Of a stretch of DNA of 64,000 nucleotides, positions 1 to 64,000 are shown piece by piece. The stretch's first letter is position 1. The number at the start of each line of letters is the position of its first letter. Below the pieces are notes generated by a model. It was not told the DNA's origin. It was given only the letters and a program-made list of their open reading frames with translations, and made no database searches. This DNA is from Scyliorhinus canicula. Its lineage: Eukaryota. A program made the position numbers and the translations under genes. The stretch lies in contig NC_052162.1 of NCBI RefSeq assembly GCF_902713615.1, positions 132,084,653-132,148,652 on the forward strand. Reading direction: 5' to 3'.

Positions 1-152
1 ATTAGACAGCTGCATTGTTAAACATCCTTTTCATCGTTCTGCATTTTGATGGTTTGACAGGAAATTTGGTTCAAGTCAGTTAATGCGCCTGATTGACAGG
101 GAGTTAGAACTGAGGGCAGGAGAGAAAAATTGTCTCTTTCTTATCCCTTCTG

Positions 153-480
153 GATTACTCAGTCTTGGCTGACACCCAGTGTATTACTGAGGGGGTGCAG
201 CACTGGTGGAGGGGCTGCCTTTCCGATTACTCAGTCTAGGCTGACACCCAGTGTATTACTGAGGGAGTGCAGCACTGGTGGAGGGGCTGCCTTTCCGATG
301 AGACATTGAAGTTACCCCTTGTAGTCATGGCCAGTGTTTATCCTTCAACCAACATCACTGAAAACAAATCATCTGGTCAGTATCCTGTTGTTGTTTATGG
401 GATCGTGCTGTGCATAAACTGGCTGCCACATTTCCTCTGTTACAGAGACGTCACTTCCATTGTGCTTAACATGCTGTAAA
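153..480 (+). mobile_element. DeuSINE (SacSINE1/AmnSINE1-like) fragment with a 72-bp tandem duplication
   Basis: GGCTGACACCCAGTGTATTACTGAGGGAGTGCAGCACTG...CTTTCCGATGAGAC resembles the Deu-domain core as recalled. The block starting GATTACTC occurs at 153 and again at 225. Confidence 0.45.
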
Positions 481-745
481 GTGTTCAGCGACAGCCCGAG
501 CACATGAAAGGTGCTCACTGCAGGTTCTTCCTTTCACAATCACTTTTAATTCATGACCATCAATGTCAGTTAATATAACAAAGACAGGTTTGAAAGCTCA
601 CCCAGCTGGTGAGAAAAGTATGACTTGGAATTCACACAGCAACTCCTCGGGTGCAGAACTAAAAGTTAGCAATTCATTTGAAAAGTAAAGCCCGATTAAA
701 ATATCAGAAATCTGAAACAACTCTGTTCAGAAGCAAAACCCAGAC

Positions 746-1431
746 CTGTATCTAACCCCTTGCTGTACCTGTCCTGGGAGTATTTAATGGGGCCTGTGTA
801 GAGGGAGCTTTACTCTGTATTTAACCCCATGCTGTACCTGACCTGGGAGTGTTTGATGGGGACAGTGTGGAGGGAGATTTACTCTGTATCTAACCCCGTG
901 CTGTACCTGTCCTGGGAGTGTTTGATGGGGACAGTGTGGAGGGAGATTTACTCTGTATCTAACCCCGTGCTGTACCTGTCCTGGGAGTGTTTGATGGGGA
1001 CAGTGAGAAGGGAGCTTTACTCTGTATCAAACCCCGTGCTGTACCTGTCTGGAAGTGTTTGATGGGAACAGTGTAGAGGGAGCTTTAATCAGTATCTAAC
1101 CCCGTGCAGTACCTGTCCTGGGAGTGTTTGATGGGGACAGTGTGGAGGGAGCTTTACTCTGTATTATAACCCCGTGCTGTACCCTTCCTGGGTGTGTTTG
1201 ATGGGGACAGTGTAGAGGGAGCTTTACTCTGTATCTAGCCCCGTGCTGTACCTGTTCTGGGAGTGTTTGATGGGGACAGTGTAGAGGGAGCTTTACTCTG
1301 TATCTAACCCCGTGCTGTACCTGCCCTGGGAGTGTTTGATGGGGAAAGTGAGAAGGGAGCTTTACTCTGTATCTAGCCCCGTGCTGTACCTGTCCTGGGA
1401 GTGTTGGATGGGGAAAGTGAGAAGGGAGCTT
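746..1431. repeat. 69-bp minisatellite, about 10 copies
   Basis: Unit TTTACTCTGTATCTAACCCCGTGCTGTACCTGTCCTGGGAGTGTTTGATGGGGACAGTGTAGAGGGAGC. ORF 829..1062 repeats every 23 aa. Confidence 0.95.
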
Positions 1432-2659
1432 TCCTAACTGATGGAAAAGTAAATCAGATAGATTGTGGGACTAGCTGGCGATTCATCATCCTGCCTAAAG
1501 CTAATTATATCATCATCAGTGATACATCTCTGAAGAAGATTATTCAACCTATTTTCCCCGTGCATTCTCTTCTCGTGAACTGACCTATTAATCTCACTCC
1601 ATTGCTCTTTCCCAATAGCCTGCTAAAATGTTTGAGAGTCCAAGATTCATGACGCCACAGAATGAGATCATTCAGCCCATTAAGCCCATGCCAGCTGTCT
1701 GCAGAACAATCCAATCTGCCCCATCTCCCCACTCTATCCCTGTGAATATATTTCCCTCAAATGGCCATCTAATTCCTTTGAAAGTGATTGATTACTGCCC
1801 TCTTTGGCAGTGGTTTCCATGTATCCAGTTGAAGGAGGGGGAAGAACTCTCTTTTCAATGGAGAGAAAGCAGGAAGGAAAGGTACATTCAGATGTTCCAT
1901 TCGTTATCTCTCCAATTCCCTTTTTGAATATCCCTATGGAATCTGCTCCTTCCACCATTTCAGGCAGCATATTCCAGAATACAGGAATGACTGTTTCAAT
2001 GATCCTTCATCACGTCTTATCTGGATAATGTTTGAAAGATTCCCCCCCTCCCCAGTGCCCTCAGGATGATTGGTCTGTGATGTGTAAAATAATCCTGCTT
2101 TTAATTTTCCCCCTGAGGAACAAAAGGAGGCCATTTATTCCGTCGAGCGTGCTCCACCATTCAATTCCTTCATGTCATTGGTCTCCAGAAATAAGAGCTT
2201 CCGCAACCTTCTGGGGTCGAAATTTCCAAAGCTTCACCTCACTCTGAGTGAAGAAATCCCTCCTCATCCCAGTCTTTCCCTGAAATTATGTTCCCTTGTT
2301 TTAGTCTCACTGGTTGGGGGAAACATCATGGGCGGGATTCTCCGGCCTCGCAGCCAATTGTTTCTCCCAGCCTGTCATTCCTCAAAACCCACTGGAATGC
2401 CGACCCGGTCTCCTCAATCTCACCTCATAAAACAATCCCACCATCCCAGGGAATAGTCTGCTCCATGTTTGCACTCCTTCGATGGGAAGTATATCCCATT
2501 TCGAGCCTAGATGACCCTTTGCCAAAGGGTCGCAACATTAGCTCTTTTCTCTCCCTACAGATACTGCCAGACCCGCCGAGATATTCCAGCATTTTCCCTT
2601 TGGTTTCAGATTCCAGCATCCGCAGTAATTTGCTTTTATGGAAGTATATCCCTCCTTAG

Positions 2660-3135
2660 ATAAGGAGACCAAACTGTAGACAGTGTTGAGGTGAAGTCTC
2701 ACCAGGCTCTCGACATCTGCATCAAGACATCCTTACTCCTGTACTCAAATGCCCTCACTATGAAGGGCCAACATACCATTTACCCTCCTCATTGCTTGTT
2801 GCCCTGCATGCTAACCTTTAGTGACACATGAACAAGGACATCCAGGTCCCTTTGGGCACCTGAACCTCCCAACCTCTACCGTCTGCCTTTCTGCTTTTCC
2901 TACCAAAGTGACTAACTTTATCCTTATTCACATCTGCCACATTGCAGCCACTCACTCAGCCTGTCCCAGTCCCCTGGAAGCTCCTTCCATTCTCCTCACA
3001 ACTTGTGTCTCCCCCAGTTTGGTATCATCGGCAAATTTAGAAAATTAGACTTTATCTCTGCCCCACATCCAAATCATTGATGTAGTTTGTGAACAGCAGT
3101 GACCCCAGCACGGATCCCTGCGTTACCCCACTAAT
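2660..3135 (-). mobile_element. Degenerate CR1 LINE reverse transcriptase fragment
   Basis: Minus strand near 3010-3045 reads FSKFADDTKLG (CR1 RT catalytic motif). The surrounding sequence is decayed. Confidence 0.7.
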
Positions 3136-3444
3136 CAGAGCCTGCTATCCGGAGAATAATAATAATAATCACTTATTGTCACGAGTAGGCTTCAATGAAG
3201 TTACTGCGAAAAACCCCTAGTCGCCACATTCCGGCGCCTGTTCGGGGAGGCCGGTACGGGAATGATCCGATTATTCCCACTCTGCTTCCTGTCTGATAAC
3301 CAATTCTCAGTGCAGCATACTATATTTCTCCCATTGTATCCTCTCAATGTCATTCCGATTTTTAAAAATCTCTTTTCCCGCTCCCCCCACCCCATTCAAC
3401 CTAAGCGATTAATCCCGGGATATTTTAAATATCTGCCCAATACA

Positions 3445-3778
3445 GACAGAGGCTCGAGCAGAGAGGGAGAGACTGACTCATTCACAGAGAGAGTGAGAGA
3501 GACTGACACTGACCCATTCACAGAGAGAGAGAGAGAGACTGACACAGACCCATTCACAGAGAGAGAGAGAGAGACTCACACAGACCCATTCACAGAGAGA
3601 GAGAGACTGACACTGACCCATTCACAGAGAGAGGGAGAGAGACTGACACTGACCCATTCACAGAGAGAGAGAGAGAGACTGACACTGACCCATTCACAGA
3701 GAGAGAGAGAGAGACTGACACAGACTCATTCACAGTGAGAGAGAGACTGACACTGACCCATTCACAGAGAGAGAGACC
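3445..3778. repeat. Compound (GA)n / GACTGACACTGACCCATTCACA minisatellite
   Basis: Repeated GAGAGAGACTGACACTGACCCATTCACA with variable GA tracts. Confidence 0.9.
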
Positions 3779-5749
3779 AAGTAAGAAAAATGTGAACAAA
3801 GAAAAGTGGGAAAAAAAGGAGAAAGAAAGATGGCGTTAAAAAAGGAGATTAACAGATGAGAAGAAAGAAATGAAGGAATTTAGGAAGTGGAACCAAGGGA
3901 CTAAATTCAGACAAGCTGCTGATCAATAATCACTGCTAAAAACATGGTGAAAATCAACTGGGCACGGGAAATGTTTGCCCAATTTTCAACATCTTTCTGC
4001 TGAGGAGGAAGGTGAATTAGGACCGCACAGACTGAGGTATTTTATTCCAGTTCAATAAAGCCCTCACTCAGTGTTTGTGCCCAGTGATGTTCCCATCGCA
4101 CAGTCTGTGTTAGAATCAAACACTCCAGGCTCGACGTTCACCTCGGGCAGTGACACAAAATGGGTGGTGATCGGGTGGCCTGCTTTTTGTCCACAGCGCC
4201 TGTTATTCACTTCCATAGTTGTAAATTGAATTAAATATCAGGTGCTGGGTATGATGGGCAGCCAATATGATACCACCCATGTTGTGCCACCAGCCGAGAT
4301 GTATTTCTGCACCGTGGGATCCAGGTGCTGAGACCCGGTACAATGAAAGTTTGCTGTGTGTTTTTTCCAAAATGAATCTGGGTAAAGTTCCTCTGGGGGA
4401 CATATTGAAATCATCATTGTCCCTTTCTGTTAATTTAATTAATGATATTGTTGCAATAAACCAATTCAATGCAGAAAAGTAATTATGGATAGAACCTGGG
4501 AGAATTTCACTGTTCCCAGAAATATTTAGTGACCACAATTCCCTTCACAAATCCCTCTCTCAGCTAACCCGGCAGGTTTGGAGATGTCAATGAAACTCCT
4601 TTACCTCGAATAGACCAGAAATCTTAACCTGAAAAAGGATCATCTCATTTCTCACACACCCAACTTAAATTTGGGATATTGCCTCTGTTAAAAGCAGCGA
4701 TCAGCCTGAATATTAAACCTTGTTACACTCACACTGCAAACATCTTATTCCCTCCTATTGGACTCACTCTCATGGTGATATTTAATTATTGAGTTAATAT
4801 ATTTGTATGAATTTCACAGTCCAATGCGTGAATGCAAAAAATTGTAAACATTGAAACAGCGAACAGAAAAATCAGATTCCGATAAATTAACAATGAACAG
4901 GTCCATTACTGTCATTCCCAGGAAAATATTCAACCACACAGAAACCCTTCCAGCTCCCAACCCTCGAGTGTGGCTTCAGTTTGAGCTGAAATCTCAGAGG
5001 CCAGAGATGATTTAAACTCTATCGAGAGGTCCGACATCACAGAGAGTTAAACAGTTATTGTCAAAGTGCTAATAAAATCCTGTCTCAATAAGACACAATC
5101 TTATTCCACATGCCGTCTGTTTCCTGTCCGTCCGGACAATTCACTGGTTTATGCTGTAAACTTGTTAGGATGAGGCATTTTTAACAATCACAAATCCCTG
5201 TTTGTCACCCTGTGGAAACCATTTTCCCTCCGGGATCACTAAACTGTCAAGTCAAACATGGAACGTATTCCATGTTCCAGCCATGTTAGAACTGAAATAA
5301 ATAAAACTTTAAACTGTGACACTATCTGTTCAATCGCAGCACAATTGGATGATGTGTTTTATTTAGATTTTAACAGAATCCTAATCCACCTGCAAAATTC
5401 CTGAAATCCAAAATCACCAAACCTGTCCCAAGATAAAATGTTCTGAAAACTACCATCTGAATCAAGCAGAACACATTAAACAGATCCTGAATCTTTATTA
5501 GATTCTGGGAATCAATTCTGTGGAGTTAAATCTAAACCTTTGAGAGTAAATCCAGTTATCAGATTTCAGCTCCAATTCCTGGGTCTATTCTCGACTCGAC
5601 AGAAATCCGCCTCTCTCAGATAGAATCATCTAATTGTTCCAAATATCTCACTGATTTCAGGTGAATCATACACTGCACCTGAATTATTAAATTCACAAAT
5701 AACAGAAAATAAATATTCGATAAGGAAGGAATTGAGACGTTTGTCTTAC

Positions 5750-5797
5750 CTGATGTTACTTCCACCAAGGTTCCGCTGCCCCAGTAGTCAAGATAGT
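5750..5797 (-). CDS. IGHJ: IgH joining (JH) segment, YLDYWGSGTLVEVTS
   Basis: Minus strand ACTATCTTGACTACTGGGGCAGCGGAACCTTGGTGGAAGTAACATCAG|GTAAG: WGxG motif, phase-1 splice donor, preceded by an RSS. Confidence 0.95.
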
Positions 5798-5835
5798 CAC
5801 TGTGCTCCGTCTGTCCTTCACCCCATACAATAACT
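5798..5835 (+). promoter_or_regulatory. JH RSS, 22-bp spacer
   Basis: On +: heptamer CACTGTG (5798-5804), 22-nt spacer, nonamer ACAATAACT (5827-5835). Confidence 0.9.
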
Positions 5836-6173
5836 GAATATGTCCACGATATGTAATAATCTCAGGGTAATGCAGATATAAACCGGGTTTTAACCTGGAG
5901 CAGCAGTTTCCTGTATTTTGATCCGGAATTCCATCCTAACCCTGTTCCAAATGTATGAACAAATGAAGTATTTTTGCAGTTTTCCTGTCTGTGAACACCA
6001 GATCCTGCACGTTACTGAGAATCAGAATCACCTCCTTTTTGTCCTTTATTTTCCCAGAAATCAACATTTTCCTCCAACAATCCAAGTCAGTGTTTAGATA
6101 TTTCACTCTGGGAAACATGAATGTGGAATCCATGGACACAGACTCTGATACACACGGTCATTTGTGGTGAGGG

Positions 6174-6239
6174 AGTTTGTGGCAAGCTCTCTATCGCTGT
6201 GGTTCCAGTATCACAGTGCTTCACCCCAGATCATAAACC
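6174..6239 (-). other. IGHD: D3 segment ATACTGGAAC (6202-6211) flanked by 12/12 RSSs
   Basis: V-facing RSS on +: CACAGTG (6212-6218), 12 nt, TCATAAACC (6231-6239). J-facing RSS on -: CACAGCG (6201-6195), 12 nt, CCACAAACT (weaker nonamer). Confidence 0.85.
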
Positions 6240-6576
6240 ACGGCTATAAGATCCAGCCCAAAATAAAATGTCCCAGACACGTGTCCAGGAGCTTTATTAA
6301 CTCCTCAGACTGTATCCGGGTGTCCCCCACACACCAGGTGTCAAACTCGGGGGTATTTCAGGACTTTACAGGAAGATGAGTGAATCCACACAGAGTTTTC
6401 ATTGTTCTTCATCCACTCGCTGTTACTCTCTGTTATTCCCCATTTCAAATAATCTCTTCACAGAAAGTTGTTCACACCCAGATTATTGAATCAGGATCTG
6501 ATTTATATCCACGAGGCATGAGGTAAAGGTGGTGATATCGCCCGAAGGGTCCAGTTTCAATCACTTTCCTGTGGCA

Positions 6577-6657
6577 GGTTTTTGAATGGAGGGTTCCCCC
6601 ATCTCTCTCACTGTGTCCCCCAGTATAGACACTGTGATACACTGCCGTACATTAACC
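6577..6657 (-). other. IGHD: D2 segment TCTATACTGGGGGA (6616-6629) flanked by 12 (5') and 23 (3') RSSs
   Basis: On +: GGTTTTTGA (6577-6585), 23 nt, CACTGTG (6609-6615), D, CACTGTG (6630-6636), 12 nt, ACATTAACC (6649-6657). Confidence 0.92.
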
Positions 6658-6969
6658 TCCTCCCCTTTCACTGTCACTGAGTCCAGTCACTTCACATTGA
6701 AACCACATTCACACTGCTACAAGGGAGCAATCCTCTTCTCTCATTCACACTCACCATGGTTTGGGCTGTGGTGTTTCAGTGGATCAGTTCCTGGATCAGT
6801 GATCTGAAGGTCTGGGTTTAATAATCCAGAAAATCCCTTGTTTATTCCCTCTTTTGGTGTTTGGGAATTCCACTTTAAACATCCGGGGAAAAGCTGGGAT
6901 CAGTAAAAGTGACCATGAAACTGTTGGATGGTCAGAAAATCCCAACAGGTCAAATCCTGAACTCGTCCG

Positions 6970-7468
6970 TCAGTGACTCCAGTCTGGTCTGTGGGTGACT
7001 CCAGTCTGGTCTGTCGCTGACTCCAGTCTGGTCTGTGGGTGACTCCAGTCTGGTCTGTGGGTGACTCCAGTCAGGTCTGTGGGTGACTCCAGTCTGGTCT
7101 GTGGGTGACTCCAGTCTGGTCTGTGGGTGACTCCAGTCTGGTCTGTGGGTGACTCCAGTCTGGTCTGTGGGTGACCCCAGTCTGGTCTGTGGGTGACTCC
7201 AGTCTGGTCTGTGGGTGACTCCAGTCTGGTCTGTCAGTGACTCCAGTCTGGTCTGTGGGTGACTCCAGTCTGGTCTGTCGCTGACTCCAGTCTGGTCTGT
7301 GGGTGACTCCAGTCTGGTCTGTGGGTGACTCCAGTCTGGTCTGTGGGTGACCCCAGTCTGGTCTGTCGCTGACTCCAGTCTGGTCTGTGGGTGACTCCAG
7401 TCTGGTCTGTGGGTGACTCCGGTCTGGTCTGTGGGTGACTCCAGTCTGGTCTGTGGGTGACTCCAGTC
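6970..7468. repeat. 22-bp tandem repeat, about 23 copies, between D1 and D2
   Basis: Unit GACTCCAGTCTGGTCTGTGGGT, highly homogeneous. Confidence 0.97.
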
Positions 7469-7760
7469 CCACACTCAATGCCGTTGACTGTTAGCTGCCC
7501 TCGGAAGGGGTTTGTCAGTCTCTCAGTTACCATCACTTTCTCAGGGTAACGAGGATTAGAGAACAAATGTCCGTCTGGACAGTGATGTCTTCATCCACTC
7601 GCTGTTCCTCTCTGTTATTCCCCATTTCTAATAATATCTTCACAGAAAGTTGTTCACACACCCAGATTATTGAATCAGGATCTGATTTATATCCACGGGG
7701 CATGAGGTAAAGGTGGTGATATCGCCCGAAGGGTCCAGTTTCAATCACTTTCCTGTGGCA

Positions 7761-7840
7761 GGTTTTTGAATGGAGGGTTCCCCCATCTCTCTCACAGTGC
7801 CACCCATATAGACACTGTGATACACTGCCGTACATTAACC
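7761..7840 (-). other. IGHD: D1 segment TCTATATGGGTGG (7800-7812) flanked by 12 (5') and 23 (3') RSSs
   Basis: On +: GGTTTTTGA (7761-7769), 23 nt, CACAGTG (7793-7799), D, CACTGTG (7813-7819), 12 nt, ACATTAACC (7832-7840). Confidence 0.92.
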
Positions 7841-8177
7841 TCCTCCCCTTTCACTGTCACTGAGTCCAGTCACTTCACATTGAAACCACATTCACACTGC
7901 CACAAGGGAGCAATCCTCTTCTCTCATTCACACTCACCATGGTTTGGGCTGTGGTGTCTGCCTGAACATTGATATCTTTCAGACCAGGTTCCTGTCAGAC
8001 CGCAGGGTTCCCATCACATCACCAGCTCAGGAATCGCCAGCCAATAATCACATTCCCATTCCCAGGGGCGGCAGATCCCAGCTCAGTCAGGATGGGAATG
8101 AAGCTGTGCTGATAACTGAGGGTTAGTGATCATTCCTCCCCTTTCACTCATTCCACTGGCTGCAGATTGTCTGACTG

Positions 8178-8216
8178 AGTTTTTGTCCCAGTCCAGCCCT
8201 GCTTCCTCTCACTGTG
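8178..8216 (-). promoter_or_regulatory. VH 3' RSS, 23-bp spacer
   Basis: Minus strand CACAGTG-AGAGGAAGCAGGGCTGGACTGGG-ACAAAAACT directly after ...TACTGTGCTAGACA. Confidence 0.95.
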
Positions 8217-8511
8217 TGTCTAGCACAGTAATAGATGGCCGTGTCGTCCACTCTCAGATCGGAGATTTGGATGTAAGCGGTGTTGCTGACCACAGATGGA
8301 GTAAATCGACCTTCAACTCCAGGTGCGAACCCTCCAGGATTGTTATCATGATACAGTAACCATTCCAGCCCTTTCCCAGGGATCTGTTTCACCCAGTGGA
8401 TATAGGTGCTGCTGATGGTGAACCCACTGACTGCACAGGACAAGCTGACAGACTCCCCCGGCTTTTTCACAACTGACTCGGGCTGGGTCAGCACAAAATC
8501 GGACCAGGCAC
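8217..8511 (-). CDS. IGHV: IgH variable exon, IgW-like VH, intact
   Basis: Acceptor TTAACAG| at 8512, then (G)AWS-DFVLTQPESVVKKPGESVSLSCAVSGFTISSTYIHWVKQIPGKGLEWLLY...DDTAIYYCAR. Canonical Cys/Trp/Cys, no stops. FR1 and leader resemble shark IgW more than IgM or IgNAR (from recall). Confidence 0.93.
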
Positions 8512-8629
8512 CTGTTAATAAAAGAGAAAAAGAGAATTCACTTCAATAAACCCGTTGGATAAACAGAGGGTGAAAGAGTCTCTGAATAACCAGCCTCTCT
8601 GTGTGGGGGTGAAGCCCCGGAACTCTCAC

Positions 8630-8675
8630 CTGTCACACACAGCAGAAGCACACAGAGATAAGGAGCAATCCCCAT
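8630..8675 (-). CDS. IGHV: VH leader (signal peptide) exon MGIAPYLCVLLLCVTG
   Basis: ATG at 8675, 46 nt ending ACAG|GTGAG. Phase 1 matches the V exon acceptor. Hydrophobic signal peptide. Confidence 0.92.
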
Positions 8676-8760
8676 CGTCCTGGGGATTCAGACACTGACT
8701 CAGACACTCCAGAGATCGGCTGCTTCACAGCGACTTGGTTTGGAGCTGGAGTGGGTGCTG

Positions 8761-8777
8761 TTTAAATAGGGAAGTGG
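8761..8777 (-). promoter_or_regulatory. Candidate VH promoter TATA-like box with adjacent Ets-like site
   Basis: TATTTAAA on minus strand (8768-8761), about 85 nt upstream of the ATG; GGAAGTG next to it on +. No octamer seen nearby. Confidence 0.5.
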
Positions 8778-9029
8778 AGGGAGTGAGGGTCCCACAGTTT
8801 AAACAGCAGCTCCACCCACTGAAACCAGCACAGCTTCCTGTCTCCGCCCCAGCACACATTTCAATAATCGACAAGTTATTTACTGATACAACAAGAGGCA
8901 GATTAGCAGAAATAATAAGATTAAAGATCCACTCACACTTTGACATGCTTTTTTCCAGAGTTAAATAGTTTGGTTACACCAGAAAAAGTGTGATATAATT
9001 CAGTGAACAGATTACACTGCACCCTCGGA

Positions 9030-9810
9030 AGAAGGGACAGACACACCAGTCAGCATATAGATATCTCCCTGAGAGAGAGGGGACTGAGAGACACCAGTCA
9101 GTGTACAGATATCTCCCTGAGAGAGAGAGGGGACTGAGAGACACCAGTCAGTGTGCATATATCTCCCTGAGAGAGAGGGGACTGAGAGACACCAGTCAGT
9201 GTACAGATATCTCCCTGAGAGAGAGAGGGGACTGAGAGACACCAGTCAGTGTGCATATATCTCCCTGAGAGAGAGGGGACTGAGAGACACCAGTCAGTGT
9301 ACCGATATCTCCCTGAGGGAGAGAGGGGACTGAGAGACACCAGTCAGTGTACAGATATCTCCCTGAGAGAGAGGGGGGACTGAGAGACACCAGTCAGTGT
9401 ACAGGTATCTCCCTGAGAGAGAGGGGACTGAGAGACACCAGTCAGTGTACAGATATCTCCCTGAGGGAGAGAGGGGACTGAGAGACACCAGTCAGTGTAC
9501 AGATATCTCCCTGAGGGAGAGAGGGGACTGGGAGACACCAGTCAGTGTACAGATACCTCCCTGAGGGAGAGAGGACTGAGAGACACCAGTCAGTGTACAG
9601 ATATCTCCCCGAGAGAGGGGGGACTGGGAAACACGAGTCAGTGTACAGATATCTCCCCGAGAGAGGGGGGACTGGGAAACACGAGTCAGTGTACAGATAT
9701 CTCCCTGAGAGAGAGAGGGGACTGGGGGACACCAGTCAGTGTACAGATATCTCCCTGAGGGAGAAAGGGGACTGAGAGACATCAGTCAGTGTACAGATAT
9801 CTCCCGGAGA
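9030..9810. repeat. 48-50-bp minisatellite, about 16 copies, just upstream of the VH promoter
   Basis: Unit ACTGAGAGACACCAGTCAGTGTACAGATATCTCCCTGAGAGAGAGGGG with a variable GA/G tract. Confidence 0.95.
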
Positions 9811-10655
9811 CAGAGTAGACTGAAATTGTTGTGGAAGGCAATGTGCTGAGGCAGTGAGATTGTGGACATGCCGGAAGGATTTGATGGGAAGGATCCTTCT
9901 CACTACCAGCCCAGTGAAAATAAATTCTGTCTTTGGGCGCATCGTCCCCATCCTGGGAATAAATTACAAACAGAGATAGTTGATCGAAGGTGGATTATAA
10001 ACTCCTCACCAGTTGTCTTTCCCAAGGTCTGGACAATGAACATGACATATGTCTGGGTGTTGGGAAAGGCCCCTCCCACTGTCCTGTTCAGTGGTCAGTC
10101 TGAGAGAGGCAGCTCTTTTGATGCAGAGTTTTCAGGGACAGGACACAGACACCCAGAGAGGGTTTGGGAAACAGAAGCTCCTCAGTCAGGTGGGCAGCCA
10201 AATGATGCCCAATTCTGAGCGTCGCACTTCAGGGAAACGTGAATACCTCAGAAAGGATCCAGAGGAGGATTTTACCAGGATGTTTCTGGGGATGAGGGAC
10301 TTCAGTTGTGAGAAGCCTGAAATGTTTGGACTGTGGCAGAAGGCAGAGAGTGGGGATAAAAGGGTCTTTTTCAGGATGGCAGCCGGTGACTAGTGGTGTG
10401 CCTCAGGGGTCTGTGCTGGGACCACAACTTTTCACAATATACATTAATGATTTGGAAGAAGGAACTGAAGGCATTGTTGCTATGTTTGCAGATGATACAA
10501 AGATCTGCAGAGGGACAGGTAGTATTGAGGAAGCAAGGGGGCTGCAGAAGGATTTGGACAAGCTAGGAGAGTGGGTAATGAAGTGGCAAATGAAATCCAA
10601 TGTGGAAAAGTCTGAGGTTATGCACTTTGGAAGGAGGAATTTAGGCATAGACTAT

Positions 10656-10897
10656 CGTGGCGATCCAACCACTGTATATATGTGTGCTTACAGTAGGGGG
10701 ATGTATGGCCGTACCTGCATTATAGGTTTCTCCGGTAAGCCCCTGCCGGCTAGCTCCGCCCACAGGGAGCAGTATAAATATTCCTAAGTTTCACTGAGAT
10801 GCCATTCTACAGCTGCCGCCTGAGGAATAGCATCTCACTGTAATAAAGCCTCTCTTGTACATCACTCGAGTCTTTGTGTACAATTGTTAGCCTTACA
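10656..10897 (+). mobile_element. Solo LTR, 242 bp, 5-bp TSD ACTAT
   Basis: ACTAT at 10651-10655 and 10898-10902. Starts CGT (likely from TGT), ends ACA. TATAAATA at 10773, AATAAA at 10842. Removing it restores the CR1 frame. Confidence 0.85.
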
Positions 10898-11333
10898 ACT
10901 ATTTTCTAAATGGGGAAATGCTGAGGAAATCAGAAGCACAAAGGGACTTGGGAGTCCTTGGTCACGATTCTCTTAAGGTTAATGTGCAGGTTCAGTTGGC
11001 AGTTAAGAAGGCAAATGCAATGTTCACATTCATGTCAAGAGGGCTAGAATACTGGACCAGGGATGTACTTCTGAGGCTGTATAAGGCTCTGGTCAAACCC
11101 CATTTGGAGTATTGTCAACAGTTTTGGGCCCCGTATCTAAAGAAGGATGTGTTGGCCTTGGAAAGGGTCCAGAGGTGGTTCACAAGAATGATCCCTGGAA
11201 TGAAGAACTTGTCATATGAAGAACGGTTGAGGACTCTGGGTTTGTACTTGTTGGAGTTTAGAAGGATGAGGGGGGATCTTATTGAAACTTACAGGATACT
11301 GTGAGGCCTGAATTGAGTGGACGTGAAGATAAT

Positions 11334-11890
11334 GGGCGGAAGTTTCCGACACCCCGAGAATCGCCCGGGGCCGGTGTCAATCCCGCCCCCGCCGTGGCCC
11401 GAATTCTCCGCCACCCGGGAATCGGCGAGGGCGGGAATCACGCCACGCCGGTTGGCGGGCCCCCTGTGGCGATTCTCCGGCCCGCGATGGGCCGAAGTAC
11501 CGCCGCTGACAGGCCGTTCCCGCCGGCGGGAATCAAAGCACACCTGGTGCCGGCGGGATTGGCGATGGGGCGGGTGCCGGGGTCCTGGGGGGGGGAGGGG
11601 GGGGGCGAGGGGCGATCTGGTCCCGGGGGGTGCCCCCACGGTGGCCTGGCCTGTGATCGGTGCACACTGATCAGCGGGCGGGCCTGCACCGTGGGGGCCA
11701 CACTTTTTCTTCCGCCCCGCCATGGCCTTCACCATGGTGGGGGCGGAAGAGAACCCCCTCCGCTGTGCAGGCACCGGTATGACGTCAGCAGCCGAATTCC
11801 GCACCTTTGGGGAGGCCCAACGCCGGAGTGGTTCACGCCTCTCCGTCCCGCCGGGACCCCTGCCCCACTGGGTAGGGGAGAACCCCGGCC
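11334..11890. mobile_element. GC-rich non-autonomous DNA transposon (Harbinger-like MITE), 3-bp TSD AAT
   Basis: AAT|GGGCGGAAGTTTCC ... GGAGAACCCCGGCC|AAT: imperfect terminal inverted repeats, inserted in the CR1 coding sequence. Confidence 0.7.
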
Positions 11891-12814
11891 AATGTTTCCA
11901 TTTGTAGGAAAAACTAGAACCAGAGGTCACCATCTCAGAACAAAGGGACAATCCTTCAAAACTGATATAAGGAGGAATTTCTTCAGCCAGAGGGTGGTGA
12001 ATCTGTGGAACTCTTTGCCGTGGAAGGCTGTGGAGGCCAAATCACTGAGTGTCTTTAAGACAGAGATAGATAGGTTCTTGATTAACATGAAGATCAGGGG
12101 TTATGGGGAGAAGGCAGGAGAATGGGGATGAGAAAATATCAGCCGATTGGATGGCGGAGCAGACGCAATGGGCTGAGTGGCCTAATTCTGCTCCCATGTC
12201 TGTGATCTTATGTTCTCTTTGGAATCTCTGGAATTCCTTCCTTAAACCTCTCCACCTCGCTCCCCTCCTTTAAGACATTTGTTCAATCATAACTCATTGA
12301 CCAAGTGTTTGGTCATTTGTCCCAATAGCCCCTCGTGTGGCCTGGTGTTAAATTTTGTTTGAGAAAGTTCCTGTGAAACATTGTGGGAGGTTTTACTGTG
12401 TTAAAGGTGCTATATAGACACAGGTTGGTGGAAATGAGAAGGTTCAGGGATGATTTGATAGACAGATGAATAAAGACAAACTATTCCCTCTCGTGAGTGA
12501 CTCAATAAAGTGATTGAAAATCATTGACAAAAGATCGAGAAGGTCGAGGAGGAGAATTGTTTTCACTCCGAGAGTTGTTGGGATCTGGAATGGTCTCTGT
12601 GAAAAGATGGTGGAAGCTGATCTGATAAATAATGTTTCAAAAGGAGTTAGACAGCGACCCGCGGAGGAGGAGCTGAGGGTTACAGACAAAAAGCAGGAGC
12701 GAGGGATGAAGCATGACTGCTCTGTCAAAGAGCTAGCACAGGTATGATGGGCAGAATGGCCTCCTACTGTGCTGGAAGGTTCTGGGATTCTAATTTGCAA
12801 CTTGAATCAAAGTT

Positions 12815-13958
12815 CACCTGTGTTCCTGCTGACCTGCATTGACACCTGTGTTCCTGCTGACCTGCATTGATACCTGTGTTCCTGCTGACCTGCATTGACG
12901 CCTGTGCTCCTGCTGACCTGCATTGACACCTGTGTTCCTGCTGACCTGCATTGACACCTGTGTTCCTGCTGACCTGCATTGACACCTGTGCTCCTGCTGA
13001 CCTGCATTGACACCTGTGTTCCTGCTGACCTGCATTGACGCCTGTGCTCCTGCTGACCTGCATTGACGCCTGTGTTCCTGCTGACCTGCATTGACACCTG
13101 TGCTCCTGCTGACCTGCATTGACACCTGTGTTCCTGCTGACCTGCATTGACACCTGTGCTGCTGACCTGCATTGACACCTGTGTTCCTGCTGACCTGCAT
13201 TGATACCTGTGTTCCTGCTGACCTGCATTGACACCTGTGTTCCTGCTGACCTGTATTGACACCTGTGTTCCTGCTGACCTGCATTGACACCTGTGTTCCT
13301 GCTGACCTGCATTGACACCTGTGTTCCTGGTGACCTGCATTGACACCTGTGCTGCTGCTGACCTGCATTGACACCTGTGTTCCTGGTGACCTGCATTGAC
13401 ACCTGTGTTCCTGCTGACCTGCATTGACACCTGTGTTCCTGGTGACCTGCATTGACACCTGTGCTGCTGCTGACCTGCATTGACACCTGTGTTCCTGGTG
13501 ACCTGCATTGACACCTGTGCTGCTGCTGAACTGCATTGATACCTGTGCTGCTGCTGACCTGCATTGACACCTGTGTTCCTGCTGACCTGCATTGACACCT
13601 GTGTTCCTGCTGACCTGCATTGACACCTGTGTTCCTGCTGACCTGCATTGACACCTGTGCTCCTGCTGACCTTCATTGACACCTGTGTTCCTGCTGACCT
13701 GCATTGACACCTGTGCTGCTGACCTGCATTGACACCTGTGCTGCTGCTGACCTGCATTGACACCTGTGCTGCTGCTGACCTGCATTGACACCTGTGCTCC
13801 TGCTGACCTGCATTGACGCCTGTGTTCCTGCTGACCTGCATTGACACCTGTGCTGCTGCTGACCTGCATTGACACCTGTGCTGCTGCTGACCTGCATTGA
13901 CACCTGTGTTCCTGCTGACCTGCATTGACACCTGTGTTCCTGCTGACCTGCATTGACA
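12815..13958. repeat. 28-bp minisatellite, about 41 copies (some 25-bp variants)
   Basis: Unit CACCTGTGTTCCTGCTGACCTGCATTGA. Confidence 0.97.
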
Positions 13959-15679
13959 GAGTTCATTTCACAAACTCAGCCCTTCCCTGGGCTCTTTCCA
14001 GCTTCGGAGTGAGGGTTGTAATGTGGCCAAGATGGGAGATAAACTGCGCACAGGAATATCCCACAGACAGCAATGTCCCCAAAACAGCAATCAGATAGAA
14101 TGACCAGATCATCTCAGTCATGTTGGCTGAGGGATGAATGTTGTCCCAGGACCCTGGGGAACTGTCCTGTTCCTTCATGTCCACCAGGATGGGCAGACAT
14201 GTCACGATGTCCACCTCCATCTCTGTCTCACACTCTCTATGTGTATGTGTAGATCTGTTTTGTCTATATATATATATATATACAATATATATATATGCTA
14301 TCATTTATCTATCTGTCTATACGTATATATGATTTCTATATGGGTTAATTATGATGAGGAACGTTGCCCATTACCGTTCCACAGTTGAGTGTCCAGTATC
14401 TGTGAGTGATTTACAGAATTGTGCAGAGGTTCACAGCCAGAAAGGATCAGCAACATTACACTGATCACCCTCCCCCACCCTCTCCCCGGCCCCAACACCC
14501 ACCCAGCACAGGTCAGTGGGCTGCCCACAGAACCGGTCCCCTGTCACACTCCAGATAAAACAGTGGAAACACCTTTTTAAACCGAGTCTTTATCAGCAAC
14601 AAGCAGCAACGACCCACCCCAAATTAAACTCAGCCCATCAGCAATGATTGATGGAAACCGCACTCCAAATGTTCCACTGACTGGGTCAGCTCCACACACA
14701 GCAAATTGTTTCTGAGCTCAGAATGTTGTCCAGCTTCGAATAACCTCTTCCTGTCTTTTCCATCCTGTTGTCTCCTTCACTGTTTCCTCCCTCAAACCTC
14801 ACTCAGTGAGGCTGGGTAGTGAAGTCTGGTCTGGGGTTCACCGAGCCCTCCCTGAGCTCGACTAACTCGTCACTGATGGGGTTTAAGGAGTGCGGGGAAC
14901 TGTTCAATAACCATCGTTTCCCAGGTATATTTGACAAGAGTTGATACATTGGACAGTCTCCCTGACAGTGGGACATGGAGGGGCTCTGATTTTGTGACTG
15001 GACTCGGAATCCAGAGGCCTGGATTAATCCAGCAAATTTATAAATCCCAACAGTTTGAACATTTGGAATCATGGAGATATTTGGATATCTCAATGTGTGG
15101 GTCCAGTCCACGCTGAATCTAAACTCCCCACTGAAGCTGCCCCAGTGAGCCACACAGCCGTATCAAACCGAGATTGCAGAGGAAGATCCAACACCATCAC
15201 CAGATTCTCAGGGTAACTGGGCGATGGGGCTGGAAATACTAAGGCTGCTATTTCACCCACTTACCAAGAACAAGTTATTGCATTTATTGATGAGGGTGAT
15301 TTTGGGGAGCTGCTGTTGTAAAATTATGTTTAATTCTAGAAATGTAACTTCAACTGATGGATAGGTTTTGGATATCAGCAGCCATCCCCAATCCCGTTAT
15401 AAACAGGTTGTTTGTGAGCACAGAACTGAAGGAAGGAGCTGAGTGAATCTCATTGTTGCTGTCGTTAGGGACAGGCTCTGATAGAGATAATCAATACTGC
15501 AGGGAACAGAAGGAGGATCCAGACACATTTCTGATGGAGATGTGAGGATTGAGGAACATTCAGGAGGTTTCTTGAACTGTGTTTAACAGCCGGAGAGTTT
15601 TTCCCCAGAGATTTTCTCCTGAGATTAAATGGAACCAGAGTTCACGACAGGGGAGAGTTTACAGAGTCTCTGACAGGAG

Positions 15680-16010
15680 ATTAAATGGGTGGGAATCCTG
15701 GGACAGTGTGGATTATATATGGGATGTGGAAGGAGATTAAATGGGTGGGAATCCCAGGACAGTGTGGATTGTATATGGGAAGGAGATTAAATGGGTGGGA
15801 ATCCCGGGACAGTGTGGATTGTATATGGGATGTGGAAGGAGATTAAATGGGTGGGAATCCCAGGATAGAGTGGATTGTATATGGGATGTGGAAGGAGATT
15901 AAATGGGTGGGAATCCCGGGACAGTGTGGATTGTATATGGGATGTGGAAGGAGATTAAATGGGTGGGAATCCCGGGACAGTGTGGATTGTATATGGGATG
16001 TGGAAGGTGC
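15680..16010. repeat. 56-bp minisatellite, about 6 copies
   Basis: Unit GGGATGTGGAAGGAGATTAAATGGGTGGGAATCCCGGGACAGTGTGGATTGTATAT. Confidence 0.93.
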
Positions 16011-17567
16011 CAGATTTATGGGTTGACTGGCGTTTACAGTTCAGTGTTTCTGGGTCACAGGGTGAATTCCCTGCGTTGTTGACCAGTTAATCATCACCTT
16101 CAATCTGAGGCAATCTCCATCTACCTGATGATCCAAACTAATGTCTTTGTTTAAAGCTTTTGCCGATTTCCTCGTGATTTCAGGTGAAGAATGTCTATTT
16201 TAGAGACAGTTTTCTGATGCTCCTGTGCACGGGACAGGCAGTTCTCGAGTCGCGGAGGGAGATTGGATTTTGAGCCTCTTTTACCTTCAAACTTTCCGTC
16301 CTGTTGGTCTGGTCGCTTTTCGGTAAATATCAGAATTGTTTCTTGGTGTCGGTCACTAAATCGGAACCTCATTTCCATATGTAAAACACTGTGCTTATTC
16401 TTTTTAGTAACAGCGTTCCCTCTGGGAGGCCCCCTGTTCAGTTTAAGCGGTGCTGCTCACTCCTACAGGAAGTGGAAGGAGAAGGAAATAGAGCTGAGGT
16501 TGTGGCCAAGTTTCACACATCTGAAAACCAAGAATGAAAATATCAAACCTGTTTCTCCGAACTCGACAGCTGCACATTGAGAGATTCTGTTCCAATACAG
16601 AGAGAAATCCGAATGGGAGGAGACCATTCAGCCCCTCAATCCTGTTCTACACTTCAAATTAGACGATGGCTGATCTGTACCTGACTCTATTTTCCTGCCT
16701 TGTGTCTGGATCCTTCAATAGTCGGATTTGAACAAAACTCTGTTCATCCCAGTATTGAGTTTTTCACTGGATCCACCAGCCTCAGCATCTTTTCAGATTC
16801 GAGACTTCCTGATGTTCACTGCCCTTTGAGTGAAGAAATACTTCCTGACATCACTGGAGTGCTGAACCTGTGGCATTTGAGTGCAACAGTGAGAGTTTGC
16901 TGACTGAGGGAGTATAAAGGTTCATTTTTATTTAAAGTCTAGTATTTCTTTTATTTAGTTAATTAACTTAAAAGTTGCTGTTTGGTCCACAAGAAGGTTA
17001 ATTTTGAATCAGCTTTAAGCAAGGTTCTATTTGTAGGTACTTGCAGCTGGAGTTTGTTAATTAGTTAATTGGATTAGGACAGTTTTCAGAGGCTAGAGTC
17101 ACAGTCGAAATCTGAGCTAGTTATAGTGCAGACTTTGTTTGCACTGGAGTGCTGAACTTGAGTGCTACAGTGAGAGTTTGCTGACTGAGGGAGTGCTGAA
17201 CTTGTGGCATTTGAGCGCTACAGTGAGAGTTTGGTGACTGAGGGAGTGCTGAACTTGTGGCATTTGAGCGCTACAGTGAGAGTTTGCTGACTGAGGGAGT
17301 GCTGAACTTGTGGCATTTGAGTGCTACAGTGAGAGTTTGGTGACTGAGGGAGTGCTGAACTTATGGCATTTGAGTGCTACAGTGAGAGTTTGGTGACTTA
17401 GGGAGTTAGGTTTGGAGGGAGTAAGGTGCTCCTTACATTTCATTTCCTATATTTATCAAAGAGCGTGAAGGGAGCCAGGAGTTTAGCGTACAACTGACTG
17501 GAAGCAGAGTCGGAGGCCGGAGGTCCAGTTGGTCTACGGGGCAGCTAATTCTGTGAAGTAAGAGGGG

Positions 17568-18460
17568 ATGGAGGCTAGGGCAGTTGCATGCTCCTCCTGT
17601 AGGATGTGGGTGGTGAGGGATACCACTGGTGTCCCCGCTGACTATACCTGCGGGAAGTGCACCCAACTCCAGCTCCTCAGAGACCATGTTAGGGAACTGG
17701 AACTGGAGCTGGATGAACTTCGGATCATCCGGGAGGCAGAGGGGGTTATCGAGAAGAGTTACAGGGAGGTAGCCACACCCAAGGTACTGGACAAGAGTAG
17801 CTGGGTTACAGTCAGGGAAAAGAAAACTAACAGGCAGACAGTGCAGGGATCCCTCGTGCCCATTCTCCTTCAAAACAAGTATACCATTTTGGATGCTGTT
17901 GGGGGGGATGACCTACCGGGGGAAGGCCCTAGCGTCCGGGTCTCTGGCACTGAGTCTGGCTCTAGGGCTCAGAAGGGATGGGGGGAGCATAGAAAAGCAA
18001 TAGTAATCGGAGATTCAATGGTTAGGGGAATAGATAGGAGATTCTGTGGTCGCGAGCGAGACTCCCGAAAGGTATGTTGCCTCCCGGGTGCCAGGGCCAG
18101 AGATGTCTCGGATCGTGTCTTCAGGATCCTGAAGGGGGAGGGTGAGCAGCCAGAGGTCCTGGTGCACATTGGTACCAACGACGTAGGTAGGACAAGGTAT
18201 GTGGAGGTAATAAACAAGTTTAGGGAGTTAGGCTGGAAGTTAAAGGCCAGGACAGACAGAGTTGTCATCTATAGTTTGTTGCCGGTGCCACGTGATAGCG
18301 AGGCTAGGAATAGGGAGAGAGTGCAGTTGAACATGTGGCTGCAGGAATAGTGTAGGAGGGAGGGCTTCAGGTATTTGGATAATTGGAGCGCATTCTGGGG
18401 AAGGTGGGACCTGTACAAGCAGGACGGGTTGCATCTGAACCAGAGGGGCACCAATATCCT
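17568..18460 (+). pseudogene. CR1 ORF1: N-terminal zinc finger, coiled coil and SGNH/GDSL esterase domain
   Basis: CSSCRMW...CGKC, VIGDSMVRG, VHIGTNDV. A TAG at 18348-18350 (likely from TGG) interrupts the frame, which continues to the DGLHLN motif. Confidence 0.88.
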
Positions 18461-19922
18461 GGGGGGGGGGAGGATTTCCAGTAGTCTTCGGGAGGTTTTA
18501 AACTAATTTGGCAGGGGAATGGGAACCGGATTTGTAGTCCAGCAACTAAGGAAGCCGATATTCAGGACGCCAAAGCACGTAGTGATGCAGTGGGGAAGGT
18601 AACACTGACAAAGGGGAGTACTTGCAGGCAAGGAGATGGGTTGAAGTGTGTATACTTCAATGCAAGAAGCATCAGGAATAAGGTGGGTGAACTTAAGGCA
18701 TGGATCGGTACTTGGGACTACGGTGCGGTGGCCATCACGGAAACTTGGATAGAAGAGGGGTAGAAATGATTGTTGGAGGTCCCTGGCTATAGATGTTTCA
18801 ACAAGATTAGGGAGGATGGTAAAAGAGGTGGAGGGGTGGCATTGATAATTCGAGCTAGTATAACAGCTGCAGAAAGGCAGTTCGAGGGGGATCTGCCTAC
18901 TGAGATAATTTGGGTTGAAGTCAGAAATAGGAAAGGAGCAGTCACCTTGTTGGGAGTTTTCTATAGGCCCCCCAATAGCAGCAGAGATGTGGAGGAACAG
19001 ATTGGGAAACAGATTTTGGAAAGGCGCAGAAGTCACAGGGTAGTAGTCATGGGTGACTTCAACTTCCCAAACATTGAGTGGAAACTCTTTAGATCAAATA
19101 GTTTGGATGGGGTAGTGTTTGTGCAGTGTGTCCAGGAAGCTTTTCTAACTCAGTATGTAGATTGTCCGACCAGAGGGGAGGCCATATTGGATTTGGTACT
19201 TGGTAATGAACCAGGGCAGGTGATAGATTTGTTAGTGGGGGAGCATTTTGGAGGTAGTGACCGCAAAAGGGCAAGGTTTACAACCTTGGGGGAAGGGTAA
19301 ATACAATGCTGTCAGACAAGAATTGAAGTGCATAAATTGGGAACATAGGCTGTCAGGGAAGGACACAAGTGAAATGTGGAACTTGTTCAAGGAACAGGTA
19401 CTGCGTGTTTTTGATATATGTCCCTGTCAGGCAGGGAAGAGATGGTCGAGTGAGGGAACCATGGTTGACAAGAGAGGTTGAATGTCTTGTTAAGAGGAAG
19501 AAGGAGACTTATGTAAGGCTGAGGAAACAAGGTTCAGACAGGGCGCTGGAGGGATACAAGATAGCCAGGAGGGAACTGAAGAAAGGGATTAGGAGAGCTA
19601 AGAGAGGGCATGAAAAATCTTTGGCGGGTATGATCAAGGAAAACCCCAAGGCCTTTTACACATATGTGAGAAATATGAGAATGACTAGAGCGAGGGTAGG
19701 TCCGATCAAGAACAGTAGCGGGAGATTGTGTATTGAGTCTGAAGAGATAGAGGTCTTGAACAAGTATTTTTCTTCAGTATTTACAAACGAGAGGGGCCAT
19801 ATTGTTGGAGAGAACAGTGTGAAACAGACTGGTAAGCTCGAGGAGATACTTGTTAGGAAGGAAGATGTGTTGGGCGTTTTGAAAAACTTGAGGATAGATA
19901 AATCCCCGGGCCTGACGGGATA

Positions 19923-22857
19923 GAGCTGTTGGGGAGGGTTTAAACTAATGTGGCAGGGGGATGGGAACCAATGCTGGAAGTTGGAAGGTAGTAAAACAGG
20001 GACAGAAACAAAAGGAAGTAAGGGGAAAAGTGCAAGGCAGAGAAGACATAGTCAGAAATCCATAAGGGCGACAGTACAAGGTACAGTGACTGAGGGGAGC
20101 ACAGTGAATAGGCCCAGTAATAACAAAAGGAATAAAACTGGAGATGTTAAGATTCAAAACAGAGGTAAAAAAAACCAACATAAGTGTACTTTACCTGAAT
20201 GCTCGTAGTATTCGGAATAAAGTAAATGAGTTGGTGGCACAAATCATCGTAAATGACTATGATTTAGTGGCCATTACTGAAACATGGTTAAAGGATGGTC
20301 ACGACTGGGAGTTAAATATCCGAGGGTATCAAACTATTCGGAAGGACAGAGTGGATGGTAAGGGAGGTGGTGTTGCTCTGTTATTTAAGGATGACATCCG
20401 GGCAATAGTAAGGGATGACATTGGTGCTATGGAGGATAAGGTTGAATCCATTTGGGTGGAAATCAGGAATAGTAAGGCGAAAAAGTCACTGATAGGAGTA
20501 GTCTATCGGCCACCAAATAGTAACGAGATGGTGGGGCAGGCAATAAACAAAGAAATAACTGATGCATGTAGAAATGGTACAGCAGTTATCATGGGGGATT
20601 TTAATCTACATGTCGATTGGTTTAACCAGGTCGGTCAAGGCAACCGTGAGGAGGAGTTTATAGAATGTATCCGCGATAGTTTCCTAGAACAGTATGTAAT
20701 GGAACCTACGAGGGAACAAGCGGTCCTAGATCTTGTCCTGTGTAATGAGACAGGATTGATTCATGATCTCATAGTTAGGGATCCTCTCGGAAGGAGCGAT
20801 CACAATATGGTGGAATTTAAAATACAGATGGAGGGTGAGAAAGTAAAATCAAATACTAGTGTTTTGTGTTTAAACAAAGGAGATTACAAGGGGATGAGAG
20901 AAGAACTAGCTAAGGTAGACTGGGAGCTAAGACTTTATGGTGGAACAGTTGAGGAACAGTGGAGAACCTTCCAAGCGATTTTTCACAGTGCTCAGCAAAG
21001 GTTTATACCAAAAAAAAGGAAGGACGGAAGAAAGAGGGAAAATCGACCGTGGATATCAAAGGAAATAAGGGAGAGTATCAAATTGAAGGAAAAAGCATAT
21101 AATGCTAATTTCCAATCCACCGGGACCACCCCAGAGTCTAGTGAATTTCGGTAAATTATCACTAGTGCATCTGCAATTTCCCTAGCCATCTCTTTTAGCA
21201 CTCTGGGATGCATTCCATCAGGGCCAGGAGACTTATCTACCTTTAGCCCCATTAGCTTGCCCATCACTCCCTCCTTAGTGATAACAATCCTCTCAAGGTC
21301 CTCACCTGTCATAGCCTCATTTCTATCAGTCGCTGGCATGTTATTTGTGTCTTCCACTGTGAAGACCGACCCAAAAAACCTATTCAGTTCCTCAGCCATT
21401 TCCTCATTTCCCATTAAAAAAGGAGGTAGGCAGAAAGCAGGAAATTATAGGCCAGTGAGTTTAAATTCGGTAATAGGGAAGATGCTGGAATCTATCATCA
21501 AGGAAGAAATTGCGAGGCATCTGGATAGAAATTGTCCCATTGGGCAGACGCAGCATGGGTTCGTTAAAGGCAGGTCATGCCTAACTAATTTAGTGGAATT
21601 TTTTGAGGACATTACCAGTGCAGTAGATAACGGGGAGCCGATGGATGTGGTATATCTGGATTTCCAGAAAGCCTTTGACAAGGTGCCACACAAAAGGTTG
21701 CTGCATAAGATAAAGATGCATGGCATTAAGGGTAAAGTAGTAGCATGGATAGAGGATTGGTTAATTCATAGAAAGCAAAGAGTTGGGATAAATGGGTGTT
21801 TCTCCGGTTAGCAATCAGTAGCTAGTGGTGTCCCTCAGGGATCCGTGTTGGGCCCACAATTGTTCACAATTTACATTGATGATTTGGAGTTGGGGACCAA
21901 GGGCAATGTGTCCAAGTTTGCAGATGACACTAAGATGAGTGGGAAAGCGAAAAGTGCAGAGGATGCTGGAAGTCTGCAGAGGGATTTGGATAGGTTAAGT
22001 GAATGGGCTCGGGTCTGGCAGATGGAATACAATGTTGACAAATGTGAGGTTATCCATTTTGGTAGGAATAACAGCAAACGGGATTATTATTTAAACGATA
22101 AAATATTAAAGCATGCCGCTGTTCAGAGAGACTTGGGTGTGCTAGTGCATGAGTCACAGAAGGTTGGTTTACAAGTGCAACAGGTGATTAAGAAGGCAAA
22201 TGGAATTTTGTCCTTCATTGCTAGAGGGATGGAGTTTAAGACTAGGGAGGTTATGTTGCAATTGTATAAGGTGTTAGTGCGGGCACACCTGGAGTATTGT
22301 GTTCAGTTTTGGTCTCCTTACTTGAGAAAGGACGTACTGGCGCTGGAGGGTGTGCAGAGGAGATTCACTAGGTTAATCCCAGAGCTGAAGGGGTTGGATT
22401 ACGAGGAGAGGTTGAGTAGACTGGGACTGTACTCGTTGGAATTTAGAAGGATGAGGGGGGGATCTTATAGAAACATTTAAAATTATGAAGGGAATAGATA
22501 GGATAGATGCGGGCAGGTTGTTTCCACTGGCGGGTGACAGCAGAACTAGGGGGCATAGCCTCAAAATAAGGGGAAGTAGATTGAGGACTGAGTTTAGGAG
22601 GAGCTTCTTCACCCAAAGGGTTGTGAATCTATGGAATTCCTTGCCCAGTGAAGCAGTTGAGGCTCCTTCATTACATGTTTTTAAGGTAAAGATAGATAGT
22701 TTTTTGAAGAATAAAGGGATTAAGGGTTATGGTGTTCGAGCCGGAAAGTGGAGCTGAGTCCACAAAAGATCAGCCACGATCTAATTGAATGGCGGAGCAG
22801 GCTCGAGGGGCCAGATGGCCTACTCCTGCTTCTAGTTCTTATGTTCTTATGTTCTTA
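19923..22857 (+). mobile_element. Nested CR1 LINE (CR1-B): end of ORF1, ORF2 APE-RT, 3' tail; internal segment inverted
   Basis: LYLNARSIRNK, AITETW, MGDFN, SDHN (APE); LDFQKAFDKV, FADDTK (RT); tail (TTCTTATG)n ending at 22857. Confidence 0.9.
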
Positions 22858-24311
22858 TATCCAAGGATTCTATGGCAGGCAAGAAATGAAATTGCAGAGC
22901 CGTTCGCAATGATCTTTTCGTCCTCGCTGTCAACAGGGGTGGTACCAGAGGATTGGAGAGTGGCGAATGTCGTGCCCCTGTTCAGAAAAGGGAATCGGGA
23001 TAACCCTGGGAATTACAGGACTGTTAGTCTTACTTCGGTGGTAGGCAAAGTAATGGAAAGGGTACTGAGGGATAGGATTTCTGAGCATCTGGAAAGACAC
23101 TGCTTGATAAGGGACAGTCAGCACGGATTTGTGAGGGGTAGGTCTTGCCTTACAAGTCTTATTGATTTCTTTGAGGAGGTGACCAAGCATGTGGATGAAG
23201 GTAAAGCAGTGGATGTGGTGTACATGTAATGTAGTAAGGCATTTGATAAGGTTCCCCGTGGTAGGTTTATGCAGAAAATAAGGAGGCATGGGATAGTGGG
23301 AAATTTGGCCAGTTGGATAACAAACTGGCTAACCGATAGAGGAGAGTGGTGGTGGATGGCAAATATTCAGCCTGGAGCCCAGTTACCAGTGGCGTACCGC
23401 AGGGATCAGTTCTGGGTCCTCTGCTGTTTCTGATTTTCATTAACGACTTGGATGAGGGAGTTGAAGGGTGGGTCAGGAAATTTGCAGATGATACGAAGAT
23501 TGGTGGAGTTGTGGATAGTGAGGAGGGCTGTTGTCAGCTTCAAAGAGACATAGATAGGATGCAGAGCTGGGCTGAGAAGTGGCAGATGGAGTTTAACCCT
23601 GACATGTGTGAGTTTGTCCATTTTGGAAGGACAAATATGAATGCGGAATACAGGGTTAACGGCAGGGTTCATGGCAATGTAGAGGAGCAGAGAGATCTTG
23701 GGGTCTATGTTCATAGATCTTTGCAAGTTGCCACTCAAGTGCATAGAGCTGTGAAGAAGGCCTATGGTGTGCTGGTGTTCATTAGCAGAGGGATTGAATT
23801 TAAGAGTCGTGAGGTGATGATGCAGCTGTACAAAACCTTGGTCAGGCCACATTTGGAGTACTGTGTGCAGTTCTGGTCACCTCATTTTAGGAAGGATGTG
23901 GAAGCTTTGGAAAAGGTGCAAAGGAGATTTACCAGGATGTTGCCTGGAATGGAGAGTAGGTCTTACGAGGAAAGGTTGAGGGTGCTAGGCCTTTTCTCAT
24001 TAGAACGGAGAAGGATGAGGGGCGACTTGATAGAGGTTTATAAGATGATCAGGGGAATAGATAGAGTAGACAGTCAGAGACTTTTTCCCCGGGTGGAACA
24101 CACCATTACAAGGGGACATAAATTTAAGGTAAATGGTGGAAGATATAGGGGGGATGTCAGAGGTAGGTTCTTTACCCAGAGAGTAGTGGGGGCATGGAAT
24201 GCACTGCCTGTGGAAGTAGTTGAGTCGGAAACGTTAGGGACCTTCAAGCGGCTATTGGATAGGTACATGGATTAGGGTAGAATAATGGAGTGTAGATTAA
24301 TTTCTTCTTCA

Positions 24312-24530
24312 GGGCAGCACGGTAGCATTGTGGATAGCACAATTGCTTCACAGCTCCAGGGTTCCAAGTTCGATTTCGACTTGGGTCACTGTCTGTGTGG
24401 AGTCTGCACATCCTCCCGGTGTGTGCATGGGTTTCCTCCGGGTGCTCCGGTTTCCTCCCACAGTTCAAAGATGCGCAGGTTGGGTGGATTGGCCATGATA
24501 AATTGCCCTTAGTGTCCAAAATTCTATGAT
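24312..24530 (+). mobile_element. tRNA-derived HE1-like SINE inserted in the CR1-A 3' UTR (internally deleted)
   Basis: GGGCAGCACGGTAGCATTGTGG (A-box-like), AGTTCGATTTC (B-box-like), core GGGTTTCCTCCGGGTGCTCCGGTTTCCTCCCACAG. Confidence 0.85.
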
Positions 24531-25059
24531 TAACCTAGGACAAAAGTTCGGCACAACATCGTGGGCTGAAGGGCCTGTTCTGTGCTGTATTTCTCTATCT
24601 ATCTATCTATCACCCCTGAAGGGCCTGGCTCGAACTTCCAGGTTCTGCCCCCTAATTCTGGTCACCCCCATCCCCACCAGGGATAGTTTCTCTCTATAGA
24701 ACCGATCAAATCTTTTATTCGGCTTCAACTGCTCGATTGGATCACCCTTTAATCTTCTATCTTCTATATTTGAGGGAATATGAGCCAAATATAACCTGTC
24801 CTCAGGATTTAACCCTTTCTGTCCGGGTTCTCCACAAGTGATCCAACCAGAGCTTTATTCAATCGGAGCACAGCGACCACCTCTTTGTATTCCAGTGTTC
24901 ATCACCAGCTACTGCACATTGAGAGATTCTGTTTCAATCTGATGTGAAGATTCATTAAAACCCAAATCCTGCCTGTTGTCTCTTTCACATGAAGTAAATT
25001 TTCCACCTTGCCCCTCGTGTCGGACACGATTGGTTATTCCACATGTGGGACATTTATTT

Positions 25060-26300
25060 CAATCAGCTTTGTGATTGGTGTAAATGACATGCTGTATGAG
25101 TGTGACCATGGTGCACTGACCCTCCTCATCCTGTTCAACATGTCTGCAGCCTTTCACACGATTGACCACATCATCCTCCCCCAATGTCTCTTCTCCATTA
25201 TCCAGCAAAGTGGGACGGCCCTCGCCTGTTTCCACTCTTCCCTGTCCAGTCATCGCCAGAGGTTCCCCTGCAATATCTTCTCTTCCTACCTCAACATCAT
25301 TACCTCCGGAGTTCCCAAGATTCTCGGTCTCTCTCCGATTGATAAAAATATCTTAAATCTGTGTTAATAACCCTCCGGCCAATGAAATCAGTTCCTCGAG
25401 ATTTACTCTGTGAAGAAACCTTGTAACATTGAACGGGCAGTTTTATTCACCCTCTCCTCAACTTCAATATGAGAACCATCCCAGCTTCTCCACACTCTCC
25501 ACATCCCCCATCCCTGCCACCATTCGGAATGGGAAGACGGAAGTCACTGTCTTCAGCTCCCAACACAAACTCTGTTCTTCAGTCACTGATTCCATCTCCA
25601 TCCCTGGCCACTGTCTCTGGCTGAATTGGGCCATTCACAGTCTCGGCCTCTAATCTGACTCTGAGCTGAGCATCCAAACCTCATCCTCTCCCTCACAAAG
25701 ACCACCTACTTCTGACCCTCTCACATCAGCCTTCTTCAACACTTCCTCAATTTATTCACTGCTCAAACCTTCCTCTCTACTTCAATTCCCTCCAGACAAC
25801 CCGATAATAATAATCTTGGTCACAAGTACGATTACATTAACATTGCAATGAAGTTACTGTGAAAGTCCCCGAGTGGCCACACTCTGGCACCTGTTCGGGT
25901 ACACTGAGGGAGAATTCAGAATGTCTAATTCACCAACAGTACGTCCTTCGAGACTATTTCAATGATCTCCTGGCTGTCCGCCCATCTCCCACCCTCCATA
26001 GATTTTACACTGGCTTTCAGTCCACCAGTGCCTCCCTGTTATAATTCCCATCCAGATTTTCAAATCCCTTCATGGTCTCACCCCTCCCTATCCCTAACTT
26101 CCCGCAAGCCCCAAATCCCTGCAGGAAATCCGCGTTCCTGCAACTCCGGCCTCTTGTCCATCCGACACTTCCTTTCCTCTATCACTGGCTGCTGTACCTT
26201 CAGTTGATGAGGCTCTAAGTGCTGGAATTCACACTGGACCCCTCTGTCTCTCCAGAGTTCAGACCTTCTTTAACACTGTCCTTAAAAACTACCGCTTCAT
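25060..26300 (+). mobile_element. Old L2-clade LINE fragment
   Basis: LLILFNMSAAFHTIDHIIL...ITSGVP resembles L2 RT (LDLSAAFDTVDH). Followed by a pyrimidine-rich L2-like 3' region. Confidence 0.6.
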
Positions 26301-26353
26301 TAATCTTCTGCTCACCGTCCTGTGAATAAAACCTTCTTGATCCTCTGCCCCAC

Positions 26354-26617
26354 CGGGAAAACGGGGCTGGTGGGATGGAGAATCCCGCTGCAGGCGGGGG
26401 AGGCAGCGTGCGGGAAAACGGGGCTGGTGGGATGGGGAATCCCGCTGCAGGCGGGGGAGGCAGCGTGCGGGAAAACGGGGCTGGTGGGACGGAGAATCCC
26501 GCTGCAGGCGGGGAGGCAGCGTGCGGGAAAACGGGGCTGGTGGGATGGAGAATCCCGCTGCAGGCGGGGAATGCAGCGCGCGGGAAAACGGGGCTGATGG
26601 GATGGAGAATCCCGCCC
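26354..26617. repeat. 57-bp tandem repeat, about 4.6 copies, built from a MITE terminus
   Basis: CGGGAAA at 26354, 26411, 26468, 26524, 26581. Each unit carries GGAGAATCCCGC. Confidence 0.85.
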
Positions 26618-29600
26618 GCTATATCCTGTAATCCCTGGATTGTGGCCCTGGGGGCTGCTTGCAGTCCCAGTCATGTCCACTGGAGCTCCTAATGCAGGGA
26701 GTGGAGAGCTGCCACGCAGTCAGGTTGGCTGGCAGCTCTATGAGGTGGGATATCCTCTCTAATGAGGGGCTGAAGTCCCACCTCCAGTCAGTTAACCCTT
26801 GTTGAAATGTTAACTGGCTGCAGGGCAGGCAGTATTAGCGGGAATGTGTTCTCCACCAACTCTTCAGATGGCAGGAAGGGAAACATCTCATTCCTAAAAC
26901 CCCTGGTCATAAAGCCATTACAGGGGGAGAAGGAAGCCATTCAGCCCATTGAGACCACACCATCGCTCAGTAACACATACTAGTCAGTCCCATTCTCCCG
27001 CTCTCTCCCCGTATCTCTACAAGATCATTTCCCCCAAACCCAATTATATGCCATCTGGAGTCACAAAATCTGAAATTTCCTTCGCCCTTTCAGATAAAGG
27101 CAACTATCAGTAAATCCAATTTGGAAATAAAAGTGGATTGTCCCACTTTCTCAAGGCAATCCTCCAAACGTGGGATAGGGTAATAGTTCCCTATCCGGAA
27201 GAGTCCGTTCTTGTAACTGCATTCACCTTTCGATAGTCCACACACAACCATTGGGTACCGTCTGGTTTAGGTACCATCACTATGGGTGAGCTCCATTGGC
27301 TGCAACCCACTTCAATTATGCCATTTTTCAGCATACTCTCAATCTCTCTGTTAACCTGTGCCAATTTGAAAGGATTAAGTCTATATGGATGTTGTTTGAT
27401 AGGAACAGCATTTCCCACATCTATATCGTGTACAGCCATTTTAGTACTTCCCAATTTATCTCTATAAACTTGCCCATGTGATATCAATAACTCTTTCAGG
27501 TCAGTTCGTTTTTCCTCTGGAAGGTAACTTAACAATTCATCCCAATTTTTAAGAACATCCTCATTTTCCAATTTAATTTGAGGTATGTCAAGTTCACAGT
27601 CATCTGGATTTGGTTCGTCACTTTGAGTTAGAATCATTAAAATTTCCTTTTTCTCTCCTTCCCTTTCAAAGTACCTTTAAGCATATTCACACGACACACT
27701 CGGTGTGTCTTCCTTCTATCTGGTGTTTTTACCACATAATTCACCTCACTTAATTTCTTTTCAATCTGATACGGTCCACAAAACCGAGCTTTTAAAGGTT
27801 CACCTACCACTGGTAACAACACTAAAACTTTATCCCCACTGTCAAAACTGCGAACTTTGGATTTGTTGTCCGCTACCCATTTCATCACATTTTGTGCAAC
27901 TTTCAAATGTTGTCCATCCAATTCACCTGCTCTATTTAATCATTCCCTAAAATTTGGCACGTAATCCAATCGTGTAATTTCCGATTTCTCACTCACCAAT
28001 TTTTCTTTAATCAATTTAAGTGGTCCTCTTACCCCATGACCAAAAATTAGTTCAAAAGGACTAAATTTGGTAGACTCATTAGGTGCATCCCTAATTGCAA
28101 ACAATACGAATGGGATTCCTTTATCCCAATCCTCTGGACAATCTTGACCATACGCCCTCAAGATTGTCTTTAATGTCTGATGTCACCTTTCTAACCCTCC
28201 CTGCGATTCTGGATGGTACGCAGTTGATTTAAATTGATTTATTCCTAAGCTATCCATAACTTCTTTGAACAACTTTGAAGTAAAATTCGATCCTTGATCC
28301 GATTGAATTTCTGTGGGTAGTCCATATCTAGTAAAGAATTTAAGTAACTCCACAATCCTTTTAGCTGTAATATTACGTACTGGAATCACATCTGGAAACC
28401 TAGTAGACACATCCATTATAGTCAAAAGATATTGATTCCCACTTTTTGTTTTAGGAAGCGGTCCTACACAATCGATTAGGACCCATGTAAAAGGTTCCTC
28501 AAATGCTGGAATGGGTATTAAGGGCGCTGGTTTTATCACTGTTGAGGTTTCCCTATCACTTTCACATGTATGACATGATTGACAAAATTTGACTACATCT
28601 TTATGTAGTCCAGGCCAATAAAAATGTTTCTGGATTTTAGCTTGAGTTTTCCTTATTCCCAAATGACCTCCCACTGGTACCTCATGTGCAACTCGCAACA
28701 CCTCCTTTCTATACCCTACCGGCAATACTACTTGATGAACTTCTGCCCACTTTTCATCTGCCTGCATATGTACAGGTCTCCATTTTCTCATCAAGGCATC
28801 ACTTTTACGGTAATAACACTCCTGGTATACCCTCAGATTCCTCTTCCGTATATGCTTTCTGATATATCCGTTTTATTTCTACATCTTTCTGTTGTAACTC
28901 TGCCAATTTTCCTGAACTAAAAATATCCGCCTCATCCTCCACCTGTTCTTGTTCTTTTTCAACCATCTGACCAAAAATCGTTTCTGATAATTGCACTTCA
29001 ACTTCATCTTCACTCTTTGATTTCTCCTGTTGTCTTAACTTGTGACTTTGCGACCGGGTTACTACACAATCCGGAAAAATTCAACCCTTCAGTTTTCTGA
29101 TTTTCCACTGGCTTATCAACCACAGTAGGCATCACTCCCACCTGTGATTCAGCTATATCATTACCCAATATAAACTGTATTCCTGGACAAGATCGTTTAT
29201 CTATTACTCCTACTACCACTTCACCACTCTTCCCTGGACTTTCCAACCTTACCTTATATAATGGAACGCTACTCCTCTCACCCTGAATTCCACATATCAC
29301 CACCTTTTCTGGCAACATTCTTCCCAAACTACATAATTCCTCATCTCTTACCATTAAAGATTGACTAGCCCCTGTATCTCTTAAAATTGTGAATTCTTTA
29401 CCTGCTCCTCCTGATACACACGAGTAAACTTTACCTACACAAGTATATTCTTTAAAGACATCTGGCACCGTCTTAACAATTACTTCTTGAACAGGCTGTA
29501 CAATCGTTTGCACCTCCTTCACTTCCCTTGGGCTTTCCTTTCCCACTCCAAGAAATCCCACTGTCTTATCCTGTCTTATCGTGTTTGAAACAAACCTGTT

Positions 29601-30585
29601 GGACTTTAACCTGGTGTTGTAAGACTTCTTACTGTTATCCTGTTTTATCACATCTGCCTTTCCAGTGCTTTTCTTCAAGCCCCAACACTCTGACTTTACA
29701 TGACCTAGTTTATTACAGTGAAAACATTTGAAACTTTTCATTTCTTTTCCACCCTCTTGGATTTATTTTTTAATCTAAGGTATCCACTCTCTTTGTTGTC
29801 TCCCATCAGATCATCTTTACCTTTACCACTTGATTATTTCTCATGTCCCCAGTTTCTGTCCCTCACCGGCTGAAACTGATGTCGGAAACCAATCTTTGAT
29901 TTATGAACTAATTCACAATCATCTGTCATTTCTGCTGCTAATCTCACAGTTTTAACCCTCTGTGTTCCACATGAGTTCTCACTACATCAGTAATTGAATT
30001 TTTAAACTCCTCCAAAAGTATAATTTCTCTGAGAGCTTCATACGTTTGATCTATTTTCAAAGCCCTTATCCACCTATCAAAATGACTCTGTTTGAGCCTT
30101 TCAAACTCCATGTATGATTGACCAAATTCTTTCCTTAAATTTCTAAACCTTTGTCTTTAAGCTTCAGGCACTAGCTCATATGCACTTAAGATGGATTTCT
30201 TCACCTTCTCATACGTTCCAGATACCTCCTCCAGTAGTGATGCAAACATTTCATAAGCTCTACCTACCAGCTTTGTTTGAATCAGTAACACCCACATGTC
30301 CTGTGGCCATTTCACTTGTTTAGCTACAATCTCAAATGAAATGAAAAAGGCTTCCACTTCCTTCTCATCAAACTTTGGCAATGCTTGGACATATTTAAAT
30401 AGATTCCCACCAAGCCTTCAACTATGATGCTCCTTACTATCCTCATCACTATCATCCAACTGTACGTTTCCCTTTATGTCTGCCAATTTTAATTGACTTT
30501 CATGTTTCATAGCCATTTTCTGAATTTCAAACTCCCTCTCTTTATCTTTTTCCCTGATCTGTATCTCCCTTTCTTTTTCTTTTTG

Positions 30586-30718
30586 NNNNNNNNNNNNNNN
30601 NNNNNNNNNNNNNNNNNNNNNNNNNNNNNNNNNNNNNNNNNNNNNNNNNNNNNNNNNNNNNNNNNNNNNNNNNNNNNNNNNNNNNNNNNNNNNNNNNNNN
30701 NNNNNNNNNNNNNNNNNN
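30586..30718. other. Assembly gap (133 N) within the gag coiled-coil repeat
   Basis: Run of N flanked by E/K-rich low-complexity coding sequence. Confidence 1.
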
Positions 30719-31079
30719 CGCTTTAATTCTTTCTCACGTTCCATTTGTTTAATTTGCAACTGAATTTTTGCCATTTCCAATGAGTCAGACTGTATCTCAG
30801 GCAACTTTAAATGCTTAACCGCCGCCATAATTACCTCATCTTTTTGCATTTTGTCAGGTAATGTTAACTGCAATGTTTTTGCCAAATCTAACAGTCTGCT
30901 TTTCGTCTCTGTATGTAAGGTACTGCGTGTGACATTCTCCACCCCCAAAAACTTCTGAGCCTCTGAAAGAGCCATTGTTCACAACACTGTCCCCACTTAA
31001 ACTAAAATACCACACCGGAAACGCAACAATCCTTTACTGTCTTTAAGTTTACAAAAGCCAATCCAATAGATAGACTTTT

Positions 31080-31097
31080 ATCCCCCTCGAGCCCCCA
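31080..31097 (-). promoter_or_regulatory. Primer-binding site, tRNA-Pro-like
   Basis: TGGGGGCTCGAGGGGGAT matches 15/18 of the tRNA-Pro PBS TGGGGGCTCGTCCGGGAT, 2 nt after the LTR end ...CCCATAACA. Confidence 0.8.
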
Positions 31098-31099
31098 AT

Positions 31100-31660
31100 T
31101 GTTATGGGAGCGGCATTTTCAGAACCCCAAAATGTATCATGGAGTTCAAGCAACCTTTCCCTTTAATGGATTGTTGCTTTTGAAGCACGCGCTTGGTCTC
31201 CAGGTGAGGTATTACAATTATGGACACGTGGGTATTTAAACACAAAACAATGTTTATTCCATGAATTCAACTTAACCTTTTTAAATAAACATTGGATCCC
31301 TTAACACCCCTTACTTCAAAGATAACCCCGAAAATGATACACTAAATAATCCCTCAAAATGTTCCTTCAAACCTCCAAAAGACTTAACACCTTTAAACAG
31401 AAACACATCAGGTTATTATGATTTTAAATCACCCAAATGATTCAAAGATAGTCTTTCCTGGCAGAGATCACAGCAAATCTAGCTCACTGCAAAACACAGA
31501 CACACCCAAGCTCTTTTCCTCTAAACTGAAACTAAAAAGCAGAAGTGAGCACAGCTCAGATCCCCCCACCCTCTGACATCACTTCAGTAATATGAGCTGC
31601 TCTATTTCTTAAAGGTGCATTGCTTAAACATCAATTTCTCAAAGGTACTCTCACATGATA
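31100..31660 (-). mobile_element. 5' LTR of the Gmr1-like element (~561 bp)
   Basis: Ends in ACA directly before the PBS. Starts TATCATGTGAGAGTACC (TG decayed to TA). Confidence 0.75.
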
Positions 31661-32560
31661 CTTTAGAAATAACTCATCATCTCTGCTTCCAGGATCCTCG
31701 CAGACAGTGAGTTCTCATGTTGAGTAAATCGGTTTGTCATACCAGCACCCTGTATCTGTGCCTTCAAACCTTCAATCAAAATCCCCAAGTCCTTATCCCA
31801 TCATCCAATGGGGCAGCTTTTCTTTGTCCAGCTTTTCTACATGTCATTGTCTTGTCCAACTTGATCAGATCTCCCCTCAACTCCTTCCAGCTTCCCCAAC
31901 AAAACCTTGGAGATAAACCCCCTCATCGCTCACATCCTTCACAACCCTCACTTCCTTCCTAAAGTGTGGTGACTATTTTGGAGATCATTTGCCAATGGGT
32001 CTGGCCATGGATGAGACCGGAGAATCCTGCGTTGGGTTTCTGATTCCCAAATCCAAATTCATTTTGTAAATGGTGAACAACAGTGGTCCCAGCGTCATTC
32101 CTTGTGGAACACCACTTCTCACCATTTACCAATCTAATAACTAACTTTATCTCTGTTTTCTGTCAGGTAACCAGCTTATTCTCCATTCTGTGATAGTCCC
32201 GATTCCCACGTTCTGGCCGTCGTAATGAATATTTTCTGAGGTACTTATAGCAGACCTGGTGGAAATCTAAATGTGTTATATCTACCACATCACTCTTATC
32301 TTCCTCTTCAGGTAAATTTTTACAGATTTCAATAATATTTATCAAGCAACAACTTTCCTTTTCCTCTCCACACTGATTGCACTTTGTTTTATTTTCAGTT
32401 CCTTGATATTTTTCTGTCACTTGTTTCAGTAAAGATTCCATTATCTTTCCAACAGCTGACAATTGACAAACTGGCCTTTTGGTACTTGTATTTTTTGTGT
32501 CTCTTTTTAAATCGAGAAATCGCATTAGCTATGTAATATGTAATTAATGTAATTATCACA

Positions 32561-33000
32561 GGGAGTGTGTGATGGGGACGGTGTAGAGGGCGCTTTACTC
32601 TGTATCTAACCCCGTGCTGTACCTGTCCTGGGAGTGTTTGATGGGAACGGTGTAGAGGGAGCTTTACTCTGTATCTAACCCCGTGCTGTACCTGTCCTGG
32701 GAGTGTTTGATGGGGACAGTGTGGAGGGAGCTTTACTCTGTATCTAACCCCGTGCTGTACCTGTCCTGGGAGTGTTTGATGGGGACAGTGTAGAGGGAGC
32801 TTTACTCTGTATCTAACCCTGTGCTGTCCCTGCCCTGGGAGTGTTTGATGGGGACAGTGTAAAGGGAGCTTTACTCTGTATCTAACCCCGTGCTGTACCT
32901 GTCCTGGGAGTGTTTGATGGGGACAGTGTAGAGGGAGCTTTACTCTCTATCTAACCCCGTGCTGTATCTGTCCTGGGAGTGTTTGATGGGGACAGTGTAG
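32561..33000. repeat. Second array of the 69-bp minisatellite, about 6 copies
   Basis: Same unit as 746-1431. Confidence 0.95.
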
Positions 33001-33556
33001 ATTGATTGCAGAAAACCTAACCTGTTTGCCTGAGGTGAATCATAAGATTGGGAGGTTGAGGTATTTGAATGAAGCCGAAATGAGCAGTTCTTAAATCTCT
33101 CAAAAGCTGTCCTCATTTACTAGGAGCTCAGTGACTATTTGTCATTAATACTTGACAGGTGTCCGAAACTCAGCGATATCATCAAGACAAGTTCCTTCTC
33201 CTTCCACTTCCTCTCAGAGATCACAGTCAGGTTTAATCTGAGCACGGGGACCTCCCAGAGGGACTTTGTTACTAAAAAGAATAAGCTCATTGCTTTAATT
33301 ATGGAAATACAATTTGGATATTGTTCTTTGCGCCAATAAACAGGTTTCTATTTACTGAAAGGTGATCGGTGATAGACTGGCTTAACTGAAACTCATGGTC
33401 AAAAGATCGGCAACATCAAAACCTCCAAGATGCTGCTAACAATCCACATGTCCTGAGGAAGTTATGGATCTGAAATAGGGTTACTGAGTTGACAATTTTA
33501 TCATCCCAAATTAAAGCTGTTGGACAACTTACCAAAAAGAGAATCTGGAAACCATG

Positions 33557-36500
33557 GAAACACAGTTACAGTGTCGGACTGTACACAGTGTGACTGAACT
33601 GTACAGAAACACAGTCACAGTTTGGGACGGTACACAGATTGAGGGGAATGTACAGAAACACAGTTACAGTGTGGGACTGTACACAGTGTGACTGAACTGT
33701 ACAGAAATGCAGTTACAGTGTGGGACTGTACACAGAGTGAGGGAACTGTACAGAAACACAGTTACAGTAGTCGACTGTACAAAGAGTGAGGGAACTGTAC
33801 AGAAACATAGTTACAGTGTGGGACTGTACACAGAATGAGGGAACTGTACAGAAACACAGTTACAGTGTGGGACTGTACGCAGAGTGAGGGAACTGTGCAG
33901 AAACACAATTACAGTGTGGGACTGTACACAGAGTGAGGGAACTGTACAGAAACACAGTCACAGTTTTGGACGGTACACAGAGTGAGGGGAATGTACAGAA
34001 ACACAGTTACAGTGTGAGACTGTACACAGTGTGACTGAACTGTACAGAAATGCAGTTACAGTGTGGGACTGTACACAGAGTGAGGGAACTGTACAGAGTT
34101 ACAGTTACAGTGTGGGACTGTTCACAGTGTGAGGGAACTGTACAGAAACACAGTTACAGTTTGGGACTGTACACAGAATGAGGGTAATGTACAGAAACAC
34201 AGTTACAATGTAGGACTGTACACAGAGTGAGGGGAATGTACAGAAACACAGTTACAGTGTGGGACTGTACACAGTGTGAGGGAACTGTACAGAAATGCTG
34301 TTACAGTGTGGGACTGTACACAGAGTGAGGGAACTGTACAGAAACACAGTTACAGTGTGGGACTGTGCACAGAGTGAGGGTACTGTACAGAGACAAAGCT
34401 ACAGTGCGGGGCCGTACACAGAGTGAGGGAACTGTACAGAAGCACAGTTACAGTGTGGGACCGTACACTGTGTGAGGAAACCATACAGAATCAGAGTTAC
34501 AGTATGGGACTGTTCACAGAGTGAGGGGATTGTATAGAAACACAGGTACAGTGTGGGACTGTACACATAATGGGGGTATTGTACCGAAACACAGTTACAG
34601 TGTGGGACTGTACACAGAGTGTGGGACTTTACAAAAACACAGTTACAGTGTGGGACTGTACACAGCGTGAGGGAAATGTACAGAGATACAGTTACAGTGT
34701 GGAACTGTTTACGGAGTGAGGGAACTGTGCAGAAACACAGTTACAGTGTGGGACCGTACACATAGTGAGGGAACCGTACAGAAACAGAGTTACAGTGTGG
34801 GACTGTTCACAGAATAAGGGGATTGTACAGAAACACAGTTACAGTGTGGGACTGTACACAGTGTGAGGGAACTGTATAGAAACACAGTAACAGTGTGGGA
34901 CCGTACACAGAGTGATGGAACTGTACAGAAACACAGTTACAGTGTGAGACTGTACACATTGTGAGGGAACTGTACAGAAACACAGTTACAGTATTCGACT
35001 GTACAAAGAGTGAGGGAACTGTACAGAAACATAGTTACAGTGTGGGACTGTACACAGAATGAGGGAACTGTAGAGAAACATAGTTACAGTGTGGATTGTA
35101 TGCAGAGTGAGGGGACTGTGCAGAAACACAATTACAGTGTGGGACTGTACACAGAGTGAGGGAACTGTACAGAAATGCTGTTACAGTGTCGGACTGTACA
35201 CAGAGTGAGGGTACTGTACAGAGACAAAGCTACAGTGCGGGGCCGTACACAGAGTGAGGGAACTGTACAGAAGCACAGTTACAGTGTGGGACCGTACATT
35301 GTGTGAGGAAACAATACAGAATCAGAGTTACAGTATTGGACTGTTCACTGAGTGAGGGGATTGTATAGAAACACAGGTACAGGGTGGGACTGTACACATA
35401 ATGGGGGTACTGTACCGAAACACAGTTAGTGTGGGACTGTACACAGAGTGTGGGACTTTACAAAAACACAGTTACAGTGTGGGACTGTACACAGCGTGAG
35501 GGAAATGTACAGAGATACAGTTACAGTGTGGAACTGTTGACGGAGTGAGGGAACTGTGCAGAAACACAGTTACAGTGTGGGACTGTACACATAGTGAGGG
35601 AACCGTACAGAAACAGAGTTACAGTGTGGGACTGTTCACAGAATAAGGGGATTGTACAGAAACACAGTTACAGTGTGGGACTGTACACAGTGTGAGGGAA
35701 CTGTATAGAAACACAGTAACAGTGTGGGACCGTACACAGAGTGATGGAACTGTACAGAAACACAGTTACAGTGTGAGACTGTACACATTGTGAGGGAACT
35801 GTACAGAAACACAGTTACAGTATTCGACTGTACAAAGAGTGAGGGAATGTACAGAAACACAGTTACAGTGTGGGATTGCAGACAGACTGAGGGAACTGTA
35901 CAGAAATACAGTTACAGTGTGGGGCTGTACACAGAGTGAGGGAACTGTACAGAAACACAGTTACAGTGTGGGACTGTACACAGAATGAGGGAACTGTACA
36001 GAGACACAGTTGCAGTGTGGGACTGTACACAGTGAGGTTAATGTACAGTAACACAGTTACAATGTGGGACTGTACACAGAGTGAGGGGAATGTACAGAAA
36101 CACAGTTACAGTGTGGGATTGCAGACAGAGTGAGGGAACTGTACAGAAATACAGATACAGTGTGGGACTGTACACAGTGAGGGAACTGTACAGAAACACA
36201 GTTACAGTGTGGGACTGTGCACAGAGTCAGGGTACTGTACAGAGTCAAAGCTACAGGGCGGGGCCATACACAGAGTGAGGGAACTGTACAGAAGCACAGT
36301 TACAGTGTGGTACCGTACACTGTGTGAGGGAACCATACAGAATCAGAGTTACAGTGTGGGACTGTTCAAGAGTGAGGGGATTGTACAGAAACACAGGTAC
36401 AGTGTGGGTCTGTACACATAATGGGGGTACTGTACTGAAACACAGTTACAGTGTGGGACTGTACACAGAGTGTGGGACTTTACAAAAACACAGTTACAGT

Positions 36501-39500
36501 GTGGGACTGTACACAGCGTGAGGGAAATGTACAGAGACACAGTTACAATGTGGAACTGTACACGGAGTGAGGGAACTGTGCAGAAACAAAGTTACAGTGT
36601 GGGACCGTACACATAGTGAGGGAACCGTACAGAAACAGAGTTACAGTGTGGGACTGTTCACAGAATAAGGGGATTGTACAGAAACACAGTTACAGTGTGG
36701 GACTGTACACAGTGTGAGGGAACTGTATAGAAACACAGTAACAGTGTGGGACCGTACACCGAGTGATGGAACTGTACAGAAACACAGTTACAGTGTGAGA
36801 CTGTACACATTGTGAGGGAACTGTACAGAAACACAGTTACAGTATTCGACTGTACAAAGAGTGAGGGAACTGTACAGAAACATAGTTACAGTGTGGGACA
36901 GTACACAGAATGAGGGAACTGTACAGAAACACAGTTACAGTGTGGGACTGTACGCAGAGTGAGGGAACTGTGGAGAAACACAATTCCAGAGTGGGACTGT
37001 CCACAGAGTGAGGGAACTGTACAGAAACACAGTCACAGTTTGGGACGGTACACAGAGTGAGTGAACTGTACAAAAACACAGTTACAGTGTGGGACTGTAC
37101 ACAGTGTGACTCAACTGTACAGAAATGCAGTTACAGTGTGGGACTGTACACAGAGTGAGGGAACTGTACAGAAACACAGTTACAGTGTGGGACTGTACAC
37201 AGAGTGAGGGAACTGTACAGAGTTACAGTTACAGTGTGGGACTGTTCACAGTGTGAGGGAACTGTACAGAAACACAGTTACAGTTTGGGACTGTACAGAG
37301 AATGAGGGTAATGTACAGAAACACAGTTACAATGTAGGACTGTGCACAGAGTGAGGGGAATGTACAGAAACACAGTTACAGTGTGGGATTGCTGACAGAG
37401 TCAGGGAACTGTACAGAAATACAGTTACAGTGTGGGGCTGTACACAGAGTGAGGGAACTGTACAGAAACACAGTTACAGTGTGGGACTGTACACAGTGAG
37501 GGTAATGTACAGAAACACAGTTACAATGTGGGACTGTACACAGAGTGAGGGGAATGTACAGAAACACAGTTACAGTGTGGGATTGCAGACAGAGTGAGGG
37601 AACTGTACAGAAATACAGATACAGTGTAGGGCTGCACACAGAATGAGGGAACTGTACAGAAACACAGATACAGTGTGGGACTGTACACAGAGTGAGGGAA
37701 CTGTACAGAAACACAGTTACAGTGTGGGACTGTGCACAGAGTGAGGGTACTGTACAGAGACAAAGCAACAGTGCGGGGCCGTACACAGAGTGAGGGAACT
37801 GTACAGAAGCACAGTTACAGTGTGGGACCGTGCACTGTGTGAGGGAACCATACAGAATCAGAGTTACAGTGTGGGACTGTTCACAGAGTGAGGGGATTGT
37901 ACAGAAACACAGGTACAGTGTGGGTCTGTTCACATAATGGGGGTACTGTACCGAAACACAGTTACAGTGTGGGACTGTACACAGCGTGAGGGAAATGTAC
38001 AGTGACACAGTTACAGTGTGGAACTGTTGACGGAGTGAGGGAACTGTGCAGAAACACAGTTACAGTGTGGGACCGTACACATAGTGAGGGAACCGTACAG
38101 AAACAGAGTTACAGTGTGGGACTGTTCACAGAATAAGGGGATTGTACAGAAACACAGTTACAGTGTGGGACTGTACACAGTGTGAGGGAACTGTATAGAA
38201 ACACAGTAACAGTGTGGGACTGTACACAGAGTGAGGGAACTGTACAGAAACACAGTCACAGTTTGGGACGGTACACAGAGTGAGGGGAATGTACAGAAAC
38301 ACAGTTACAGTGTGGGACTGTACACAGTGTGACTGAACAGTACAGAAATGCAGATACAGTGTGGGACTGTACACAGAGTGAGGGAACTGTACAGAGTTAC
38401 AGTTACAGTGTGGGACTGTACACAGTGTGAGGGAACTGTACAGAAACACAGTTACAGTTTGGGACTGTACACAGAATGAGGGTAATGTACAGAAACACAG
38501 TTACAATGTAGGACTGTACACAGAGTGAGGGGAATGTACAGAAACACAGTTACAGTGTGGGATTGCAGAAGAGTGAGGGAACTGTACAGAAATACAGTTA
38601 CAGTGTGGGGCTGTACACAGAGTGAGGGAACTGTACAGAGACACAGTTACAGTGTGGGACTGTACACAGTGAGGGAACTGTACAGAAACACAGTCACAGT
38701 GTGGGACGGTACACAGATTGAGGGAACTACAGAAACACAGTTACAGTGTGGGACTGTACACAGTGTGAGGGAACTGTACAGAAATGCAGTTACAGTGTGT
38801 GACTGTACACAGAGTGGGGGAACTGTACAGAGTTACAGTTACAGTGTGGGACTGTACACAGTGTGAGGGAACTGTACAGAAACACAGTTACAGTTTGGGA
38901 CTGTACACAGTGTGAGGGAACTGTGCAGAAACACAGTTAGTGTGGGACTGTACACAGAGTGAGGGAACTGTACAGAAACACAGTCACAGTGTGGGATGGT
39001 ACACAGATTGAGGGAACTACAGAAACACAGTTACAGTGTGGGACTGTACACTGTGAGGGAACTGTACAGAAATGCAGTTACAGTGTGGGACTGTACACAG
39101 AGTGAGGGAACTGTACAGAAACACAGTTACAATGTGGGACTGTACAGAGAGTGAGGGAACTGTACAGAAACACAGTCACAGTGTGGGACAGTACACAGAT
39201 TGAGGGAACTACAGAAACACAGTTACAGTGTGGGACTGTACACAGTGTGAGGGAACTGTACAGAAATGCTGTTACAGTGTGGGACTGTACACAGAGTGAG
39301 GGAACTGTACAGAAACACAGTTAAAGTGTGGGACTGTACACAGTGTGAGAGAACTGTACAGAAACACAGTTACAGTTTGGGACTGTACACAGTGTGAGGG
39401 AACTGTACAGAAACACAGTTACAGTGTGGGACTGTACACAGTGTGAGGGAACTGTGCAGAAACACAGTTAGTGTGGGACTGTACACAGCGTGAGGGAACT

Positions 39501-42500
39501 GTACAGAGACACAGTTACAGTGTGGGACGGTACACAGATTGAGGGAACTACAGAAACACAGTTACAATGTGGGACTGTACACAGAGTGAGGGAACTGTAC
39601 AGAAACACAGTCACAGTGTGGGACGGTACACAGATTGAGGGAACTACAGAAACACAGTTACAGTGTGGGACTGTACACAGAGTGAGGGAACTGTACAGAA
39701 ACACAGTTACAGTGTGGGACTGTACACAGAGTGAGGGAACTGTACAGAAACACAGTTACAGTGTGGGACTGTACACAGTGTGAGGGAACTGTACAGAAAC
39801 ACAGTTACAGTGTGGGACTGTACACAGAGTGAGGGAACTGTACAGAAACACAGTTACAGTGTGGGACTGTACACAGTGTGAGGGAACTGTACAGAAACAC
39901 AGTTACAGTGTGGGACTGTACACAGAGTGAGGGAACTGTACAGAAACACAGTTACAGTGTGGGACTGTACACAGAATGAGGGAAATGTAGAGAAACATAG
40001 TTACAGTGTGGATTGTATGCAGAGTGAGGGGACTGTGCAGAAACACAGTTACAGTGTGGGACTGTACACAGAGTGAGGGAACTGTACAGAAACACAGTCA
40101 CAGTGTGGGACGGTACACAGAGTGAGGGAACTGTACAGAGTGACAGTTACAGTGTGGGACTGTACACAGTGTGAGGGAACTGTACAGAAACACAGTTACA
40201 GTTTGGGACTGTACACAGAATGAGGGAAATGTACAGAAACACAGTTACAATGTGGGACTGTACACAGAGTGAGGGGAATGTACAGAAACACAGTTACAGT
40301 GTGGGATTGCAGACAGAGTGAGGGAACTGTACAGAAATACAGTTACAGTGTGGGGCTGTACACAGAGTGAGGGAACTGTACAGAAACACAGTTACAGTGT
40401 GGGACTGTACACAGAGTGAGGGAACTGTACAGAGACACAGTTACAGTGTGGGACTGTACACAGTGAGGGAACTGTACAGAAACACAGTTACAATGTGGGA
40501 CTGTACACAGAGTGAGGGGAATGTACAGAAACACAGTTACAGTGTGGGATTGCAGACAGAGTGAGGGAACTGTACAGAAATACAGTTACAGTGTGGGGCT
40601 GTACACAGAGTGAGGGAACTGTACAGATACAGTGTGGGACTGTACACAGAGTGAGGGAACTGTACAGAAACACAGTTACAGTGTGGGACTGTGCACAGAG
40701 TGAGGGTACTGTACAGAGACAAAGGTACAGTGTGGGACTGTACACAGTGAGGGAACTGTACAGAAATGCAGTTACAGTGTGGGACTGTACACAGAGTGAG
40801 GGAACTGTACAGAGACACAGTCACAGTGTGGGACGGTACACAGTGTGAGGGAACTGTACAGAAACACAGTTACAATGTGGGACTGTACACAGAGTGAGGG
40901 AACTGTACAGAAACACAGTTACAGTGTGGGACTGTACACAGTGAGGGTAATGTACAGAAACACAGTTACAGTGTGGGACTGTACACAGAGTGAGGGGAAC
41001 TGTACAGAAACACAGTTACAGTGTGGGATTGCACACAGAGTGAGGGAACTGTACAGAAACACAGTTACAATGTGGGACTTTACAATGAGGGAACTGTACA
41101 GAGACACAGTTACAGTTTGGGACTGTTCACAAACTGGGGGAACTGTACAGAAACACAGTTACAGTGTGGGACTGTGCACAGAGTGAGGGTACTGTACAGA
41201 GTCAAAGCTACAGTGCGGGGCCGTACACAGAGTGAGGGAACTGTACAGAAGCACAGTTACAGTGTGGGACCGGACGCTGTGTGAGGGAACCATACAGAAT
41301 CAGAGTTACAGTGTGGGACTGTTCACAGAGTGTGGGACTTTACAAAAACACAGTTACAGTGTGGGACTGTACACATAAGTGGGGTAACTGTACCGAAACA
41401 CAGTTACAGTGTGGGACTGTACACAGCGTGAGGGAAATGTACAGAGACACAGTTACAGTGTGGAACTGTTGACGGAGTGAGGGAACTGTGCAGAAACACA
41501 GTTACAGTGTGGGACCGTACACATAGTGAGGGAACCGTACAGAAACAGAGTTACAGTGTGGGACTGTTCACAGAGTAAGGGGATTGTACAGAAACACAGT
41601 TACAGTGTGGGACCGTACACAGTGTGAGGGAACTGTATAGAAACACAGTAACAGTGTGGGACTGTACACAGAGTGAGGGAACTGTACAGAAACACAGTCA
41701 CAGTTTGGGACGGTACACAGAGTGAGGGGAATGTACAGAAACACAGTTACAGTGTGGGACTGTACACAGTGTGACTGAACAGTACAGAAATGCAGATACA
41801 GTGTGGGACTGTACACAGAGTGAGGGAACTGTACAGAGTTACAGTTACAGTGTGGGACTGTTCACAGTGTGAGGGAACTGTACAGAAACACAGTTACAGT
41901 TTGGGACTGTACACAGAATGAGGGTAATGTACAGAAACACAGTTACAATGTAGGACTGTACACAGAGTGAGGGGAATGTACAGAAACACAGTTACAGTGT
42001 GGGATTGCAGAAGAGTGAGGGAACTGTACAGAAATACAGTTACAGTGTGGGGCTGTACACAGAGTGAGGGAACTGTACAGAGACACAGTTACAGTGTGGG
42101 ACTGTACACAGTGAGGGAACTGTACAGAAACACAGTCACAGTGTGGGACGGTACACAGATTGAGGGAACTACAGAAACACAGTTACAGTGTGGGACTGTA
42201 CACAGTGTGAGGGAACTGTACAGAAATGCAGTTACAGTGTGTGACTGTACACAGAGTGGGGGAACTGTACAGAGTTACAGTTACAGTGTGGGACTGTACA
42301 CAGTGTGCGGGAACTGTACAGAAACACAGTTACAGTTTGGGACTGTACACAGTGTGAGGGAACTGTGCAGAAACACAGTTAGTGTGGGACTTTACACAGA
42401 GTGAGGGAACTGTACAGAAACACAGTCACAGTGTGGGATGGTACACAGATTGAGGGAACTACAGAAACACAGTTACAGTGTGGGACTGTACACTGTGAGG

Positions 42501-45500
42501 GAACTGTACAGAAATGCAGTTACAGTGTGGGACTGTACAGAGAGTGAGGGAACTGTACAGAAACACAGTTACAATGTGGGACTGTACAGAGAGTGAGGGA
42601 ACTGTACAGAAACACAGTCACAGTGTGGGACAGTACACAGATTGAGGGAACTACAGAAACACAGTTACAGTGTGGGACTGTACACAGTGTGAGGGAACTG
42701 TACAGAAATGCTGTTACAGTGTGGGACTGTACACAGAGTGAGGGAACTGTACAGAAACACAGTTAAAGTGTGGGACTGTACACAGTGTGAGAGAACTGTA
42801 CAGAAACACAGTTACAGTTTGGGACTGTACACAGTGTGAGGGAACTGTACAGAAACACAGTTAAAGTGTGGGACTGTACACAGTGTGAGGGAACTGTGCA
42901 GAAACACAGTTAGTGTGGGACTGTACACAGCGTTAGGGAACTGTACAGTGACACAGTTACAGTGTGGGACGGTACACAGATTGAGGGAACTACAGAAACA
43001 CAGTTACAATGTGGGACTGTACACAGAGTGAGGGAACTGTACAGAAACACAGTCACAGTGTGGGACGGTACACAGATTGAGGGAACTACAGAAACACAGT
43101 TACAGTGTGGGACTGGACACAGCGTGAGGGAAATGTACAGAAACAGAGTTACAGTGTGGGAATGTTCACAGAATAAGGGGATTGTACAGAAACACAGTTA
43201 CAGTGTGGGACTGTACACAGTGTGAGGGAACCGTATAGAAACACAGTAACAGTGTGGGACCGTACACAGAGTGTTGGAACTGTACAGAAACACAGTTACA
43301 GTGTGAGACTGTACACATTGTGAGGGAACTGTACAGAAACACAGTTACAGTATTCGACTGTACAAAGAGTGAGGGAACTGTACAGAAACATAGTTACAGT
43401 GTGGGACTGTACACAGAATGAGGGAAATGTAGAGAAACATAGTTACAGTGTGGATTGTATGCAGAGTGAGGGGACTGTGCAGAAACACAATTACAGTGTG
43501 GGACTGTACACAGAGTGAGGGAACTGTACAGAAACACAGTCACAGTTTGGGACGGTACACAGAGTGAGGGAACTGTACAGAGTTACAGTTACAGTGTGGG
43601 ACTGTACACAGTGTGAGGGAACTGTACAGAAACACAGTTACAGTTTGGGACTGTACACAGAATGAGGGTAATGTACAGAAACACAGTTACAATGTAGGAC
43701 TGTAAACAGAGTGAGGGGAATGTACAGAAACACAGTTACAGTGTGGGATTGCAGACAGAGTGAGGGAACTGTACAGAAATACAGTTACAGTGTGGGGCTG
43801 TACACAGAGTGAGGGAACTGTACAGAAACACAGTTACAGTGTGGGACTGTACACAGAGTGAGGGAACTGTACAGAGACACAGTTACAGTGTGGGACTGTA
43901 CACAGTGAGGGAAATGTACAGAAACACAGTTACAATGTGGGACTGTACACAGAGTGAGGGGAATGTACAGAAACACAGTTACAGTGTGGGATTGCAGACA
44001 GAGTGAGGGAACTGTACAGAAATACAGTTACAGTGTGGGGCTGTACACAGAGTGAGGGAACTGTACAGATACAGTGTGGGACTGTACACAGAGTGAGGGA
44101 ACTGTACAGAAACACAGTTACAGTGTGGGACTGTGCACAGAGTGAGGGTACTGTACAGAGACAAAGGTACAGTGTGGGACTGTACACAGTGAGGGAACTG
44201 TACAGAAATGCAGTTACAGTGTGGGACTGTACACAGAGTGAGGGAACTGTACAGAGACACAGTCACAGTGTGGGACGGTACACAGTGTGAGGGAACTGTA
44301 CAGAAACACAGTTACAATGTGGGACTGTACACAGAGTGAGGGAACTGTACAGAAACACAGTTACAGTGTGGGACTGTACACAGAGTGTGGGACTTTACAA
44401 AAACACAGTTACAGTGTGGGACTGTACACAGCGTGAGGGAAATGTACAGAGACACAGTTACAGTGTGGGACCGGACACAGAGTGAGGGAACCGTACAGAA
44501 ACACAGTTACAGTGTGGGACCGTACACAGAGTGAGGGAACCGTACAGAAACAGAGTTACAGTGTGGGACTGTACACAGAATGAGGGAACTGTACAGAGGC
44601 ACAGTTACAGTGTGGGACTGTACACAGTGTGAGGGAACTGTACAGAAACACAGTTACAGTGTGGGACCGTACACCGAGTGATGGAACTGTACAGAAACAC
44701 AGTTACAGTGTGGACTGTACACAGTGTGAGGGAACTGTACAGAAACACAGTTACAGTATTGGACTGTACACAGAGTGAGGGAACTGTACAGAAACATAGT
44801 TACAGTGTGGGACTGTATGCAGAGTGAGGGAACTGTGCAGAAACACAGTTACAGTGTGGGACTGTATGCAGAGTGAGGGAACTGTGCAGAAACACAATTA
44901 CAGTGTGGGACTGTACACAGAGTGAGGGAACTGTACAGAAACACAGTTACAGTGTGGGATGGTACACAGATTGAGGGAACTACAGAAACACAGTTACAGT
45001 GTGGGACTGTACACAGTGAGGGAAACTGTACAGAAATGCAGTTACAGTGTGGGACTGTACACAGAGTGAGGGAACTGTACAGAAACACAGTCACAGTGTG
45101 GGACGGTACACAGTGTGAGGGAACTGTACAGAAACACAGTTACAATGTGGGACTGTACACAGAGTGAGGGAACTGTACAGAAACACAGTCACAGTGTGGG
45201 ACGGTACACAGATTGAGGGAACTACAGAAACACAGTTACAGTGTGGGACTGTACACTGTGAGGGAACTGTACAGAAATGCAGTTACAGTGTGGGTCTGTA
45301 CACAGTGTGAGGGAACTGTGCAGAGTTACAGTTACAGTGTGGGACTGTACACAATGTGAGGGAACTGTACAGAACCACAGTTACAGTTTGGGACTGTACA
45401 CAGTGTGAGGGAACTGTACAGAAACACAGTTAAAGTGTGGGACTGTACACAGTGTGAGGGAACTGTGCAGAAACACAGTTAGTGTGGGACTGTACACAGC

Positions 45501-47372
45501 GTGAGGGAACTGTACAGAGACACAGTTACAGTGTGGGACGGTACACAGATTGAGGGAACTACAGAAACACAGTTACAATGTGGGACTGTGCACAGAGTGA
45601 GGGAACTGTACAGAAACACAGTCACAGTGTGGGACGGTACACAGATTGAGGGAACTACAGAAACACAGTTACAGTGTGGGACTGTACACAGAGTGAGGGA
45701 ACTGTACAGAAACACAGTTACAGTGTGGGACTGTGCACAGAGTGAGGGTACTGTACAGAGACAAAGCTACAGTGCGGGGCCGTACACAGAGTGAGGGAAC
45801 TGTACAGAAGCACAGTTACAGCGTGGGACCGTACACTGTGTGAGGGAACCATACAGAATCAGAGTTACAGTGTGGGACTTTTCACAGAGTGAGGGGATTG
45901 TACAAAAACACAGGTACAGTGTGGGACTGTACACATAATGGGGGTACTGTACCGAAACACAGTTACAGTGTGGGACTGTACACAGAGTGTGGGACTTTAC
46001 AAAAACACAGTTACAGTGTGGGACTGTACACAGCGTGAGGGAAATGTACAGAGACACAGTTACAGTGTGGAACTTTTCACGGAGTGAGGGAACTGTGCAG
46101 AAACACAGTTACAGTGTGGGACCATACACATAGTGAGGGAACCGTACAGAAACAGAGTTACAGTGTGGGACTGTTCACAGAATAAGGGGATTGTACAGAA
46201 ACACAGTTACAGTGTGGGACTGTACACAGTGTGAGGGAACTGTACAGAAACACAGTTACAGTGTGAGACTGTACACATTGTGAGGGAACTGTACAGAAAC
46301 ACAGTTACAGTATTCGACTGTACAAAGAGTGAGGGAACTGTACAGAAATGCAGTTACAGTGTGGGACTGTACACAGAGTGAGGGAACTGTACAGAAACAC
46401 AGTTACAGTGTGGGACTGTGCACAGAGTGAGGGTACTGTACAGAGACAAAGCTACAGTGCGGGGCTGTACACAGAGTGAGGGAACTGTACAGAAACACAG
46501 TTCACTGTGTGGGACGGTACACAGTGTGAGGGAACTGTACAGAAATGCAGTTACAGTGTTGGACTGTTCACAGAGTGAGGGAACTGTACAGAAAGTACAG
46601 TTACAGTGTGGGACTGTACACAGAGTGAGGGAACTGTACAGAAACACAGTTACAGTGTGGGACTGTACACAGTGTGAGGGAACTGTACAGAAAGACAGTT
46701 ACAGTGTGGGACTGTACACAGTGTGAGGGAACTGTACAGAAACACAGTTACAGTGTGGGACTGTACACAGAGTGAGGGAACTGTACAGAAACACAGTCAC
46801 AGTGTGGGACGGTACACAGAGTGCGGGAACTGTACAGAAACACAGTTACAGTGTGGGACTGTACACAGAGTGAGGGAACTGTACAGAAAAACAGTTACAG
46901 TGTGGGACTGTTCACAGAGTGAGGGAACTGTACAGAAACACAGTTACAGTGTGGACTGTACACAGTGTGAGGGAACTGTACAGAAACACAGTTACAGTAT
47001 TCGACTGTACAAAGAATGAGGGAACTGTACAGAAACATAGTTACAGTGTGGGACTGTACACAGAATGAGGGAACTGTACAGAAACACAGTTACAGTGTGG
47101 GACTGTACGCAGCGTGAGGGAACTGTGCAGAAACACAATTACAGTGTGGGTCTGTACACAGAGTGAGGGAACTGTACAGAAACACAGTCACAGTTTGGGA
47201 CGGTACACAGAGTGAGGGGAATGTACAGAAACACAGTTACAGTGTGGGACTGTACACAGTGTGACTGAACTGTGCAGAAATGCAGTTACAGTGTGGGACT
47301 GTACACAGTGTGAGGGAACTGTACAGAAACACAGTTACAGTGTGGGACTGTACACAGAGTCAGGAAACTGTA
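33557..47372. repeat. 13.8-kb satellite, 49-bp monomer, about 280 copies, with higher-order structure
   Basis: Consensus ACAGTGTGGGACTGTACACAGAGTGAGGGAACTGTACAGAAACACAGTT. GAGGGAACTG recurs at 33788 and 33837. Confidence 0.98.
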
Positions 47373-48669
47373 AGCTCAGTGTTAAGGTACAGCTCTTGGT
47401 AAATTATGAGCTGCTGAAATCTCAATGGGAAACTTGAACCAGCTGCCAAAATGATTTTTGCAATTTGTGTATTGTGAGGAGGTTTTCTGAAATCAGGAAA
47501 TGACATTTCCGATCAATTGCAATGATCTATTTTCACGTAAATGTTTATTGCAATAAAGAAGAAAGTGCAGTTAAACACATGATTTGCTTCACACATTTCA
47601 CAGGACTTTAAAATAGTTGCAAGTAGATCTCAACTTAAACTACACCCAGAGCTAACGTTTCCTTTTCTGATAGCAACAGTCCTGATAAATTTTCAAATGT
47701 ATAGAATCCCGATAACCTTTCTACATAATTCCCAGTTCAAAACTGCTCTTTCATTGCCTCAAAAAATCTTATTGAAGTTTCTCTTGGTTCCCCCCCTGTT
47801 CATTAGCATTTCAAAATCGCTTGTTACTGATGTTCAGACGCTTGCAGTCTCTCTGTCTCTGAATCCAATTACACCAATCACACCCCCACCAGCCTGTTTC
47901 CCATACATGAGAAATACGTCAATGTTATGACTAAAAGAAAAATATAACTCCTCAGTTTTCTGACAATGTGGGACTGTTTTAAGTTTTCATAAATGAATCT
48001 TAATTCTGCTCCTTGACAAGACAAAAGATCGGTAGACAGCAGTTTGGGTGCAACATCTGGAGGATTTAAGAACACACGGAGTTTGCTCTCCAGAGTAACT
48101 CAGACACAGGTCAAAGTTCATTCCAGTGCGGCCTGACTTCATCCTGCTGTTTCTTTCCTTCTCTCTTCCATCCACCAAACATTCTCACATGTTGGTTGTT
48201 TCACACGTCACAAATTACAGCTCTGCACAGATGCTGCCGGACCCGCTGAGTTTTCCAGAACTTTCTGTCTCATTACAAATTACAACTGGACATTTTCCCC
48301 AGTGTCCCATTGTCATTCCACACAGTTACAGGAGGGGGCGGTGTCGAGGTATTGTCACGAGTCTCGTAATCCAGATCCTCAGGCTATCTGGCAGATACCA
48401 ATCCCATCAGGGCAGATGGTGAAATTTGGATTGACTGAAAAGGAAATCTGGAATTAAATTCTAATGAGCGTGAAGCCATTGTCGATTGTCGTTAAAAACC
48501 CACCTGCTTCACGAATGTCCTTTACAGAAGACAATCTGCCGTTCTCACTTGGTCTGGCCTACATCTAACCCCCAGATCCACAGCAATGTGGTTGACTCTG
48601 AAATACCCTCAGCAATGGCCCAGCAAACTAATCAGTTCAAGGGGTAATTAGGGATTAGCAATAAATGGT

Positions 48670-48853
48670 GGCCGGGCTGTTGGGAGTCTCTGTTCCCTCC
48701 GGCAGTGCACCCTCGCCCGTGGGTTTTCCGGCAGCGTGGGGGGGGCTTCAATGGGAAATCTCCTCGACAAGCGGCAGGAAGAGAGAATCCCGCTGTCAGC
48801 GAACGGCACGGTGCCGAGAAAGACGCGGCCGGGGAGAACGGAGAATCCAGCCC
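48670..48853. mobile_element. Short Harbinger-like MITE remnant
   Basis: Ends GGAGAATCCAGCCC. Shares internal motifs with copies at ~49790-49886 and 53031-53225. Confidence 0.55.
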
Positions 48854-50905
48854 AAAGAATCCATTTGGCACTGCCCAAGAGCCCAATGGGTTAGTTTGTC
48901 CAAGTATATCTGCCAAATTGGAAACTTCCAATATCATGAGAGACGATGTGTAATATAAATGAATTTACACTCAGCAATCTGAAAGTTGTATAAATCAGCA
49001 GCTGGCAGCAGAATGAGTCAAACTTTCTGCCAGAATTTAAAGAAGGAACAACTCATTCTCAGAGAAGAGGACTTTTCAATACTAAACGCCATGGGGATGG
49101 GGTCTGGGTACATGGACAACTCACCCATCCCCCATCCCCGCCCGAAGTCAGTGTGAAGCCAAACCGCTCTACATGGTCCTGCCCCGCAGTGCTGTGGGCA
49201 GGTTAAACAAGGGCCCAGTGAGACTTCCACCCCTCACTGGGCAGGAGGTCCTACTCCCGTGATCTGCCGGCCAATCCCCGTCAGTCTCGGCAGGGCCAGG
49301 AGTGCATTAGTGGGCGGTCCTGGGCCTGCAAAAGGACAGGGAAGAACAATGGATCTCTGGAAACAGGGAAGTCCAGGATCTTGGGCAGCGGGAGTGTGGG
49401 GGATGGAATTAAGGCTGCAGAAAGAGAGGGAAGGAGGCAGCACCTGAAGATAGAAGTCCCTCTTCATTCCCTCCCTTTCCTAGAATCACAGAATCCCTAC
49501 AGAGCAGAAGGAGGCCACAAACGGAGTTGTCCATGCCTGCCCAGCCTCCCACGCCAAACATTTAATGACATTGGGAACAAGCCGAATTAACCCTTCATTA
49601 CCCATTAATATATGGCAGGTGGACTGTCGATCTCAGTCCCTCTCCCCCCATATTATGGGGGTGAGCTGGGGTGTTGGTGGAAGAGGTTGTGTGAGCTATT
49701 TTAAATGTCCCCTGCTGAAACATGCTCAGTGGGGGGATATAAAATGCAGCCCAAATGTTTCCAAAAAACCTCGTCCGGAATTGTTCTCTGGCGCTGGGAT
49801 TCTCAGTGAATCCCGTCTCCAGCCAACAGCGTGATGCCTCCTGCTGCCGAGAAGCACGCGGCTGGGAGGCTGGAGAATCCCAGCCCTCTTTTCATTCTCC
49901 CAAATTCCAATTCACATCAATAAACATTTAATATGAGAGAGCCTTACTTTCCAGAATTAAAATATCTCTTATAACCGATTTCATAGGATATTCACAGAAT
50001 TTACAGTGCAGAAGGAGGCCATTCGGCCCATCGAGTCTGCACCGGCTCTTGGAAAGAGCACCCTACCCAAGCAGAACACCACCCTATCCCCATAACCCAA
50101 TAACCCCACTCAAGGCAATTTTGGACACGAAGGGCAATTTAGAACGGCCAATCCACCTAACCTGCACATCTTTGGATGTGCATTAGTGGGCGGTCCTAGA
50201 ACAAGAACAAAGAACAAAAAAAACTACAGCACAGGAACAGGCCCTTCGGCCCTCCCAGCCAGCGCCGATCTAGATTCTTTATCTAAACCTGCAAGTCCCT
50301 AAAGACGTGCTGTTAGGTAATTTGGGCATTCTGAATTCTCCCTCTGTGCCCCGAACAGGCGTCGGAATGTGGCAACTAGGGGCCTTTCACAGTAAATTCA
50401 TTGCAGTGTTAATGTAAGTCTACTTGTGACAATAAAGATTATTATTAATTAACTGCACACAATAATAATGTGACCACCAAAATATCCCAGTTTTCACAAC
50501 TTAATGGAATTAACCGTAATAATGTAAACTGAATTCAGACAAATATCTATTCACTAAACACAAGACAAAATAGCACGTGTTTCTAAAACGGGGAGAAGAT
50601 AAAAAAGATAAATTATTTCAGTTGACTTGTATTTGAAGGAAAAAGTCAGTAAAAATGAGCCTTTAATTTGGGATTTCTGCCAATCATCTTCAAAGCTGCG
50701 AGATTGAATCTATTCATTGTCCAGCACTTTTACAAAACTTTATTTTAAATAATCACCACATTCACATCAAGTTTAATTCGAAACAACTTTGAAATATTGA
50801 TTCCTGTACTGGGTTATAAATTCAAAGCACCAAACAACAGTGTTCCAGGAACAGACTCGTCCTTTCAACATGAAATGGAGATGCCGGCGTTGGACTGGGG
50901 TGAGC

Positions 50906-51084
50906 ACAGTAAGAAGTCTTACAATACCAGGTTAAAGTCCAACATGTTTGTTTCAAATCACTAGCTTTCGGAGCACTGCTCCTTCCTCAGGTGATTCCCC
51001 TGAGGAAGGAGCTGTGCTCCGGAAGCTAGTGATTCGAAACAAACCTGTTGGCCTTTAACCTACTGTTGTAAGACTTCTTACTGT
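50906..51084. mobile_element. Penelope-like terminal sequence forming an inverted repeat (~86-bp arms, 7-nt loop)
   Basis: ACAGTAAGAAGTCTTACAA...CCTCAGG pairs with CCTGAGG...TTGTAAGACTTCTTACTGT. Confidence 0.75.
50956..50996 (-). ncRNA. Minimal type I hammerhead ribozyme motif
   Basis: AAUCAC-CUGAGGA-A-GGAGC-AGU-GCUCC-GAAA-GCU-A-GUGAUU: core CUGANGA/GAAA, stem I AAUCAC/GUGAUU, stem II GGAGC/GCUCC, palindromic AGCU stem III, CUA cleavage triplet. Confidence 0.7.
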
Positions 51085-51680
51085 TCGACATGAAAGACAG
51101 ACTACAAAGGGTTAATAACTGTTAGCCCGACAGAAGACAAGAAAACACAGAGGCAAGGACAGACATTCATTCATAGAAGCTTCCAACATTCACACAGACT
51201 CTAACAAAAGACACAGCAACTTGCTTTTACTCACTTCAAATTTCACTCAAATTTCACATTTAGCTTCTCGACACCGAAGTTGATATTTCAATTTGTTTTT
51301 GCTTTTTGAACTGTCCACTGAGCAGCCCATCCTGCCTGTCTGTCAGCGCCGTGATGGCTCTATAATGGCCTGTTGCCTTCTCAATCTACTCTCAAGTTGT
51401 GAAATGTTCAATTTACACCGAATGCGTCCGTCTCTCTCTGTGGGGTTGCTTGAACCCTTTTCGGAGGGCTCCGTGGAATCCTCCAGATCCTGTCTAAATT
51501 TCCCATTTTCTTTCTGCAATATTGTCAGGGTCTGTTTTCACCTTCCTGCCCAGCATGCCCTGTCTGGAGAGCAGTCAGGCTCTGTTGCTGCAGGAGAGTG
51601 CACAATTGCTCTGTCCTCATTTCAAAGACACAGAGCTGTCTTTATAAATTCTCGATTCCTGCCTGCTGTTTCTTGCTGTG

Positions 51681-51969
51681 TGTGGTGAATTATAAACCTA
51701 GTAATTCACACTGTGTTGTATCATATGTATTGTGTCCTTGTGGGCTCTGTATATGAGCCATTGCGCGGCTCTGCCCATAGGGGGAGATGAGTTTGTACTG
51801 GGCTCCACCCTTGGCTCCCCCCATGGCTCCTCCCACTAACCGGAAGTATAAATATCTGCAGTCGTGAGCCTGCTGCCAGTTCATCTCGTCGCAGGCAGGC
51901 TCAGTTGTAAGACTATTAAAACCACTGTTCACTTCCAATCATGTGTCTTGTGAATTGATGGTCTCATCA
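51681..51969 (+). mobile_element. Solo LTR, 289 bp, 5-bp TSD CTGTG
   Basis: CTGTG|TGTGGTGAAT...GGTCTCATCA|CTGTG: TG...CA termini, internal TATAAAT and ATTAAA. Confidence 0.88.
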
Positions 51970-53030
51970 CTGTGTTCAGCATCTCAATGAGCAGAGGGGA
52001 AGGATGCATCGGCCACTAACTTAGTCTGAATTTTCGTCCGGTATCCTAACAAATGGTGGATCTGGTCCGGCAACCTAACAGCATCCAGTTGTCCTCTGAT
52101 CTGGAATTCTAGACCTACTGGCCTGTGTAGCTTTAGGCCCGATGATGGAGGATAACCTTCCTCCAACCACAGCTCATCATCAGAAAGAACCCAAACGGCT
52201 GAATCTGCATCTAATTTAAAGCATGTCTTGTTCCTAAAAATCCTGTCCTAGATTTGTCGCTTAGCCAACTTGGAACCAAACATCTCTTTCTCCCTTGATA
52301 GCTCACTCTGGTCAGCCAGCAATTTAAAATGCATCTCATCGGTGGATTGAGTGGGACAAGTTGACCAAATCAGCTCCTCAGCCGCTTCTTCAACTGACTC
52401 CTAAGAAAAGACAAGGGGGACCTCATCTGGATGGGCACCAGAGTCAAAAAGTGTAAGAAGATCTCAGACCTCGTCTTCAAATCAATCGCCTGCTTCTACA
52501 ATGGCTTCCTTCTCATGAGCTTTTTCAGGAAAGAGCCAGCGGAGATGGAGAAGCTTCTCTGTCGGGTGGTCACCATCTCTTTCAGTACCTTCTGATTCTT
52601 CATCTTGCAGCCCGTCTGTGAAAGGAAGTGAGAGATCTGTAATCCTGTGCTCCAGTAGATTCTGCTCCCACAATAAAGAGCGACTCAGTGCTCAATGAGA
52701 GACCTTCCCTTGTTTCTGCCAAATTGAAATCTGTTCGTCCAACAACCAACTCTGGAAATTCCACCTTGAATGTTACTTGACTGTCCCTGACTGAAATCTC
52801 GTGAAACTTGTGGAGAAGACCAACACACTGACCGGCTGAGCAGAGGAATTGTCTGGTTCTGTAAAATAGAAAGAGTTTTGTTCATTTCATTTTCTTCATT
52901 CCTCAGAGTGATGGTCAGCTGCCTTTTCACCTGGAGATCTTTGCCTCTGGGTCCTTGTAGCTTTAAATCAGATGGTTGGACTTTGATGTCTTGAAGCCAT
53001 TTTGGAAACCGGACAATTCTGTCCAATCAG

Positions 53031-53225
53031 AGGCCGGAATTCCCTGACCGTTCGCTGGTGGCGGGATTCCCTGCTCCCACTGGCAGCGGTTTTCCCGGTA
53101 ATGTGAGGTGGCTTCAGTGGGAATTCCCATTGACAGCGGGAGGAGCAGAGAATCCCGACACCAGCGAACGGCACGTCGCCTCCCAGCACCGAGAAACACG
53201 TGGCTGGGAAGTCAGAGAATCCTGA
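53031..53225. mobile_element. Harbinger-like MITE remnant
   Basis: GGCCGGAATTCCC ... GAGAATCCTG termini. Same family as 48670-48853. Confidence 0.55.
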
Positions 53226-54032
53226 GTCTCCTGCTCTGGTGGAGAGGTTAATCTCTGTTCTGTAGCCTTGAACTTCAAACTGCACAGCCCAGCTTATCAG
53301 CTTCTTTGATTTGTCCAAGGAAGTCATGTGTTCGGAAATATACCACCTATTTCTTAGACTTCGAAATGGTTTGGAACATTTTCCAGCTTTCTTCCCTTGA
53401 ATGCTGCTGTTGATTCACAGAACTGCTCCGAATGACCAGTCCTGTCACAGAGAAAGCATTCAGCTCCCTCTGCTGGGCAGTCACGTTGCAATGTTGTCCG
53501 TTGACGATGCATCTGGAGCACTTGAATATAGACAGAGGAGTTCTTCCTGCCCCTTTAATGGTTTTGCCAGGATTTATTTATGTCCTTTTCAGTGAGCAGG
53601 ACTCTGACCATGGATCTACGGACTGGATCACCCACTCTCAAGCCATGACTTCACCCTGAATTACACCCCGATTCTGGCATCTCAACTCAACCTGTCTGGC
53701 AGATCAGCCTTCTCGAGAGTCAAATTCTCAGCCACACTGAATCATCCCACCCAGACCCGGTAAATGTTCCATATTATTGTGATAGAAAAAGTGTTTGACT
53801 GAAAGGGGTTAACTGAACCTGTTTGTTCAGTGACTGTAATTAATGTCAATCTCCATGGATCCTAATTGCGTCACTGGAGAGTTTCCCTCTTCTCTTAATA
53901 AGGGGCTCCTTTCAATGTGTTATCCCATAGTGTCAGCGGCAGCTTCAACTCCGACACTAACAGGGATCAGCAGCTAGAGGGAGACAGGAGAGGAACGATC
54001 AGAATCTGAGAACAGATTGGAATGTTACAACA

Positions 54033-54276
54033 ATGGATCAGAATCTGAGAACAGATTGGAATATTGCAACAGTGGATCAGAATCTGGGAACAGATTGGAA
54101 TGTTTCAACAGTGGATCAGAATCTGAAAGTATTCGATTGGAATATTGATGACGATTTCTTAGCAACGCTCCCCAGGCCATCTGAATATCAAATAACATTA
54201 GCTGATCAGATCAGAATTGTACTGAAGGACATTCAAATGGGTTACTATCCCATCCTGGCTATTGTTGGTGTCCCCG
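54033..54276 (+). CDS. Class A GPCR (GPR139/GPR142-like), coding exon 1
   Basis: ATG at 54033, 81 codons plus 1 nt ending YYPILAIVGVP-G|GTAAG (start of TM1). The phase-1 donor matches exon 2. Confidence 0.85.
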
Positions 54277-54589
54277 GTAAGTCTCTCGATCCAGTTATTT
54301 ATTTGTAAACCATGTTGAACTATATTACTGTTCAGTCTCTTCAGCTTCAGTCACTAACCCCGTACTCAATCCACAAGGGTGCCAGGGGGGCAACGGCCAC
54401 AGGTCAGGACCGGAGGTGAGCCATGTCCGTGAAAGGCGGGTGGAGGAATTTATGGAGGTTGGGGGTCACTTCATGGTCCCTGAACTTTCAAGTGCTTCCT
54501 CGAAGAAACATGTGCCGTGTCTGAGAGGATGATTAGTTGTCTGGATGTCCAGCAATCTTTGATGCCTGAACAGTATGCCTGTGCTCTAA

Positions 54590-54800
54590 CAGTAAGTGTG
54601 TCGATGGCTGCATGCCTCAGAAGGTAGTACGTGGGTTTCCCAACTGGAAAGCATGGTTTAACGGGGAAGTCCACTCCCCAATGAAGTCCAGGTTTGAGGC
54701 GTTCAAGACGGGGGGACCCTGACCTCTACAAGAAATCGAGATACGACCTCCACAAAGCCATCAGGGACACCAAGAAACTACCAGACTAAGAGTCACAGTA
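54590..54800 (+). mobile_element. Rex1/Babar-like LINE fragment
   Basis: Decayed frames resembling SKCVDxCxPxKVVRxFPNxKxWFN and KSRxEAFKTGDPDLYKKSRYDL. Confidence 0.5.
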
Positions 54801-54970
54801 TTTGAGTTGGAAGGAATGGTTGGACAGATGTTTGGAAGGGTGAGGGAAAGGGGAGGAGGGGTATTGGGTGGACAGCCGAGGTGGAGGGTTGGAAGGGGTG
54901 GCAGATAAAATGTTGGTGACGAGAATCTCTTTACGAATGAACCGACGTAGGGGTGGGGGCAGCTTCCATC

Positions 54971-55270
54971 GGCTGCAGCACGGTAGCACAGCGGTGAGCA
55001 CTGTTGCTTCACGACGCTAGGGCCTCAGGTTCAATTCCCAGCTTGGGTCACTGTCTGTGCGGAGTTTGCACATTCTCCTTGTGTCTGTGTGGGTTTCCTC
55101 CGGGTGCTCCGGTTTCCTCCCGAAAGACGTGCTGTTAGGCGAATTGGACATTCTGGATTCTCCCTCTGTGACCCGAACAGGCGCAGGAATGTGGCGAATA
55201 GGGGATTTTCACAGTAACTTCATTGCAGTGTTAATGTAAGCCTACTTGTGACAGTAATAAAGATTATTAT
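54971..55270 (+). mobile_element. HE1-like SINE
   Basis: GCAGCACGGTAGCACAGCGG A-box, GGTTCAATTCC B-box, shared core, tail AATAAAGATTATTAT. Confidence 0.85.
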
Positions 55271-55369
55271 CTTGTGTGGGCCTGGGTTCAATGTAGGTTA
55301 GGGCCCAGTTGGAGGTCCTCACAGAGGGGATATGCCTGACTCTACTGGAGGGAGGGTCCGGAGCCCCCC

Positions 55370-56085
55370 CACTAGGTTGGTGACATGGAACATTAGGGAA
55401 CTTAATGGTCCCGGGTATTTATTCATTTGAGGACTTTGAACGGAGATGTAGCCTTCTTGCAGGAGGCAAATTTGTGAATCAGGGCTCAGACAAGACTGAC
55501 GAAAGGGTGGGTGGGGCTGGCTTTCCACCCACATTTTCATACAAGGTCGAGAGGAGTTGTGATCTTGATAAGTAAGAGGGCGGCATTTACGGCAACTAGC
55601 ATTTTGAAAGCTTGGGGGCTCACGGTAGCATTGTGGATAGCACAATCGCTTCACAGCTCCAGGGTCCCAGGTTCGATTCCGGCTTGGGTCACTGTCTGTG
55701 CGGAGTCTGCACATCCTCCCCGTGTGTGCGTGGGTTTCCTCCGGGTGCTCCGGTTTCCTCCCACAGTCCAAAAGATGTGCAGGTTAGGTGGATTGGCCAA
55801 GATAAATTGCCCTTAGTGTCCAAAATTACCCTTGGTGTTGGGTGGGGTTACTGGGTTATGGGGATAGGGTGGAGGTGTTGACCTTGGGTAGGGTGCTCTT
55901 TCTAAGAGCCGGTGCAGACTCGATGGGCCGAATGGCCTCCTTCTGCACTGTAAATTCTATGATAACTGTGTTGTGGTGAGTGGGGTGTAGGCGGGTGCAC
56001 CAGTGGTATTAGTGAATGTTTATGCACCAAATTGGGACGATGCAGATTTTATCAAAAGGGTGTTGGCGGCCATCCCTGATGAACT
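55370..56085 (+). mobile_element. L1/Tx1-type endonuclease fragment interrupted by a SINE
   Basis: VTWNIR, SRGVVILISKR and VLVNVYAPNWDD are typical of L1-clade APE domains. Confidence 0.6.
55614..55963 (+). mobile_element. Full-length HE1-like SINE
   Basis: GGGGCTCACGGTAGCATTGTGG ... GGTTCGATTCC ... GCACTGTAAATTCTATGAT. Confidence 0.9.
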
Positions 56086-56879
56086 GAGAGCCGGGATTAC
56101 TGCACGGAACTTTAGGACACCAAGGGACAATTTATCATGGCCAACCACCCAACCTGCACCTATTTGGACTGTGGGAGGAAACCGGAGCACCCGGAGGAAA
56201 CCCACGCAGACAGAGCATGCAAACTCAACAAAGACAGTCACCCAAGGTCGGAATTGAACCCCGGTCCCTGGAGCTGTGACGCAGCAGTGCTAACCACTGT
56301 GGCACTGTGCAATCAAAAGGTGCGAAAAAAACAGGGTAGTTGTGCTGGGTGACTTTAACGTTCCCCATATTGACTGGGAATCCCTTATAGCCAGGGGCTT
56401 GGATGGAGAGCAATTTGTTAGATGGTCCAGGAGGGCTTTTTGATACAATTGTTGACCATTCAACCAGGGAAGGGGGCATATTAGACTTGGTATTGGGGCA
56501 ATTTCGACAAAATTATGAGAGGCATAGACAGGGTGGACAATCAGAGGCTTTTTCCAAGGGTGGAAGTGTCATTTACAAGGGGGGGCACAGGTTCAAGGTG
56601 AGAGGGGGAAAGTTTAAGGGAGATGTACAGGGTACGTTTTTCACACAGAGAGTGGTGGGTGCCTGGAACGCTTTGCCAGGGGATGTGGTGGAAGCAGGAA
56701 CATTAGCAACATTTAAGAGGTATCCGGATGGGTACATGAACAGGGAGGAAATAGAGGGATAGGGACTAGGGAAGGGCAGAAGGATTTTTCTTTAGTGAAG
56801 ACATTGTGATCGGTACAGGCTTGGAGGGCCGAAGGGCCTGTTCCTGTGCTGTACTTTTCTTTGTTCTCATCAACTGGGT

Positions 56880-59758
56880 CATGATGTTGAGGCCCTCAGC
56901 CATGGTCATCACAGACTGAGCCATGCCTAATGCCGCACATCGAGATGTGTGTATCTGCGCTGGTGGAAGGTGCGGCTGATAACTGTGATGCCTCACTGGT
57001 GATCTCCTTGGACCTCTCCTCTGAGGTGCTCCCCTGGGTGGCGGGGTGGGGAGGAGGGTACATGACTCACCGTATGGTGACCCTGCGAGACAACGGACAT
57101 GGGGTCAGTGAGAGGGAAGGATCATTTTGGGAAACATGAACGAGTCACTTGAAACTGGTCATCTGGATGAAGGAGCTGTGAATCATCACTTCTCTGGCAC
57201 AGGCTGACCTCGCTGTCGGTCACTGCTCTCTCCTTGGGCAACCCTGCCATCTCCAGGACCCTTATCACATCGGGGGTGAGGACTCAGATCTCGGACTCCA
57301 CCTCCTGTCTTGGCCCTTCCCTGCTTATTATGGGCTGCCTTCTCCTCCGGGGACAAAGAGAGGGCATTGTGAGCTGCATGCTTGATGGGTCAGGGGGGTC
57401 TATAGCAGGTGGCATGTGAAGGGGTTGTGCTGCTGGGTGCTAGGGGCTTCTGAGCAAAAAGCTTATGACTCTCTTGTTAGTCAAGAATCTATCTACCTCG
57501 ACCATAAAAATGTTCAATGACTCTGCCTCCACCCTCTCTGGGGAAGAGAGTTCCAAAGACTCTCGACCCTCTGAAAGGAAAGGCTTCTCCTCATAGAACA
57601 TAGAACATAGAACAGTACAGCACAGAACAGGCCCTTCGGCGCTCGATGTTGTGCCGAGCAATGATCACCCCACTTAAACCCACGCAACCCGTATACCCGT
57701 AACCCAACAATCCCCCCATTAACCTTACACTACGGGCAATTTAGCATGGCCAATCCACCTAACCCGCACATCTTTGGACTGTGGGAGGAAACCGGAGCAC
57801 CCGGAGGAAACCCACGCACACACGGGGAGGACGTGCAGACTCCACACAGACAGTGACCCAGCCGGGAATCGAACCTGGGACCCTGGAGCTCTGAAGCATT
57901 GATGCTAACCACCATGCTACCGTGAGGCCCCTCCTCCTTAAAAGGGAAGGCCCCTTATTTTTAACCTGTGCCCCCTTTTAAGCTCTACCCTCACCCACAG
58001 GGGAAATATCCTCTAAGTACCCACCCTGTCCAGTCCCCTCAGGATCTTATGTTTCAATAAGGTCACCTCTCAATCTTACAACAGGCCCAACCTGTCCAAT
58101 CTTTACTCATAAGGTAACCACAGCCACAGCCCCCCCACCCCCCGCCGAGCCCCTGCCACTCCCCACCCCACATGTCACGTTTCGGTCGAGTGAACCTCCT
58201 CTGACCATTTATATCTTTTCCCAAGTGAGGAAAGCAAAGCCGGTGCGCAGCATTCCAGATGTGGCCTCACCAACACTCTGCAGCTGCAAATCCCGACTTG
58301 TATAGTCCATTCCTCTTGCAATAAACGCCAACATTCCATTGACTTCCCAATCACTTTCCTGGGGAATTTGAGGTGACCAGGGACTTCTCAGGGCTGAAGG
58401 TCACAGCTGTTTGTGAGTTTGGGGGGGTGGTACACAGTGATCGCTGATCTGAACAGGTTAGTCATTGTCCTGCAGGGTAACTCCGATGTGCTGGATTTCT
58501 GCGTCAAGTTTACAAGGTGAGCAAATAGCTAGAGTGTTATTTGCAAGATTGCTGATAAGGCCAATCTTACGGGATGTGAAAGTGTATGAATTCCAATGGG
58601 ATATCGGCCGGTGAAGGTAGGCCTGTGGTAGACAGTTTTGGAGAAGCCATGATCAGATTGTCCAGTAGTTCCAGACCTTCATGAATGAGATTTGATGTTT
58701 TAGACAAGAAAGGAAAGGGTAAGTGTGGCGTACAGACGTTTAGTCATCCTGTGATCGATGATGCTGTTTATGGTTATTGTTCTTTCTCTATGACCGCTGT
58801 GGAGTTATATCTGAGCGATGAGCAGTCTTCTGGCAAGGGAGAGACAGAAATAATGGTGGACCACAAGTAGTTTGTTTCCTTCACACCATCAGCAGCACAC
58901 AGCGACAGCAGTGTGTGTGACATCTACAAGATGCACTGCAGCAACTCACCAAGGCTCCTTAGGCAGCACCTTCCAAACCTGTGACCACAATCGTCAGGAA
59001 AGGCAGCAGATACCTGGGAAGCCCACCACATGGAGGTTCTCCTCCAAGTCACTCACCACCCTCACTGTCGCTGGGGCAACATCCTGGAACTCCCTCTCTA
59101 ACAGCACATTGGGTGTACCTACACCTGAAGGACTGCAGGGGCTCAAGAAGGCAGCTCACCACCACCTTCTGAAGGGCGATTAGGAACTGGGAAGGATGTT
59201 GGGAGGGGTACGAGGTACCAGCCAGTGGATTGGGGAGGTAGATCGGGGGGTTTGGGAATTTGAGGGGTGGCAGGTGGGACTGATGCCTTGAGAGAGGTGG
59301 TAACCCTTGCAGCTCCTTAGAGATCGTTGGTCTTCTTCCGATATTGGACGTGGGTCCTCCTGGTCATGGTGCCCACACTGGCAGCCACGGCCTCCCAGGC
59401 GGCATCGCTGACCCCGCTGACTGGTTCTCTGCTGACAGGCATCGAGAAGCCTGGTCAGATCGGCATCCCCAGAGCAAGGAGCAGGTCTCTGCGCTGCCAT
59501 CCTTGTGCCTTGGCAGAGAGTGAGTGCTGAGGGAACATCTAAAAGCAGCTTCCCCTGGTTAATGGTGAGCAGCTGAGGCAGGAGTCGGGTGAATCAGACG
59601 CCAAGGATGCCAGGCATGTTGAGATTCACGTGGGGGCTTGCTTCTTGCACTAAGTGCTATTGAATAGCGGTCTCCATCTCGCCATTGCAGCGGACACAAA
59701 ACCCCCCACCAAACCCGCCCGAAATGACTCTCCAAAATGTTTCCATTGAATCGTGCCC
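56880..59758 (-). mobile_element. Fragmented PIF/Harbinger transposon with a decayed Myb/SANT-like gene, split by nested insertions
   Basis: Terminus GGGCACGATTC at 59758 next to AAT. MAAQRPAP...LTRLLDA and AAWEAVAASVGTMTRRTHVQYRKKTNDL (~59300-59500). EKAAHNKQGRAKTGGG and VLEMAGLPKERAVTDSEV (~57200-57350). Confidence 0.65.
57593..57930 (-). mobile_element. HE1-like SINE with a CR1-type (TTCTATG)n tail, probable TSD CTCCTC
   Basis: Minus strand GGGCCTCACGGTAGCATGG ... GGTTCGATTCCC ... GTGCTGTACTGTTCTATGTTCTATG. Confidence 0.85.
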
Positions 59759-59759
59759 A

Positions 59760-60100
59760 ATGAGCTTCCTTTCTATTTATACAACCAAAATGGATAACCT
59801 CACACTTATCTACGTTAAACTCCATCTGCCACATCTTGGCCCACTCACCTAACCTATCTATATCCATTTGCAAATTTATTATTTCCTCATTGCAACTCAC
59901 TATCCCACCTATTTTAGCGCTATCTGCAAATTTGGCTCCAGTACCTTCCATCCCTACATCCAGGTCATATATATTGTAAATAGTTATGGCCAGAGGACCG
60001 AATCCAGAGTACCTCACCAGTTCCATCTTGCCGACTCTCTGCCTATTGCTGCTTATCCAGTCTTCTATCCAAACTAATAAATTACCCCTAATCCCATGTG
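59760..60100 (-). mobile_element. CR1 RT fragment
   Basis: AKFADSAKIGG...LQMDIDRLGEWAKMWQMEFNVDKCEVIHFG. Confidence 0.8.
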
Positions 60101-60104
60101 ATTT

Positions 60105-60650
60105 CTCAGAAGACTAAGGAAATTTGATATGTCGGCTACGACCCTCACCAACTTCTACAGATGCACCATAGAAAACATTCTCTCTGGTTGTATCACAGCT
60201 TGGTATGGCTCCTGCTCTGCCCAAGACCGCAGGAACCTACAAAAGGCCGTGAATGTAGCCCAGTCCATCAGGCAAACCAGCCTCCCATCCATTGACTCTA
60301 TCTATAATTCCCGCTGCCTCAGAAAGGCAGCCAGCAAAATTAAGGACCCCGTGCACCCTGGACATACTCTCTTCCACCTTCTTCTGTCAGGAAAAAGATA
60401 CCAAAGTTTGAGGTCACGTACCAGCCGACCCAAGAACAGCTTCTACCCTGCTGCCATCAGACTTTTGAATGGACCTACCTCTTATTAAGTTGATCTTTTC
60501 TCTACACCTTGCTATAACTGTAACATTATATTCTGCAGTCTCTCCTTCCTTCCCTATGTAAGGTATGCATTGTTTGTACAGCATGCAAGAAACAATACTT
60601 TTCACTGCATACTAATACATGTGACAATAATATATTAAATCAAATCTTGA
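60105..60650 (+). mobile_element. Rex1/Babar LINE 3' end
   Basis: LRKFDMSATTLTNFYRCTIENILSGCITAWYG...KNSFYPAAIRLLN followed by a 3' UTR. Confidence 0.75.
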
Positions 60651-61004
60651 TCTTGTGTATTAACCTTTTCAGCGGCACCTTATCAAACGCCTTCCGGTAG
60701 TCCATCTGCAGCATCCCCATTATCCACTTTGCTTGTTCCATCTTCGAAGTGCTCTTGCAAATTAGTCAGCATGATTTACCCTTCATGAAACCAAGCTGAC
60801 TCTGATGGATTGCGTTTTGACTTTCTAAATGTCCTGTTGTTACTTCCTCAATAATGGATTCTAACAGTTTCCCAATGACAGATGTTAAACTAACTAGTCT
60901 ATAGTTTCGTATTTTCTGCCTCCCTCTCTTTTTGAGTAAGGGCGTTACATTAGCATTTTTCAATCCCCTGTAACTTTTTCCATATCCAGGGAATTGATAA
61001 TAAT

Positions 61005-61290
61005 ATTTATTATTGTCACAGGTTGGCTTACATTCACGTTGCAATGAAGTTACTGTGAAAATCCCCTCATCGCCACAGTACGGCGTCTGTTTGGGTACAC
61101 AGAGGGAGAATTCAGAATGTCCAATTCACCTAATATGCATGTCTTTCTTCTGGGAGGAAACCGGAGCACCCGGAGGAAACCCATGCAGACACAGGGAGAA
61201 CGTGCAGACTCTGCACAGACAGTGATCCAAGCCGGGAATCGAACACGGGTCCCTGGTGCTGTGAAGCAACAGTGCTAACCACTGTGCCAC
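61005..61290 (-). mobile_element. HE1-like SINE
   Basis: Minus strand GGTGGCACAGTGG A-box and GTGTTCGATTCCC B-box, plus the shared core. Confidence 0.8.
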
Positions 61291-61368
61291 CAATAACTCC
61301 TCAATCATACTGGTCATTTCACTACCAGCCTGATGTGTAATTTCATTGTTTATTTTCCTTCCTTACAG

Positions 61369-62267
61369 TGAACCTAGTGACGATTGTGATCCTCATCCGC
61401 AAAAACTGTGGTCTCTCCAAATGTGTCACTCATTACCTGGTGGCCATGTCATTGGCGGATCTACTGGTCATTATCCTCGACCTGATATTGAGACACATTC
61501 CGATTGTGTTCCATGAACAGTTTCATTTCCTGAAGTTCATCCCCGTGTGTAATATCCACGTTGTCCTGCTTTATGCAGCCACTGACTGTTCTGTCTGGTT
61601 CACCGTCACTTTCACTTTTGATCGATTTGTGGCCATTTCTTGTCAGAAGCTGAAAAGTAAATACTGCAGCGAGAAAACGGCGTCTGTGGTTCTGGGAACA
61701 GTGACTGTGCTGAGCTGTTTAAAGAACATTTTCTGGTATTTTATGGTAGGCGGCCAGTATGCGCTGATTAATGACCCCTGGTTTTGTTATTACACATTTG
61801 CTGTCCTGTTATCTCCGGCCTGGGGCTCAATTGTGTTCCTCCATTTCATTCTAAACCCATGTGTCCCATTTGTCCTCATTCTGCTGCTCAATGTTCTCAC
61901 CACCAGACACATTTTAGTGATGAGCAGAGCCCGCAGGAGACTCCGGGTTCACAGCAGTGAACAGAGTCCCAGAGACCCAGAGATGGAGAGTCGAAGGAAA
62001 TCCATCATTTTACTGTTCGTTATCTCTGCCAATTTCATCCTGTTATGGTCAACATTAATTGTTACTACTTTAAATTTCCAGATATTGTGGTTGACGTTTC
62101 AGTCTGCAAGTCTGGATGCTTTTGTTGATGAATTGGGCTACATGCTGCAGCTACTGAGTTGCTGCACAAACACTGCTATTTATGCCGTGACGCAGACAAA
62201 TTTCAGGGAACATTTGAAGAACGTGCTGAAATATCCCTTTACTCCAATTCTTCAATTAATCAAATGA
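61369..62267 (+). CDS. Class A GPCR (GPR139/GPR142-like), coding exon 2; spliced protein 380 aa
   Basis: Acceptor TTCCTTCCTTACAG| at 61368. Open frame with hydrophobic TM segments, LVAMSLADLL (TM2), TFDRFVAI (DRY variant), WFC in ECL2, LNPCVPF (TM5), SCCTNTAIY (NPxxY variant), stop at 62265-62267. Confidence 0.92.
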
Positions 62268-62651
62268 TGAGAAGATCTGAATCACTCAGAGTTTCCAGAA
62301 TTTTCTCATTTTGTTTCACATTTCCAGAAGGGTAGAGGGGAACCCACACCACAGGGTCTCTCCCCTTCCATTGGCTAGATGACCTGTCCATCATCCAGCT
62401 ACCATACGCTGATTGGACAGGAAAGCAACTGCACTGAAATTTCACCCCTCCCATTCGCCAGTCCAACTATCCATCATCTCGCTGCTTCACACTTATTGGA
62501 CATGAATCCCAGTGGGACTACAATTCCCAGAGTGCACCAGTTTGTGGGGAGGGCAGGGTAGAAGAGGTGAGATCACAAAGAGGAAGTGAGGTAATAAAGT
62601 GTAAGTGAGTCACATAGAAAAAGGAGGAGTAGGCCACTCGGCCCTTCAAGC

Positions 62652-63098
62652 TGTGGTGATATGCATCACTGTAAATACACAAGGGGTTAATGTAAATACA
62701 CTACGACTAAGTAAACACTAAAGGGAGCACCAGAGCCGTCATGACATGCAGACATTCAGCTAATGAACACCTAGAATAGGACACGACCAATGGGCAGTCA
62801 AGACACCCAGAGGTGACACTACCACAAGGGGGCATAACACAACCCATATATAAGTACAGGGCACACATGCCCTGTCTCTTTCCATAGGTGACACTTAGAG
62901 AGTAGGACAGGGGCAGATCAGAAGCATCACACCCACCACGTGGCTGAAAGCAGACTCGTTAGTTAGACTGAGTTACTACAGCAAGATTAGCAGGAGAGTC
63001 GAACTCGTGGGGAACTGTGCTGATGGTTCAATAAATCACACTGAACTTACTTCAACGTCTGGAGTATCTTTTGGTCAAAGCTGCATCGAGTTGCAGCA
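62652..63098 (+). mobile_element. 3'-truncated LTR
   Basis: Starts TGTGGTGATATG, TATATAA near 62846, AATAAA at 63030. No 3' CA or TSD found. Confidence 0.6.
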
Positions 63099-63619
63099 GC
63101 GACGTGGTCTGCACAACCTTCTGTGGTACAGAATTGATAGATACCAATTCAGTCAAGACGCTTAGTTGTGAACCGATGCTTTAATAGACATAGACATAGA
63201 ACATATAGTGCTTGATTGGTCCTCCTTACACCAACCCTCCACCACCGACGAGCAGTGGCAGCCTTGTGTACCATCTACAAGATGACCTTCAGCAACTCAC
63301 CAAGATTCCTCAGACAGCACCTTCAAAGCCCACGACCACTACCATCTTGAAGGACAAGAGCAGCAGATACTTTGGAACCCCACCACCTGGAGGTTCCATT
63401 CCAAGTCACTCACCACCCCGACTTGGAAAGATATCGCCGTTGCTTCACTGTCGTTGGGGCAGCATCCTGAAACTCCCTCCCTAACAGCACTGTGGGTGTA
63501 CCTACACCTCAGGGACTGCAACGGTTCAAGAATGCAACTCATCACCATGTCCTGAAGGACAACTAGGGGTGGGCAATAAATGCTCGCCTAACCAGCAATG
63601 CCCACATCCCGTAAATGAA

Positions 63620-63812
63620 TTTCAAAAACACCTGGAGTATTGTGTGCAGTTTTGGTGTCCTTATCTGAAGAAGGATGCTCTTGCTATGGAGGGAGTTCAG
63701 CAAAGGTTTACCAGGCTGATTCCTGGGATGGCGGGACTGTCATATGAGGAGGGTCTAAACTGGTTCGATTAAATTGATTTGAGTTTAGAAGAGTGAGAGG
63801 GAAGTCTCATAG
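63620..63812 (+). mobile_element. CR1 RT C-terminal fragment
   Basis: HLEYCVQFWCPYLKKDALAMEGVQQRFTRLIPGMAGLSYEE. Confidence 0.85.
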
Positions 63813-64000
63813 AAATATCCCTTTCCTCCAATTCTTCAACTCATTAAATGATGAGCAGAACTGAATCACTGAAAGTTTCCAGATGTTACACATTTTAATT
63901 TACATTTCCAGAAGGTGAGTGGGGACCAAAAGCACAGGATTCCCACCCACCCATTGTCGAGGTCGACTGTCCCTTATCCAGATAAATCACTCTGACTGAA
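63813..64000 (+). pseudogene. Remnant of a paralogous GPCR 3' end (last 12 codons and 3' UTR)
   Basis: KYPFPPILQLIK* versus KYPFTPILQLIK* of the intact gene. The following 3' UTR aligns with 62268 onward (TGATGAG...CTGAATCACT...GTTTCCAGA...CACATTTCCAGAAGG versus TACATTTCCAGAAGG). Confidence 0.85.

What the first reader, a model, noticed from the sequence alone, without database searches (positions are those of the whole stretch)
33557..47372. 13.8-kb satellite whose monomer contains a 12-RSS-like motif: about 280 tandem candidate RAG targets upstream of an IgH cluster
Seen in sequence: the 49-bp monomer parses as CACAG(A/T)G + TGAGGGAACTGT (exactly 12 nt) + ACAGAAACA + 21 nt. For example, 34123-34150 is CACAGTG-TGAGGGAACTGT-ACAGAAACA: a perfect heptamer, a 12-bp spacer, and a 7/9 nonamer that keeps A5-A6-A7. 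The commoner monomer has CACAGAG (6/7). All copies point the same way, and I found no comparable 23-RSS on either strand. Established: RAG needs CAC, a 12/23 spacer and the nonamer A-tract. Inference: the array points away from the V 23-RSS (8216-8178) and the D1/D2 3' 23-RSSs, so RAG joining would excise V and leave a signal joint. That would resemble the kappa-deleting element and could inactivate this cluster in a multi-cluster genome. Joining to the J 22-RSS would be inversional. Other possibilities are a RAG sink or fragile site, or a satellite that arose by amplifying a V-end/RSS. Caveat: the monomer is ACAG-rich, so chance resemblance is more likely than in random DNA.
Basis: partly seen in the sequence, partly recalled or inferred. 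Interest (0 to 1): 0.8.

Follow-up and report, generated by a model that had tools for sequence, protein, structure and literature searches.

The report
Ordinary satellite with incidental RSS-like motif
A real 13.8-kb tandem repeat lies 25 kb upstream of a shark antibody heavy-chain gene cluster, and its 49-bp unit does resemble a RAG cutting signal, but the evidence favours an ordinary young satellite whose resemblance is incidental rather than a built-in device for deleting or silencing the cluster.

Summary
The array runs from 33557 to 47372 with a 49-bp period and about 284 same-strand copies. Each unit parses as CACAG(A/T)G, a 12-nt spacer, then ACAGAAACA.

A simple RSS scan picks out the cluster's real RSSs almost exclusively in the other 50 kb. 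It scores satellite units 13-14 of 16, the same as the genuine D-segment 12-RSSs. Shuffled or Markov monomers reach 13 in only 1-4% of trials.

The functional reading is weak:
- The majority heptamer, CACAGAG+TG, was about 35-fold less active than CACAGTG+TG in a published high-throughput RAG assay and fell below a random sequence. Roughly 60-70 units are plausible substrates, not 280.
- RSS-critical positions are no better conserved than the rest. Good heptamers pair with worse nonamers.
- The unit is a dimer of a ~20-bp sub-repeat. The "nonamer" sits on a 6-bp insertion at the sub-repeat junction.
- Nothing beyond the heptamer and nonamer resembles the local RSSs.
- No 23-RSS of the cluster faces the array convergently. 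The array is CpG-poor and separated from V by 25 kb of retroelements.
- Published shark data show rearrangement stays within a cluster and silent clusters stay germline.

Genome-wide distribution could not be tested. The scan has noted other RSS-like arrays near antigen-receptor loci on other DNA of this genome. This satellite itself was not found there.

The parts
33557..47372 (+). 49-bp satellite array, about 284 head-to-tail units, all on the + strand. Composition A 33.5%, G 30.7%, T 19.8%, C 15.9%; CpG o/e 0.15.
   Evidence: TRF; probe matches; composition
34123..34150 (+). Example of the best unit type: CACAGTG, 12-nt spacer, ACAGAAACA (7/7 + 7/9). It is one of 25 such units.
37700..44500 (+). 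Two adjacent blocks of about 3.4 kb (about 70 units each) that are 95-100% identical at a lag of 3442 bp. This is a recent unequal-exchange duplication inside the array, or an assembly duplication.
   Evidence: autocorrelation; paired TRF sub-rows
8217..8511 (-). IgH V exon (V-set domain, ends ...YYCAR). The leader exon is at about 8675-8630.
8178..8216 (-). V 23-RSS: CACAGTG, 23-nt spacer, ACAAAAACT
7761..7840 (-). D1 (coding 7812-7800) with a 5' 12-RSS (7840-7813) and a 3' 23-RSS (7799-7761)
6577..6657 (-). D2 (coding 6629-6616) with a 5' 12-RSS and a 3' 23-RSS. It lies in a 371-bp, 97%-identical duplicate of the D1 region.
6174..6239 (-). D3 (coding 6211-6202) with a 5' 12-RSS (CACTGTG on the gene strand) and a 3' 12-RSS (CACAGCG, 12-nt spacer, CCACAAACT).
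5750..5835 (-). J segment (5797-5750) with a 22-spacer RSS (5798-5835; on the + strand CACTGTG, 22-nt spacer, ACAATAACT)
10300..29750 (.). Retroelement-filled spacer between V and the array: LINE endonuclease and RT fragments (about 10.3-11.3 kb and 17.5-24.3 kb) and an LTR-element integrase on the minus strand (28.2-28.8 kb).

Best explanation
This is an ordinary, evolutionarily young satellite. A ~20-bp unit (CACAG-AGTGWGGGAACTGTA) became a 49-bp dimer and was amplified and homogenised by unequal exchange into a 13.8-kb array. The array sits in retroelement-rich intergenic DNA about 25 kb upstream of a shark IgH (probably IgW-type) V-D1-D2-D3-J cluster. The 12-RSS-like parse is a by-product of the repeat's CACAG/ACAG/CTGT-rich make-up plus a 6-bp insertion at the junction of the two half-units. 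It is neither inherited from a recombination signal nor maintained for RAG. About 60-70 units carry a heptamer context that RAG can use reasonably well, so the array is at most a cluster of cryptic RSSs that might occasionally be nicked in lymphocytes. It has no programmed role in deleting, silencing or buffering the cluster. Shown here: the array's anatomy, scores, variation pattern and orientations. Inferred: the absence of function.
For: 1. Array dynamics are typical of neutral satellites. Units show 86% matches to one another, and there is a ~3.4-kb internal duplication at 95-100% identity.
2. The two halves of the unit align: 17 of 18 aligned positions are identical, and 0 of 2000 shuffles score as well. 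The nonamer ACAGAAACA spans a half-A-specific 6-bp insertion plus the first bases of half B. The heptamer-plus-spacer part recurs in half B with no nonamer.
3. RSS-critical positions (CAC, nonamer A5-A7) are conserved at 0.95 against 0.94 for the other positions. The second most variable column of the 49 is heptamer position 6 (A 66%, T 31%); only position 46 varies slightly more.
4. The R-Y-R heptamer class and a nonamer of 7/9 or better are negatively associated (odds ratio 0.42, p = 0.004; units are not independent).
5. Published SARP-seq values, as % of signal-joint reads with a uniform expectation of 0.024%: CACAGAG+TG 0.0039, CACAGAA+TG 0.0028, CACAGTG+TG 0.135, and the best 9-mers about 1.15. 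Position 6 prefers Y over R by more than 10-fold (PMC9723617). The R/Y classes of the register sites are RRR 114 and RYR 67.
6. With heptamer and nonamer masked, the unit shows no significant similarity to the spacers or flanks of the six local RSSs (p = 0.04-0.40, uncorrected). It also has no similarity to anything else in the window.
7. No 23-RSS in the window faces the array convergently. Mammalian off-target joins use convergent CACs lying in the direction each RSS faces (PMC4995090).
8. The array's CpG o/e is 0.15, so it has no CpG-island or promoter character.
9. In nurse shark, IgH rearrangement occurs only within a minilocus and other clusters remain germline (PMC2435157).
10. A per-satellite chance of 1-4% is not small, given how many tandem arrays this genome holds. 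This window alone has 12, and 31 other satellite notes exist in the scan.
Against: The motif is better than composition predicts (0.9% of dinucleotide shuffles; 0.08% for the 14/16 variant). Units score as well as the cluster's real D 12-RSSs in a scan whose other hits are 6 of 8 genuine RSSs. None of the 11 other tandem arrays in the window has a repeated RSS-like site. The nonamer fits the published purine-A/T-purine rule at positions 4-6 and keeps C2. Unchecked scan notes report other RSS-like tandem arrays near TCR loci in this genome, and one follow-up judged a tandem 23-RSS array to be old, so RSS-related repeats may be a recurring feature here. Genome-wide distribution, chromatin state and RAG activity were not testable. 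All RAG specificity data used are from mammals.
Confidence: 0.7

Rival explanations
1. Incidental but active cryptic-RSS cluster. The array has no selected role, but the ~60-70 T-type units are cut by RAG at a measurable rate in developing lymphocytes. That would make the region a fragile site or a minor RAG sink. This shades into the best explanation.
For: T-type heptamer contexts are 4-6 times above the uniform expectation in SARP-seq: CACAGTG+TG 0.135, CACTGTG+TG 0.154, CACAGTG+AG 0.096 and CACATTG+TG 0.088. The nonamer fits the functional code. CAC density is 92.6 per kb against 37.6 per kb elsewhere. Shark IgM and IgW V segments do make long-range trans-rearrangements to TCR-delta D segments (PMC12227049).
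Against: The array is 25 kb from the cluster's promoter, CpG-poor (o/e 0.15) and satellite-like, so H3K4me3-dependent RAG loading is unlikely (inference). Its orientation is non-convergent with every 23-RSS present. 96 of the 97 partial rearrangements recovered from nurse shark were intra-cluster.
Confidence: 0.15
2. RSS-derived satellite. The array began as an amplified genuine 12-RSS or V-end plus RSS, for example after germline RAG activity, and has since drifted.
For: The full heptamer-12-nonamer architecture scores like real 12-RSSs. The flank 5' of the heptamer (…ACTGTA) loosely recalls a V end (…TACTGTG…). Scan notes report tandem RSS arrays behind V segments in this genome. Germline RAG activity is documented in sharks (PMC2193156; listed but not read).
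Against: No similarity to local RSS spacers or flanks remains once the heptamer and nonamer are masked. The half-unit structure shows that the heptamer-plus-spacer part is itself a repeat lacking a nonamer, and that the nonamer sits on an insertion. The array is not adjacent to any V, D or J segment, and 25 kb of retroelements intervene.
Confidence: 0.1
3. Programmed RAG target. The array is a deleting or silencing element: joining with the V/D 23-RSS of this cluster would excise V. Alternatively, acting like the kappa-deleting element on a same-orientation cluster lying at higher coordinates, it would delete that cluster's D-J-C. A third form is a selected RAG decoy.
For: The array's 12-RSSs would be convergent with the V/D 23-RSSs of any minus-strand cluster located beyond 64 kb (my inference from orientations). 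The many co-oriented copies all have 12-nt spacers, so the array cannot recombine with itself.
Against: The majority heptamer is a poor substrate. There is no purifying signal on RSS positions, and heptamer and nonamer quality are negatively associated. No Ig segment or convergent 23-RSS lies in 47-64 kb. Shark H-chain exclusion is explained without deletion, and silent clusters stay germline.
Confidence: 0.04

Closest known systems
Satellite/minisatellite DNA with higher-order duplication
   Same: Head-to-tail co-oriented units, about 14% divergence between units, large near-identical internal blocks from unequal exchange, a unit built from a shorter sub-repeat, strong CpG depletion and a location among retroelements.
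   Different: The unit happens to contain a heptamer-12-nonamer parse that scores like a genuine 12-RSS. Genome-wide copy number is unknown.
Cryptic RSSs (off-target RAG sites in mammalian genomes)
   Same: CAC-led heptamer plus an A-rich nonamer at a 12-nt spacing, outside any gene segment. Activity depends on the heptamer R/Y pattern, the first spacer bases and chromatin.
   Different: It is tandemly iterated about 280 times. Most copies have a purine at heptamer position 6. No cleavage or joining has been demonstrated.
Kappa-deleting element / RS (mammalian Igk)
   Same: An isolated RSS not attached to a coding segment that can pair with a V-type RSS under the 12/23 rule and inactivate a locus.
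   Different: Kde/RS is a single conserved RSS 3' of the constant region and convergent with its partners, so the constant region is deleted on an excised circle. Here the array is 5' of V and back to back with the 23-RSSs. The chromosome would keep a signal joint, and the element is not demonstrably conserved. (Kde features are stated from general knowledge.)
Tandem 23-RSS minisatellite behind a TCR V segment in the same genome (scan note s1-278411, unchecked by me)
   Same: Tandem repetition of an RSS-like unit at an antigen-receptor locus in this shark.
   Different: That array is reported directly behind a V segment and shared with other species. This one is 25 kb from V, has a 12-nt spacer and shows internal evidence of a non-RSS origin.

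Membership tests
Satellite DNA | Head-to-tail, co-oriented monomers forming a multi-kb array | tested here: met
   284 copies over 13.8 kb, all on the + strand
Satellite DNA | Homogenisation or higher-order blocks from unequal exchange | tested here: met
   3442-bp lag with 95-100% identity across about 3.4 kb
Satellite DNA | Family present at multiple loci or in high copy number in the genome | not testable with these tools
   No shark genome collection is searchable. The ORF-based protein search and the DNA scans found nothing, and the scan-note look-up by sequence was blank.
Functional 12-RSS | Heptamer begins with CAC | tested here: met
   95% of register-aligned units
Functional 12-RSS | Heptamer positions 5-7 follow the favoured R-Y-R pattern (pyrimidine at position 6) | tested here: not met
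   RRR 114 against RYR 67 of 213 register sites. A purine at position 6 is disfavoured more than 10-fold, and CACAGAG+TG scores 0.0039% against 0.135% for CACAGTG+TG. The feature is met only by a ~31% minority.
Functional 12-RSS | 12 (+/-1) bp spacer | tested here: met
   162 sites with an exact 12-nt spacer at 6/7 + 6/9 or better, against 14 at 11 or 13 nt
Functional 12-RSS | Nonamer able to bind the RAG1 nonamer-binding domain (A-tract; purine-A/T-purine at positions 4-6; C at position 2) | tested here: met
   ACAGAAACA is present in 128 of 237 units. The rule is from PMC12711392. The activity of this exact nonamer was not found in the data held.
Functional 12-RSS | Abuts a V, D or J coding segment | tested here: not met
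   The flank is the preceding satellite unit. The nearest gene segment is 25 kb away.
Functional 12-RSS | RAG-dependent cleavage or joining observed | not testable with these tools
   Needs a biochemical or lymphocyte-DNA assay
Kde/RS-type deleting element | Located 3' of the constant region and convergent with the partner RSS | tested here: not met
   The array is 5' of V of the only cluster in the window and back to back with its 23-RSSs. No cluster lies in 47-64 kb.
Kde/RS-type deleting element | RSS positions conserved by selection | tested here: not met
   No excess conservation, and heptamer and nonamer quality are negatively associated

The most novel reading that the evidence does not exclude
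RSS-like tandem arrays may be a recurring, lineage-specific feature of shark antigen-receptor regions. On this reading the array's ~60-70 competent 12-RSS units are used by RAG in lymphocytes or germ cells. They could act as a decoy, as a V-excising element for this cluster, or as a Kde-like deleting element for a same-orientation cluster lying beyond the window's high end. That would add a deletion or buffering layer to heavy-chain exclusion in multi-cluster genomes.
Probability: 0.05. Interest if true: 0.8.

Novelty: new member of a known kind. Interest (0 to 1): 0.27.

Why it matters
If the array were a real RAG target, it would be the first deleting or decoy element described for cluster-type immunoglobulin loci. 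It would bear on how sharks achieve heavy-chain exclusion and on how genomes tolerate RAG. As it stands, it mainly shows that a satellite can mimic a recombination signal as well as genuine D-segment signals do under simple consensus scoring. It also shows that measured RAG preferences (heptamer position 6), within-array variation and orientation are needed before such a motif is read as functional. The possible recurrence of RSS-like repeats near antigen-receptor loci in this genome is worth one systematic genome-wide check.

Tried and rejected
1. Mapping the satellite outside the window.
- A 113-aa satellite ORF searched against the 5.8-billion-protein collection found no candidate.
- Exact DNA probes in metagenome and viral contigs gave 0 hits.
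- The scan-note look-up by sequence was blank, which is uninformative.
2. Reaching other shark Ig clusters through V-protein homologues. Only distant VH sequences of 55% identity or less were returned (turtle, teleost, coelacanth, elephant shark). No shark locus could be fetched.
3. True RIC scoring. The model tables are not available offline. I substituted a consensus-match scan validated on the window's own RSSs, together with published SARP-seq values.
4. Nonamer activity look-up. No supplementary text is held for PMC12711392. The PMC12205992 supplement holds only heptamer-randomised data.
5. TE or TIR origin. There is no similarity between the array's flanks, or between the unit and any other part of the window.
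6. Signal-joint origin. I rejected it by eye: the left half would lack CAC (TACAGTC) and has no nonamer.
7. Structured DNA or RNA. The single-strand DNA fold is unremarkable (z = -1.76), and there are no Rfam matches in the window.
8. A second heptamer in the unit (CACAGTT) and the minus-strand CACTGTA+AC (SARP-seq 0.148%) have no nonamer at 12 or 23 nt, so they are heptamer-only sites.
Full report
**Observation.**
Tandem Repeats Finder reports a single array at 33557-47372 with period 49, 284 copies and 86% matches. A 31-nt consensus probe with up to three mismatches matches 201 times. Every match is on the + strand and inside the array. The quoted example at 34123-34150 reads as stated. Twenty-five units are CACAGTG-12-ACAGAAACA and 63 are CACAGAG-12-ACAGAAACA. 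A total of 126 sites reach 13 of 16 consensus positions with CAC and an exact 12 spacer. There is essentially no 23-spacer site.

**Context.**
The minus strand carries a cluster-type IgH locus:
- a leader exon at about 8675-8630;
- a V exon at 8511-8217, with a Pfam V-set match and only distant VH homologues;
- the V 23-RSS at 8216-8178;
- D1 and D2, each with a 5' 12-RSS and a 3' 23-RSS, lying in a 371-bp duplication that is 97% identical;
- a third D (6211-6202) with 12-RSSs on both sides;
- a J segment (5797-5750) with a 22-spacer RSS.

This layout satisfies the 12/23 rule for every successive join. An earlier scan note places an IgW-like CH1 2.9 kb beyond the window's start. I did not test that note.

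Between V and the array lie 25 kb of LINE endonuclease/RT fragments and an LTR-element integrase. Beyond the array (47-64 kb) there are repeat fragments and a 7TM-receptor ORF, but no Ig segment.

**Is the resemblance more than chance?**
I used a deliberately simple scan: CAC required, heptamer plus nonamer matches of 13/16 or better, and a spacer of exactly 12 or 23. On the 50 kb outside the array it returns eight hits. Six are the cluster's genuine RSSs, so the scan is specific.

The real D 12-RSSs score 13-14, the same as satellite units. None of the 11 other tandem arrays in the window has a repeated site at that level. The chance that a composition-matched tandem monomer reaches 13 is:
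- 0.045% for mononucleotide shuffles;
- 0.9% for dinucleotide shuffles;
- 1.2-4.2% for Markov order 2-4.

The motif is therefore unusual for its composition, but only at the 1-in-25 to 1-in-100 level. This genome is full of tandem arrays: 12 in this window, and 31 satellite notes elsewhere in the scan.

**Would RAG use it?**
Hoolehan et al. measured recombination for all 4096 CAC-NNNN-NN 12-RSS variants (PMC9723617). Position 6 prefers a pyrimidine over a purine by more than tenfold. In their Dataset S1 the values are percentages of signal-joint reads. The top five 9-mers sum to the 5.7% stated in the text, so the uniform expectation is 0.024%.

| Heptamer + first two spacer bases | % of signal-joint reads |
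|---|---|
| CACTGTG+TG | 0.154 |
| CACAGTG+TG | 0.135 |
| CACAGTG+AG | 0.096 |
| CACATTG+TG | 0.088 |
| CACAGCG+TG | 0.038 |
| CACATAG+TG | 0.006 |
| CACAGAG+TG | 0.0039 |
| CACAGAA+TG | 0.0028 |
| best 9-mers | about 1.15 |

In the array, CACAGAG+TG occurs 89 times and CACAGTG+TG 48 times. The R/Y classes are RRR 114 and RYR 67. The majority unit is thus about 35 times worse than the minority T-type unit and about six times below a random sequence. Some 60-70 units have a moderately good heptamer context, which is still 8-12 times below the optimum.

The nonamer ACAGAAACA keeps C2 and fits the purine-A/T-purine rule at positions 4-6 (PMC12711392). It is probably adequate, although its measured activity was not available. 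All of these data come from mammalian RAG.

**Signs of selection or of descent from an RSS.**
- Across 156 exact-length units, CAC and nonamer A5-A7 are conserved at 0.95, against 0.94 for all other positions. Heptamer position 6 is the second most variable column of the 49; only position 46 varies slightly more. Positions 1-2 and 48-49 are biased by the tiling method.
- Units with the favoured heptamer class more often have a degraded nonamer (odds ratio 0.42, p = 0.004). The caveat is that duplicated units are not independent. This is the opposite of what co-selection for a complete signal would give.
- The 49-mer is a dimer. CACAG-AGTGAGGGAACTGT-A aligns with CACAG-TTAC-AGTGTGGG-ACTGT-A at 17 of 18 aligned positions, better than all 2000 shuffles. 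The "nonamer" is made of a half-A-specific six-base insertion plus the first bases of half B. The heptamer-plus-spacer part recurs in half B with no nonamer. This points to a satellite that acquired the parse secondarily, not to an amplified RSS.
- With heptamer and nonamer masked, the unit has no significant similarity to the spacers or flanks of the six local RSSs (p = 0.04-0.40, uncorrected).
- Neither the unit nor the array flanks match anything else in the window.
- A block of about 3.4 kb is duplicated at 95-100% identity within the array. This is typical unequal-exchange turnover, or an assembly duplication.

**Geometry.**
The array's signals run heptamer to nonamer towards higher coordinates. 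The V, D1 and D2 23-RSSs run towards lower coordinates and lie at lower coordinates. The pairs are therefore back to back: a join would retain a signal joint and excise V on a circle. The J 22-RSS is co-oriented with the array, so that join would be inversional.

In mammals, however, off-target RAG joins go overwhelmingly to convergent CACs lying in the direction each RSS faces. In the published data, 23-RSS ends joined downstream and 5' 12-RSS ends joined upstream (PMC4995090). By that rule none of the cluster's 23-RSSs looks towards the array.

The array's 12-RSSs would be convergent only with the V/D 23-RSSs of a minus-strand cluster at still higher coordinates. None exists up to 64 kb.

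The array is also strongly CpG-depleted (o/e 0.15, against 0.37 elsewhere in the window), so nothing suggests an H3K4me3-marked RAG entry site (the chromatin step is inference).

In nurse shark, rearrangement occurs only within a minilocus (96 of 97 partial rearrangements). Non-expressed clusters remain germline, which leaves no observed need for a deleting element (PMC2435157). Against this, IgM and IgW V segments do trans-rearrange to TCR-delta D segments in sharks (PMC12227049), so long-range joins by these V RSSs are not impossible.

**What keeps the question open.**
Scan notes from the same genome, which I did not check, mention several related features:
- a 20-copy tandem 23-RSS array behind a TCR V segment, judged old by its follow-up;
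- a 4.7-kb array of CACAGTG heptamers near TCR-gamma V segments;
- a "satellite-built 12-RSS" near a TCR V;
- a SINE with an RSS-like motif.

I could not map the 49-bp family beyond this window with any available collection.

**Verdict.**
I put about 70% on an ordinary young satellite whose RSS-like parse is incidental. About 15% goes to the same satellite being cut occasionally, without a selected role. About 10% goes to an RSS-derived satellite, and about 4-5% to a programmed RAG target. The satellite is new only as a member of a known kind. Interest is low to moderate, and it rests mainly on the possible genome-wide pattern.

Noticed in passing
window 6174-6239 (minus strand): A third D segment (ATACTGGAAC) is flanked by 12-RSSs on both sides. 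The cluster is therefore V(23) / 12-D1-23 / 12-D2-23 / 12-D3-12 / 22-J. Without D3, the D2 23-RSS and the J 22-RSS would violate the 12/23 rule.
   Followed up: partly
window 7588-7957 and 6406-6774: The D1 and D2 regions are a 371-bp direct duplication at 97% identity, separated by a 22-bp tandem array (6973-7468, 22.5 copies). D2 is therefore a recent copy of D1.
   Followed up: partly
window 37700-44500: A block of about 3.4 kb (about 70 units) is duplicated at 95-100% identity inside the satellite at a lag of 3442 bp. It is either very recent unequal exchange or an assembly duplication.
   Followed up: partly
window 746-1432 and 32561-33001: The same 69-bp satellite family appears, in the same orientation, both in the J-C intron and immediately left of the 49-bp array. 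Another scan note reports 69-bp satellite blocks in introns elsewhere in this genome; I did not compare the sequences, so whether it is the same family is unknown.
   Followed up: no
window 61368-62267 (+): An intronless-looking 299-aa ORF matches the rhodopsin-family 7TM receptor profile (Pfam 7tm_1, E = 4e-17). It begins inside TM1, so an upstream exon or a truncation is likely.
   Followed up: partly
window 3731 (+) and 56295 (+): These are the only two non-Ig sites outside the array that score 13/16 or better in the RSS scan: CACAGTG-12-ACACTGACC at the edge of a 36-bp repeat, and CACTGTG-23-AAAAAAACA. They give a background of about 2 chance hits per 50 kb.
   Followed up: no
window 30586-30718: A 133-base run of N (assembly gap or mask) lies inside an ORF on the minus strand (30418-30975) whose family I did not test, about 0.7 kb from the ORFs of the LTR-type retroelement. 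I left it untouched.
   Followed up: no
window 33557-47372, minus strand: Most units carry CACTGTA+AC on the minus strand. In the published assay this heptamer context is as active (0.148%) as the + strand CACAGTG+TG, but it has no nonamer at 12 or 23 nt. These heptamer-only sites are the ones convergent with the J 22-RSS.
   Followed up: partly
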